Shown here: positions 1 to 64,000 of the stretch, in pieces
How the letters are laid out: every line of letters begins with the position of its first letter
How positions within the stretch are numbered: the stretch's first letter is position 1
NCBI GenBank assembly: GCA_964199315.1
Contig: OZ116700.1
Location: 10,912,001 to 10,976,000 of the forward strand
DNA: 64,000 bases
Direction: 5' to 3'
Source: Orbicella franksi
Lineage: Eukaryota
The notes under the pieces: generated by a model
Told to the model about the DNA's origin: nothing
The model's database searches: none
The model's input: the letters and a program-made list of their open reading frames with translations, nothing else
Position numbers and translations under genes: made by a program

Positions 1-1137
1 GATCAGAAAGATGCTCCGGTGGAGGAAGGGAAAGAAGCTTTGCAAGACGCTGGAAAGGTAGAAAGGAAAAGCGGTGATTTGGAATTAGAATACAAGCCTT
101 CTCCTCCGGATCCTGTCGTGTCACCGAGCGATGATTACAAACCAAGCTACGATGAAGCTAGCACTGCTTCAGCAGCGCCTTCCACTGTGGGAAGCGACGA
201 AGATCCCAGTTTCAACGCACCCGCGAGCATTCAAGTTGTGCAAGAGAACGGCGCATCTTCGGGAACGACGCGGGATATCGGGACGGGCGGACGCATCAAT
301 ATGCAGTTCGTCTTTGATCCTGAATCATCAAAGTTGACGTTGACCGTCCTGGGCGTCGAATTCCCGCCGTTTCAAAAGTGGAAATTGGATGATTTGGAAG
401 TGAGTTGCATGCTTCTGCCAATTCACCAACACAGCTTCCGCGCGCGCCCTAAGAAGTTTAAAGATCCCTTCACGATGATCTTGACCCCAAAGGAAAAAAT
501 TAAAATGATGTCTCTTCGATTTCGCTTGTACGATCACCGCGCCATGTCCAAACATATGATTGGACAGGGAGTTGTGAATCTAGGAGAGATCAAGCTTGGT
601 CCACAAGCGGTCAAAATCGCCCTTGATCTGAACATTCCTGAAACCTACGCCATTGATTCCCGCTACATCGCGTCTGTCACGGGTGAGAGCGGGCAAACGC
701 CCGTGGAAGACAGCAAGCCGGAAATCCTACTTTCTCTGGAGTACCGCGCGCTGACGAGGAAATTGATCACTGAAGTTATCAAAACCCGCAATCTCGGGCT
801 TCTGAGTAACTCCAAGCCGCAAGACATCGCCGTCGAAATGAAGCTGATTGGCGATAACAACCAAGTTTTACGAGTATGTCGAACCTCCCTCAAGAAACAT
901 GTCATCGATGCCGAATTTAATGAGATGTTCATGTTCCGCGTGACGTATGAGAAGCTGGCCAGCATCGCAGTGATTTTCACTCTGTACCGCATGACGGAGA
1001 GGCGAGGAAAAAGAGAAAACATCGGAGAGGTTTGCTTCGGCAAACAGTCAAGCAGTCATCAACAAGAGAATCACTGGAATGACGCCGTGAGAGGCTCCGA
1101 GAGAGTGGTCACGCAATGGCATCCACTGTTCAAATGA
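1..1137 (+). CDS. Synaptotagmin-14/16-like tandem C2A-C2B protein, large terminal exon (5' end lies outside the window)
   Basis: Frame is open from base 1 (DQKDAPVEEG...) to TGA at 1137. C2A (GRINMQFVFDPESSKLTLTV...RFRLYD) and C2B (PEILLSLEYRALTRKLITEVIK...FNEMFMF...IGEVCFG...HWND...QWHPL) resemble SYT14/16. Clear paralog of 11089-12436. Confidence 0.8.
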   Translation, partial: DQKDAPVEEGKEALQDAGKVERKSGDLELEYKPSPPDPVVSPSDDYKPSYDEASTASAAPSTVGSDEDPSFNAPASIQVVQENGASSGTTRDIGTGGRINMQFVFDPESSKLTLTVLGVEFPPFQKWKLDDLEVSCMLLPIHQHSFRARPKKFKDPFTMILTPKEKIKMMSLRFRLYDHRAMSKHMIGQGVVNLGEIKLGPQAVKIALDLNIPETYAIDSRYIASVTGESGQTPVEDSKPEILLSLEYRALTRKLITEVIKTRNLGLLSNSKPQDIAVEMKLIGDNNQVLRVCRTSLKKHVIDAEFNEMFMFRVTYEKLASIAVIFTLYRMTERRGKRENIGEVCFGKQSSSHQQENHWNDAVRGSERVVTQWHPLFK

Positions 1138-3983
1138 GGTAAGTTTAGATGAGTCGTTATATTTGTTTGTTGACTTATCTGCTGTAATCATTACTAAGTG
1201 CATTAAAAAAATCCAGTTTTAGGCCTATTTCATGCATATTTCACGTGTCTGATAACAGTCATATTCTTATTCTGTTTTGTTTGTTAATTCTGAAATGCGT
1301 GGGTATATACGTAACATGTTTAATATTTATGTATAAAGAAAAAAAAAGTACTAGCTAAAATGTTTGAAGCCTGCAAGAATAGATTTGTCTGGAACTATAG
1401 TTTCTGTTGCTTGAAGTTTTATTTTTTTCTAGTTGCTTCAAACCAAGGGAAAGATTTTCCGGCCTATTAACAACAAAGGTTTACTGGTTTTCTGCGTTCA
1501 CTATCTTTGGACAGTACTTCGCTGAGCCCCCTATTAAATGGAATGCAGTTTTTGTCAAAAAACCTTCTAGTTTACAAGGTGTGGAACTTTGAAAGCAGTC
1601 TCTGAAGAGAGCGTGCATGCACTCCTCTTAATTTTTCACTCACTGAAACTAAATTACACGTCGGTAAATTTTTTATCAGTGATAGTTTTGTCTGGGGTTT
1701 ACAAATGGTAAAACTGCAAGCGACTGAAGTTCTAATAGCGCTAGCTGTCTTCCAGACATTGAAAACATGGCGAACTTAGATCTATTTCCTAACAGATGGG
1801 CGTATCTTAGCCTTAGAGAATTCTTATCAAAACCTAATCGTATTGAAAAACTGTTTATTTTCTCCTCTTTTAGTTTACGGAGAATATTTCGATGGAACCA
1901 CGTAAAGCAAGGAAAAAGGAAATAGTATGAATTTACATGACATTCGTAGTATTAGTTTAATATAATCTTAACATAAATTGTCTTGTTCACACTCTCTGAC
2001 TCACTGACACCTCTGTTCCGATCTGGAGTATATTATCATAGTAATATTTTTCTACTTCCTTTCCTATTGGACCGGTATGCACACATGAATACATTACGAA
2101 CACAGAGCATTAATCTTATCTCAAACAATTAGAAAATTTTAAGTTGGAAATCAAATTGATTTGCATTCGGGAAAATAAAAAACCGAAAATTTCAGAGTAT
2201 CAACAATTTGGAAAATCAGAGATTTTTAAACAATGTGAAATGGTTTCTACATCTAGCTGTTTCATTCAAAGACGGAAGTGCCAAAAAATTCCATGTGATC
2301 GAATTGTTATCCAGTCAAAACTAATTTTCCGATTTATAGATAATTTGAAGACACGCTATCAGTGTAAATACTTTCCTAACGGACTTTATGGTTAAACAGG
2401 CATTATCTTGGAATTTTTTTTTTTTTTAAGAATTAAAAGAAATCTTTAACACGAAACACTCCTGAGCACAAGGCAAAAAGAAATTAATATGGGATTGGGT
2501 GGAACTGAACTGCCATAAATTCCAGTCTGAGTTGGAGTGTTTCTAAAAGTTGTCAGTGACTTGATCCTCACATTTCTTACGCCACCTCAAAGACTTAAAT
2601 TAGTTCTTTGACGAAAACAGTATTGTTCAACAAGTACAAGCTGTTTAACGCAAAGTTCAACGGCTATTCCCACTATATACTGATGAAGGGGTATTAAACT
2701 TGATATGCAGGGACTTTTCACCAGTATCGGCATCAGCGCCCCAACAACACTAAATTGTGAACTGATGAATTCATTGCAGTGGCAGTTTCTACACAGTTTC
2801 GTACCGTATGACTGATTTTGAGCTCATGCGGGGGGGGGGGGGGGGGGGATCTGTGCGTTTGTTTTCTGTTAATAATGTATCAATCAAAGCTTGGCAGTTT
2901 AGTGAAATGTTAATGTGAGCGGAACTCAGTGAGGTGGAAGATGAGAGAAAGGGTGAGTCGTCCGGCTATCTGGAGCAAACTAAAAGGAGCTACTTCATTG
3001 TTTGCGGATCTTGAAAAGCTTAGCCTAAATTTTTCAGGTTCGTCGTCTGTAATCCGTGTAATCTTCTCCATCCTACACCATCTTTCTTCCTTGATGGTTC
3101 ATTATGATATTTTTGGGAGTTTTTCTATGTTAGTAAAGTACTATTTTCAGATTTTCTTACATTTAAAGGTAATGTTGTACATGGCCAAAACAACTCATAA
3201 AATACCGCCACAGACCTCAAGATTCAAATTCGAGTTGAATCAGCCTTGTTTAACCTCTTGACAGGGATGAAAAGAGATGCATCTTTTTGCAAATTTTGTT
3301 TTCGTTTGCGAGATAACGATATACTAACCTGAGGCTACAGCAAAACCTTTTTTTTCTGGAGCTATCTAATGAAGCTAATAATTTATCAGGTTTGCTTGTG
3401 TATAGCTGTGTATTTTCAAAATTCTTAAATCCAAGTCAGTTAGTTATTTAGTTAGGTGTAGAAATTCGTGTCAAATTAGAAAAACCGTTTTTAACAACTA
3501 CTATTTAGATGTTTTGACAAGCAAAACAATTTAGTAACTATCAATAAAGTGTGTATCGGTAATTGTCAATTTTGTATAAGTACTAAGTTTTGCAAGTGCT
3601 ATTTAGTGTGTATTTCAATAAATTTTACTTTTTTAAAAAGGCGATACCTATTTTGGACTGAGGGTAGTTGAGGTATCTTGTCTTATTTTTTTGCACGGCC
3701 AGCCCGGCAGCTTTTCCCTTGCGAGGATTGCTGCTGGTATAAAATGAGATTGAAGACCACTGTCTCAGAATTGAAACTGGTACATATCAAATCCCAAACG
3801 TGATTTCCATAGCATCTCAGAACCTGCAATTTTTGTAAACTGAATCAAATCGACCTAGTAAAAGCTTATCTTCTACGTGTAGCCTTATATCCGATATCAG
3901 GTGAAAAAAATTTCTCTTTGAAACAAGAAATTATCATGCCCTCTCAATTTGTCCTCAGTTGATTCCAAAATTATTTCTTCTTA

Positions 3984-4234
3984 ATAGCGGAGCTCCGGTG
4001 GCCCGAAGGGCCGCCAAGCGGAGCCCCATACTCATATAGGAGAGAAAAGGAAACCCATGAGTTGATTTTCTCATGGTCATCATGGCTAGCGGTATTGCTC
4101 GTGGGCGCGTACGCACGACGGCGACGACGACGGAGTCGCGCAACATGGCCGCCATACTCCAAATAATAGGTTGACAGAGACATGCAGTCTTGGTTTACCG
4201 TGTACTTCTTTGATATTGGACATCCATGTTATGA
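3984..4234. repeat. Left part of a non-autonomous repeat with a terminal GC-rich hairpin (Helitron-like), interrupted by the 4235-8018 element
   Basis: Hairpin at 3989-4027 (GGAGCTCCG/CGGAGCCCC outer stem, GGCCC-GAA-GGGCC inner stem). The 7-bp duplication at 4228-4234 and 8019-8025 shows the host sequence resumes at 8019. Family assignment is inference. Confidence 0.45.
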
Positions 4235-7200
4235 CAGGAGGGAGAGGTGAACACGTCAGATTTGGCTGACCCTATGATCATGGCCATTATGACGTCATGG
4301 CGAAAGAAGTGCGCAAATGCAGAAAATTTTCGAAAATGGCGTCGTCGCCTCTCGCTGATACAACTTTTTGAGGCAGATTTCTCCAATCATTCCAGCTTCA
4401 AATGGTATTGTATTTGGATCTCAAGGAGTGATTATCATTTTTCTTTCTTTAGAGGTAAGTAGATTTTAATTATAACCGAAAAATCTTGCAGAAAGTGTAT
4501 TTAAAGTGTTACAGGCATCGCTCTCCGTTGGAAATATGTGGGGCAAAATTTTGACTGTTCGCCCTGTAAAATTGCCCTTTTTACGTGATCGGTAACGTAA
4601 AGAAACGTGTAACTTGGTCACAGAATAGCTTATATGTATAGGAAAACATTGTATCTGAAGATGGTTTTGAAGAATTAGCAGTAAAAATGATCAGTCCATT
4701 TGAGTATGAAATATCTGCGATCTCGTGCTCGGAGTGTTCTTTCACAAAACTGAAACCTTTTCACATATTCTGCAATGGGCCTAGCAAACAGAAATATTAT
4801 CCACAATGAAGGAAATGAGAACTTTCACAAACAAGAACTTAAGCTTAATTATTTAAATAAGACAAAGCCTGCCTACTGCACAACGGTGGTTTAAATGCAG
4901 ACAGAGGATAACATGCAGACTGCAGACTTCTTAAGAATATTGTATTCCCATTTCCTTTATATAGAGCTTGTGCTCCGTTTAGCCTGAAATATACAGCACA
5001 GGTTAGCTGGTGTATGGTTAGCTCGATCTCTTTATAAATGAAAATGGGAATATGATATTCCTAAAAAGCCTGCAGTCTACATTTTACCCATGGCTTGCAG
5101 TCTAGTGTTGTAAGACTTTTCTCTTCTTCGTAGGCCACTTTCGTGCTGCTTTGACCACAGGCTGGTAGTTCGGAGTATATTCAATTTCTCATAGGGAGCC
5201 TCTGCGGAGGAGAGAGTACAAGGCCCCATTTATATGGTCTCGGGTACTGAAGACAACCCTATCAGACCCTCCTGAGGCAACTTTATCAAGTGTTTAATAT
5301 ATGACATGAAGTGGTCCTTCCAGGATTACTTAAGCCTTTTTTTATACTCCAGTGCTCAGTTATCCTTCTTCCTTTGGCTTCCTTTCAGTCATTTGATCAC
5401 TGTGGGGTTTTGTGAGTTAATTTTTATTTCTTCATACCATGAGTTGCCCCAGGTAGGCCAGTCACAGTATTTTGACGAAAAAAGGTTATCATGCCTACCA
5501 GCATTACCTTGGTTATGCTGCTAAGGGTGGCTTGTGTTTCACTTTCTCAACAAAACAGTGAAAGTTAGCTCGTTTAGGGTCACTGGGGCGAGGGCTTTCT
5601 TGGTTACCTAATATCAAATAAGGGGCCTCACTGTCGGCTGCAATTATGTATGCTTACATAGCAAAACTTGAGTACCAAACTCGGTCACCTTGAGTTCCTG
5701 TTGCTGAATCTTATTATGTTTACAAAATTGGCACTGTTGATCAACAATTAAGGTATTTGAAGTCTGATTTATTTTAATTCCTAAACAATATTGTAACTTT
5801 TCTTTAAGTAAGGATCCAAAAATGCTTTATGCAGAGTGATTGTTGTAGTTTGTTTGACATGCTTCAGAAAATTTTATTTTTCTTTTTTGTGCAGGTGAGG
5901 GTGCTGAAAAAAATTATTTATGTGAAAATCTGAAGACCTCAGTTCAATACATTGGTACTGGAAATGAGCTATTTAATGTTTTATAAATTGTGATATTAGC
6001 TCCATGTACATTACCGCATTGTATCTGCTTGGACGTGACTTAAAAGGTGGATGGGGGTTGGATCATTTAATTGTGAGAATTGCATTTTTTGATGGTAAAT
6101 ACATACTCGAGTTCTTGGTGCTGGATCTCATTAGCAAAGTTGTCTTTTAGTTTACATTTTCTGTTGAAAAGAATTAGGGGCGATATGAAAACCAAAGAGG
6201 GAAGGGAGGTCATATAAACATTAACTGCAATTTTTGACTGGTGAATATTATGAGGAGTCTTATTATTTTGATCTTTTTAAACCTTAGGTTACCATCCTCC
6301 ACTACCTTTGCAAGACCATTCAAGCAGGTCCCATTTCTGGCAATACATGCAACCACCGTGGAAAGCTATCTATTTATTGTCAATGTACTGTCAATTAAAC
6401 ATTTAAAACCCAATCCTGTGTGTTATTTGCTGGAAATGTACACTTATCATTCTCTTGAAGCTAAAAATAAACTCATCAATGCAAAAAGCAACAAGGAACC
6501 TGGGATGGAAGGAGCTGGGGAGAAATCAGGCTTGACGTTCATGTTTACAAGTACAGCCTCTCTGTGACACTCGTCTCGAGAACATTTCTTTGTAGTTCAG
6601 TTTAAGCTTAGTGTAAAATAATTGTTAGAGCTCTCTTTGTTCGCATAAGATTTATGATGAAAATTAAAAGCATAAAGTATAAAGAAAAGAATTGATTATC
6701 ATTTCAAACTTAGAGGTAGTAAAGCTATTACAGTTTGTCAAGACAGATACTATTAGAAACCAAGGGGTTTGGTTATAATAAGAGATCACCTGATATTGAT
6801 CTTTCTAGCTTTGTCATAACCTTCTACTGAACTCTTTGTTTTGGCAAAAAGTCATTTTGGCTGAACGAGTTTCTTCTTGTTAAGTTAACTCTTATTGCTA
6901 ATGACTTTGTTAAGTTAACTCTTATTGCTAATGACTTAGCATAGGAAGTATCCCTGTTCAGATATCCTTTCCTCTTTAATTCACTTGCTGCTTGGAACCA
7001 GATTCTGTATTTTTTAGGTCTTTCTGTATGACATCCTACGCAGTTGTCTTTTACAGTCTATACAGTCTATGCTGAGAAATGAAAAATTAATAGAACCCAA
7101 AGCACCAGTTTAGGATACCTCTCTTGTCAGAAGTTCGGAAGAAGAAACAGCTTTGCACTGCATGCGGACGCCCGAGGAAACATCATGCTCCGATCTCATA

Positions 7201-8018
7201 TTTGACGAACATTTTGACATGAAATGAAGCACCTTTCTGGCAAGAGGTCTGGTCTGTGTTATTCTGAATATCATCCGTTTCATCTAAGTCTCCTGTAGAG
7301 TGATTTTATATCGTATTACCATCTGAAATATCCACACGTCTGCTCGGAGCTGGTTGGCCTCGCAGAAGAAAATGTTATCTTTGACGGTTTTGTGGATAAT
7401 TTAGCGCAGAAAAATAATTCCTTGGTACGTTATTTACTTTCCAACCCAGTATATGACTTGATAGTTCAAATGCCTTTGCAAGGGAGCATTTTCTCATATT
7501 TCGAGGGTTTCGAGTATCGATCAGCGGGTCCTCCACGCTATCGTCTACAAAATAATGGGTTTAAACCCACTGATCATTTTTATGCACATGTTAAATGATT
7601 CGTTTTCATCACTATTCGAACGTTGGAAACCATATCAAGATCGTGTTTTTGTGTTCGTGTTGTTCATTGTTGGGTTCTCGAGATATCGCCCAAGAAACGG
7701 GTGCAAAGCTCCACTTTTCAATCGCGTTTTTAATTGAGCGATCTCGAAATTTTGCATGTTTTTGTGCCTTCTGACTTCTAGTTTTTGAACACCAAAGTAT
7801 TTTTGCACACAACATTAACAGGTTATCTTATTCTTGTGGTCTGTTGATCGCTTTCTTTCAAATTCTTTGAGCAATTATCGGATGAAAAACTTGTCTGGTG
7901 TCATTCTTTAGCGGCCATTGAAACTTCACGGGCCGGCTCACGAGTGACGTCATAATGGCCAAGATCATCGGGCGCGCAATCGCATGGCAACGCAAGCGAA
8001 GTTGACCTCTCCCTCCTG
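4235..8018. mobile_element. Decayed 3,784-bp TIR DNA transposon with 7-bp TSD (hATw-like or P-like)
   Basis: Terminal IR CAGGAGGGAGAGGT(G/C)AAC matches 17/18. Subterminal IR 4274-4297 vs 7945-7968 matches 23/24. TSD GTTATGA at 4228-4234 and 8019-8025. No long intact ORF inside. Confidence 0.8.
6877..6936. repeat. Perfect 30-bp tandem duplication
   Basis: TTGTTAAGTTAACTCTTATTGCTAATGACT x2. Confidence 0.95.
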
Positions 8019-8193
8019 GTTATGATCAATACCTGTCAAAACAAGGTATCCGCTGACCAGTATCATGTGACCATATCGCGGGCTCAAGTTTACAGCTTAT
8101 CGAGGTCGCGTGTTTTTTTGAAGTTGACCGCTGACCAAGTGCTGGTTTTCGATTGGATTGCGGGCTCATCTCAGGTTAACTTGTTGAAAACAG

Positions 8194-8425
8194 GGCAGGA
8201 TTGTTCGGAAGCCGGTTAACGCTAACCAAGGATTAAAAGTTAACCGAATTATAACTTTTTTTTCTATACAAATGTTTTTTGGCTGCTTTGTTTTGTGTAT
8301 ACAGTGATTATTAAAGCTCAAAACAGAAGGCCAAACAATATACAGAGAACCGCGCCGCAAAGCTACAAAACTGAAATCAAAATTCTACCTTTCTCCTGGG
8401 TTATTTGACTCTGAACAACGCGGCC
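8194..8425. mobile_element. Short Harbinger-type MITE
   Basis: Imperfect TIRs (GGC..TTGTTC / GAACAA..GCC) flanked by CAG at 8191-8193 and 8426-8428 (3-bp TSD). Confidence 0.5.
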
Positions 8426-10153
8426 CAGGAGCTACGCTTTTAGGCTGGCCTAAATCTATATATTATTGTGGGCTCTTACATCAACAGAACCACCACAGCT
8501 ACATTTTAAAAATTCAAAATTTTCATAGTTTTCTCGATCATTTCAGGTACTTACTTTATCTTATATATTTATGTCTGTGGTTCTATTCTGGTTTCTTTTG
8601 ATCTAATTAATGCAAATATAATTGTTATTTCAGCCCGAACGTGGTTAATGTCACTCCTTTTTTTGCCTGAAAACCTTTCGTTTAAATGTCTTGCTTAGTG
8701 CCAATTGTAGGAACCGCTGTCCTAGAGATTTCCGCGGCTCAGACGGAATGGGAAAACACATTTCATGAAGGTTTAGCTTGTGGGAAGCTCCGTAATTTGC
8801 ATGTTTTTTGTCATGTTGGTTTGTGAACGTCGCCCTGGTGGGTTAATTAATTTTGGAATTATTTACTTCTGCGCCAGATGGCCCGTTTCACTGTGCCGAA
8901 TTTGAAATGAATGCGGCTTGGTTTGTAATTATTCCTTATAAGTAAAAAGCCGAAACAATCGCTTTTGTTGTGGAAACATACAAACATACAGTCGTCGTAA
9001 AGAAAGACGAATGAACTTATCGTGAAAGAAAACTTACAAGGATTTGAAAACCGCAACGTCAAAACATTAGGAAAAGCAATTCTTATTTCAAGTTGTGACT
9101 TTTCGAGCTTTTATTTGCTAACTGTGGTTATAAAAGACTCAAGGATCGCCCACAAAAAACATAAGCTGGTTTGCGCAAGAGTGAAATTGTACATGACAAA
9201 GCCATTTTATAGCCGGTCGCGCGCTCCGAAAAGAAACTGTGTCATTTTCGTTGTGGCAGGAGTTTTTGATTAATGGTTCGGCTTGGTTTGGAAATAGACG
9301 ATCTCTACCCAATGAATTTAAATCTTGTGTCTCAAAAATACGACGTGAAGAGTTTATGGCCAAAATGTTTTATGTAAATATACAGATTTGAAGGCAGGTG
9401 CGTTGGAAAACAGTATATAATTAATTGATTTTCTCGAAGCTTGTTGGCTAGTATTTTGGGTCTTCGTAATTTGTTGCTTGTGATAAGACTTTTGATGCCC
9501 TGAATTCACACAGAGCGAACTGAGAATTTACCAAACAGCTTTTCCGAAACGATCCAGAAACATATCTAAGGTATTATTTGGTCATTTTAGGTCAGAGCTA
9601 CATAATGTTGACTCCATCTAGATTTTGCATTTAAATAATTCAATTACGTTTGGCAGAGATCGTATGCGAAGAAAATGAAATATTCCGTGTGGGTGACTGT
9701 AGCAATTCCGAGAACCCAAGAGTAATTTCGGTCCCTCAGTTGTGTTAGCAGAAACGCGATAATGAAAAACGCAGTGACACAAGAGATAATCTGAAGAATT
9801 TCGCCAAGGATATCTGCCTCAGCAAACGGTAAGTGTAATCACCATATCTGTAGCGGAAAAAGTTCTTAGATATACTTCAGAAAACCAGATCGTATATCCG
9901 TGGCAAGCTGAAAATCGCTAACTGTGTTTTCGCTTTCGACGAATTGCAATTTTGTTAATTTTTTCCGAGTTCTTAATCGACCAATCGTATCTTGTTTATG
10001 TTGGCGAAAAGTGAAAAGAGCGCGTCTTAATTGATGTTCTTTCTAATATTTTCAGTAGTTTGAGAAAAAGTCTTCATTTCCAATATTCTCGACACCAGAT
10101 GGACGGCTAACGCACCTCGGACAATTGTCTGCCGAAGTTTCCTCGCATCGCAG

Positions 10154-12436
10154 ATGGATTTTACATCGAAAATCGGTGGCTTTTTTCGAAGCATTATTAA
10201 CCCAGAGGGTGAAACTCAAAACACAGACAAATCATCAGAGGAAAATAGGTAGGAAATCTGAAATGTAGGGCATAAAATTATTTCTTTATTGTGAGGTTAT
10301 TTTCATATTCAATTGCGTTCTTTTTGTCGACTTGCGTAGTTGATAGGGTGGGGTTGGAAAATTCCGCAGCAAACAAATTTTTGCTCTCGGTTTGAGCTGA
10401 ATATAAAGTGCGTAGACGCAGAAAATTGAGAATTAGATGGCTAGAAAATCAAAAATAAATAATTGAAATATGACTAAAAGTCGAGTGTCTGTCATGTTTT
10501 GGTTTGGTCGCTCGCGAGCAAGGAGATTGACTTCAAAACACGAATACAGCTGTTGCTGATAATTGTAAAGTCAAATTTATTGCTTAAGAATATTTTGGCT
10601 TTTTAGTCAATAGAGAGCCACCGGGAAAGATAAAATTGACAATAGGAAGAAGTTAATACGCTTGAATAGAGCATTCTCAATAGAGAAAAAAGGAGAAACA
10701 GCAATTCGATTTACTAGAAGGCGAAACCTCATTTGAAATTCACGCGCGAAAAGAATGGGTTTATCGAAATATCGTCAAACGAACGAACGCAATACGTGAA
10801 AAACATACATAATTGACTGGGCAAATATTTTAATTTTGTAGGTACATCAGAGCATCTTAAATGAGTTGCGAACCAATAAGGGTAGCGAAACGGTGCTAGC
10901 AAATAAACAGAACTAAGGAATTAAGAGTTTAGCAGACAAAGATGTAGCAACTCTGGTATTTGTGCCAAGAAATCTACCTGGGGACTGTTTTGTTAATGCC
11001 GCGTAATTGAGGCTTCTGATATGAATGTATCCCCTGTTAAATTTTTTATACGTCCTTTGCCATTGTTTCGCTGTTGTCTACATTTTAGGCAAGCTCCTGG
11101 CGAAGCAAGAACGGCGGAAGACGAAGGAGATTATGACGAGAGGGATGCCGAGTATTTAGACGATGATGAGGAGGAAAATACTTCTGCGTTCTTCACAAGA
11201 AATAGTTCCCTACCGTTACCTTCTAAATCAAAGCAAGACTCGAGCGCGGGCGCTTTGGCGTTGCAAGTCCCTAACATAGGAGGAGGAATTAGACGCAGGA
11301 ACACACTGGCAACTGCCCCAAGTTACGGACTGAGCGGTTTAACTAATGGAAGATCTGCACCCAATGTTGTTGCTCGCACCAAGCAGAACGTAGAAACCAG
11401 CAGCATTGTGTCGGACGACGAAACGGTACGAGGAAGCGCAGCTCGAAGAGAATTTGGAAGCCTTCCTGCGAGGAGTCGAAGTGAGACTCCACGGACATTT
11501 GGCGGGACGCCATCGAAGAGGATTTCGAGCTCGAGTACTGTGTCTGAGTGGAATATGGACTCAAATGTGCGCGGTGTGGGTCGGCTCCATGTCGTTCTAG
11601 ACTTCACAATGCACACAGCCAAGCTCTCTGTAACTGTTACAAAAATAGAATTTCCACCGTATCATCAAAGAGATACTTCTTTGTTAGAAGTCAGCGTCAT
11701 GCTGTTGCCGGGAAAACGGCAAAGTTTTCGAACAAAACCCAGGGATTTTAACGAGCCCATGGCAATGTATTTGTATCCTAAAGACAAGATTAAGGATATG
11801 TCGCTTAGATTTCGCCTTTACGAGCAAGGCGCTATGGGTTCCAAGCACTTATTAGGCGAAGGAACTCTTCGGCTCCGATCGGTGGATCTAGATTCAGAAA
11901 TGATACCTGCTTCGGTGGATTTGCAGCCACCGGGTTCGTATGTTCCCGAAGCAGCTTCGGGAGCGATCATGTACGAAGGGGAACTGGCGATCTCCGAAGA
12001 AGACAGACCCGAAATTTTACTGTCTTTGGAATACCGCCCTCTTACGGGAAAACTCCTTCTGGAAGTGATCAAGACGAGAAACTTGGGAATGTTAACTGAT
12101 TCGAAAGCACGTGAAACTTATGTTGGTGTACGAGTCGTTAAAAGCACTGGTGAGCTTATCAGCAAAAGTAAAACCACACCAAGAAGGCACATGATAGATC
12201 CAGAGTACAACGAGATGTTCCTGTTTCATGTACCCGAGCATGAACTAAACGCTGTCACTGTTTTGTTGACTGTGACGAGCATAACAGCTCGTACACTGGC
12301 TTTAAAAAAACATCGAGTTGGAAGAGTCTCACTCGGACAAAACTACAGCAGCGAGGAGGAATTACGGCATTGGTACGAAATGACGCGAAGGAAAGAAAAA
12401 TCCATTGTGGCATGGCACAGAATTAACGAGATGTAG
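10154..12436 (+). CDS. Synaptotagmin-14/16-like protein without a transmembrane anchor, join(10154..10248,11089..12436), 480 aa
   Basis: ATG at 10154 (MDFTSKIGGFFRSII...). Phase-2 GT donor at 10249 matches the AG acceptor ending at 11088 (ENR|QAPG). C2A (GRLHVVLDF...RFRLYEQ) and C2B (PEILLSLEYRPLTGKLLLEVIK...PEYNEMFLF...HWYEM...AWHRI). The ORF-track ATG at 11021 is intronic. Confidence 0.85.
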
Positions 12437-15400
12437 AAAACAATAGACTAAATCAAAACTAGCCAGAACATTTTATCTAAAACGTTTTACAAGAAATAGA
12501 TTTCCAAAACAGGGCAAAACATTTCAAAACAGACCCAGCTTGGTTCACATTGTAATGGATTAGATTTTTTGTTATATTTTCCAAAGTGTTGTTGACCTCG
12601 ATTCATTGTAAGCGGAATAGCTTAAGCAATGTTAGTCGTCTTGGCTAAATAAACCCGAGATAAAGCAATTTTGTACAATTATTTTTAAACCCCAAAAAGG
12701 GTGTATTCCGGACACAAGGTGTTAATACGTTTGTCCATAGTAGTTATTGAGTGTGTATACATAGAGTTGACAAATTAAAACCAAACCACGCGTAAATTGA
12801 CTTTGGCTTTATACATAGCTAATGATTTTGGGTACAAAGATTTCCGTGCCCGTCTGGTGGATATATATTTCTCATCTTGTTTTAAATGCACGGTCGAATG
12901 ATGGAGTTTCGTGGTTTACAGCCGCACCCTAACTAACCCGCAACCACACCTTTTCATATTTAGTAACTGTGATGAAAATACCGCGACTAAGTTGCTTCTA
13001 GTTCTTATTCCAAATAGAATTTAAGAATTTTTATGCCGACAGAAGCATAAATAGAAACGGCAGCCATTTTAAAATGTAGAGAACATTTCTACAGCAACGA
13101 TTTTTAACAGATGCGAGTTTTAAGTAGATCGACGCTCGCTTTGTAGCTTTAATGTTGATTGTTGCTTTTTAAACACGAGAACGTTTTACTTATTTTAAAC
13201 TTGAAGAAAAAATATTTTGCGTTTGATGCAGCAGGGCTGGTAGTATACAAACTGACAACTTTGATAAAATCTGTGAGTTCGTTCGATTATCCTAACCTTG
13301 ATAAAAAAGCAAAACGTTCAAAGAGCCTTGATTTATTCATTGTAGTTCTAAGCCTCATGTAACTTTTGTGCATACCCCTTACTTATTTCCATTCTTTCTT
13401 GTGGTTCATAGTCGGCATATCACAATTCTGAATTGAATTCTCTACATTTGTTTTGTTTTTAATGTATTGACATTAGATATCGATAATTTTGCTCCATTTT
13501 ATCCTTGTACACACTCACTCAATGTTTATGCGTTATGTGTATCTTTGCGTTGCTTGAATCGTGTTTGGATACATTTTGAGCTGTTGCTCACACTAGACTC
13601 CAGAGATAGTTCATGGTATATTGCAATACCGTGCCAGGATTAATTGATGTTTAGTATTTAGTCATTTATCAGTGTTCCCCATGCATACCGCATGTTTTCG
13701 ACTTGGTTATGATCCCCCAGGACTCGTTCCGACAACGGGGAAGAATAGTATCTAACGAACTGGTGTGCATGGGTCGCTATTTAAGTTCAGACAACAAATA
13801 TATAATAACAACATGGCGCTAATATTTTAAGGTTGAGTCGGACGTGATTCAAGCATCAGTTATAACCAGTAAATTTTCTTCGATTTTCCATTTTTGACTC
13901 AAGGGTAACTTGCATGATATTTAATTTCAACTGAACAGAGCATAGAAGGTTACTGAGACATAATGACTTTCCAGGGAACTCAAATGAGATCTTATCATGC
14001 TACGGTTAAGCAACATTTTGGGAAAATCAAAAGCAGCGAATTCCTGTGAAATGTTGCATTGTAACATTCCTTGAGCAAAAAGCTTCCTTTTGTTTAGTCG
14101 GAGTTTATTTAAAATACATCGAAAGAATGTGTACTGCATTTATCTCAAGTATGTGAAGCCGCCATCACAATAGGTCTTAAGTGACCTTGTGGCTGGAATT
14201 CGTTTTCATTCCAACAAAGTCAGTGTTTTCCAGAAACATTTCTTAAGCGCTGAAAAAAATAGACACTGCGATTGTCCATATCATCTTACTGACCCAAAAG
14301 TTAGCAGAATCTAGGATTGTTACCTCGAGAAATTTTAAAGAGAACCTTGCATGAATTTTAATCCGGCACTCGTTTGAGTTGACTTGATGACAGCTGCTTA
14401 ATCGTAGATTCCAATTTAGCTGCTTGTTAACGATTAAAATTAGAAAATGTCTGCTAGCGGGCCATTTTAGACATAACTTTGTGGCTGAATCAATCTTTGA
14501 TTTTATCAGCGATCCAGTGAAAATCAGTGAAAATCTCAAAACACTTTGATAAAAGTGCACTGAAACGAAACACCATTATGTCCGCAGTGATCTATCGCCC
14601 TTTTATGATAAAAAGGAACATTTTTGATAGCGATGCAATTTTTTCTTTCTTTTAATGAATTATCTTGTCGAAATAAGTGGAGTGCTGTTAGGTTGTCTCC
14701 AAAATTTATTAATGGCCGTCGATCGATCACACGAAACCATGAAAATCAAGCATTACCATAGATTTTCTTCATGTAAGAAATTTACTGTGGCGATAAACGA
14801 GAACAAAAACTCTTGACTCACATATACACATTTTGTAAAATTTTTCTGTCATTGTTGATTGATCTTTCCCGAATAAAAAAGCTAGCTCATTCGGTAAAGA
14901 TTACGTTTTCGAACTTGTTTTACCTTTTTTTTGCATAAATTCGTCGAAACGTTCTTAAGTCTTGCTTTCATTTTTATCGTTTACTTGAAGTTAGGTGGCA
15001 TTTCTAAAAGGGGTTGCCTTTTTTGATTTAAGGTTTCGTTCACATGGAAATCATTAGGTAAGAGAATTAAAGCTAAAAGCATTTAAATGAAATTAAATTA
15101 TTGTACTGTGCCTTGCTCAACATTCAAGGTGAAGAAGACTCATGTCTATAGCTTTAAAAGCTAGTTTATCTTTCTTGAAGAGCAAGGGATAATTTATTGA
15201 TGTGAAAACCAGTTTAAGACATTCCCCGCGCTGCCGTTTACGATAAGTTTTATTGTTTCTGGTAAAACTTAACATGAAATTAATATAACAGACTATGTAA
15301 CAGTAATGTTTATCCCCTTCTTTTGTTTGGAGTGAAATCTGGTCTATAGCAAGGAAAATGTGCAAGCGCCGCTTAAATTCGTTTGGTTGATTTGCAGTGA

Positions 15401-17562
15401 TTATTTGCAAAATGTACGCCAAGACAATTTCACAACTGTTCAATTTTTCAACCATTTATTTGTCTTTTTAGCGGCAGTTGGTTGACAGACAACATAAACG
15501 GAAGATGGTAGGAGGGGTGTTAAAATATTGGCGAGCCGTTTGATCAGCGCATATTGCACAAAAGCCAATCGCAGCATGTCAATTGTTTGCGATTCGCAGC
15601 TGGTACTTAAAATCAGACACCGGGGGTATTCTAGACATAACAATTCTCCAAATTAACATTTAGCCTCTCTGAACGACGACAATTCCTGATGAAAATGCGC
15701 GTGGGTCTCATCTGAAGAAATAAAACGAACGCTTGCTTCCCGTGGTTGTATAGAGTTTAAACTTAAGAGTATATGGCACTTAGACATTGCTGTCTCAACC
15801 TTGCAATACGAATAAATCGAGCTGATTCTGTGATTTAATAAGTCTTTGCGTGTTGCTGAATATAGGAAATTTCAACTCAGTGGCGTACTGCGCTAAGATT
15901 AATTTTTAATCTCAAACAAGTGGCCGTGGCAGCTCACTCTAATTTATGCTCCTAAATTACAAGAAAAACGAAAGATGTTATTGTTCTTTCAATGTCAGGA
16001 TTAAATACTTTTTGATAATCTGGAGCATGACGGAGGGAAAAAAGGTCTAGGAATATTAGGGACATATCCAGTAGTTTGTGTCCCTTCGAATTAAACTGAA
16101 AATAAATGTTTTGGTAAAATTGTAAAATTCAAACTAGTTCGGGCTTTGAAAATGTTGAACGAGAATACATCTATGTATTAGTACGAAGTGTAGTTTACAG
16201 AGTGTAATTGAATGATTGCGAAACGCAGAAAATTCGCTATGGTTTCGTGTCTGTTTTATTTTGCCAAACAGAATGGAGTTATCAGAATTCAGCATTTCTA
16301 ATATTCCAATAGATAACAATAATTTGGATGATGGCTTCGGAGATTACTGCAGCATCGAGTTCTTTTAACATGCGTTTAAAAATCCCAGTCCGCGCAAAAC
16401 ACAAAATCTCGTAAATGACTGAATCTAAGTACCCAGGCCGCAGATTTCTATCCAACAAGTCAGATTCCTGTTTATGGAACTTCACGTTAACGACTGCCGA
16501 CCCGACCTAAGTTTTGACGCTTTCGTTCTAACAGTTTCAGTCTCGTTAATATAAAACCTCCTGTAAACCATAAATATGATATACGATAAACTGAAAAATG
16601 CCACGTTCTTGTCGACGCAATACGAAGGGCACCATATTCGATTGCAGTGCTGTGTATTCGCAGATCCAACAACTTTCGTTGAACATTAAGATTATGGTTA
16701 CAAGTGAAAGACTCTATATCTAAAAATGAACCTGCACCTTCCACAGGAAACCAAAATTACTGGATAACGCTATCGTTCATAAAGTTGTATGAAAAATACA
16801 GCGATGTCTCCCAAATTAAAAGGGAAGCTGAGAAGTGACACATGAAGCACTTTTTGTTGTATGAAAGCAGAACTGTTCTAATAATATTTATGCTTTATAA
16901 ACTACTATAGTGCGCTGCCAAATGTTTGTTTAAAATTGTGGTTTGCTCGACAAACAAAGAGCTCATTACAATTTCAAGACGATTTTTTGCCTTCGGGATT
17001 TAACAGCAGGTGCGCTGGCAAAAATAGATTATAGACCCTACCTGTAGGAAGAAAGTATTTTTAAAATTACAACCCGGGGGATAATTTGTGATAAAAGTGT
17101 ATCTGGCAGTACGAAGACGCTTTGAAAAACACAACAAGAACTTTGAAATGAACTAAATTAATGGTTATCTTAAAATGAAACAGGACTGTTTTGTCTGCAG
17201 CTGACTCCCAGAAAACAGAATAGAAGTAAGAGTTTAATGCACATTAAACAGGAAAAAGCTATATTTAGCGACAGAATATAACTTTGCCAAAGCTCAACAC
17301 ATAAAACCCTACTAAGGTTGGAACCTTTTTGTCTGGGCTCTGATGATACATCTCTGATCAAATAAGTAGGAAACTACAATTGAAAACAGAAGCTGTACTT
17401 TACCAGCTTGCTTGGCCACCTATGTCAACTTTAAGTTGTTTGGATTTGTACTACTTCATTCTGCTTTTTCTTCCGCAGTTCGAGCCAAATTGGATACAGT
17501 CTCTGGATCTTGGAAAAAGGAAATCGTTTAACCACCTTAGTTGTCACTAAGTTTAACGTGTC

Positions 17563-18629
17563 TAACGCAAAATCCCACGTTTAAGACCCCCCGTTTATAA
17601 TCCTCCCGGATATACGCCCTTCTATTTGCTAACAAAGATATTACTCCGGATATAAGTCCCCCGCCCGCCCCCCCCCCCGCCCCCGGATATAAGCCCATCT
17701 AATGTATAAGTGCGTTCCTTCAGTTTTGCGTTTCTTTACAAACATCAAAATGTTTATTCGAAAGTTATAAGGCTAATAGGGTAATAGGGTAATAGCTCTA
17801 AGACTCTGTTTACAAGCAGGTAGGGTAACCCTAGTGCTAGGGTTACCCTAGCAGGCGGGTGAAAGATAGCCCGGGTTTGCAAGCAAAATTGCACAGGTAG
17901 GGTTACCCTACCACCCGGGACAACGAAATATGCTTGGCAACCGCACGCATTGCAAACAAAATGGCCGACAAGGGAAGGGTTGTGGCAGTTACTTCGATTC
18001 TGCTGTCGTTGCTGCCAGTGGTAGCTGCTTATCAGTGCCATGGAGTTTTGCTGTGTTACTTCCTCAGTTCTAGAAAGCGACAGCAAGTTGCCAGGTCAAA
18101 GGCGGCTATGGAATACAATAAAGCACTCGCCCGAATGCGACATGTAAAAAGGAGAATTATTCAACGAAGACGATTTCAAAGAAAACCAAGTCGTACGGAT
18201 CAATGGTGGAGAAACTTATTTGAGGGCAGGATGGAGGAAAGCGAATGGAAAAAAAATTTCAAAGGGTCTGCAAACAAGTAAAAAGTTGTCCCGGGTAAGC
18301 GAGTTATCCCTAGCAGAGCGTTCACAAAGCAGCTAGGGTTACCCTGGCGCTAGGGTAACCCTAGCGCTCAGCTAGGGTAGCCCTCCTGTTAGGGTAACCC
18401 CAGCACTAGGATTACCCTACCTGCTTGTAAACAGGCCCTAAATGTAATGGTATATTACTTTTAATTCGTTTCTCAGATACGTTTCATCTCGTCGTTCCGA
18501 AACATTTTTTTTGCTCCGCTTTTATGCCCCCCCCCCCCCCCCCAGATATAAGACCCCCGTTTATAAGCCCAGCCAAAACCCCTTATGAAGTTATACAAGC
18601 CCAGAGCTTTAACGTGGGATTTTACGGTA
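17563..18629. mobile_element. Tc1/mariner (Tc2/pogo-like) MITE hosting a nested Harbinger element
   Basis: Left end TA-acgcaaaatcccacgtttaag, right end ctttaacgtgggattttacgg-TA. Inverted termini of the TA|CCGTA type, with internal (GA)TATAAG(A/T)CCC subrepeats. Confidence 0.65.
17802..18438 (+). mobile_element. Internally deleted PIF/Harbinger element (637 bp) retaining the transposase N-terminus
   Basis: TIRs of about 45 bp (G..CTGTTTACAAGCAGGTAGGGTAA.CCTAGTGCT), TAA TSD at 17799-17801 and 18439-18441. ORF 17934-18281 ends in RRRFQRKPSRTDQWWRNL...EWKKNF, typical of the Harbinger transposase N-terminus, and is cut before the DDE domain. Confidence 0.85.
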
Positions 18630-20088
18630 TTTAAGAGACAAAAATATTTGTTTTTAAGATAAAATTAATTTAAAACTTCCTCCTAATGTTGAAAATTATC
18701 CTTTTCACGCTGCCATCTTCCGGAATAAAAAAAGCAAACAAAAAAGCGGGCTGCGTTTTTCACTCCCTGGGAAACATTGTATCTTATCTTTACATTGTAA
18801 AAGATTGTTCATATCTTTACATGTGAGGATATTGACTCGATATCTTCACGAAGTTTCCAATATTAGGTCGAAAGCCAGTAAACGGATCTCGGAGATCTTC
18901 GGCAAGACAAGTAAGCCTTCCTAAAAAGACGGAAATGTTCGGAAACGTTCGTGTGGCCTTCGGAAATCTTTGGAGAATCTTCAGAAAACTTGAAAATATG
19001 GTGAGACGAAACTGCTGCTGCAATTTCCATTATTTATTTAGAAGAAAAAATAATTTAATGATCGGTAGAAGTTACTCAGAATGTAGAAAGCCGATGCTGA
19101 GAGTTGCCAAGCAGCTTGTGAACAGCCTTAGATGACATGCTTGTCTCCACTTGAAACAACAAAAGACAGAGTGCTGGTACTTATTTTAAAGACAATCGAA
19201 TTCGAGGATGTTACCAGGAAGGAAAAATATGTCAACTGAATTCGCCTCCCGAGAGGGAATCTTTTTAAAGAAACTTTGAAAATTCAACCTTTATAAATTA
19301 AAATACATTCGAAAACGGGCGAAATACAAGTAAGACCAAGTAAAAGGGATTGAAATATTTTGTTTGACATAAACAAGCATTTCAATTAACAATAGCCAAA
19401 TGATTCATTTTCTCTGAAAGCGAAGTGTGATGTCATTGCAAAATATCGAATTAAATTTAATGTTATGGACAGCTTATATTTCATTTCTCGCTTGTCGACT
19501 TGATACATGATATGTTAGTTTTGCTTTTCATTTATATTTCCTTCAAGTGATAGAACTGTCTTATTTGAAATTGTGACACATTGAAACCAGTCAAATACCA
19601 TGGTACCTGAAAAGCGCGGTAAATATGCAATCAAATTGCGCTAAAATATGGTTTTAAAGTGCAAGTTTACGAAATATTTCCACAGAAGAACATGCAGAAA
19701 AAGAGAGAAGTTTTTGAATAGATTGCTGTTATATTAAAACTTCAATTTTCAGGGTTAGGAGAATATTAGTAACAACATTTTTGACCCAATGCCCGCCTGA
19801 GTTTAACTGTCAACAGGTGTCTCACTTGAATGCGCATGTGCAAAGCACGCTGACGTTAAAATAATACAAGCTAATTTCTTCAGTGAGTTAATTCAGAGAT
19901 ATTTTCACCGTTGAATTTTTGGAGGAGATTTCCAAAAAAGATTTGGATCATTCAAGGAGAAAAACTTTGTCTTCTTTAGGGAAGAGTGTTCTTCCGGCGG
20001 CAAAAAGCCAGCTGCCTTGGCGCGCGAGGGTTCCGCTAATAACATCAACACACCGAGTCAACGGAGCGTGGTGAGGTAAACTTCTCGA

Positions 20089-22591
20089 ATGGCAGGCTTA
20101 ACACGATGCTTAACCAGGAGGAAAAGAGTTATTCAGGACGAGAAAACAAACACTGAATTATCCAAATGTCTTACCACATGGGACTTAACATCCCTTGGAA
20201 TTGGAGCGACCTTGGGCGCGGGAATTTACGTTGTGTCGGGACAAGTGGCGGCCAGTATCGCGGGACCGGCAGTGATAATATCCTTTGCTCTGGCAGCAAT
20301 AACATCAATTCTCTCGGGTCTGTGTTACGCTGAATTCGGCGCACGTGTTCCAAAGACTACGGGATCAGCTTACGCTTACAGTTATGTGACCGTCGGTGAA
20401 ATATGGGCTTTTATCATCGGCTGGAACTTGATTCTGGAATATATGATCGGTACAGCTGCCGATGCTCGGGCGTTAAGCGCTTGTTTCGATTATGTTATTG
20501 GAAATGTGATAAGGAATTTAACACTAACTTACATCGGAGAGATAAATACACCTGGTCTTGGTACATATCCAGACGTGCTATCGTTTATCGTCACCATCAT
20601 TGTAACGGTTGTATTGGCGATTGGCGTCAAACAGTCTTCAGCATTTAGCACGGTTTTTAACATTTTAAACATTTTAGTCGTGATTTTCATTGTGGCAGCA
20701 GGGATATTTTTCGTTGATACGAGAAACTGGACGGAAGGAAAAGGATTTTTCCCGTATGGAGCTTCAGGAGTATTAAGTGGGGCAGCGACTTGCTTTTACG
20801 CGTATGTTGGTTTCGATATAATAGCTACAACGGGTGAGGAAGCTAAAAACGCTCCTAAATCGATACCTGTTGCAATTGTCGTGTCACTAGTTGTTATTTT
20901 CGTGTGTTACTTTGGAGTTTCTGCTGTGGTAACATTGATGATTCCGTACGATCAATTGGACAAGCTTTCGCCAATTCCTAACGCGTTTGTGCAGAGAGGA
21001 TTTCCTCTCGCTAAATATATCATAGGTGTGGGCGCGGTTTGTGGCCTGTCCTCGAGCCTCTTAGGCTCTCAATTTCCCCTTCCAAGGATCATTTATGCCA
21101 TGGCCTCAGACGGATTGTTCTTTAAATCATTCGCTAGCGTGAACCCTAGAACTGAGGTCCCTGTTGTTGCTACGGTGTACCCAGGACTTCTAACGGCCGT
21201 CATTGCTTTACTGTTTGACCTAAGCGAGTTAGTCGAGATGATGTCTATTGGGACATTACTTGCGTACACTTTAGTGTCCCTTTGCGTTTTGATCCTTCGC
21301 TACCAGCCCGATGTTCCCGAGGACCCCTCCTCGATGCCCCTGTTATACCTTGAGGAAGACAAAGAGGATGCCTATGGAAACCTTTCGTTGTACGATGATT
21401 ACGCACAGGACGAATGGGACTACGAGATTTCTACAAATGGAAAGATACACAGTCCAGAAGCTCTGAAAAACTGGATAGAAAATTCAGACGAAGATATATT
21501 TCGAGACGAATTTACAAAAACGAAAAGAACACACGAGGGACTACTAAAAAATAGAACGAGGCAAGGTCCCACAGCGGAAAGCTTCCGCATAGTGAATTGG
21601 GCAGTAGCCTTATTGTTTATCTCGTTCATAGGATTTTGTACAGCAATTGTTTATGGCTTGGATGCTCTGCAGAGACACAGTTACGTCATTATCATGTTCC
21701 TTGGCATTTTTGGAATCCTTAGCGTGTTCGCCATTATTGTGATCTGTCTGCAGCCTCAAAATACCAAGGAGATATCGTTCAAGGCGCCTTTTGTGCCGGC
21801 TCTGCCAATCCTTGCCATCTTTTTTAACGTGTTGCTGATGTTGAAGCTCTCTAGACTTACTTGGATCCGGTTTGGAGTGTGGATGGGCTTAGGTTTGTAC
21901 GTCATATACCCTTTACTGAATAGTCCTTCATGTGAGAGTGTAGCTTTTTCAGTATAAAAAATCGAAACATCCGGGGCCGCGGTTATTTTATGCTCAGTGA
22001 CGTTGCTAGGTAACAGGCTCTCGGCTCTTACAGGTAGAATTAACAGAAAACATAAATAGACCTTTATATGAGGTCGAGGCTGAACATTAACCACGTTGCT
22101 AAAATTACTTGGCAGTTCCTACTCAATTTTCCTTGCAGATCTCCATCCATACATATTGAATTACCAACCCTTGGATGAATTCCTTTTTACTTCCTTCATT
22201 GACGTGGTTACCTAAATGACGGATCAGTTATCCAACGATGTTTGAGCAAAAAATTAATCAGAACGCCTTATATTACGAAATAGCTATACCACACTAATCT
22301 GGAGTTGTTCAGTAGTCACCAGTAAAAAGCAGATATATATATATTTCTGGTTTCATTTCTAAACTGTTTTTCCTCCATTCCACAGGCACGTTGTTATATC
22401 TTGGTTACAGCCTCTGGAATAGCGAAGAAAGATACAGAACGCCTCAAGGACAGCTGAAATTTGACAGACAAGTTCTTCTGGCCGACAACTTCGACAGTGT
22501 GGACATTGAGTATGAAATGGAAACAATTCCGGCCCATAGAAACGACATGGACATTTTTCCACCCAGTCCGTTCAAATGGGACAGCTTATAA
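20089..22591 (+). CDS. SLC7A14: SLC7A14-like probable cationic amino acid transporter, join(20089..21892,22386..22591), 669 aa
   Basis: APC-fold CAT motifs ([32 protein letters not shown]). SLC7A14-type VPKTTGSAY, EYMIGTAA, long acidic loop after YQP, and C-terminal LWNS. Phase-1 donor at 21893 and acceptor ending at 22385 give WMGLG|TLLYLGYSLWNS. Confidence 0.85.
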
Positions 22592-24490
22592 ATATTCAAA
22601 AAGATCTCAGTATAAGGGGTATAATTTTGCTGTGTTTCGCCTCTGGCGAATCCTTTTATCCTCTTTAACACGCGACTTGAAAAAATCGATAAACAAATGT
22701 CTCGATGAATACGTTTTTTATACTTTGAGAACCGGCGCCTAAATTCGGGCGGTTGTAATATTGAAATGTAGCTGTAGACGGAAGGGGGGGAGGGGGCAGG
22801 GGGGCAGGGGGGGGAAAAGCGGGATTTCTCGGTAGTCATTTTGATTTAAATAAGACAAGAGGATGCAAAGACGAATTTCAATAGGGTATTTTCGATAGAT
22901 TGATGATAAATATGTTTGTGGAATAAAGACAATAAATTACGGGTAACTGGTAATGCGAGTCCTGTAATTGCTATTCAAAGGCAGTCATATTCAACAAAAT
23001 ATATCTGCATTTATTGGCCCTTTTGTATTTCCGATATTCGCTCTGGAGGGATGAGTTAGAAGGACTGACCAAGGAAGGAAGAAATTGGCCTCAACAGACA
23101 TCAGGAATAGGTCGAAATAGTCCTACTGTCATTTATTTTTACTTGGAATAAAACAGCTGAAGGTGTTGCCCCTTTTGTAGATGAGTCAAGCAAACGGAAC
23201 TGAACGAGTTCAACTGTTCTTGGAATGTTACCATCGAATGTTTTCGCAGGTCTTTAATAATGTTACATGTGATTCAGATAATTCGTATTTGATAAAATTA
23301 CTGCGTTGGTTATTTGAAAAATTGTCACAGCATAAAACGAAACTTTCCGAAACTATAGTTTACATAACAGTCAATAGACCTCATGCACGATAGCCGCCAT
23401 ATTTATTTTCGTAATGTTGTAAATTAGGCACGTGATTTTTGAGTGTAAATTTTAACTCCTATTAATTATGGTAAATTTTACTCAGTCATGCTATACTTAA
23501 GTATTGTAAAATAAAGCACTCTTAATTTTAGACAGTTTCGGCGCATTTATAGAAAACGATGTCTTCAAAGTTTTAAAAAAACTCAAGATATCGATTAGTT
23601 ATTCCTAGCTAACTTAAATAGTTAAAACAATATTCCATGATTTGCCTGTCAAAAGTCATTTTTGCACAAATGTTTCACTAATGAGGCTAGCCGATTGTCG
23701 TCTCCCCATTGTTTGCCCCCTGGCAAACCACGTGGCTATTTTGCATCTTAACAAGGAAAAAAATCAAAGTGCTCTATGAGCAAACCTGTAAATTTCCCGG
23801 TGCGTTACGATTGACAGGAGCTAACCTTTGCATAATATTGAATTACTCTTTTCATAAAAAAACACTAATGTTTTAAAGAGGAAATATTATAATAACAATA
23901 ACCAGAGCTTCTTTAACTGAAAATAGAGATTCTGACGGTAAACTTTCTCAAAATCTTTTCTCCTGACTTCATGCCCACAGCAGAAAGCTCAGTTATAAAC
24001 TGTTTACCAACGCTGTAAGACATTAATTGATGACAGATTAAGCCAACCTTTTCATGACTCTTTCCTAGTCTCCATCGCAGAATCTACGTCACTCTTTCGT
24101 GACGTACGCTCGAGCAACTGAGATAAACACTTTCCCCGACCAACAAATGAACCGGAAATTTTAACACACAATTAAAACGAGCTGCCTTTTAAATGTCCCC
24201 TTATCTACAAATGAACTAGAAGTTTTAACAACCATTTAATTTACGTTATTGGAACTAACAGTTCTATTTTTAGCGCAACACCCACTGTTACAGGTTGTCC
24301 TAGAGTTGTCAGACGATATATGCCTGCCATATGCTAGCACAGAGGTGAAAATACCCTATCTGGTATTATACAGCTCTCGCACTGAACGGTGATTGGTATA
24401 AGCTGACATGGAATTGAAATTTTCATAAAAAATATATAATGTTTTAAAGGGAAAAAATTACAAGGATCTTTCTTCCGAACTTCATGCCTA

Positions 24491-24696
24491 CATAATTAAC
24501 AGAAGGGAATGGTTATGAAACTCGTCAAAGTTCTTTTTTGTATGTTTTTGTTCTCTTTTTTGGCCTTGACCGAGCATAAAGCACAATACTTGTTTACTCC
24601 GTACTGAGGAACTAACCAATAGAAACGTGTTGGCTACGTAATTCATGCGTAGTGTATGAGCGCAAAACAAAAGATTGTGCACAGTCGTGGACCTTC
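24491..24696 (+). repeat. Dispersed ~205-bp repeat, copy 1
   Basis: Same-orientation similarity to 62203-62411 (shared TTTACTCCGTACTGAGGA.CTAACCAATAGAAA and AGTGTATGAGC blocks). Confidence 0.85.
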
Positions 24697-25030
24697 TTCC
24701 TACATAGATCTTGGCATCTATCTTTGTTTGCTTCCTTGATGTTTTCTCAGCCTCATAACCAGTCCCCTATATTAAATATGATGACTACAGCAGAGGGGCT
24801 GTAAGACAATGTTGATAGATATAAGTCAACCTTTCCGTTACTTCATTGTTTTGTTCAGAAAGTTATGACGCCCACACACCTTAATTCAGTTGCATTCAGA
24901 TCACTGAAGAAGAGGCAGCAGCCTCAACGTGTCTGGTTTTGTGACATTTTATCTGCGCATATTACAAAAACACTTACATACTTTATCAGGCATTATAAAA
25001 TCTTTAATCCGATTGGAGAGCCTCACTTCT

Positions 25031-26886
25031 TTATTGATAATGTTCTGGTATTCTCAAATACCTGCAGCACTTTATCTCATCAAAAGAGGTCTCCATGGAA
25101 GTTTGATTTTCTTCTAAAACTTTTTCTTCTTGTTGTTGCTTTTGGATATCGATTTCAAGGATAGCGGTCTGAAATTGCGTTTGGCTCAGTGGGACGATAG
25201 TAGACAAGGTATGAAAACATTTTGATTTTTTCAATGGTTCGGTAATTTCTCGAAATTCGACCGGCTTGTTGGAAAAGGCTGTTACATTGCTTAAGGTTTT
25301 CTCATATTCTGGCATAGATGATGTTCGGGATCTGGCGCTGAGTCTCCTCAACGTGCAGGGCGAATTGACACCTGGAGCCAGAAATGTTTGCTCTGAAACT
25401 TCACCATAGGGAGGTTTTGTTTCGAGATTCCTCCAGTCTGCCATGCTTAGGTTCCTACCCTTAGCATTTTCTACCTTCATGGAATATTGAAATTCCGGCT
25501 GGATCTCAGCAAAGACAATATTCTGACCCTTGTTTTGGTTTTCTTGTAGCTCTGTGTCTGTTCCAAAGTCAGCCTGATATAAAGGTTGCTCGTTACTCTC
25601 TGGCTTTTGCAGAAGCGGCTTGGAAATACTCCGGTTCCTGTTCATTGAAGCTCCTCTCCAGCCTAATTTCCGTGCTTGGAAAGCTTTCTTTTCATCTACG
25701 CCACGAGAGTCTGTACCACTTGCCTCAGCTCTCTTAGATTGTGGAGTTCTGAGGGCGGCGAAGTCGTTTATACTGTCATAATCATTGCTATTGGTCTGCA
25801 ACTTTCTTAAGCACGACACGTTTCTTCCTCGCCGAAGAACAGGACTACAACTATTCGACTGCAGTTTGGGTGATGAAGGTGTCGCCTGCACTCCCTTCTC
25901 TTTAGGAGTGGTTTCTTGCTCAAAAGCTTTCATTGTCAATTTTTTTGTCTCTTGTATTCTGCCCCCAGAGTTGTCAGCCGCAGCAGCCCTTGAGTCAGAG
26001 CTATTATCGGAGTCGCTAGTATTTTGTCTAATTTTGTTTAAACACGACAAGCTTCGTGCTCGTTGAAGAACAGGGCTGCGACGAGTCGACAAGAGCTTAG
26101 GTGATGAAGGATTTGAGAAGGGCGTAGGTGATGAAAGTTTTTTGTTTGTCCTCTGGAGTTATTTCTTGTTTAAAAGCTTGACTTGTCAAGTTTTTTGTCT
26201 GAAAAGCTTTTTACGTTTTGTCGCCAGACTGGTGGACCACTGCAGCCCTTGCATCAGCTTTTTTCAGGTTTGGTAGTCTTAGGTCAATAAAGAAAATACT
26301 TTTATTTGCATCAGTTGCATTATTTGGCGCTTTGTTGAAACGGGGAGAGCTTTGTCCTCGTTGAAGAACAGGGTCCCTACGATGCCAGTGCAGTTTTGGC
26401 GACGAGAGAATACCATTGGGAATGATGTCTTTCCAATTTGCCTGCATTGTCAAGTTTTCAGTTTGCGAAACGTTCTGTATTTTGCCATCGGACTGCTCGA
26501 CCGCTGCAACACTTACATCAGCTCTCTTTGGACTTTGGCCGGCTTTGGGAACATTGTTGATATCGAGATCTGTGATGTTATTTGCTAATTGATTCGAGCA
26601 GGTTAACCTTTTACATCGTTGAACTGTGGGAGATGAAGGAACCCCGAGCATGGGTGAAGTACAGCCAAGGAGAAAATTTCCCTCGTTTTCAGCATCATTT
26701 TTCACAGTCGGAATACAAAGAAACTGTATATTTTGAATTTCAGGTGTGTCTTCTTGAAGATGATTGATAGGTGTCAGTAAGTAGCCCGGAAGCAGCCAGG
26801 CACACCAAACAGATGTTGGACATTGGACTAAAATTTTCACTAAATAGTTTTCTTCTTGGTCTGACAATATTAACTAGTTGATATCT
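25031..26886 (-). pseudogene. Degenerate terminal exon of a Ser/Pro/Arg-rich tandem-repeat protein ending in CRYLR; its 5' part lies beyond the LINE at 33864-33912
   Basis: ORFs 26867-26211 and 26092-25031 share about four SSPKL..SPVLQR repeat units and are separated by an in-frame TAA (26211-26213) and a 1-nt frameshift. C-terminal FDEIKCCRYLRIP parallels YQELEHCRYLRLP at 36.9 kb. Confidence 0.65.
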
Positions 26887-27336
26887 GTTTTTTTTTTTTT
26901 TTTTTTATTAGCCACTAATAAACATTATTTTATTTTGTTTTTTAATACCAATAATAACAATAATAATAATAATAATTTTTTTTTTTTAAATGAAGCACTT
27001 TATTAATACACCTAAAACACACGTACATTACACTTACATGCACTGTTGAAGTTTTACAATGTTCAATAACTTTTCTCATACACGAAAGAAAAAGAAAACG
27101 TGACAGCTAAGTAACTACACAGAACAAGAAAAAAATATACAAATACAAAAAAAAAAAAAAAAAAAAGGTGGGGGTCTATGCATTATCTTTAAGTATTACA
27201 ATTTTTAACGCTACATTATTGATATTAATTGAGAGCATTTTTGGATTTACTACGTTTACCTTGTATTGTAATAACTTTGTTAATTAATCAACTTAATACC
27301 CCATAAGTGGTGCTTTTTAGATAAGCGATTTTACGT

Positions 27337-30300
27337 TTAAGCACATTTTTCTAGTTTCCATTGAACAATCAGTTTATTTACAAGTTCATCTAGAGACAAT
27401 TCTTTCTGAAGATATTTAGAAGCATAGATATATTGTTTGACCAGGATGATGAACAAATCTAGCTTGCGTTTTAAAGGGTCTGACAGCACATCAGTCACGT
27501 GACTTGTGTCATGAAAAGCAATTTGTTCTTTTGAAAGTATTATCTCAGTACTTTGAGAATGATTGAACCATGATATAATTTGTGAATAAAGTTTTACAGA
27601 CTCCTTGCAATCAATAAACGTATGTTCTATTGAATCCGCGTTAAAGCAATATATACATTTATTGTCCTCGGCTAAATGATATAGTTTAAGTTCTTTCTTC
27701 GTTACAATTGTTCTATGTAAGAAACGAAAACAAAATTGGCGAAGTTTATTGTCCTTAGTGAGGCGATATATATCTTGAAAGCATCCAATCCAGTCACCAA
27801 GTTTTTCAGGAAATTTACTCTGCCACTTTTTTACACCACTCGGGACAATAGGGGTATGATTATTAAACAATTGGTAATAATTTTTGCAGCGTGCTTCAGC
27901 CAGATTAATTAGTGTTTGATTTGAAAGAATGGATGGGGAGGTCGAAGAAAGATCAGCTGCAGGTATAAAAGTTTGAGTTGCTCTCCTTTTCAACTCAGAT
28001 GGAATGGCTGAAATTAGCTGAAAGTAATGCATATAATTTGTGGTGATGTTAAACTTGTTGCTGAACTCTTCATATGATAGAAACTTTCCCTTAGAATTTA
28101 GCAAATCCTTTATCGTCACAATTCCGCGTTCAAACCACGATTTCCAAAATAGAGTTGCATTATCTATAATTATTGAATTGTTATTCCAAAGAATGAGTTC
28201 GCCATTTGGAAAGATGTTAGCTGTATTTTTGAGATCTTGAAAATATTGAAGAAGTTCTCGATAAAAGAGTGGCAGATCTGTTTTCAAACGTTTTACATTA
28301 TAATTACACTTAAGGAGAAATAATAAACCACCATAATTTCGAAAATAGTAATTAGGGATTACCTTCCATTTATCGTCAGACTCGCCTAGTAATCTACCAA
28401 TCCAAGCCAAGCGTAATGATTTAACGACCATGTAAAAATTAACAAAATTAATTCCTCCTTCTGCTACTGGTTGATACATAACCATTCTTTTTATTTTGTC
28501 TTTCCTGTTTTTCCATAGAAAGGCGAACAGATTCTCTTGAACTGTCTTAATAACCGATTCTGGAACGGTCAGCATAGATGCTGCATACACTAGCTGTGAT
28601 ATACCTAAAGCTTTCACCAGTAAAGACTTTCCATATATTGTGAGGTCTCTTGAAAGCCATAAATTTAATTTTGTTTTCATTTTGTTGATCTTATCATAAA
28701 AATTTTTCTCAGTACATTTACTTTTGTTGTAGGATAAATGGACGCCAAGAACTTTAATGGGTTCTTTAGTTGTTTTAAAGTCAAGTACTTTCAAATTACT
28801 ATCTTTCACAGAGCCGATCCACATAACTTTAGTTTTCTTCTTATTTAATTTCAATCCAGAAATAATTCCAAAACAATCCAAGATCTGTAAATAGGGTTTG
28901 AGAGATTCAACATTTTTCGTTGTTATAGTGGTGTCATCAGCAAATTGTGAGATTTTGATCACCTGGTCATCTGGGAGGTCAACGCCTCTGCAGCTTGGTT
29001 CTTGGCGTATCTTTATTGCTAGCAGTTCCACCGCAAGGATAAATAAGAGAGGACTTAGCGGGCAACCTTGACGAACTCCTCTTGATATATTGAAATAGTT
29101 GGTCAAAAATCCACCATTTATAACTGCGCTTTGTACACCATTATAAAAGATTGATATCCATCTTTTGACATTTGGGCCAAAATTGAAAACATTCAAGGCT
29201 TTAGCAATAAGATCCCATTCAAGGCTATCAAAAGCCTTCCCGAAGTCTATAAAAAGGAGACGTCCCGAGGTCTTTTTAGCATTTAGATATTCAATTATAT
29301 CGCTTAAAAGTCTTATGTTCTGGCCTATATACCTTAACAAATCCAGTTTGATCTGAATTAATTAATTTTGGGGGGTATTTTTCTATTCTTTTTGCCAAAG
29401 CTTTAGTCAAAATTTTATAATCAATATTTAGCAGTGATATTGGACGCCGGTTGGAAAGTTCGGACAGATCCCCATCAGCTTTTGGTATTAACGTTATTAT
29501 TCCCCTCCTTTGAGAAATAGATAAAGACCCACCTTGAAAAGCTGCATTATAAGAATTTAGCAGATCTCGCTAAATGAGATCATAAAAAGACTCATAAAAT
29601 TCTTTAGTGAATCCATCCTCACCGGGAGTTTTGTTGTCCGAGAAAGAGCTCACCGCCTCTTTTAATTCTTCAAAGGTAAAATCATGTTCTAGCGAATCTT
29701 GCTCATCAACATTCAGTTGAGGGATTTCAATACCTCCAACAAAAGACTCGAAACTCTTGTTTTCACCTTGAGATTCACTTTTTAGATTTTTGGATGTGTA
29801 CATATTACTATAAAATTTCTCCAATTCTTTCTCGATCTGTTTTGGTTCTGATACTCTATCGCCATTCTCTAATTTCACCTCGCGTATAAGTTTTTTTTCA
29901 TAATTCGTCTTCTCCAAGTTAAAAAAATATTTTGTGGGTTTTTCGCCCTGTTCCAACCATTTTACTTTAGGTCTAAAGATAGCCTCTTTTCCTTTCTGTT
30001 CATATATCTTTTTCAATTCTTCTTCGGCGGCTTCATACTCCACAAAGATGTTTCGATCTAAAATTTCAAAATCCGTATTACAAATTTTATAGTCGAGGTC
30101 TTGTAGTTCTTTTTGAAGTGTTGATTCCCTTTTCCTAAGTTCTAATCTTTTTTCTTTAGAATATTTAATTGTTTTCATTCGTAATTCCATTTTGATTAAT
30201 TCCCACAATAATTGCTTATCTTTAACATAGACGTATTTCTCGTGTATTTGGGGATAAAAGAATACAATACGTTCTTTAAAATCATCATCTTCTAGAAGAG

Positions 30301-31070
30301 AGTTGTTGAATTTCCAGGTGCCCGGACCTCTGTTGAACTCATTTCTAATGTTAATTTTTAAAAAGGTAGCTTTATGATCCGGTGCAATTGACACTCGAAT
30401 CTCAGCAGTTTGGACTTCAATGGAGATCGAGCGGGAAACAAGAATGAAATCTACTCTCGATTTCAAGTTTATAGTTTTAGATTCGTAGGTAAAGGATTTT
30501 GTGTTTGGATGCAATTTTCGATAGATATCTATAAGGTTCAATTCGTTCATAAGATTGCTAACCGCGTCTCTATAGTTTGTGGATTTCCAAACTACACCCC
30601 CACTTTTTATCTGCTTTAGAAAGTGTACAGTTCCAATCACCCGCGATAATTAACCTAGGGGAGTCCGTTTTTCTCACGAGAAATTCACTTAAATTCTTTA
30701 TAAATTCGTTTTGTTCTCGATAATCAGTTGGTGCATAGATATTTACAATGAAAAATGTTTCCTCGAAGATTTTAAGTTTTGAAATCAAAATTCTGCCTTG
30801 ATGATCCGATTGAACGACGTCGAAGTTAATAGATGAATTTGGATTCAATAGAATGCATACGCCCTTAGAATGCGCAGTTCCGTGGCAAAAGAGAATTTTT
30901 CCGCGCCATTCCGCCGACCATATTTTCTCATCATCCGGTTGCGAATACTTCTCCTGTAAACAAAAGATAGTAGCTTTTTGCTGTTTTAAATAACAAAACA
31001 TTGCTCTCCTTTTGTTTGGATTTCTTATACCTCGCACATTTAGCGAGAGAATTTTTAATTTGCATGCCAT
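27337..31070 (-). pseudogene. LINE ORF2: AP endonuclease, reverse transcriptase and C-terminal CCHC zinc finger, disrupted
   Basis: Motifs SLNVRG, NIYAP, GDWN, SRVDF, PDHK, GTWKFN, PGEDG, RPISLLNIDYK, DFGKAFDS, GVRQGCPLSPLLF, QFADD, CIYC...EHTFIDC. Frameshift near 30605, nonsense TAG at 29570-29572, further indels at about 29330-29380. Confidence 0.95.
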
Positions 31071-31450
31071 TGCTGTGTGAAAAGGTTGATTGCATAACCT
31101 ATATTGTTAAAGAAATGCATGACCCAAAGGTTGAAAATCTTTACGTAAAAAGAGACGAAAAAAGACATAAAGCTAACAAAACACTGCTTAATTAAGGTAA
31201 AAAAAAGTACAAGACAAATTAAAGTTAAAGAATTAATTAGCAAAAAACAGAATAATGTACCTAGTAGCTCAACAAAGAAAGTTTGGCACAACTAAACAAC
31301 AACGTCTTCTCACTTCTGGGAATTAACAAACTAACCGGCTATCTGAGCCTCGAAATCCTAGGTGTTTACTAGAGAGGTCGACAACTTGACGTATTTAAGT
31401 ATGCAAAATTAACAAAGCTAAAAATTTGTTTAAGGTTCATCATTTTAGAT

Positions 31451-31786
31451 TTATAAAGCCTTTAGATCTTCGTAGGAGTCAATCCTTTGAGCTTTGGAAG
31501 TGAGTTCCGGTTTGAAGAAAATTTTCCCGTCTACAGTCCACGCTTTGCCGTTATGATATTTTTTCCTAACTTTTCTTACCTCTTTAAAGAGCTCAGTCCT
31601 CCATGATGTTAAATTCTCATTGATGTAAATCTTGCCCGGTCCTAAGCCATGTGAGGTCACATTTCTAAGATACGATCTAGCTTTATATAACTTGTTCTTG
31701 GCGTTGTAACTTGCAAAACGGACGATAATTGGACGAGGTTCGGTCTTAGATTTTGTGTTTAATCTATGAACTATGTCAATAGAGTT
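31451..31786 (-). pseudogene. LINE ORF1, C-terminal part
   Basis: SIDIVHRLNTKSKTEPRPIIVRFASY...IYINENLT...AWTVDGKIF, an L1-ORF1-like RRM/CTD that continues the 33755-33253 segment. Confidence 0.85.
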
Positions 31787-31790
31787 CTAA

Positions 31791-33248
31791 AGCTTTGACG
31801 TCACGTTGTCATGGAAGCAGAATTTTCTGTTCTAAACAAACGCGCTCAGCGAGAAAAATGGCGTCGCTTTCAATCGCTTCGTTGATCTCTTTCTTCTTTG
31901 AAGAAAAAAAATCCATTGAGCGGGGAGAAAATCATTATAAATCGGATCATATTGAGTCATTCAGTTACCAACAGGGTGTTCTACGCGGAGAGGTCCATGC
32001 AAGCATGAAAAAAAAGGTCTACAAAGTCACGGTGAGTAGAGCGATCGTTTTTAAACAGTTGCCGAAGTAATATTTGTAGATATTCAGCACGCATCCTCTT
32101 GTTTTCTCCTTAAATTTCACGATTCAGCGTTAGTCAGTTTATATTTATTTCAACTTCTACGGCTCCTTGAAACAGTTAAAGCGTGTAGGCCTTTTTCGTC
32201 CGAAAATCGTAAAGCTACGATCGTCTATCAGAGAAGTTATGTTGACTTAGTTTTCTTATGTTGTACTTCTCATCTGAACCCTTTTAGATATACCTAAATG
32301 AGCAATTTGACATAAAATCCACGGAGTGTGAATGTCCAAGGGGTAAATTCAAATGCAGCCACGCAGCTGCACTTTTTATCCACGGCATTCACAACCTCAG
32401 CCGCACGGACATCGAGTGCCAATGGAGGAAGAGGAAGTCAAACAGCTCCCTGTCACTGCTGGCAGTCGAAGAAATGTTTCCCCTGCCAAAGAAGTATGTG
32501 GCGATCTCTAGAACTCCTGATGCATTAGATCGGTCTGCACTCTATGAAGACTTGAAAGAGTATGGTAGATTCACTGGTCTGTGCTGGCTTATGAGCCCTG
32601 AACCAGCACCCGAAGCCAAACTGCCCATTCCAACAATTGAAGAAATTATTTATTCAGACGAGTTTCTTCAAACCAGAGAGTCCCAACAACAGCTGGATTG
32701 CTTGGTGCGTAAAGCCAAGGTCGACGAAAGGGATATCGTCTTAGTCAGTGAAATGACTGTGGGCCAGCGAGACAACCCAACCTGGCATCTTGCAAGAAGA
32801 GGAAGACTGACTGCAAGCAATTTTGGCTCTGTTTTGCAGGCAAAAAGAGTCACTCCATCCCTTCTGAAACGACTCCTTGGGGAGTATGATTTGTCCCGAG
32901 TTAAGGCAGTACAGTGGGGGGTAAACAATGAAACAGAAACTCTCAGAGCATTTACAAGGTTAACTGGAAAGACTGTCCTGGAAACTGGAATATGGCTGGA
33001 TGCTTCTGGAATTATTGGTGCCTCCCCTGATGGCCTAGTGGATGAAGATTCTGTTTTGGAAGCAAAGTGTCCCTACACGGAAAGAAACATGACAATTGAA
33101 GAGGCAGTCAACACCTCTCCCAATTTCTGCTTGGAGAAAACTGAAGGTGGCCAATATGCTTTGAAGAAAGAACATGTTTATTGGCATCAAATTCAAGGGG
33201 AGATGTACTTCTCTCGCCGGAAGTTTTGTTATTTTGTTATCTGGACAG
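31791..33248 (+). mobile_element. Truncated DNA-transposon fragment carrying a SWIM zinc finger plus YqaJ (lambda-exonuclease-like) gene, inserted in LINE ORF1
   Basis: It splits ORF1, and CTAA is present at both junctions (31787-31790, 33249-33252). The gene ATG is only 67 bp from the left end. Confidence 0.75.
31858..33248 (+). CDS. SWIM-YqaJ nuclease, join(31858..32031,32288..33248), 3'-truncated
   Basis: Phase-0 GT-AG intron at 32032-32287. SWIM motif CECPRGKFKCSH. YqaJ motifs WHLARRGRLTASNFG, WGVNNE, GASPDGLV, LEAKCP, YWHQIQGEM, CYFVIWT, after which it runs into LINE sequence. Confidence 0.85.
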
Positions 33249-33252
33249 CTAA

Positions 33253-33755
33253 TTCACATTCAAAAGTTTTCCCAATTCAGTTACATTCTCCGCATTATCT
33301 TCTTCTTCGCGTTCAGCGATCCCATGTATCACTAGATTAAACTTTCGAGTGTACTGTTCTAAATCGTCATGTCTTGCTTCAACATCGTCCAATCTTTGTT
33401 CTATTTCTTTCGAATGTGCTTTGGACTTCGACAGGTCATCTTCAAGTGATTTTACTTTGGATTTTAAGCTCTTGTTTTCTTCCATCAAAATATTTACTTG
33501 GACCTTTGTGGAAGCTAAATTTTCTTGCAGCTCTTTGTAAGTTACCTTTAACAAGTCCACGTCATTTACTAGCTTCTCTGTGTTTGATTTGATTTCCGTG
33601 AGAACTTTCCACACATCGGCCAGTGATGGCGCCTCGTCGATGCTGTCTTCGGACGCCATTTGTGGGCCTGAAACTTCGTCTTGGAATGTTGAAGAGCCTT
33701 CTAAACTTGAGGAACTACTTAACTTCTTGCGTTTTCTTCTTCTATTTCTTGTCAT
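33253..33755 (-). pseudogene. LINE ORF1, N-terminal part (basic leader, coiled coil, DLEQYTRKFNLVIHGI motif)
   Basis: ATG at 33755, heptad-rich coiled coil, conserved L1/CR1-type ORF1 motif, interrupted at LNVN. Confidence 0.85.
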
Positions 33756-36700
33756 ATTCAACTATCCCCTACATTTTCAAGCATTTTGCCTCTCGAGCGA
33801 GCGAACTTAAAAACGTGCGTCCATCCTTGGCGTCAGCTCGTCCCAGTCAACTAGTTGATATCTTACTAAACCCATTCGATCACAGTAACTTCAGACCTTC
33901 AGGAAGTCTTCCCTAAAGAAAGATATGAGTGCCAATTTTCCTTCTGTTTTGAACTTTTTAAAACGATAAAATTTATTCAGTTGGGTGTGTAGGTGCTGTA
34001 ATCTGTTGTAAAGGTTTAAGTTACAGATAAACCAGTGATATTTCGGGAATGAAACCAGCCTTGAATTAGTGACAATCTTAGTCCAAGACTCTATCCAATC
34101 CAATCGTTTGTCTCAAGACCCATCTTTTTCCAGTGCCAAGCCCTGACGGCTAAAGGGTGCAGGCAACCCACGGGACGAGATTCAGGAAAGGCCTGGGGAC
34201 GAGGTTGATGTTGAATTGAAAACTGTAAAGGTGAAGCAAATTGTTTTCAAATTCTGCCTTCGTGTCTTTGAAAAATAGCTTAAACCTAACTATAGACTTC
34301 TCTCCCCCAGTGGTACGGAGCGAAAGTTCTTAGTCATTGTTTTGACCAAAAAATACGTCACAATCAACGTAAAACCATTTAACTTCGCGCAAAACCGCAA
34401 AAAACAAAGTGCTTAATAGCGGCTGCCAAATATTTTATATGTCCTTCATTTTTGTTTGCGTAAACCTGTTTCCAAAATAGGTGTTTAGCTAAATTCCATT
34501 AAGTACTCAGGCTAGTTATTTGTCAATCATTCCTTCGTACTCGAAATATGTTAAACTGCCAAAATATTCTTTTTGTCACTGATTGTTAAGAATTCTTTAC
34601 ATAACGTTCAATGAATTTTATACTCAAAAATATACCTTATTGGTATTATGTAGCTGTTCTTCATACCCTTTTTCGTACCGCTACGCTAAATTATTAGTGC
34701 ATTATAACTCTGACATTGGTTTCCCAAATCAGTACCAGTTACAGCAGCCCTGCCTAGTCAATTAGTTAATGTGTTAAAGGTACCATGATATAATGATCTC
34801 TTTTCAATGTGACAGAGACAAGCTGACTATCTCATAGTCTAAAGGAGGCGCCAACCCGTCGACCACCTAATCCATCCATTTACAGTTAATAGCTATATGA
34901 GAACAATCGTACGTGGCAAAGAATGATTTATTTGTTTTTAAACAGCGCTAATTCTATGACTGTAAACCTCTTAGAAGTTAAAATTCAATACTTTAACGGA
35001 AATCGAAAAGTTTAAAGTTTACAATAAATTGTTTCTGTGTTGTTCTAATTCATGTAATGAAACTTTAATTCGAACCTTAAATAAGAAGAAATTGTTGTTT
35101 AATCGCGAGCATGGCTGTAATTGGATTATCATTGTTATTTTGTCCCTGTGTAGAAGCTATATTTTTCCCGCTTTTTGTAATATTGTGTCTCGCTTAAACT
35201 TCCGCCGCTCAGAACCGAGACGAAATGCAATCTGGCTCCACCCAGATCAGATTTCTAATCTTCTGAGCATTTGCTTACAGCAGTTTGATTGCTTTCCACT
35301 CAGGCTGGAAGCGAAGTAATGTCTCGAATAAACAAAAAATAGGAAAAAAATTATTCTTTCAGTGATCGATTTGTCGTATAATGCGGTCCGGAAAATAGAA
35401 CGGTGCTGAGGGAAAGATTTATTATCATATGATAGCAAGGGCACTTCAGTCGGTGGAAAACAAATAATTTGTTGAGGTGTGACTAATAGGTAGTCACCAC
35501 TTCTCACAACGCTCTGTCTATTACAAAATAACTTTAGTAACTAGGGCTTTTTACTGGTTTGCTAAATTATGGTAACCTTATCCTCCTCTTTTCCGTAGAC
35601 TTTATAAAAAATTATATAGGAGACAAATAAGTAATCAATTGGAGAAACGCTCGCAAAAATGTTAGGAAAAAACAGGAGGGGTAAAGACTCTTGGCTTAAA
35701 CAACGTCAGTCACTTTGGTCTGTGAAATAAAATCAAACTGGACTCTTAGGAAGGTTCTCAAAATGTGATATGGGCAGATATATTTTTTCACACAGAAAGA
35801 TTTGATCTCATAATGTAGCGGTATCTAGTGAGATTATCTAATGAACTTTTGATGTGTTGGTAAGAATATTGCATTGATATTGTGGACGAATTCATGTGGA
35901 AAACGTTTGTTTGATGAACTGAAAAGGAAGCAACCTAGTACATGTATTTGTTTTCTGAAAGATGCACATGGTGAAACTCAGAACGCTGACGGGAAAATCT
36001 CGACAACACAGACGGTTTCAGTATAAACTAAAGTGCATGCTACATCTGCCATGCCCTGATACAAGAACATCAAGTTCTAGAGGTCATTTTTAACGACTCT
36101 TCCGTAAATTCATACACTTAATACGTTTTCAATATCACATTTTCACTAACCAACCTCAAGTTGTACAGCCTCTCGGCTTGCAGCCCTTTGACTTTTCCTG
36201 TGACCAAACTTTTCAAAGATGTAATGTTTTTGTTTCAACTTCAGCGTATTACTATGTGAACGAAAGGTTCTCAGCATTCCCCTTTCCTCCTTCTCCAAAG
36301 ACACAAGCGTTTGCTTCAATATCTTGCTATTCATCTTATGAAAGATACACTCGAACAAGGGTTACTTCTTGTACTTCAAAAAAAAAAAAGAGTAGTGCTA
36401 ATGTCTCTTCTTACAAGAACAGAAAACAAAACACTGGGGTTACCACACATGTTTACAGCCGATATTTATGTGTACTGGGTGACAGGTCAATACGGCAGAT
36501 ATTTACTTAGCGCTCATTGGCTGGGGGACTGATAACCCATAAATCATGCAGCGGGTCCTTTTGTAGAATCACAAAACCACTCGCTAACAAACAAAGCGAA
36601 ATATTGTGAATTGGGAATCTTGCTTTATTACGTTGATTTGCTAGTAATAAGCTTGGAATTATCATCAATGATATGGTACCAAAAACTGAATATAAATAAA

Positions 36701-36863
36701 TTACTATTGTGTGGTCAAGTTGTAAACAAAACGAAGCGGGTGCTGTAAAGCATCACTTTATCAATCGTTGAGCAAAGTACATTGTTTGACTTTCTCAGAA
36801 TCCCGTAAAGACTTGCTATTTACAGTAATTACACGAAGCAGCGCTGACATAAAAACGTAGCGC

Positions 36864-39800
36864 TTAATCTTTTTCAAAAACCCAGGATATAAAGTCAATT
36901 TTCTCGTCGTCTTCATTGGAAGGCAGCCTCAGGTATCTACAGTGCTCTAATTCTTGGTAAAGCTTATCCAAAGTATCTTGTTTCATCTTTAAAGCCAGAC
37001 GGTCGAGCTCTCGCTGTTTTCGCAGAGCAACCATTCCGCTCAGGAACATGTTCACGTTAAAAACCTTCCTCAGTACTTTCATCCAATTCGGTTCACCCAT
37101 GGCTACGAGGACTTCTTCTTCTTTAGTTTCAAGACTTTTATCCAGCAGGCGTTTCCTTGGTTTGATGGATTCCTTTCGCTTAGGAATGTTCATTTGAATT
37201 TCTTCTTTGGAACACTGGCCCAGCGATGAAGACAAGGACATCGATCTTGCAGCCAGTTTTTCTCGTTTTGAAGAGGTGTTCTTAAACACGGTTGTTTCTT
37301 TGTTCGTGAGCTCACCTCGCTTACTGACAGTTTGACCAGTCTTGTATTTAACAGATATCTTTCTAGCAGCACCAAATCCACTGGGGGCCTCTATGGAACA
37401 TTCAGTGGGGACTTTTGATACATAACTACTTGAAGAATCTCTCGTAACATTTTCCTGTCTGCTTAAACGTTGATGCCGGCGCTGCGATGACGGAAACATG
37501 GGATCTGGATTTACGGCGTCTTTACCGCCGACTGGCGATAGAGCCATACCACTTGCGTTTCCTTCAGTGACTCCGCCAGCCTTATAGCCCATGCCGGAAG
37601 CTTGACATTCTTCGCTCTCTGGAACTGGTGGAAGACTTTCTAAAGCCTTCAAAGAATTCAATGAGTTTGATTTCCTAACTGGGTGCTCTGGTACAGAAAG
37701 AAGATTTCTGCGGAGAGCGTCCTCTGCCGTCGGGAAAGTCTTCTTGTTCCATGAAGTGTTTAAGTCAGCCACAAAAACATTTTCGTCACTATGAAAACAT
37801 GAAATGTCGTCTGAGGTATTTTCTGTTGAATCCCACAAACTCGACTGTCTGTGTGTCTGGGGCTGGTCTTTGTCAGAATAGCTCCTTTTTCGGGCGGTAA
37901 CCGGTTGTGGTTCCGGTAGTTTGGGTAAAATTTTGCCATTCCATGTCTGCCGTCTGACCCGAGGACCATTGCCTTTCTTGTGTGGCTCTGTAGTGAAAAA
38001 AGAATTCGAATTGTCACTGTCACCATAGTTACCTCCCAGGATGCCTTTCGTCTCGTGTGCCTCCCTCGGAAACGCTTTGTCCGTTGACGTCATATTGTCT
38101 TTAACAACAATTGGAGGATTCCATGAGGGTTTTCGATTGACAGTGACAGGTGATTGGCAGCTGTCTTTTGATGTTGAACTCAAGGGTTCTGGTGTTTTTT
38201 TACCTTCTACTGATGGTAATCTCGGTAGCCTACAAAATAATGATTATAACATTTGTTACACTATGGGAATAGATCATCATCTCTTGCTATGGGAGAGTTT
38301 TACTTTCCATCAGGAGACAAAACTTGAGACAAGTAATCTAGTGTCTAGTCATTCGACTCGTGTAATGCTGCAGAGTGACACTTGTTGTCATTGTTAAAGG
38401 AATTCAGTCGCGGCATTTTGAGTTATTTCGGCCTCGTGCAAAATTACTTTTTATTACATTTAAACCTGAAAATAGTAGTTTATTAAGAAAGGAAACCACC
38501 AAATAGATAATAATAAACCAGACGGGAACAGGGATGGTTAAGAATGGAGAAGATTAACATGGACTACAAACGAGGAACTTGAAACACTTAGGCTAACCTT
38601 TTGAAGTTGCGCAAACCGTGATGTAGCTCCCTTAAGAATGATGTGCAAGATGCTTTTAGCTTTTTTAAAAGTCTGTGAATAAACCTACCGTGCAACAATT
38701 CTAAAGATGCCACAAACTGTACAAGCTGGATTACAAAATCAGGAATATATTATTGACTGACCTTCTGGAAGGCTGAGTCCATTCCCCATCGGCGAGGAAT
38801 GTATCACCATCACTTGCGTTCACTGGACATTCCCTACACGCGAAAATGGACGTTGAACTCTGCCTTTTATCAAAACTAAAATGCAACTTCCCAAAGTCCA
38901 AGGGACAAGTTGCTCCCTGTTAAAAAGAAATACCTTTAAAGATAGTGAAATAACAAAATGTATTCATCATCATACACAGGTTCATTTCATTCATTGTAAC
39001 GGTTTGCTGTAATTTTTTCCATCGCTTCTTTTATGTCGACGAATGGTAGAACTGAATACATTTTCTCTCAAAGAATACTAGGAGAACAAGCTCATGCACT
39101 GGTTTTCAGTGGTTTTAAGTAATTTTGGTTTTCAGTTGCTTGCTATTAAACCAAACCAAATATAAGGCATTGTGGAATTAACATATAAAAAAGGAACAAG
39201 TCGGTAAACTTTGAAAACCAAAGCGCTGTTCATGACGAAGTCATATCGGATAAATAACTGTTCAAGATGAGGGTTGCCTGGTATACAGCTGATGTTTTTA
39301 AACATATATTGACCACCGCAAGAAACACTTCTAAATGAGAATGATGTGGTAAATCGTTATCCCAGAATATTATCTCAATTTAATTCAATTTTATTTATAA
39401 ACGCTTGTTATGGTCAACATGTACAAATGCTGGTTTCCATGCCAAAATTCAGTTGAGCGATTGAAACTAAAATTCAAATAATACGGGTCTGCAAACGTAA
39501 AAATTGTAAAGTAATTGGTTCCGAGTTTAGATATTTTGATGACGATATATGATGCAAACACAAGGTTTCAGTGAACTAGAGCCCACTTAAAATATAAAAC
39601 TTTAAGGTAAAAAGCTGTTAGAATTATGATTCTTAACGTTTTCGATCTGTTTGATCATCATCACTCTGATGATGATCAAACAGATCGAAAACGTTAAGAC
39701 TAATTTTAACAGCTTTTTACCTTAAAGTTTTATATTTTACTTTTGTCAGCGAAGTGTATATAGAGCCCACTTAATATCCTGACTTCCTCATGGGGGTACT

Positions 39801-41037
39801 AACTGATCATTCATTTATCTTGACGTTATCGCGCTGTTCTCTAAATTCTATATAATGACGTCAATGTGGCTTACAGCTTTAAGCATTACCTCACCATTAG
39901 CCATTAGCTCCTGATATTTCCTAGAAACGTTTTTATTGCTTTCTTTATCGTTTTACTTTTCTTTTAAATTGCGCACGACATTTTGGTGAATTAGCTTGTT
40001 TACGTCATACAATCAATCAAGCGAATTCAAGTGTACGTTAATTTGATCTAAGTCTGCGGAACATGTAAAACAAGAACGAAACACTTCTTATGGCCGGAGC
40101 GAGCAATATCTGCTATTCCTCGATAAAAAATGTCTGTAGCTTACCATCTGTCCACAACAGATGAACTAACATTGAAACGACTTATTTTAGTTATTTTTCT
40201 CCTCAACTGAAGAATACATGTTCAAAATCAGAAATTAAAAAAATACGAATTTCATTTTCGAAATATTGGTAAAAACAGAGTACCACAAGACTATATTGCT
40301 CGCTGAAAGCATTCCTTTAATGTATCTGTCCCCTTAATTGTCACATTCATGCTCAAATTTAAATGAGTTGACTCTAAGCTCAAAATTTGGAGGTCATGTT
40401 TTAGAGTTAATCTAGAACAAGTTGTAAACATACCCAGAGTTTCCAAACAACGTAACAACTAGACGTATTTTCCTCCATAGCAGAAGTGAAACTGGTTTCA
40501 ACAAACCAACTTGGTCTGCCGTAAATGTAATTATAACTTCCGTACACCACGGAGTCGCCAAATTAAATATTCTTCTTAGTCATCTAAATTTACGCCATCT
40601 TAATACAAAATAGATGTTGTTTACGTCCATTTCGATCTTCTGACGACTTACTAATCCCATGGCTTGGTCAATGTCTTTCACTTCAAGCACTTATAACGTC
40701 CCTATTTAACCCATTATCTGTTCATTATAGCTTCTTCCTCTAGTATGACTTCAAAAAGAATGTTAAATATATATAAACATTGTCTACAAACCGCTGATTG
40801 AGGACTCGGAGTCCCGGCTTTGTCAATGTGTGTCCCATTTACTTCATTTCTCCTGGCACAAGTCAAACTTCCCAATCGTTGTTCCTGCCTGATTTTCAAT
40901 AACCTCGTCTCTGAACGAAACCGCCTCAGCAATCGCTTTTCCTCGAGTTCAATTGACCCGAGTTTGTTCTTCAATACTCTGTCCTCCATTTGATTTCTGA
41001 AAACGGCAGAGGAAACGTTGCGAAGAAATTGCCCCAT
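36864..41037 (-). CDS. Uncharacterized protein (N-terminal coiled coil, long Ser-rich disordered region, C-terminal ELEHCRYLR), join(41037..40792,40206..40145,38833..38762,38229..36864), 581 aa
   Basis: Four GT-AG exons with consistent phases 0, 2, 2 summing to 1746 nt without internal stops. The 439-aa ORF is the last exon. The upstream exons are hand-inferred. Confidence 0.7.
39591..39760 (+). mobile_element. Palindromic Penelope-like element remnant with a hammerhead-type core
   Basis: Arms at 39588-39663 and 39667-39739 form a near-perfect inverted repeat. 14-bp direct repeat TAGAGCCCACTTAA at 39577-39590 and 39761-39774. CTGATGA-T-GATC-AAACA-GATC-GAAA-ACGTTA at 39666-39696. Confidence 0.65.
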
Positions 41038-41682
41038 GAGTATAACAAGTATCATTCAGCTGAGGTCTTTAAAGTATTATCTAGTATAATGTGTAAATGG
41101 GGTGAAATAAAGCCCCATAAACGAGGCTTTTACTTTTCTTATGTGTTGGTAAATCCGTAATTGACTGAAGTAATGCTGATTTCTTTCAATTGATTTCAAT
41201 AGCCTTTTGTTTATTGCTCATTACAAAGTGAATTTCAGAAGTAACGGAGCCTGAAGTAATTAGCTTCGATTTAGATCATGCTGGGTCAATATTGTCTCAA
41301 AGACTGGGAATATTATGCTAGGCGATCATTCCTATAATTGTAACTGAAAATTAAATTTTACTTATGGTTGTTCTGGTAGTATCAAGCGTTTGTTTTGGAT
41401 TTTCTTGGTGTGATGTTTCATTTGAAGAAGTTAGATGGAGTTTTGAGTCTTAAAAAAAAGCAAACCTATTTGCATTCGGAAACGAACACAGTGAAAGCTT
41501 TCTGACAGACTGCTGTTATGCCATGCTCTATTCAAAAACGCCGTTAACTTCATTCCATCAATTTGCACGTTTAGCAAAACATAATAAGGTCGAAAATATA
41601 TTTCAACTCCTCCCGCCTGTCTGCTAGAGTGAAAACTTAGAGATTACACACTAAAAACACCTAGCGATATGTGTTCTTGTAA

Positions 41683-41805
41683 GGCCCCCTCCACAATGCG
41701 CCGGAGAAACTTAAAAACACATCTTTATTTCTACGGTTAGACCTACCGTCCACACTAATCCTGAGAAACTGTCCACCGAAAATGGTGCTTTTCGAAAACG
41801 CTCTT
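41683..41805 (+). repeat. Probable Harbinger-type MITE 5' fragment
   Basis: TAA followed by GGCCCCCTCCACA..CCGGAGAAA and a repeated CCGTCCACACTA motif. No clear right TIR. Confidence 0.35.
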
Positions 41806-43052
41806 TAGTTACAGAGAGCAGCCTACAAATAGTTACTGCCACCGCGACTGGAGACGTGTGCGTAGACGTTGCTTTTAAAAGCATGTCATAAAGAAATGGG
41901 ATCATTCCAGTTTGTACCCATTGAATTCATACAGCAAAAAATTAAGAAAACGTTTTTTCACCTTTATATAGTTATATTAACACCGAAAAGCCCAATCGGG
42001 GATGAAAATGCAATTTGTGTTGTATTATTGGAAAGGACGCTTAGCTGGAATGGAGCGGGCGCCGAATGGAAATGGGCGCTCTTATTAGCAAAGGTAAGGT
42101 TTGCTGGAATACAGTGGCGCTGGAAGACAATCAAACGGGGCGCTTATTAGAGATTGGTTAAATTGTGAGGATAATGCTAAATCGACTCTTTGCAGGTTAT
42201 GTCAATGCACGTATTTTAAGTGAAGAAAATGGAACGAATATAGTTAGTGATTGTATTTTATTCAGCCTCGATACTAACTTAACAGTGTAGCACAGTGATA
42301 TGGTCTGACTGAGCTCAAGTCAATACTGACGATCTGTTAATTTACATCTATTTCTTTTTTTTAACATCTGCACATTAATATAATAATAACATAACGATGT
42401 ATACTACTTTATCGACTATGTTTCCTATGTTTATCATGATGTTTATGTTTAGTTTCGTCATGTTAGCTCATATTGACATATCCTTAGTCACAACGCTATG
42501 AATGATGGGAAGGAACACTTTAAAGTCTCGTTATTCAGTTTTGTAGGCGTTCTTCTTTCCCTTTCGTTTATCTTCCCCTCATCTTATAATTTTCTAAATG
42601 CAAGCAAATCATACTGTTCTTTCAAGGAACATCAGTTAAAAAAAGAATGTAGATTGTGTCTCGGTATACGCTTTATATGTCGGTCAACCGACAAACATGG
42701 AGAGAGGATGACCTGAATGGGCTCAGAAGAACGATCGCCGAAGACCTCTTCTGAGGTTGTCCTCGGTGATTGCCGTTAATTTGGTTCCTTTCCAGGTAAG
42801 GTCTCAAACGACTTAAGCACGAGGGCCAAAAGTTACGCGACTTCCATGTTTTTAACGAGCAACTTTCAAATACGGTGGTCTCACGTAAACATGTGCAAGA
42901 GATCAAGTTCAAAAATTCAAAAAGTCAGTTCAGAGAAAAACAGTTAAATAAGTTTTTCGGAAATAAGTCTTTAGAATATTGTCACTGGAGCTCACAATTA
43001 ATTAACTTACGTTCTCTAGATATAATCTCTATTACATTTATAATTTCTTTAA

Positions 43053-43198
43053 TTAATTCTTCGGTTCTGGAGTTTCGCTGCCCTTTTCTTGATCTCCTTT
43101 TCCATCGATTTGTTCTAAAGGGACGTAACCCTCTTGTTCTGTTTGCCGCTGGCCCTCGACGCTGTGACGAAGGCCATAGAAAATGTAAATAGACAAGC
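43053..43198 (-). CDS. CAT locus terminal coding exon (last TM and cytoplasmic tail), the only one found for the minus-strand cluster
   Basis: Acceptor ttatcttacAG at 43200-43199. Phase-1 reading (G)LSIYIFYGLRHSVEG...PEPKN* is the canonical CAT C-terminal motif. Confidence 0.88.
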
Positions 43199-44317
43199 CT
43201 GTAAGATAAAATAACAGAAGATGTTAGAAGACACTTCAAAAAAAGGGGAAAACTCGCCAATTTTAAATATTGTATTTATAAGCCAACAAGGAAACTACGT
43301 TGCAACTTAGAAATTTCCAGTCTCAATCATTTAAGTTAGTCGATCAAAAACCGTTTTAATCTTTAATCGTATCCACCATTTAAGTTCTTTTTTTATTTGT
43401 TATTTACGCCCGGTCTATGTTGTTTTTCTACCTTAATAAGTTTTAATTTTGAGGTTTCCTTCAATTGCTAAGTCGAGAAAATAACTTCGTACATCGTGAT
43501 GTGACAGCCTTTTTTAAAAGTTACCAACGACTCTAGATTGCGTTACTGTTTTGTCTATTGGTGAACTTCACCTGCTGACTAAATGACTTTACTATTAAAT
43601 GACTTCACCTGCTGACTATTAGCTAACTAAATGTAAAATGATGGGTACAAATGAAATTGTTGTTGTTGCTGCTGCTGAAAGTATGTCTTTACCATAATAA
43701 TCTACGCTATAAAACAAAGGGTGGTTAACACGCGCCCGGTATTCAGTCCGAAGTCACAGGCAAACCAGTTTAACAAATTGACGTCAGTTTTTCATGCGTA
43801 TGTCCTGTTTTGATCATGAATTTCGTCATAATATTGTCAGAGTAGCCGTGGATCGACGAGGCGATACCCGAGTGGATACGCATCGAATAAATTATAAATT
43901 CATGTGTCGGTCCGCTTTTTGCCAATGAAAATTAGCCAAAGAGCGCGCGAGAATTTTCGCAGTTATCGTAAAACAGTATTTCGCAGAGCCCCACAGATAA
44001 TGCTCGATGAGCTAATCCTCGAGAAAAATATATGACGAAGGCTATTAATGCGTCACAGTTTTTGATTAGTCGCCGAATAAACATGGTTTCAGTTGCCTGT
44101 GCAAATGACATTCACACAATCATAACAACCAGTCACCGGATTCATTAAGGCTTTTTAGATTAAGATCGCTCGTAAGTATTTGTTCGAATACAAAATACTA
44201 CTGTTAAGAAGCAATGGTTAGGATGCATCTTAACAAAGGAGGGCTTCGTAATTTCTATGTTATGCTATGTACGTATTGCGTGCCTATATTATATTGAAGC
44301 GATGAGAAAGTACACAC

Positions 44318-45923
44318 CTATCGCCATCCAAACCGCGAAACGCATCCATGTCGCCGGATTGAGTTCCATCATCAAATAAATATTTATAAACATTGAACAG
44401 AGAGGCAGGCCAGGAACGAGCGGAACTTTGAAAGGCAGCGGTGTCAGACTCTTTGGCTGCATACACAACGCAACAATGGCGGCTACGAAAATTATGACTA
44501 AAAACGTCGCTAGAATAACAGCCCACGCCTGGCCTTGATACATTGGAATAAGCCCGTTGATCAAAAACGCACTAAGACAGAAGAAATAAAAGAACAGGAA
44601 CCATATCGTGCATCTGGAAATAGTCCCGGATCGGTCGGTTGGTTCAGGTAGAGGGTCCTTCGATTGGGGACTCAAATTAGGGTCCTCTTCGTTGTATTTG
44701 ACAAGACCTATTGTTCCAGGCTGGTACCGGAGAATTAGAACAGACGTGGAGACAATGGTATATGCTTGAAGCGTCCCTATCGACATCATCTCCACAAGGG
44801 CTTGCAGTTCAAAGACCATTGCTAGAATGCCTGCCAGAATACCCGAGAAAAGTGTACCAATATATGGTACCTCGGTTCTTTTGCTCACGTACGCGAAACT
44901 CTTGAAAATCAAGCCGTCTGAAGCCATGGCGTAAAGCAAACGAGGCAACGGGAAAAGTCCGCCATTTATGGCCGCTGTCATTCCGCAAAGTGCGCCAGCC
45001 GCGATTATGTACTTTGCAAAGTTCGCTCCGCGGTGTTCGAAAGCTTTAGGTAAGGCTGCTCCATAATCCAACTTGTCATAAGGCCAGATTAAGGTAACAG
45101 CAGCTGAAACGCCAAAATATGCCAGAAAACAAACTGTGAGCGCAAATAAAATTGAAAGTGGGATCGTCCTGCTAGGGTTCTTAGCTTCCTCGCCGGCAGT
45201 CGCAATGACATCAAAACCAACAAAAGCGAAAAATGCGGTGGCGGAACCCGCTAAAACCCCGGTAGGTCCATACGGCATGAAGTCTGACCAGTATTCTGGT
45301 CTGGCCAAGGTAATTCCCATAATGATTATGAACACAATGACAACCATGTTCACACAAGTCACACCGAAAATAAACGTGGTAGATTTCTTGACACCAAACA
45401 GTTGAATGATCATCAAAATAAGAATTATCCCCACTGCCAAAAAGTCCGGGTAACCCCCGAGTCCATCAATCCGTATTGGTCCAATATTTTCAAGAGTCCA
45501 ACCTCTAACTTTATCGTGTAACATGGAGTCAAAATAAGCACTCCACGCTCGACCAATGGCGGCAGCTCCGATCATGTACTCCATAACAAGATTCCAACCA
45601 ATTATAAACGCCACTAGCTCGCCGACAGTCACATAGCTATAGATGTAGGCTGATCCAGCTTTTGGGACTCGGGCTCCAAATTCAGCGTAGCAAAGTCCGG
45701 ACAAGACTGAGGCAATACCAGCGATTAGAAATGAGATAACTGTTGCTGGGCCTGCCACATCGCGAGCGATTTCACAAGCGATCACATAGACGCCGGCGCC
45801 AAGGGTACAACCGACTCCGAGGGCTGTTAAATCGAGGAGTGAAAGACACCGGGATAATTTAGTCTCAACTAAACTCTGGATGGAGATGCATTTTCGTCGA
45901 GAGAATTGCCGAAGACAGCCCAT
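44318..45923 (-). CDS. CAT (SLC7A1-4-like) cassette C, a single large exon; with 43198..43053 gives 583 aa
   Basis: MGCLRQFSRRK...LGAGVYV...[16 protein letters not shown]...FVGFDVIAT...FPLPR...MMSIGTLQAY...WMAIG. Phase-1 GT donor at 44317. Confidence 0.92.
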
Positions 45924-46758
45924 TTCTCATAAACAATAAAATGAAGCTAACGTTCGGCAGATGACACTAGGCAACATTAACGAGCTACCGTAAATTTCTG
46001 AAGGCTTGAGGATGGTTGTAATTTTGTTCTCGGAAACCAGAGAGCCATGTTAAAAGCGGCGAATCTTGTTATTTGTCAGATCCAATCGGTAATTTCAGTG
46101 CTGACGGCCAAAAGATGCCTTTATGATTACAAGATGCTTCAGGCTCATCGGTGACCTCTTTAAATATTCCACATCTGTCGATAAGTTCCTCTAAACTATT
46201 TTCACGCACTGACAGTGACAGTTAGTTATAAGAATTTATGTCTAGATCATAACACCCTTTCAGAGCTACAGGTCATCTTGTCGCCCGCCCGCTTGGCTTG
46301 AAACAATGATTCTAGGAGAAGTTACATTTCAATAAGAGAATTCGACATCATCTTATAGTCGGCAGAAATCGCTACACTGGTTTCAACAGGTGCCGTTGCA
46401 GGTAAAAGACAACTACGCAAGGTTTTACAAGTTCTAGTGCTGTTGACAAAAATGGCTATCAACCTGCGAGAGAAATATAATGCCTTGGAAGTTCTGGTCC
46501 GAGATTTGAAAAAAAAACTAATAATAGTAACAGTAAAAAACAAAGAAAGTTTCCTTAAGAACTTTTGTTGATAAAAAATTTAAGCTAATCGTCAGTCTGG
46601 TTGCTATATTCTTTTGTGTCTGATTTTATTTCACTTGATATAATTTACAGCTCGGCTAACTAGTATTGTTTCTAGAACAGCGATACTAGACGATTAAACG
46701 ATTAATTGTAAAACGTTTGTCCCTCTCTTTTTCTTCAAAAAAGCAGCGCGTGGTTTAT

Positions 46759-47325
46759 TGCGCATGCGCAGTCGATGGACGCAGACATTTACGACGGAAT
46801 CGAAAGTTACAAATCAAACGATCAAAATTTTTATCGCAAACTTGACACATAATAGCTAGCATAGCATATTTGGTTAAAACTATCCGGAAACAAGAACGCA
46901 ATAGAGCTATATTGAAAATATTGTACCACAAGTGTAAAGTGAAACAAGCTCTGTCATATATATGAAAAATAAAGTTCAAGTTTGATGTCGTGTTGTATGA
47001 GCCGAGAGAAGGTTAGCATCTCCCTCGATAAGGACGAGAAAAGTCTTCGGACTTTCAACCTACAACACATGGTTAAGGCTTTGCCACATACTTCGTGGCA
47101 TCTAACCAATTTTTTTTGGAAACACTGTATCGTTTAGACTTCAAAAGTTTTTTTAACTTTGATGACATCTTTAGGTTGGCTTTAATACATTGCTTGGCTA
47201 ATCAAAGTCAATTACCAACAGGCGGTAGCTTGTTCTTTGTTTGAGTGAAAATTGCAAAATCAGCAAACTGATTTAAGAAAATGACGTAACTAACGGCCAT
47301 GATTCCTCGGCAACGTGCTTTTATA
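46759..47325 (-). promoter_or_regulatory. Candidate internal promoter for CAT cassette C
   Basis: Perfect NRF1-type palindrome TGCGCATGCGCA at 46759-46770, TATAAAAG on - at 47325-47318, CRE-like TTACGTCAT at 47289-47281. Motif-level evidence only. Confidence 0.4.
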
Positions 47326-48005
47326 AAGCCCTAAGGTTCTTAGCTATCAAAAAGTCACGAGTTCTTGATAAACTACCTCCACCAACGTATCTTCCATTCA
47401 ACACAAAAACAACTGGAAGTTATGGTTTGAAGTGTAACAACAAATGTTTTCAGCACTGAATCTGGACTCTGAAATAGCTTCATCGCCAACAACATATTAG
47501 CAATTTTCAACCTGTGACCATAAATTAATTTTTTTCTGCCTCCCGGAGTTCCCACCTCTAGCCTTTCCTAAGTTCTCGAGAGAAAAAAAAATGAAAAGTT
47601 TGGCTTGCTCTCGTCCAAGATGTGACTTTTATCTTAAAACTGGGAAGTTGCTACGAATAAAAACAACTACCCAAAAACAGGTGAACACCGCGTAGAAACA
47701 TAAGTAGAGAACCAGGAAAATATAATAGATAAATTGAATAAATGCTACGTTTAGGAGTAGATGTGTCAACTTCCCAAAATTAACCGTTTTAACAGACTAT
47801 CAGTGGTTGCATACATTATTAAAATTAATGTTGAAATATTATTATTGATTCTACTCTACAAAAGTGGCTATCGCTGTTGAAATTATTCAATTTTTTACTG
47901 AAAAGTAATGGAAGGCTTCGTCTTTTAGCCAACATTTCTAGCCTGGGCCAGCTATAAACAAAGCCATCGAAAACCTCTTCTACGTTTATCCACCGTAGTA
48001 CTCAC

Positions 48006-48625
48006 CTATAGCCATCCAGACAGCAAACCGAAGCCACGTCAAGTAATTTAGCTTCATGATAAGAAATATATTGACGAATATCGAGAACAATGGTATGGCT
48101 GGAACACAGGGCACTTTAAATGGAATGGGCGTCTTGTTCTGGGGCTGACGCACAAGGAGCACTACAAACGTTACCAGAAAAATCCCTAACAGACACGCCA
48201 TGAAAATGGCCCATGCTCGTCCCTTCAAGATGGCTTCACCGCCCCAGATGAGAAGGGTACTAATGAAGAAGTAGATGGCAACGTTGCAATAGATTCCTAT
48301 GGCTGCGAGCCGAGCTGTTTGAAGAGTGGGGCCATTATTTTCTGCTGTCAGTCTAGTGTGTTCCATCGCTGCCTCTCCTTCCACGTTTTCGTCGTTGCTT
48401 GAGAAGATATTTTCCTCTCCTTTTACAATGCCTATGCTGCCAGGCTGGTAACGCAGCAGCAACACGCACAGGGCCACTATTGTGTAGGCTAGCAGAGTAC
48501 CAATGGACATCATTTCTACCAACGCTTGAAGGTCGAATACAAGAGCGAGAAACGCAGCTAGGGCCCCAGAGAGGACCGTAGCGATAACTGGAATCTCTGT
48601 CTTGGGATGCACTTTGGCTAGAAAT
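48006..48625 (-). CDS. CAT locus internal exon 3 (shared by cassettes A and B)
   Basis: Acceptor at 48627-48626, phase 2 (K)FLAKVHPKTEIP...MMSIGTLLAY...WLRFAVWMAI(G), phase-1 GTGAG donor at 48005. Confidence 0.92.
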
Positions 48626-49072
48626 CTAAAGAAAGATTTGGAATGTGCATGATCAACGAGTGTAATGCTTCCATGAACAGGGACATTTATGAAAGAAAAG
48701 GTTTCTTCGCAGCGTTATGCCATTTGAATTGATTGAGACATTAAGTAGTTGGAACAGGGCAAGTTAGATACTGTATAAAGGACTTTAATTCTAGCTCACA
48801 AAATTTCGACTACTCAGTTTTTCCACGTAAAAGTAAAACATAGGAAAATGTATTTAGAAGTTAGAGCTCATCTGATTATGTTACTGAAAAGATTTTGTTC
48901 AAGATTGATTTTTTTGAACACCTAACAGCCGCCTTTATAATTATAGCGACTTACAGTGAGAGTTTTAAAATTCTACTTTGTGGAGTGAACCCCATAAGAA
49001 AAAAATCAAAATATAAATAATTTCATTTTCGGAGATTCATCAAGTGTTAAAGAACTTCTCGCTTTCGCTTAC

Positions 49073-49307
49073 TTGAAAATGAGGCCATCGCTTGCCATGG
49101 CGTACAGCATTCTGGGTAAAGGGAACAAGGCTCCAATCAAAGAGGCGCTTAATCCACAGAGGGCTCCGACAGCAATGATATATTTGGCCCACTCGGCTCC
49201 TCTCATCGCAAAGACCTCAGGAAGGGCGCTTCGTTCGGATAGCTTGTAATATGGCCACATCAAAGTCAACACAGCGGACACTCCAAAATATGCCACAAAA
49301 CAAATAC
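49073..49307 (-). CDS. CAT locus internal exon 2 (shared by cassettes A and B)
   Basis: Acceptor at 49309-49308, phase 1 (G)[19 protein letters not shown]...[17 protein letters not shown](K), phase-2 GTAAG donor at 49072. Confidence 0.92.
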
Positions 49308-51554
49308 CTTTAAAAGAAACAAGAAACGCTCGTTTACATCGAGCTCCTTTCATTTTTTGCGAGTATAACATTTTACTGTAAACAGAAAGCGGTATTAAAG
49401 TGTATTTTGCCAGGGATTATTGCGTCTAACAGACATTTAGGAATCAGAATAGAATTTGACTTGATGCCCTACTGAGAGGTGGCGGTCTCCTAGGAAAGGT
49501 GGTAATTTTGGACTGTTTGACATTTTTAACGGTCTCTAACGAAAACAGATGAGCATGGTGAGGCAAGTGAACACGTGGAGAATTCACCTAAATGGGCTGT
49601 TTTAGTAGCTGACAAAGGCTAATACATAAGTTAGTTTGTGAAAGCAGCTGGATTAGTTTTGGTTTGTTGCTTCAAACTGCTAAAAAGCCGGCAAAATTAC
49701 ATCCCGAGTGAACTGTCATGATTAGTAAGTGTTATGTACATGTAGGATCAAACGGAACTAGGCCTAAATGATTACAATAATTAGAGATATACAAAAGGTT
49801 TATTGTAGCGGCTTATACGGCTCACTGGTAGATCATTAGTGTAATGACAGCTGTAAACCCTCGTTTTTAAAGAAAGATGATGAAACGGCAGGCAAATCAG
49901 CAAGTCAAAAAGCGGAAAAACACGTCTCAAGGAATTAAAGACCGTAGATTTTCACCGTCGCAGACACTGTTGTTGGCAAGCTTGCAATGTTGATTTCTAT
50001 CTCTACTCCTTGCATTTTAATTCTTTCATTTGCTATAATTTTGCGGGATACTAATCGATATTTTTTCCATTCCCAAATTTCCAACGGTTTATTAGACCGG
50101 AATTGCGCGAAATTTATATTGTGTATTTATAATATACATTTATGAAACTGTTACATGTGTTCTTAGGCTATCATGAAACATATGAACTAAACATAAGGAA
50201 AAAGTTTAACCTAAACTAGAATCTCGACATTAAGTTCACGTTAACCATCTGTCACTTTCAAGAGCTTGTTTAGTCTTACATACGTGTAGTTTAACGTCAT
50301 GGTCCCACGCATCTGATACGTGTTTTGCTTATTCCTATTGATTATGAAACATATGTATTAAAAACAGGAACATGCAATATAATACATGCAGCAATATGAA
50401 ATAACCAGGATATACAGAAGGTGCCAATATCTGGGTAATAACGGCTGATCCCAGTAATACAAATCTATGAATTTCACTATCGAACATATAAACGATTTTG
50501 GAATTATAGAATGGAACGCTGGGTGGCAAATTGAGTGCACCAGCACATGCAAATTAGCTCTCAACCTGTTCCAGGACAATCTACATTTCTCTCCCTAGCC
50601 AACATATTTGTCCTATTTCCTCTTTTCTCCTTATAATAGCTTTATCTGATCGCTGTATTTACCGTCAGTTTAACCTTAGTTTGTTTTCTATTGTGTATAA
50701 GTAACCTTCACAACTTTTTCATTCATCTTTTGTCCGGCCATTATAGGCCACTTTCTGCTAAATAAAATCTCGGAAAAACAAAAAGGTAATATTAGTGCCA
50801 GAAAACGTTTTCATAGCTTCTGTAAAATTCGTTCAGTGATGATATGTTTTAAAGCCTGATCGGAATTGCTTGATAATTTCATCGGAAAGATAAACCTAGA
50901 ATGGCCACCTATACCAAGTGATAAAACTGCATCAAAACAAAAGCTAATTAAAAGAAGATGGGCTGAAAGTGGAAAATATATAAGCGATAGAAAGACCAAT
51001 TGCTCGATCAAGATGGAGACAAACGTTCTAAAAAAATGTCGATTTACATTGATCTCTTCGAAACAGTCAATTAATATAAATTGTCACTTGGTTCCATTTT
51101 GGCATCATATCTACTGGTGGACACAGGTGTCCAGCTCAACGGCTGGTAAAATCAGTTTAACGAGGAACGCACGATTCATCAGGATAAACCAAGCTCAGAT
51201 GATTCATGCCGATCAAAAAGCACTTTAGAGATTTGGTTTATGGTTCCGACTAATGTATTATTCAGATGGAAAATTTCCTATGGTAATTGAGCAACAAATG
51301 GAAACCGCGTGGCTGGCCAAGGCGTACTTAATTGTTGTTGAATAGCGTAAATTATCGCCAATATCCACGTCCTTGAGAAATATTTACTCACCGAAAGAGA
51401 AACAAATAAAATGAAGAACCGAAAAATATCAATCGTTGCATAGATTTTCCCACGTGTCAAAGTGGCGAATTTTAATTCAGACATTGTTGATTTGGCTAAA
51501 ATTGGTCTATGTGCAAAACAAATTTGGGTCGTAATATAAATGACTACATCTTAC

Positions 51555-52374
51555 CTAAGGCCAGAACTATTGATACAGGTATGGCTCTGCTTGGATTTCT
51601 AGCTTCCTCGCCGGTAGTAGCAATTACATCAAAGCCAACAAAAGCGTAAAAGCAAGTGGCGGCACCCGAGAAAATCCCAGATATCCCAAACGGCGCAAAA
51701 TCCCGCGTCCAATTCTCGCCCTTTGCGAAGTACAACCCGACACAGGTTATAAACATAATCACAAGTAAATTTATGCCGGTAAATATATTGTTGAATCTAG
51801 AAGAATTTTTCACTCCTATCACAAGGATGAAAGTTACCAACAACACGAGGAGGAAGGCGAAGAAATCTGGATAACGTGAAAGTCCCGAGACATGCATCTC
51901 GCCAATGTTCGTCAGCGTGTAGTTACGAATTCTGCTGTTGAGAACAGAATCAAAATATTCACTCCAAGCTCGAGCTACGGACGACGCGCCAATGACATAT
52001 TCTAGAAACAAGTTCCATCCGATCACAAAAGCACACAGTTCGCCCACAGTAACATAGCTGTAGACATAGGCCGAACCAGCTTTTGGGACCCGAGCGCCAA
52101 ATTCAGCGTAGCAGAGTCCCGAGAGAATCGAGGCGACGGCGGCTATGAAAAACGAAATTACAATGCTTGGTCCGGCGATCGAGCGAGCCACTTCTCCTGC
52201 TAAAACGTAAATTCCAGCCCCGAGAGTACTTCCAGTCCCTAGAGCGGTCAAATCGAAAATCGACAAACAGCGAGACAATTCGCTTCGTGACAGCGATTTC
52301 GGATCGATGAGTTTCTTTTGGGTGAATCGCCTCACCAGGTAGGCCATCTTCGGATGCGCAATCCCTTGAACCAT
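51555..52374 (-). CDS. CAT first coding exon, cassette B (N-terminal half); full isoform 606 aa
   Basis: ...RRFTQKK...LGAGIYV...[16 protein letters not shown]...[13 protein letters not shown]...IVLAL(G), phase-1 GTAAG donor at 51554. Confidence 0.92.
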
Positions 52375-54443
52375 GAATTAACCTGTTTTTATTGTTTTTC
52401 AAGAAAATCCTTCGCATCGGCGTTCTTCAGGAAATGAACAGCACTGACTAGACGGCCAACCTTAACTGACTCGTGGACATCACGGCTTTCATGCGAAGTT
52501 TTTCCTTGTTCTCGCTGCTGATGTTCTGTACGCCGATGAACTCGTTAGCTTTTTAAATATTCCGCTTGTTTTCTTGAAATTATCCGGCAGTTCTCGAAAC
52601 TGAAATATCGGTCGTGTCATGTCCGCGTTGATAAACAGTTTCATTCAGTTTCGTCGACTCGTTCCAAGTTCATTTAGAGCCTGCGTTGGTTTGTGGGAAA
52701 TTTGAAAGCGAACTTTTTTGGCTTTTATTTAATTTCTCGAAATTATAGCATAAATTTTTAGGATAAATTTTAAGAAAAATGAATATATTGACCTCAGCCA
52801 CAATAAAAAAGAAATAAGTGCCCACATATCTGTCGCTCATCTTGATGACGCCAAAGAAGATTAGACGATCGCGACGTTCACCATGAGAACAGCCGGCTGA
52901 TTGTCTACAAATACATTTTTTGTTTCAATTTTATCCAGGATGAACACGAAATACGAATAACTCTTGTTGTCCCTCCCGCCACGATAGCGAATTTCCGCAT
53001 TATGAATCAAACAAAGCGCAGACAGAAAATTGTCTGTAGAATGTTTATCAGTGCGTCTAGAGTTGCTCCTCTTTCCTGTCAGACCGTCGCGCGTGACACG
53101 TAATTAAAGAAAGCGCGAGAGGGAGAAAGCGCGCGGACGAAAATGAAGCATTCTCTTTTTGCGCTTTCTCGCTTCGCGGGGAGACAACAATCAGATGTGA
53201 GTTGAACAGAAAGCAAATCCCTAAGACCGGTTAACATGAACTGAGGTAAGCACAGGCGCATGGATCCATATGATGTTCGGCCTGCCATCTGATTGGGGAA
53301 GCACAGCTAATCAAGGTGAATAGTAGTGTTCGCTCTTTTTGAAAGAGTACTCCGTAACTACTAAATTAAATGGAAATTTTGAAAGCTTAAACGACAAAGG
53401 GAACGGTCTACTCTAGCTTTTACTTAGCTTAGGACATATTAAACCGGCTGTGCCGATACAGCTGCAAAGTGACTATTTTTAACCTAGCTTGTTTTAGGCT
53501 CACAAATTGTAGAGATTGAGGAAGACTAAGAGCGTTTAACTGGTAAAGGTATAAAAAGACATGCAAACCGAGCCAGTCCTCCTATATCACGGATTATATA
53601 AGATCAAGCAGCTCCCAACTTGGTACAGTGTATTGGCGAAAGTCGGCCCCATCAACTCCATCCTCTTGGTAATTTAGTATTGATTTTTTGTTATTTTGTA
53701 CCCTCATGGAGTGGACAATTGTTTACTATTTTAGCCTCAAGGTCCAAATAAACGAAATTTAATAAGAAAAACAAAATTAAACCATAATATTATACAAGGT
53801 TGCAAACTGACCAAGTTATTATGATATGCCATCCCTAACTGACCTATACAATGACATGTTTCTATTTTTTTCGGTTTTTCGAGCCAGTTAAGAGAAAAAG
53901 GGTAGTCCAAGATCGTTATCACATTTGACAATCATGTTATGTCTATAATGAACCAGGGCCAAGCCGTACTCAGGCCGAGGTGAATCAGTGCTAAACATCT
54001 CTAGATATCGCTGGTTAGGCGGTGATACCGTATTTTATCGGTGACTGCCCGGGTACACATTACATATTTCAAGTTTTCTTTCGTTTATTTCCGCAAGTTA
54101 AACCGTGCAGTTTCATTTTTTTTTTTCTGTATTCAGAGGTTATAAACTGCTTTCCGTCACAGGCTATAAACTGCTCTCCGTCTCTTGCTTTACAATTTTA
54201 ATCAGTCAGTGGCTTTTTTACAGGAGAAGGGGTGGGCTTAATTCTTTTCTTATTTATATTTTATGACTTTAAGGGGCACATGTGAAACTATCGCCTACTG
54301 TACATTAATTTAAAATTGCTAAAAGTTATTTCAATTTATAGATGTCATAAATTTTTAACCGATGGCCGAATGAACAGCCCTTCTCTTAAGGTATTGACTT
54401 TCTTCTCTTCGGTACAAACGACAAATGTATAATATTTCCTTAC

Positions 54444-55242
54444 CAATAGTGAGTATAGTTGCCACAGGCACATCCTTCGAAGGATTATTTGACTCTTCCA
54501 CAGCGGTTGCGATCACATCGAATCCAACAAAGGCGTAAAAAGCTGACGCCGAAGCAGCCAGTACTCCGGAGAAACCAAACGGTAAAAAATCATCCGTCCA
54601 GTTCTTTTCCTCGGCAAAAGAGGCTCCAAGTATTATAATTAATACTATGACAACAATATTTATGGCTGTTATGACATTTGTTGTCACTGAGGTTAGCTTC
54701 GCTCCGAAGCACAAAGTCACTGTTACGACTAATATGAGAAGAAACGCCAGAAAGTCCGGATAATGTGCAATGATTCCCGACGCGCTAAGTTTTCCAATTC
54801 CCATTGTGGTTGTATTTCTTATAATGTCGTTTAGCAACGAAGCATCAAGATACGAACTCCACGCTCGAGCCACTGAAGAGGTCGCTATTATGTATTCAAG
54901 AAGCAAATTCCAGCCGATCACGAACGCGCAGAATTCACCTATGGTGACATAACTGAAAGTGTACGCGGAGCCGACTCTGGGAACACGCGATGCAAACTCG
55001 GCGTAACACAAACCAGCCAGTATGCTTGCCACTGCTGCGACGAAGAAGGATAACACCAGCCCTGGTCCTGCTACATTTCGCGCTAATGTTCCAGTTAAAA
55101 CATAAATCCCTGCTCCGAGAGTCGTCGCGACTCCGAGAGAGGTTAAATCAAACTTGGTCAAGCAGCGAGATAACTCTGTTTTATGTATGACACTTGTATT
55201 TATGAGTTTCTTCCTGCTTAAAATTTTCGAAAACCGCTCCAT
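54444..55242 (-). CDS. CAT first coding exon, cassette A (N-terminal half); full isoform 599 aa if spliced to 49307
   Basis: MERFSKILSRKK...LGAGIYV...CYAEFASRVPRVGSAY...FVGFDVIAT...TILTI(G), phase-1 GTAAG donor at 54443 at the same protein position as cassette B. No downstream CAT exons in 52375-54443. Confidence 0.88.
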
Positions 55243-56249
55243 CTTGGGTCAGTGTTCGCCTTCAATTATCAAAGTTCTTGGTGTTATTGCCGCCTCACAA
55301 GTCTTGCCACTCAAATGGTAACATCTGTGTCATATTCAGCTGTCTTCGTTGATGTACAAACTGTAAAAAAAAAAAAATAGCCAAGCAATTAAACTGCCAT
55401 AAATTATTGTCAAAGGAGTCTTTCGGCCACTCTGTTGAAAACACTTTAGCTTGATGCTGTCAGCTTCCTTTCAACTAGTTTTACAGTCGGTTATTCAAAA
55501 TTCAAATTTTCTTTGTCATAGGGTTTTGATTAATGCAAATTTAGGGCGGGAAGTTTCCCGCCAGTTCAAATTCATCAGAACGGAAACCTAAACAAGAATT
55601 ATATATTTCCCAAAATATCGCTGAGCTTCTTATCTGAGTAAGTACTTTTTTTTGTCCGCAAATTTGTGAATTTTTCATGTATAGCTTTACATTATGTGAT
55701 CATATTTAAATTAATTTTTAATGATCATAGAATCATCAGCTAGCAATCAGAAGAAAACGAAAACCTTTTTGAAATTTGCATACATCAGTGTTGAAAAGCT
55801 TTAAAAGGATCCCTCAGAGTAAACCATAGAATATCTAAACTATGTTAGTCATAAATTCAATAAGTTTATGTACGTTGCTGATTTGACAAATAAACTTCTC
55901 GATAAATATTTGATGGGCACGATTCTTGACCGTTGTATTCAAGGTTCCTTTTACGTTTACAGTGAGTTTAATTATGCATGTATTGGGGGCATAAGCAATC
56001 ATGCGGACATTCACCCGAAACCTTGAGGTTTGCTTTGATCATACCCAACCTATCGCAGTAGGCATTTGCCGGTCTAAACAGTCACTACCGGTACACGAGA
56101 ACGACATCGCCTGAAAACGTAAGTAGTACTTTTTTCAAATTGCAAATAAAATAGAGAAAACAAAGAAATAAGCGAAACAAATAACAAACAAACAAAACAG
56201 TGATTTTCGCTCATCACCATCCGCTACATTTTAACGAAAATACTTACAA

Positions 56250-56887
56250 CTTTACCATAAAATTCCGACAATGAATAAACCCTTGGCATAGTTTGTGGCG
56301 TTTTCATTGCCTTTAGTGGCTTTTAATCAGAGAAAACTGCGCGCGCAAATGACGTTTTATTTGTTTTCTTTTAAAAGCTAATTGTTGACGTGTGCACTCC
56401 CAATGGCGGCAACGACAGAGAACTTTGTTTACCATAAATTTGATACATGTAATATCTGCAGCGTGTTTCACTTAACCTGCCGACCAGGAGTCCCTCTTGC
56501 TGCCGACGAAACAGAGCAGTTTCTTTTGACAACTTTTAAACTAAAAACTGTTATTGTCCTCGTTTCTTTGTGTTTGTCCTTAAGCAAAATAAGACTTAAA
56601 GAGATTGATGGTATCTGATTTGAAGAAATAAAATTACTATAAATCGGCCACGATTTTTTGGAAAAAAATGGGAACTGGTAGCAACCAACCTGGTCCCTAG
56701 GGTCTTTTACCCGCAACGAGCATCGGGAGAGTGGAGACTGGGACCCAAGCTTTTTATTGGCTCGCTTTTCCGTTCGAAAAAAAGGCGGCCATTTTTACCG
56801 AATGTTTGGAATGAAAAGTTTATTATCATACCTTTTTCTGATTTCATCTAACCTTTGAATACATTTTAACCGAGAAAAGTGTAATCT
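56250..56887. promoter_or_regulatory. Probable bidirectional promoter region between CAT cassette A (-) and NCAPD2 (+)
   Basis: ATGs diverge at 55242 and 56888. Minus-strand UTR donor GTAAGT at 56247 and acceptor near 55363. CpG-rich patches and YY1-like motifs (AATGGCGGC at 56402, GGCGGCCATTTT near 56785). Confidence 0.4.
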
Positions 56888-59800
56888 ATGGATGTAGGCT
56901 TCGTAATACCGTTGTCCAGGGACGACTTATTAAGCGGCGAGGCAGGATCGTATGTTGTAGACGAAGTACTTTCAGTGCGTGTTCTTCCAAACAAACTTCG
57001 TGGTAAGCTGAATATAATCTTCATCGTTGTAGTTTCAGGATAGATCTGATATTTGCTTATCAATCTTAACTATACTTTCAGACTGCTTAGCTGATCTTCG
57101 ATCTGCCGGACCGACTGCTGTTGTCGAGAACTTTGACTGTTTTTTCAGTCTTTTAAGGTGAGATTAGTTTTTCTTAAGTTGATGCCTCGTACGGCCATTT
57201 TTAACATCTTTTCTTAAGCATAATCTTGCCCCTTAGTAGTTTGTGTTAAAAAGGTTATTACATTTCGATTTATCCAAACCCTTCATGGCTGAACCCTGAG
57301 GAATTCCATCAAATGTGTTATTTTATTTTACATACATGTACGTGTTTCTTGTTTTGCTCCTTCTCTGTATCAACATAAAACATGAAGCGAAAAAATAATT
57401 GCTGCTTGGTATACCTCTGTCAGGTTGTTCTAAAAAGGCACTGCTCAGGTTCATGTTGGTTCTTTGAGTTTGACACACTGCCTCATACGACCACCCTCCT
57501 TTACTAGACCTCACCCGTACATGTATAATTAATTAAGTTACCATGCAATATTAATTAAAACAACTTTTGGGCAGAATTTGTGCTTAAGGGTGGCGGCCAG
57601 CTTCTCCTAAACTCCGCTGAAGAATTCCACAAAATAAAGCATTGAATGGCTCTTCAAAAAAATATGTGTCTCTCACAATTCAATTTCTCTAACTTGTTTG
57701 CAAAGCCTAGTAAGAGTATGGATTTCTTTCACAAGGCCAAGAACGTCTCAAGATTTCGGGAAATACACTTTTAGTCATGACATGATGCAAAATCTTGAAT
57801 GTACCATTTGCCACCCCTTACAAGCCAGGCCTAGGTCCTGTCGCCCCTTCACTTTGTAAGCTTACCCTTGAAGGTTGTTACTGAAGTATCTATTTAGCGG
57901 TAGACCATTTATACTCCATTTGTGAGAGAGACACTTGTGAATGCAATGTGTATTGCCCAAGAACTCGACTGGCAGTGATCTCTGGCAGCCACAAAACTGC
58001 TCAGGGTTGTCAAGGGTAACTGGCTGCTGGTAAAAGTCACAAAAATACCATCTGTAATCTTGGGTTAGGGTTAGGGTTAGTTACCCTGCCAAGTTATTTG
58101 TCTGATTCTTTCAAAAAAAAGTTAAAAAGATGACAAATACAGCTACCTACTCCAACAATCATCATCAAGCCTTCTACTTCAAAACCTTGTGACAACCCTG
58201 AGAGCTTAAAACCAGGCTGGTGGACACCAAGTTTTGAATGTTAAGTTGCTGTAGCATGAAGCAACCAGGAGAGTTTCTTCTCCCCTCTGGATAGGATGCT
58301 AGTCCTTCACAGGGCTACCCCCATTAAGTCTGCCGGTACCCATCAAGAGCACAACACAATTTTCCAGCCAGAGCTCAAACCTGGACTGCTCAATTTGGAG
58401 ACGAACACACTAACCGTTAGTCCACAGACCTCCTTAGTAGCTAGAGTACCTATAATTTATATGTTTTTCATGTATTAAATGCATGTTTTGTTTACATTTG
58501 GAGAGCTTATGTTTGAATATTGTTTTGCTGTTAAATTTAAATTAAATTTTAAATTTAAATGCACTTGTTCATTTTTGTTTGCAGACATTTTAATGAAGTT
58601 GACAGTTCTCTTAGAGAGGGTACCTGGGATAATTTGCTCCAAGGTACTAAATATTTTTTTAACAATTATTGCCCCATAGAAATATTAATTTACATGGGTA
58701 AATACGTGCCAAGAGTAATGTAAGAAAATTATTTTTAACGCCCACATCTTAGGCTTACATGTACATGTACCTGGCGTATTTTTTAAAGTTTATACACTGC
58801 AGTTAGGTAGAATTTGCAAGATCCTAAACTGGTTTCTTTCAAACTTTCATTATACGTGTACAGAATGTTTTAACTGCGAACTAACAGTGTCAGAACAAAT
58901 TTAATGTTTGTTATGGTTTGCTTTTCTTTCAGTACTTTGCCAGTTCACAAATGTTCTTCCTGAAATACTAGAAGATGGAGACATTGACTTTCAAGTTAGA
59001 CGGACACATCTCAATACTCTCAAGGTGGTTCAATCATTTCAGCAATTGCATACATGTATAATGATACAGCTGAACCTCGCTATACATACTTCAAACTTTG
59101 AACCTGCTGCTTTCTCGACTGATATAATTTTCCCTTGGACTTACTTTTTTAGTCATTTATTGTGGGTTGTCTCAAACCACTACCATCTTGAGCTATTTCT
59201 GTTTCCTTTGAGAGTTCAGGTTGTTGTTTATCGATGTTTCAGCACTGATATATATATATATATTTTTTTTGTTTTTTTTTTTTTGTAGATGTTGTGTTAT
59301 CTCTTGACACAGCTTGCAGACGCATTTGAAGTAGAGGCTACCAAGCCTTCAACTGAAGTAATTATTTCTGGAAAGGTACAGTAATCACATTTAGAAGAAT
59401 GAACATTATCACAAATTATTACTTTTGAACAGTGCAGGAATTTCTCATTGCTTCTTCATGTCCATTTGTATATGTTGGATTACATGACTGACTGACAGAC
59501 AGACTGATCTGACTGACTGACTGACTCATCTGACTGACTGACTGACTGACTGACTGTCAGACTGACTGTCAGACTGACAGACTGACTGTCCCAAATTGAC
59601 TGTCCCTATTCCTTAGTCTTAGTATTCATCAGCAAGTTGGTCAATTAAACCATAACTAGTTAACCTAATATTATTCTTATCCTTTTCTAGAGAAGAGGCA
59701 AGTCAGCTAATTCAAAGAAAAAGAGTTCAAGTGCATGGGAGTGGGATGAGCAGCGTGATGCACTGATTCAGACTCTTGGTCAGCTCATGCAGTTGGATGT

Positions 59801-62800
59801 GAACAGACTGTGGGATCCACCTATTGTGGAGGAAGAATTTGTCAAGTATGCTTGAAAAAATATTGCAGAAATCCAACCATAGTTACATGTACAAAGTATT
59901 TCCATCCAGAGAATTTTGATACGTTTTTTGAAAATTTGTATTCTATCATGTTTTTTTTTTTTTCTCTTGTGAGAGCTTTTCAGCAGTCAAAAAAAATATA
60001 CATTGTCATAAATGCAGGTAGATTCTTACTGAATCTCACTGTCTGTTTTAGTTTAATCACAGGTTGCTGTTACAAGTTCCTTGAAAATCCGGCATCTGTA
60101 AAGAATGGAACGACCAAAGATCTGGTTTTCAACCTTATGGGAGTGATGGTTAAGAAATACAACTATGGTTTAGGTGAGAGCGCTTTTTTGTTGGTCATTA
60201 AGTAACATTTCCATCACTGTGTTGTCATTTTACTGCCTGTTTTCAGGCCTGTGTAAACAAGGTGTCTGTAGAAAGCATGAGGTAATAAAAGAGACCATCT
60301 ATTAGCCTGTGTTACATAGAGGCACAATGAAAATTTGTCACACTATGGGAGTGAGATTAGAGTTTGAATTTTGAACTTTAAAAATTAGATTAACCCAGGC
60401 AATCAGCATTTTGTGGTGGACGAAATTATTCTGTGAGTGATCTGTCAAGAGAACAAGTTCCTTTGTTGTCCCCCTGCATATCATATCAGATGTTGTGACC
60501 CTGATTGAAATGGTTTTTAATGCATGTATAATTATTCATGCAAGGAACACAATTATCAACGGCAACACTCAGCTGCTCTCTTCTTTGGGGAGATTGGAGA
60601 GGGCACCTGTAACACAGGCTTAACCAGCTGTGATGAAGATTAAAATTGAGTATCACACGATGTCCACATTTTGCTAATGTCTTGAGAGATTCCAGTATAC
60701 ATGTAGTTCTTGCATATTATGCTAAAAAATGCTTATGAAGCCAGTGTTACCTGTACATACATGTACCTTTTGTTTTTAGGTGTAAGTTTGAAGATTGTTC
60801 AGCTTCTACAACACTTTGAGCATCTTGTTCAACCACTAGCACAGGCTGTTGAAACATTTGTTAATGAGTTCTCTGTAAAAAGCATTGTCTCTGAGGTGAT
60901 AAGGTGAGGCTAGTACTATAGGCATAGCAGTTGGTATAAATTACATGACTGTACAGTCAAGCCTCTTTCGTACCACATCAAAGGGGCAGACCTGAGTGTA
61001 CTTTTTGAAGAGGTGGCCATATTATAGAGGAACAGATAACATGAATTCTGGTTATGTTGGGACTACATGTAAGTTGACTGTCTGTTCTATAGAGGTGTCC
61101 ATGTTATGGACTGTCCGTAAAGAGAAGTTTGACTGTTGCTGCTTTGTATGTATGCACAATGTAGTGATACTCCAATGTCATGCAATGGTTTTGATAATAT
61201 ATTATAGAATCTTGTGAGCTGTTTTACAGAGCGGAAAAAGCTGTGATTTATAAATTGACATCTAGGTCAGAAAACATAAAGAAGCTTACATTTACATACA
61301 TGTTAGCTTCAGTAGGCCCTCTGTAGTGAGGAGCTAAACAATCTCATTCCCTGAGTATGCATTCTCCATGACCAGTGGTCAGGAAACTGTCAAAGGGGAC
61401 ATGCTATCTCGAGAATGGGGTTCAAATACATAGTGTGGCAAAATAGAGTAACAATGTATGCTCTGTAAGTAAGAACCATTGTGATATTGCAGAGAGATTG
61501 GTCGGATGGATCCCAGAGACCTTGCAAGAGACACCAGTGGAACACGTGCATACGCTGACTTCTTAGTAGAACTTGCTGGTCTGGTTCCAACACAGATCAT
61601 TCCAAACATCAGTGTACTGCTATGTCACTTGAATGGAGAGGTAAAATATGAATGTGCTACATGTATACTGAGTTTACTCTGTCAAAAACTCAGCGCCGTA
61701 AATAAGTTTGTAACTCACAGCACCTGTTATGGCTGAGCATGCTTGATGGCCCCTTGTTGTTACGGGTGAACTTGGCTGTAGTATTTGTTTCAGGTCTGAA
61801 GATCAAGGCTACAGGTGAATCAAAACTTAATGACAGCCCTGAAATTGTTTCTTTACACCAGGCAGAGCACCAGGCAACTTGTCTGCCATGGCTGTAAGTT
61901 TGGTGTGACAACCACCAAACAGCAGTTATGCTGCACATGTCCTTGTTATATGCTGTACGTACCCTTTGAAATGTGTCAATTGCTGTAAAACTTGGAAAAC
62001 ATCTTCAACAGAGATGAAACACAATCCAGCATCATTTTGTACAGCAATTGTCAATTTTCCAAGATCACAAAAATCCAATCTTGTCTCCTGGGCCTTCTCC
62101 TTGATGACACCTGCCATTTTGAAAAGTGGAGTAGGCCCTGGGGAGGAAGTTGCACACAGATCGTGGCACCTCAAAGTCACCTAGATAAATCCTTGTCCAG
62201 AGCATAGTTAATAGAGGAGAATAATAATTGTGAAACCCGGCAAATTTCTTTGTTGTATGATTTTGTTCGCTTTTTTGGTCTTGACCACACACAAAACACA
62301 ATAGTAGTTTACTCCGTACTGAGGAGCTAACCAATAGAAATGTTTTGGTTATGTAATTCATGCATAGTGTATGAGCACAGAACAAAAGATTGCGCACAGT
62401 CGTAGACCTTCCAAAATAAATCTTGGAATCTTTGATGTTTGCCGCGCTTCATAACCATTCTCCTCTCTTAACTATGTCCGGTAGTGAATTATTCAGTTCA
62501 TTTGAAGCATTATGATCTGAGTTATCTTGGATCATTGTTCTTGATTTGGTTCATCCCAAAGAAAAAATACACTGACACCTCTTTGTTCTGTAAAATAATG
62601 TGTAAACTCACTGTCTTGTCAACCTTACAATTTCTGTCCAGTCATATTCAATGCGGAATGGCATCCTTGGTCTGATGGGTGAGATTGTTGTCAAAGTTCT
62701 TTGTAAAGAAGATTTGGACGAAGCTGCTAAGAAACTTCGAGACCAACTTCTGGACAAAATGGAGGTGAGCGTCCTGTACATTGCACTGTGTTGCGATAAA

Positions 62801-63651
62801 GAAACAACTGACTTTTCTCTCAACCACTCAATTCCTAACCAGTTTGTAAACTATTATCATTACTGATTTTAACTGTCATCAGCCTCTCTACTGATGTCTA
62901 AATTATATTTGCTACCAGCATAATGTTATATAGACCCACAATATGCAGAGAGCTATTTAGGTACGACTCATTAATGCCAGCCAATTATCGTAAAATAATG
63001 GCTGAAAATTATTGTGCTACCTTAGGACAACACTGCTTTTTATCTTTAGTTAATAAAAATTGTACTCCTTTTTTTCCATCAGGAACATATTCATGATGTG
63101 AATGCTTATGTGAGAAGCAAAGCCCTTCAAATTTGGCTTGAACTTTGCAAACAAAAGGTAAAAACCGATATGCAACCGATATACCAGGGCTTGTCGACCG
63201 ATATGAGCTGCCAACCGTTGATTGTAAAATAACGGTCAAGGATTTGGCCAAGTGTCAACCAGCATACCAACCAAGTGCCGACCGACGGAGGCCACGGACG
63301 GTCTACCCAGCTGAAGCACTTGACGATCGAGACTTGACATGTCGGCAGAGTGTTAATTGACATGTCGATCAAGTATCGGCCGATATGTCAACTGACACTG
63401 GCGGAGAGTGTGTACTGTCGACCGATACTCGGGCGCCTAAAGCACACATAAATGTAAATAAAGTAAACTACCTACGAATATTTACACTGCTTTCTAATAA
63501 TGATTATATTCTTCAGGCCGTTCCTCTCTCTCGTCAGTCACATCTCCTAGAGCTGGCAATAAGTCGTCTTCAAGATAAATCCAGTATTGTACGCAAAAAT
63601 GCCATCCAGCTGTTGAAGACGTGTCTGATTTGTAATCCATTTGGAGCACAG
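56888..63651 (+). CDS. NCAPD2: Condensin I subunit CAP-D2, first 12 coding exons (437 codons; gene continues beyond the window): 56888-57002, 57082-57157, 58585-58643, 58933-59024, 59289-59375, 59691-59845, 60052-60173, 60780-60903, 61493-61640, 62642-62764, 63083-63157, 63517-63651
   Basis: All introns are GT-AG with consistent phases. Peptides FVIPLSRDDLL, VENFDCFFSLL, WEWDEQR...LWDPPIVEEEFV, GCCYKFLENP, KIVQLLQHFEHL, YSMRNGILG, HDVNAYVRSKALQ and RLQDKSSIVRKNAIQLL match CAP-D2. Confidence 0.96.
58000..58202. repeat. MITE-like element with 13-bp inverted ends and internal (TTAGGG)3
   Basis: CTCAGGGTTGTCA at 58000-58012 and its reverse complement at 58190-58202. GGGTTAGGGTTAGGGTTAG at 58062-58080. 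Confidence 0.5.
58255..58420 (-). mobile_element. Degenerate copy of the tRNA-derived SINE seen at 63740-64000
   Basis: Collinear similarity (GCATGAAGC..GGATGCTAGTCC..CAGGG.TACCCC..GCCGGTACC..GCTC.AACC.GGAC) with an internal deletion. Confidence 0.7.
59485..59590. repeat. Imperfect (GACT)n microsatellite in an NCAPD2 intron
   Basis: About 25 GACT/GACA units. Confidence 0.95.
62203..62411 (+). repeat. Dispersed ~205-bp repeat, copy 2
   Basis: Similar to 24491-24696; lies in an NCAPD2 intron. Confidence 0.85.
63168..63450. repeat. Intronic repeat built of (GT)CGACCGAT(A)-like subunits
   Basis: Repeated ACCGATA, GTCGACCGA and GACATGTCG motifs in both orientations. Confidence 0.45.
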
Positions 63652-63739
63652 GTCAGTTCATGCCAAAATGCTGGTTCCTTCCAAGAGATAATAATATTAT
63701 TATTGACAGGAAACCTTTCCCTTGTCAACAGAGGCTAAA

Positions 63740-64000
63740 GTCTGCATACAAGCTAAGTGGCCCATCAGGCCGGAGCTTATCCCGGTTTCAATAGCATGAA
63801 GCGACCTGGAGTATTTCTACTCCCCCTTGGATGGGATGCTAGTCCACCGCAGGGTTACCCCCCAGCATTAAATTCGCCGGTACCATTTATACACCTGGGT
63901 GAAGAGAGGCACTGTGAGAGTAAAGTGTCTTGCCCAAGAACATAGCACAATGTCTCCGGCCAGGGCTCGAACCCGGACCGCTCGATCCGGAGACGAGGGA
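63740..64000 (-). mobile_element. tRNA-derived SINE; the head runs off the right edge of the window
   Basis: Pol III B-box GGGTTCGAGCCC on - at 63974-63963. A second decayed copy lies at 58255-58420. Confidence 0.7.

What the first reader, a model, noticed from the sequence alone, without database searches (positions are those of the whole stretch)
43053..55242. CAT transporter locus organised as a variable/constant exon array (three 5' cassettes, one terminal exon)
Seen: two intact paralogous first exons (55242-54444 and 52374-51555) end at the same protein position with phase-1 GTAAG donors, yet only one set of downstream exons exists (49307-49073, 48625-48006). Reading 52375-54443 on the minus strand shows no CAT exon. 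Exon 48006 ends WMAI(G) in phase 1 with no CAT terminal exon before 45923; the only one is 43198-43053, also used by cassette C. All three joins are in frame (599, 606 and 583 aa). Established: UGT1A and the clustered protocadherins use promoter choice among variable first exons spliced to constant exons, and the N-terminal half of APC-fold transporters carries the TM1 and TM6 substrate-binding loops. Inference: one locus makes three transporters with swapped binding halves and an identical cytoplasmic tail. I do not know of this layout for SLC7 CATs, where the known switch is the CAT-2A/2B internal exon.
Basis: partly seen in the sequence, partly recalled or inferred. Interest (0 to 1): 0.85.

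Follow-up and report, generated by a model that had tools for sequence, protein, structure and literature searches.

The report
Coral transporter gene with swappable front halves
One coral locus makes three different cationic amino acid transporters by joining any of three alternative front cassettes to shared back exons, and sea anemones have the same layout, so it is very old and has apparently not been described in the literature.

Summary

- **Locus.** The window is Orbicella faveolata-like. On the minus strand lie three ATG-bearing CAT (SLC7) cassettes: A 55242-54444, B 52374-51555 and C 45923-44318. There is one shared middle pair, S1 49307-49073 and S2 48625-48006, and a single terminal exon T 43198-43053.
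- **RNA support.** All five predicted junctions are seen in RNA. Two JGI transcript contigs carry A>S1>S2>T. One carries C>T. RNA-seq contigs from two runs carry both A>S1 and B>S1.
- **Existing annotation.** The A isoform is identical to RefSeq "CAT3-like isoform X2", so the gene models exist. Four literature searches found no description of the shared-exon layout.
- **Age.** The same A-B-S-C-T order, with the same phase-1 donors, occurs in Nematostella and Actinia. The array therefore predates the anemone/stony-coral split.
  - T encodes the second half of TM14 as well as the tail.
  - A can be preceded by a non-coding leader exon at 56308-56248.
  - C shares only T with the other two isoforms.
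  - C's transcription start is not located.

Verdict: a real, ancient, two-tier variable/constant exon array, and a new variant of a known kind.

The parts
56248..56308 (-). Optional non-coding leader exon. It has a canonical GTAAGT donor and is spliced to an acceptor at 55360, upstream of cassette A.
   Evidence: JGI transcript contig L007 bases 1-62 align here and continue at 55360.
54444..55625 (-). Cassette A. The CDS is 55242-54444 (266 aa plus 1 nt, TM1-TM6 and the start of TM7), ending in a phase-1 GTAAG donor. The 5' leader is either contiguous to at least 55625 or spliced in at 55360.
   Evidence: L001 aligns 55625-54441. L007 aligns 55360-54441. The joint 54444>49307 is seen in runs X2 and X5. 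The protein is identical to RefSeq XP_020621892.
51555..52685 (-). Cassette B. The CDS is 52374-51555 (273 aa plus 1 nt, paralogous to A at 57% identity), ending in a phase-1 GTAAG donor at the homologous residue. Its own leader is about 310 nt.
   Evidence: The joint 51555>49307 is seen in X2 and X5. RNA contigs end at 52661-52685, one running into adapter sequence, and there is no cover at 52873-53272. The exon's words are held by 14 RNA runs.
49073..49307 (-). Shared exon S1 (rest of TM7, and TM8). It is the acceptor for both A and B.
   Evidence: In X2 and X5 its depth is roughly the sum of the A and B depths.
48006..48625 (-). Shared exon S2 (TM9 to the first half of TM14). It ends WMAI(G) with a phase-1 GTGAGT donor that is spliced across cassette C to T.
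   Evidence: L001 and L007 join 48006 to 43198.
44318..47078 (-). Cassette C. The CDS is 45923-44318 (535 aa plus 1 nt, TM1 to the first half of TM14 in one exon), with a phase-1 donor at the same residue as S2. It lies inside the S2-T intron. At least 1155 nt of unspliced upstream sequence is present in the transcript contig.
   Evidence: L002 aligns 47078-44317 and then 43200-43083. Words across the C>T junction are held by 5-6 RNA runs (only 2 sampled words).
42122..43198 (-). Common terminal exon T. The CDS is 43198-43053 (second half of TM14 plus a 34-aa tail carrying a conserved Y-[VI]-P-L motif, then the stop). The 3' UTR runs to at least 42122.
   Evidence: L001, L007 and L002 all end in it. 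It is the only terminal-motif hit in the window.

Best explanation
This is a single, two-tier variable/constant exon array encoding three 14-TM cationic amino acid transporters (SLC7 CAT subfamily).

**Tier 1.** Transcripts that start at cassette A or at cassette B carry TM1-TM6. Their first available donor is spliced to the one S1 acceptor. Both then continue through S1-S2 (TM7 to mid-TM14).

**Tier 2.** The S2 donor or the donor of the one-exon cassette C (TM1 to mid-TM14) is spliced to the one terminal exon T. T completes TM14 and adds the tail. Cassette C sits inside the S2-T intron.

**Why cassettes are skipped.** B and C show no upstream exon joined to them in the data seen here. In transcripts that begin further upstream they are therefore simply intron.

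**Products.**
- A-S1-S2-T is 599 aa, B-S1-S2-T is 606 aa and C-T is 583 aa.
- A and B forms differ only in the first 266 or 273 residues (57% identical).
- The C form shares only the last 48 residues with the other two.

**Shown:**
- the exons, their frames and all five junctions in RNA;
- an independent 5' end for B;
- conservation of the whole layout in two sea anemones.

**Inferred:**
- C has its own promoter;
- choice is made by promoter use rather than by regulated splicing;
- the alternative TM1-TM6 halves change substrate kinetics or selectivity;
- the shared tail gives a common trafficking signal.
For: - **Frames and splice sites:**
- **No other CAT or terminal exon in the locus:**, with the positive control.
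- **A>S1>S2>T:** contig L001 (3114 nt, sample 3300008040) aligns in four blocks at 99.2-99.8%. L007 (sample 3300008045) does the same.
- **C>T:** L002 carries the junction.
- **A>S1 and B>S1 together:** joints with minus-strand GT..AG ends are both present in RNA runs X2 (2024, polyA) and X5 (2017).
- **B's own 5' end:** its leader ends at 52661-52685 in three runs.
- **Identity with RefSeq:** the A isoform equals RefSeq O. faveolata 'isoform X2'.
- **Nematostella L003:** A 10001-10804, B 12772-13578, S 14171-15064, C 17065-18684, T 19346-19558. The donors fall at the same residues. The annotated 618-aa and 604-aa products share one end coordinate and an identical tail.
- **Actinia L004:** the same five parts in the same order.
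- **Porites lutea:** isoforms X2 and X3 differ only in the first ~267 aa.
- **B-type mRNA in relatives:** P0050 is 604 aa on a 1966-nt contig.
- **Trees:** the A, C and S parts each form starred clades spanning both orders.
- **Family:** Pfam AA_permease_2 and AA_permease_C hits, and E 3e-153 to solved human CAT1.
Against: - C's transcription start is not located. L002 carries 1155 nt of unspliced upstream sequence, with as many ATGs as chance predicts. That leader could be partly unprocessed precursor.
- The B>S1 and A>S1 joints rest on assembled contigs with only 26 nt on the S1 side. This is expected at a branch in a de Bruijn graph, but it is short.
- The raw-read run X24 laid no reads at all, so there are no read counts.
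- The B-S-T protein of this species was not found in the protein collection.
- No functional or cell-type data were available.
Confidence: 0.88

Rival explanations
1. One upstream promoter drives the whole locus. The three cassettes are chosen by regulated, mutually exclusive splicing, not by promoter choice.
For: Cassette A does have a 3' splice site (55360) that is used with a leader exon at 56308-56248. C's transcript contig has a long upstream stretch of unknown origin.
Against: B's leader is unspliced. It ends at 52661-52685 in three runs, once followed by adapter, and there is no cover further upstream. No loose end or joint enters B. L002 shows no acceptor in the 1155 nt upstream of C's ATG.
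Confidence: 0.07
2. These are ordinary tandem paralogs. The splice from S2 to T is incidental read-through ('conjoined gene') noise, and the A/B-S gene really ends by reading into its intron (...WMAIGEYYGG*).
For: Read-through of the S2 donor gives a stop after 6 codons. Unspliced contigs exist for C and for A's donor in run X1.
Against: - Full-length spliced contigs from two samples carry S2>T.
- The read-through product would lack half of TM14 and 13 of the 51 AA_permease_C positions.
- The absence of a private terminal exon, and the donor position, are both conserved in Nematostella and Actinia.
- A sister paralog in this genome does keep a private terminal exon.
Confidence: 0.03
3. An assembly collapse or deletion removed private downstream exons of A and of the B-S unit.
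For: None was found.
Against: Transcripts match the assembled exon order. Independent assemblies of two anemones show the same layout. The window has no N and no near-identical repeats.
Confidence: 0.01

Closest known systems
UGT1A locus and clustered protocadherins (alpha, gamma): variable first exons joined to constant exons by promoter choice
   Same: Tandem paralogous 5' cassettes each carry their own start codon and a donor at the homologous position and phase. They are joined alternatively to one set of downstream exons. Downstream cassettes are skipped as intron. Lineage-specific cassette gain occurs: Porites lutea has two A-type cassettes.
   Different: - There are only three cassettes, arranged in two nested tiers of unequal size (TM1-6 versus TM1-13.5).
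- The exon boundaries cut through transmembrane helices (TM7 and TM14) of a single LeuT/APC fold rather than separating domains.
- The part constant to all three isoforms is only 48 aa.
- One cassette (A) can follow a non-coding leader exon.
- Own promoters are shown only in part.
Vertebrate SLC7A2 CAT-2A/CAT-2B (from my own knowledge: mutually exclusive internal exons encoding a ~42-aa segment that sets affinity)
   Same: Same transporter subfamily, with alternative coding exons giving transporters that differ in part of the fold.
   Different: Here the alternative units are 5'-terminal cassettes with their own ATG, covering 6 or 13.5 helices. They are not internal exons with both splice sites. 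No alternative internal exon was seen in this locus.
Conserved 'amino acid permease' gene cluster of Acropora, robust corals and sea anemones (Yoshioka et al. 2021, PMC7850063)
   Same: It is described as an anemone-to-coral conserved cluster of permease genes in three clades with conserved orientation, viewed in O. faveolata and Nematostella among others. Members respond to native symbionts in Acropora tenuis. It may be this locus.
   Different: The paper treats it as tandemly duplicated genes. The passages I read do not mention shared exons or isoforms. I could not confirm that it is the same locus.
RefSeq (Gnomon) gene models for this gene in O. faveolata, Nematostella, Actinia, Montipora, Porites and Pocillopora
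   Same: They model the cassettes as isoforms X1-X3 of one gene. O. faveolata X2 equals the A isoform residue for residue.
   Different: These are automatic annotation only. There is no analysis of the layout, its conservation or its meaning. The B isoform of O. faveolata was not found in the collection searched.

Membership tests
SLC7 cationic amino acid transporter (CAT) subfamily | APC-type permease core plus the CAT-specific C-terminal domain (Pfam AA_permease_2 or AA_permease, and AA_permease_C) | tested here: met
   The A isoform scores PF13520 at 3e-44 and PF13906 at 2e-22. The C ORF has both. The A and B cassettes alone match profile positions 1-226 of PF13520.
SLC7 cationic amino acid transporter (CAT) subfamily | Full-length similarity to an experimentally characterised CAT | tested here: met
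   Human CAT1 structures 9fqt and 9uat match at E 3e-153 over residues 10-569.
SLC7 cationic amino acid transporter (CAT) subfamily | Fourteen transmembrane helices | tested here: met
   Hydropathy gives 13 peaks for each product. The helix below threshold is TM1 (GxG motif) in the A and B forms and TM9 in the C form. The helices are placed by eye.
SLC7 cationic amino acid transporter (CAT) subfamily | Transport of arginine, lysine and ornithine | not testable with these tools
   Needs uptake assays.
Variable/constant exon array (UGT1A / clustered protocadherin type) | Tandem paralogous 5' cassettes with their own ATG, ending in donors at the homologous residue and phase | tested here: met
   The same holds in Nematostella and Actinia.
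Variable/constant exon array (UGT1A / clustered protocadherin type) | Alternative joining of each cassette to the same downstream exon(s) in RNA | tested here: met
Variable/constant exon array (UGT1A / clustered protocadherin type) | Each cassette has its own promoter or transcription start | tested here: inconclusive
   B's leader ends at about 52685 with nothing upstream. A has two leader forms. C's start is not located. No 5'-end data were available.
Variable/constant exon array (UGT1A / clustered protocadherin type) | No cassette-to-cassette splicing | tested here: inconclusive
   No A>B joint appears in three runs' contigs.
CAT-2A/2B-type mutually exclusive internal exons | Two adjacent internal exons, each with acceptor and donor, encoding the same short segment | tested here: not met
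   One search finds no duplicated internal exon. The alternatives are ATG-bearing 5' cassettes.

The most novel reading that the evidence does not exclude
Hexacorals have kept, since before anemones and stony corals split, a promoter-choice array that builds a LeuT-fold nutrient transporter from interchangeable halves. Different cell types, for example alga-hosting gastrodermal cells versus others, would install different TM1-TM6 substrate-binding halves (A or B), or an entirely different body (C). All would sit on one TM14 end and one tail with a conserved Y-x-P-L sorting motif. The array is still gaining cassettes in some lineages (Porites). This would be the first such array described for a membrane transporter. 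It would also be a natural domain-swap experiment on the APC fold.
Probability: 0.45. Interest if true: 0.75.

Novelty: new variant of a known kind. Interest (0 to 1): 0.62.

Why it matters
- **Structure and function.** The locus shows that a single-fold, 14-helix transporter can be assembled from alternative genomic halves. The exon joints fall inside helices, and the arrangement has been stable across two cnidarian orders. That gives three natural chimeras: the same TM7-TM14 with two different TM1-TM6 halves, plus an unrelated body on the same tail. They can be used to ask which half sets CAT affinity and selectivity.
- **Coral biology.** Arginine and lysine transport bears on nitrogen exchange with symbionts. 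A conserved permease cluster, possibly this one, contains symbiosis-responsive genes in Acropora (PMC7850063).
- **Practical consequence.** Expression studies that count these cassettes as separate genes, or as one gene, will misassign reads from the shared exons.

Tried and rejected
- **Raw reads.** Run X24 laid no reads on 49073-55072, so there are no junction counts.
- **B isoform as protein.** The B-S-T protein of this species was not found when searching with the A isoform. B>S1 therefore rests on RNA contigs only.
- **Look-ups that failed.** Exact look-ups for Porites P0070, Xenia P0114 and Montipora P0026 returned nothing. Genomic layout in those taxa and in octocorals is untested.
- **Metagenome junction scan.** It returned only L002, and it did not return L001 although L001 holds the pattern. 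Absence from that scan therefore means little.
- **Retrocopy idea.** I considered that the scleractinian stand-alone paralogs (P0051 and P0053 type, sister to S) are retrocopies of the B-S-T mRNA. This is rejected. The Oculina gene spans 9.7 kb, and the copy in this genome keeps the N|S1|S2|T introns.
- **Upstream ATG counts.** They did not help to judge whether C's 1155-nt leader is a real UTR. The A and B leaders are also at chance level.
- **Origin of the array.** The N-half tree puts the C type with hydrozoan genes (94/88). The AU test does not reject a single hexacoral clade (p 0.15). So 'ancient paralog captured the neighbour's last exon' and 'in-place duplication' remain undecided.
- **Other isoform pairs.** Bilaterian 'isoform X2' pairs (Mercenaria, Ruditapes, Branchiostoma) showed no block of identity followed by divergence.
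Full report
**What is in the sequence**

On the minus strand of 43-56 kb there are three exons that each start with ATG and encode the N-terminal part of an SLC7 cationic amino acid transporter.
- A is 55242-54444, B is 52374-51555 and C is 45923-44318.
- A and B are 57% identical and stop at the same aligned residue. Both end in GTAAG donors in phase 1.
- C is a single 1606-nt exon. It runs on through what the upstream unit encodes in two further exons, S1 (49307-49073) and S2 (48625-48006).
- S2 and C both stop at ...WMAI(G), again in phase 1.
- The only exon that can complete them is T (43198-43053), behind a TTACAG acceptor.
- The three joins give open frames of 599, 606 and 583 aa.

No other exon was missed.
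- tblastn with all three products at permissive settings finds no other CAT fragment between 42 and 56 kb.
- A six-frame scan for the terminal-exon motif finds one hit in the whole window.
- That scan is able to find such exons. A paralog on another contig of the same genome, with the same N|S1|S2 exon structure, has its own terminal exon 1.2 kb downstream of its S2-like exon.
- The region has no N and no recent repeats.

**Whose genome it is, and what is already annotated**

The A-S1-S2-T product is identical, residue for residue, to RefSeq XP_020621892/XP_020621893. That entry is 'cationic amino acid transporter 3-like isoform X2' of Orbicella faveolata. Gnomon has therefore already modelled at least this join. 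I did not find the B product of this species in the protein collection.

**RNA evidence for each junction**

- **A>S1>S2>T.** JGI contig L001 (3114 nt) aligns to the window in four blocks at 99.2-99.8%: 55625-54441, 49308-49073, 48625-48005 and 43203-42122. A second contig from another sample, L007, shows the same three joins. It also has a 61-nt non-coding leader exon (56308-56248) spliced to an acceptor at 55360.
- **C>T.** A scan for the X>T junction sequence returned L002 (2876 nt). It aligns 47078-44317 and then 43200-43083, which is C>T. A 62-nt probe centred on that junction is held by five RNA runs from three studies, plus one more with half the words. Only two words were sampled, so this is weak support.
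- **B expression.** The B exon's words are held by 14 RNA runs from about ten studies.
- **A>S1 and B>S1 together.** I laid four runs on 49073-55072.
  - Two joints appeared, each with minus-strand GT..AG ends: 51555>49307 and 54444>49307.
  - Both joints are present in X2 (2024, polyA) and in X5 (2017).
  - The S1 side of each joint is only 26 nt. That is what an assembly graph gives where two paths merge.
  - S1 depth is roughly the sum of the A and B depths in X2 and X5.
- **B's 5' end.** B's leader is unspliced and ends at 52661-52685 in all three contig runs, once running into adapter. There is no cover at 52873-53272. B therefore has its own 5' end.
- **Not obtained.** The raw-read run laid nothing, so I have no read counts. 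C's start is not located: L002 carries 1155 nt of unspliced upstream sequence, and its ATG content is no different from chance or from the A and B leaders.

**What is swapped**

Hydropathy, Pfam and the alignment to human CAT1 place the exon boundaries as follows.
- The A/B-S1 boundary falls five residues into TM7.
- The S2/C-T boundary falls in the middle of TM14, at about position 38 of the 51-position AA_permease_C profile.
- A versus B therefore exchanges TM1-TM6 on an identical TM7-TM14.
- C exchanges everything except the last 48 residues.
- T is not just a tail. It supplies the second half of TM14 plus 34 residues.
- In all hexacoral sequences examined, those 34 residues contain Y-[VI]-P-L-[EQ]-[QR]. 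The motif is absent from the hydrozoan gene, from the stand-alone coral paralogs and from the window's fourth CAT gene. Reading it as a YxxPhi sorting signal is my inference.

**Conservation**

- **Nematostella vectensis.** The annotated 618-aa and 604-aa products share one end coordinate and an identical 70-residue tail. tblastn on the locus finds A 10001-10804, B 12772-13578, S 14171-15064 (one exon there), C 17065-18684 and T 19346-19558. The donors sit after the same residues.
- **Actinia tenebrosa.** It has the same five parts in 8.6 kb.
- **Stony corals.**
  - Porites lutea X2 and X3 are 100% identical after residue ~267 and 55-88% identical before it. Both are A-type, so a cassette was gained there.
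  - Montipora A-type, B-type and C-type sequences carry the same tail.
  - P0050 is a 604-aa B-type product on a 1966-nt contig, so it comes from mRNA.
- **Trees.** A-type cassettes form one clade across both orders (100/99). The C type does too (98/96), and so do the S exons (95/93). The array with all three cassettes therefore predates the anemone/stony-coral split. PMC7850063, citing Park et al. 2012, puts anthozoan diversification at about 550 Ma.

**Origin**

- The hydrozoan gene P0087 groups with the C type (94/88). It has C's structure exactly: one body exon, an intron at WMA.|G and a private terminal exon. No CAT cassette lies in the 10 kb upstream. Body-plus-T is therefore the older state.
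- I could not decide how the A/B-S unit arose. It may be an in-place duplicate of the body exon that never had its own T. It may instead be an older paralog that lost its T and took its neighbour's. The AU test does not reject a single hexacoral clade (p 0.15).

**Mechanism, and how sure I am**

- I take this to be a promoter-choice array of the UGT1A/protocadherin kind, in two nested tiers.
- The exons, frames, junctions and conservation are shown.
- An independent start is shown for B. It is likely for A, which has two leader forms. It is inferred for C.
- The rival of one promoter with mutually exclusive splicing keeps about 7%.
- The functional consequences are inference. Those are different kinetics or selectivity from different TM1-TM6 halves, and common trafficking through the tail.

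**Novelty**

- Four full-text searches found no description of shared exons or variable first exons in any CAT, and none in cnidarian transporters.
- Yoshioka et al. 2021 describe an amino acid permease 'gene cluster' conserved from anemones to robust corals. They viewed it in O. faveolata and Nematostella among others, and some members respond to native symbionts. They treat it as tandem duplicates. It may be this locus, but I could not confirm that.
- The kind of system is known. Its use for a single-fold membrane transporter, the two tiers, the joints inside helices and the depth of conservation are new as far as I can tell.
- The scan's other note on this stretch, s1-234196 (C as a nested intronless cassette), agrees with what I found. 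Its 'own promoter' remains unproven.

Noticed in passing
window 20089-21957 (+): A fourth CAT gene, intronless and 622 aa, with its own short degenerate terminus (...GLYVIYPLLNS...). It groups with Hydractinia P0118 (100/99 and 98/95 in the two trees). It is not part of the array.
   Followed up: partly
own genome G000:C6:2867700-2873477 (-); L008: A stand-alone paralog with the same N|S1|S2 exon structure as the B-S unit, but with a private terminal exon (GMSIYLFYGLRHSVEGERQR*) 1.2 kb downstream. It belongs to the scleractinian clade that is sister to the S exons. Its presence suggests the B-S-T form was once duplicated as DNA.
   Followed up: partly
own genome G000:C3:11841239-11927692, about 0.9 Mb from the window: A further cluster of at least eight CAT-like matches on both strands (36-50% identical to the A isoform), some with internal stops. 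I did not examine whether they share exons.
   Followed up: no
window 53971-55072 (-): In run X1 one contig (depth 17.5) reads straight through the A donor at 54444 for about 470 nt into the intron. This could be intron retention or an alternative 3' end of an A-only transcript.
   Followed up: no
window 43053-43150 (-); alignment A1: The shared tail carries a Y-[VI]-P-L-[EQ]-[QR] motif conserved from Orbicella to Nematostella and Actinia. It is missing from hydrozoan and stand-alone coral CATs. It may be a tyrosine-based sorting signal.
   Followed up: partly
Porites lutea proteins P0070 and P0093: These are two A-type cassettes in one species, sister to each other in the tree (93/88), joined to identical downstream exons. 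The array has gained a cassette in this lineage.
   Followed up: partly
L006 (Oculina patagonica): Three tandem 583-aa stand-alone CAT paralogs, each with its own slightly different terminus. This is ordinary tandem duplication, in contrast with the shared-exon array.
   Followed up: no
window 25031-26092 (-): A 353-aa serine-rich open frame of unknown nature lying between the fourth CAT gene and the array.
   Followed up: no
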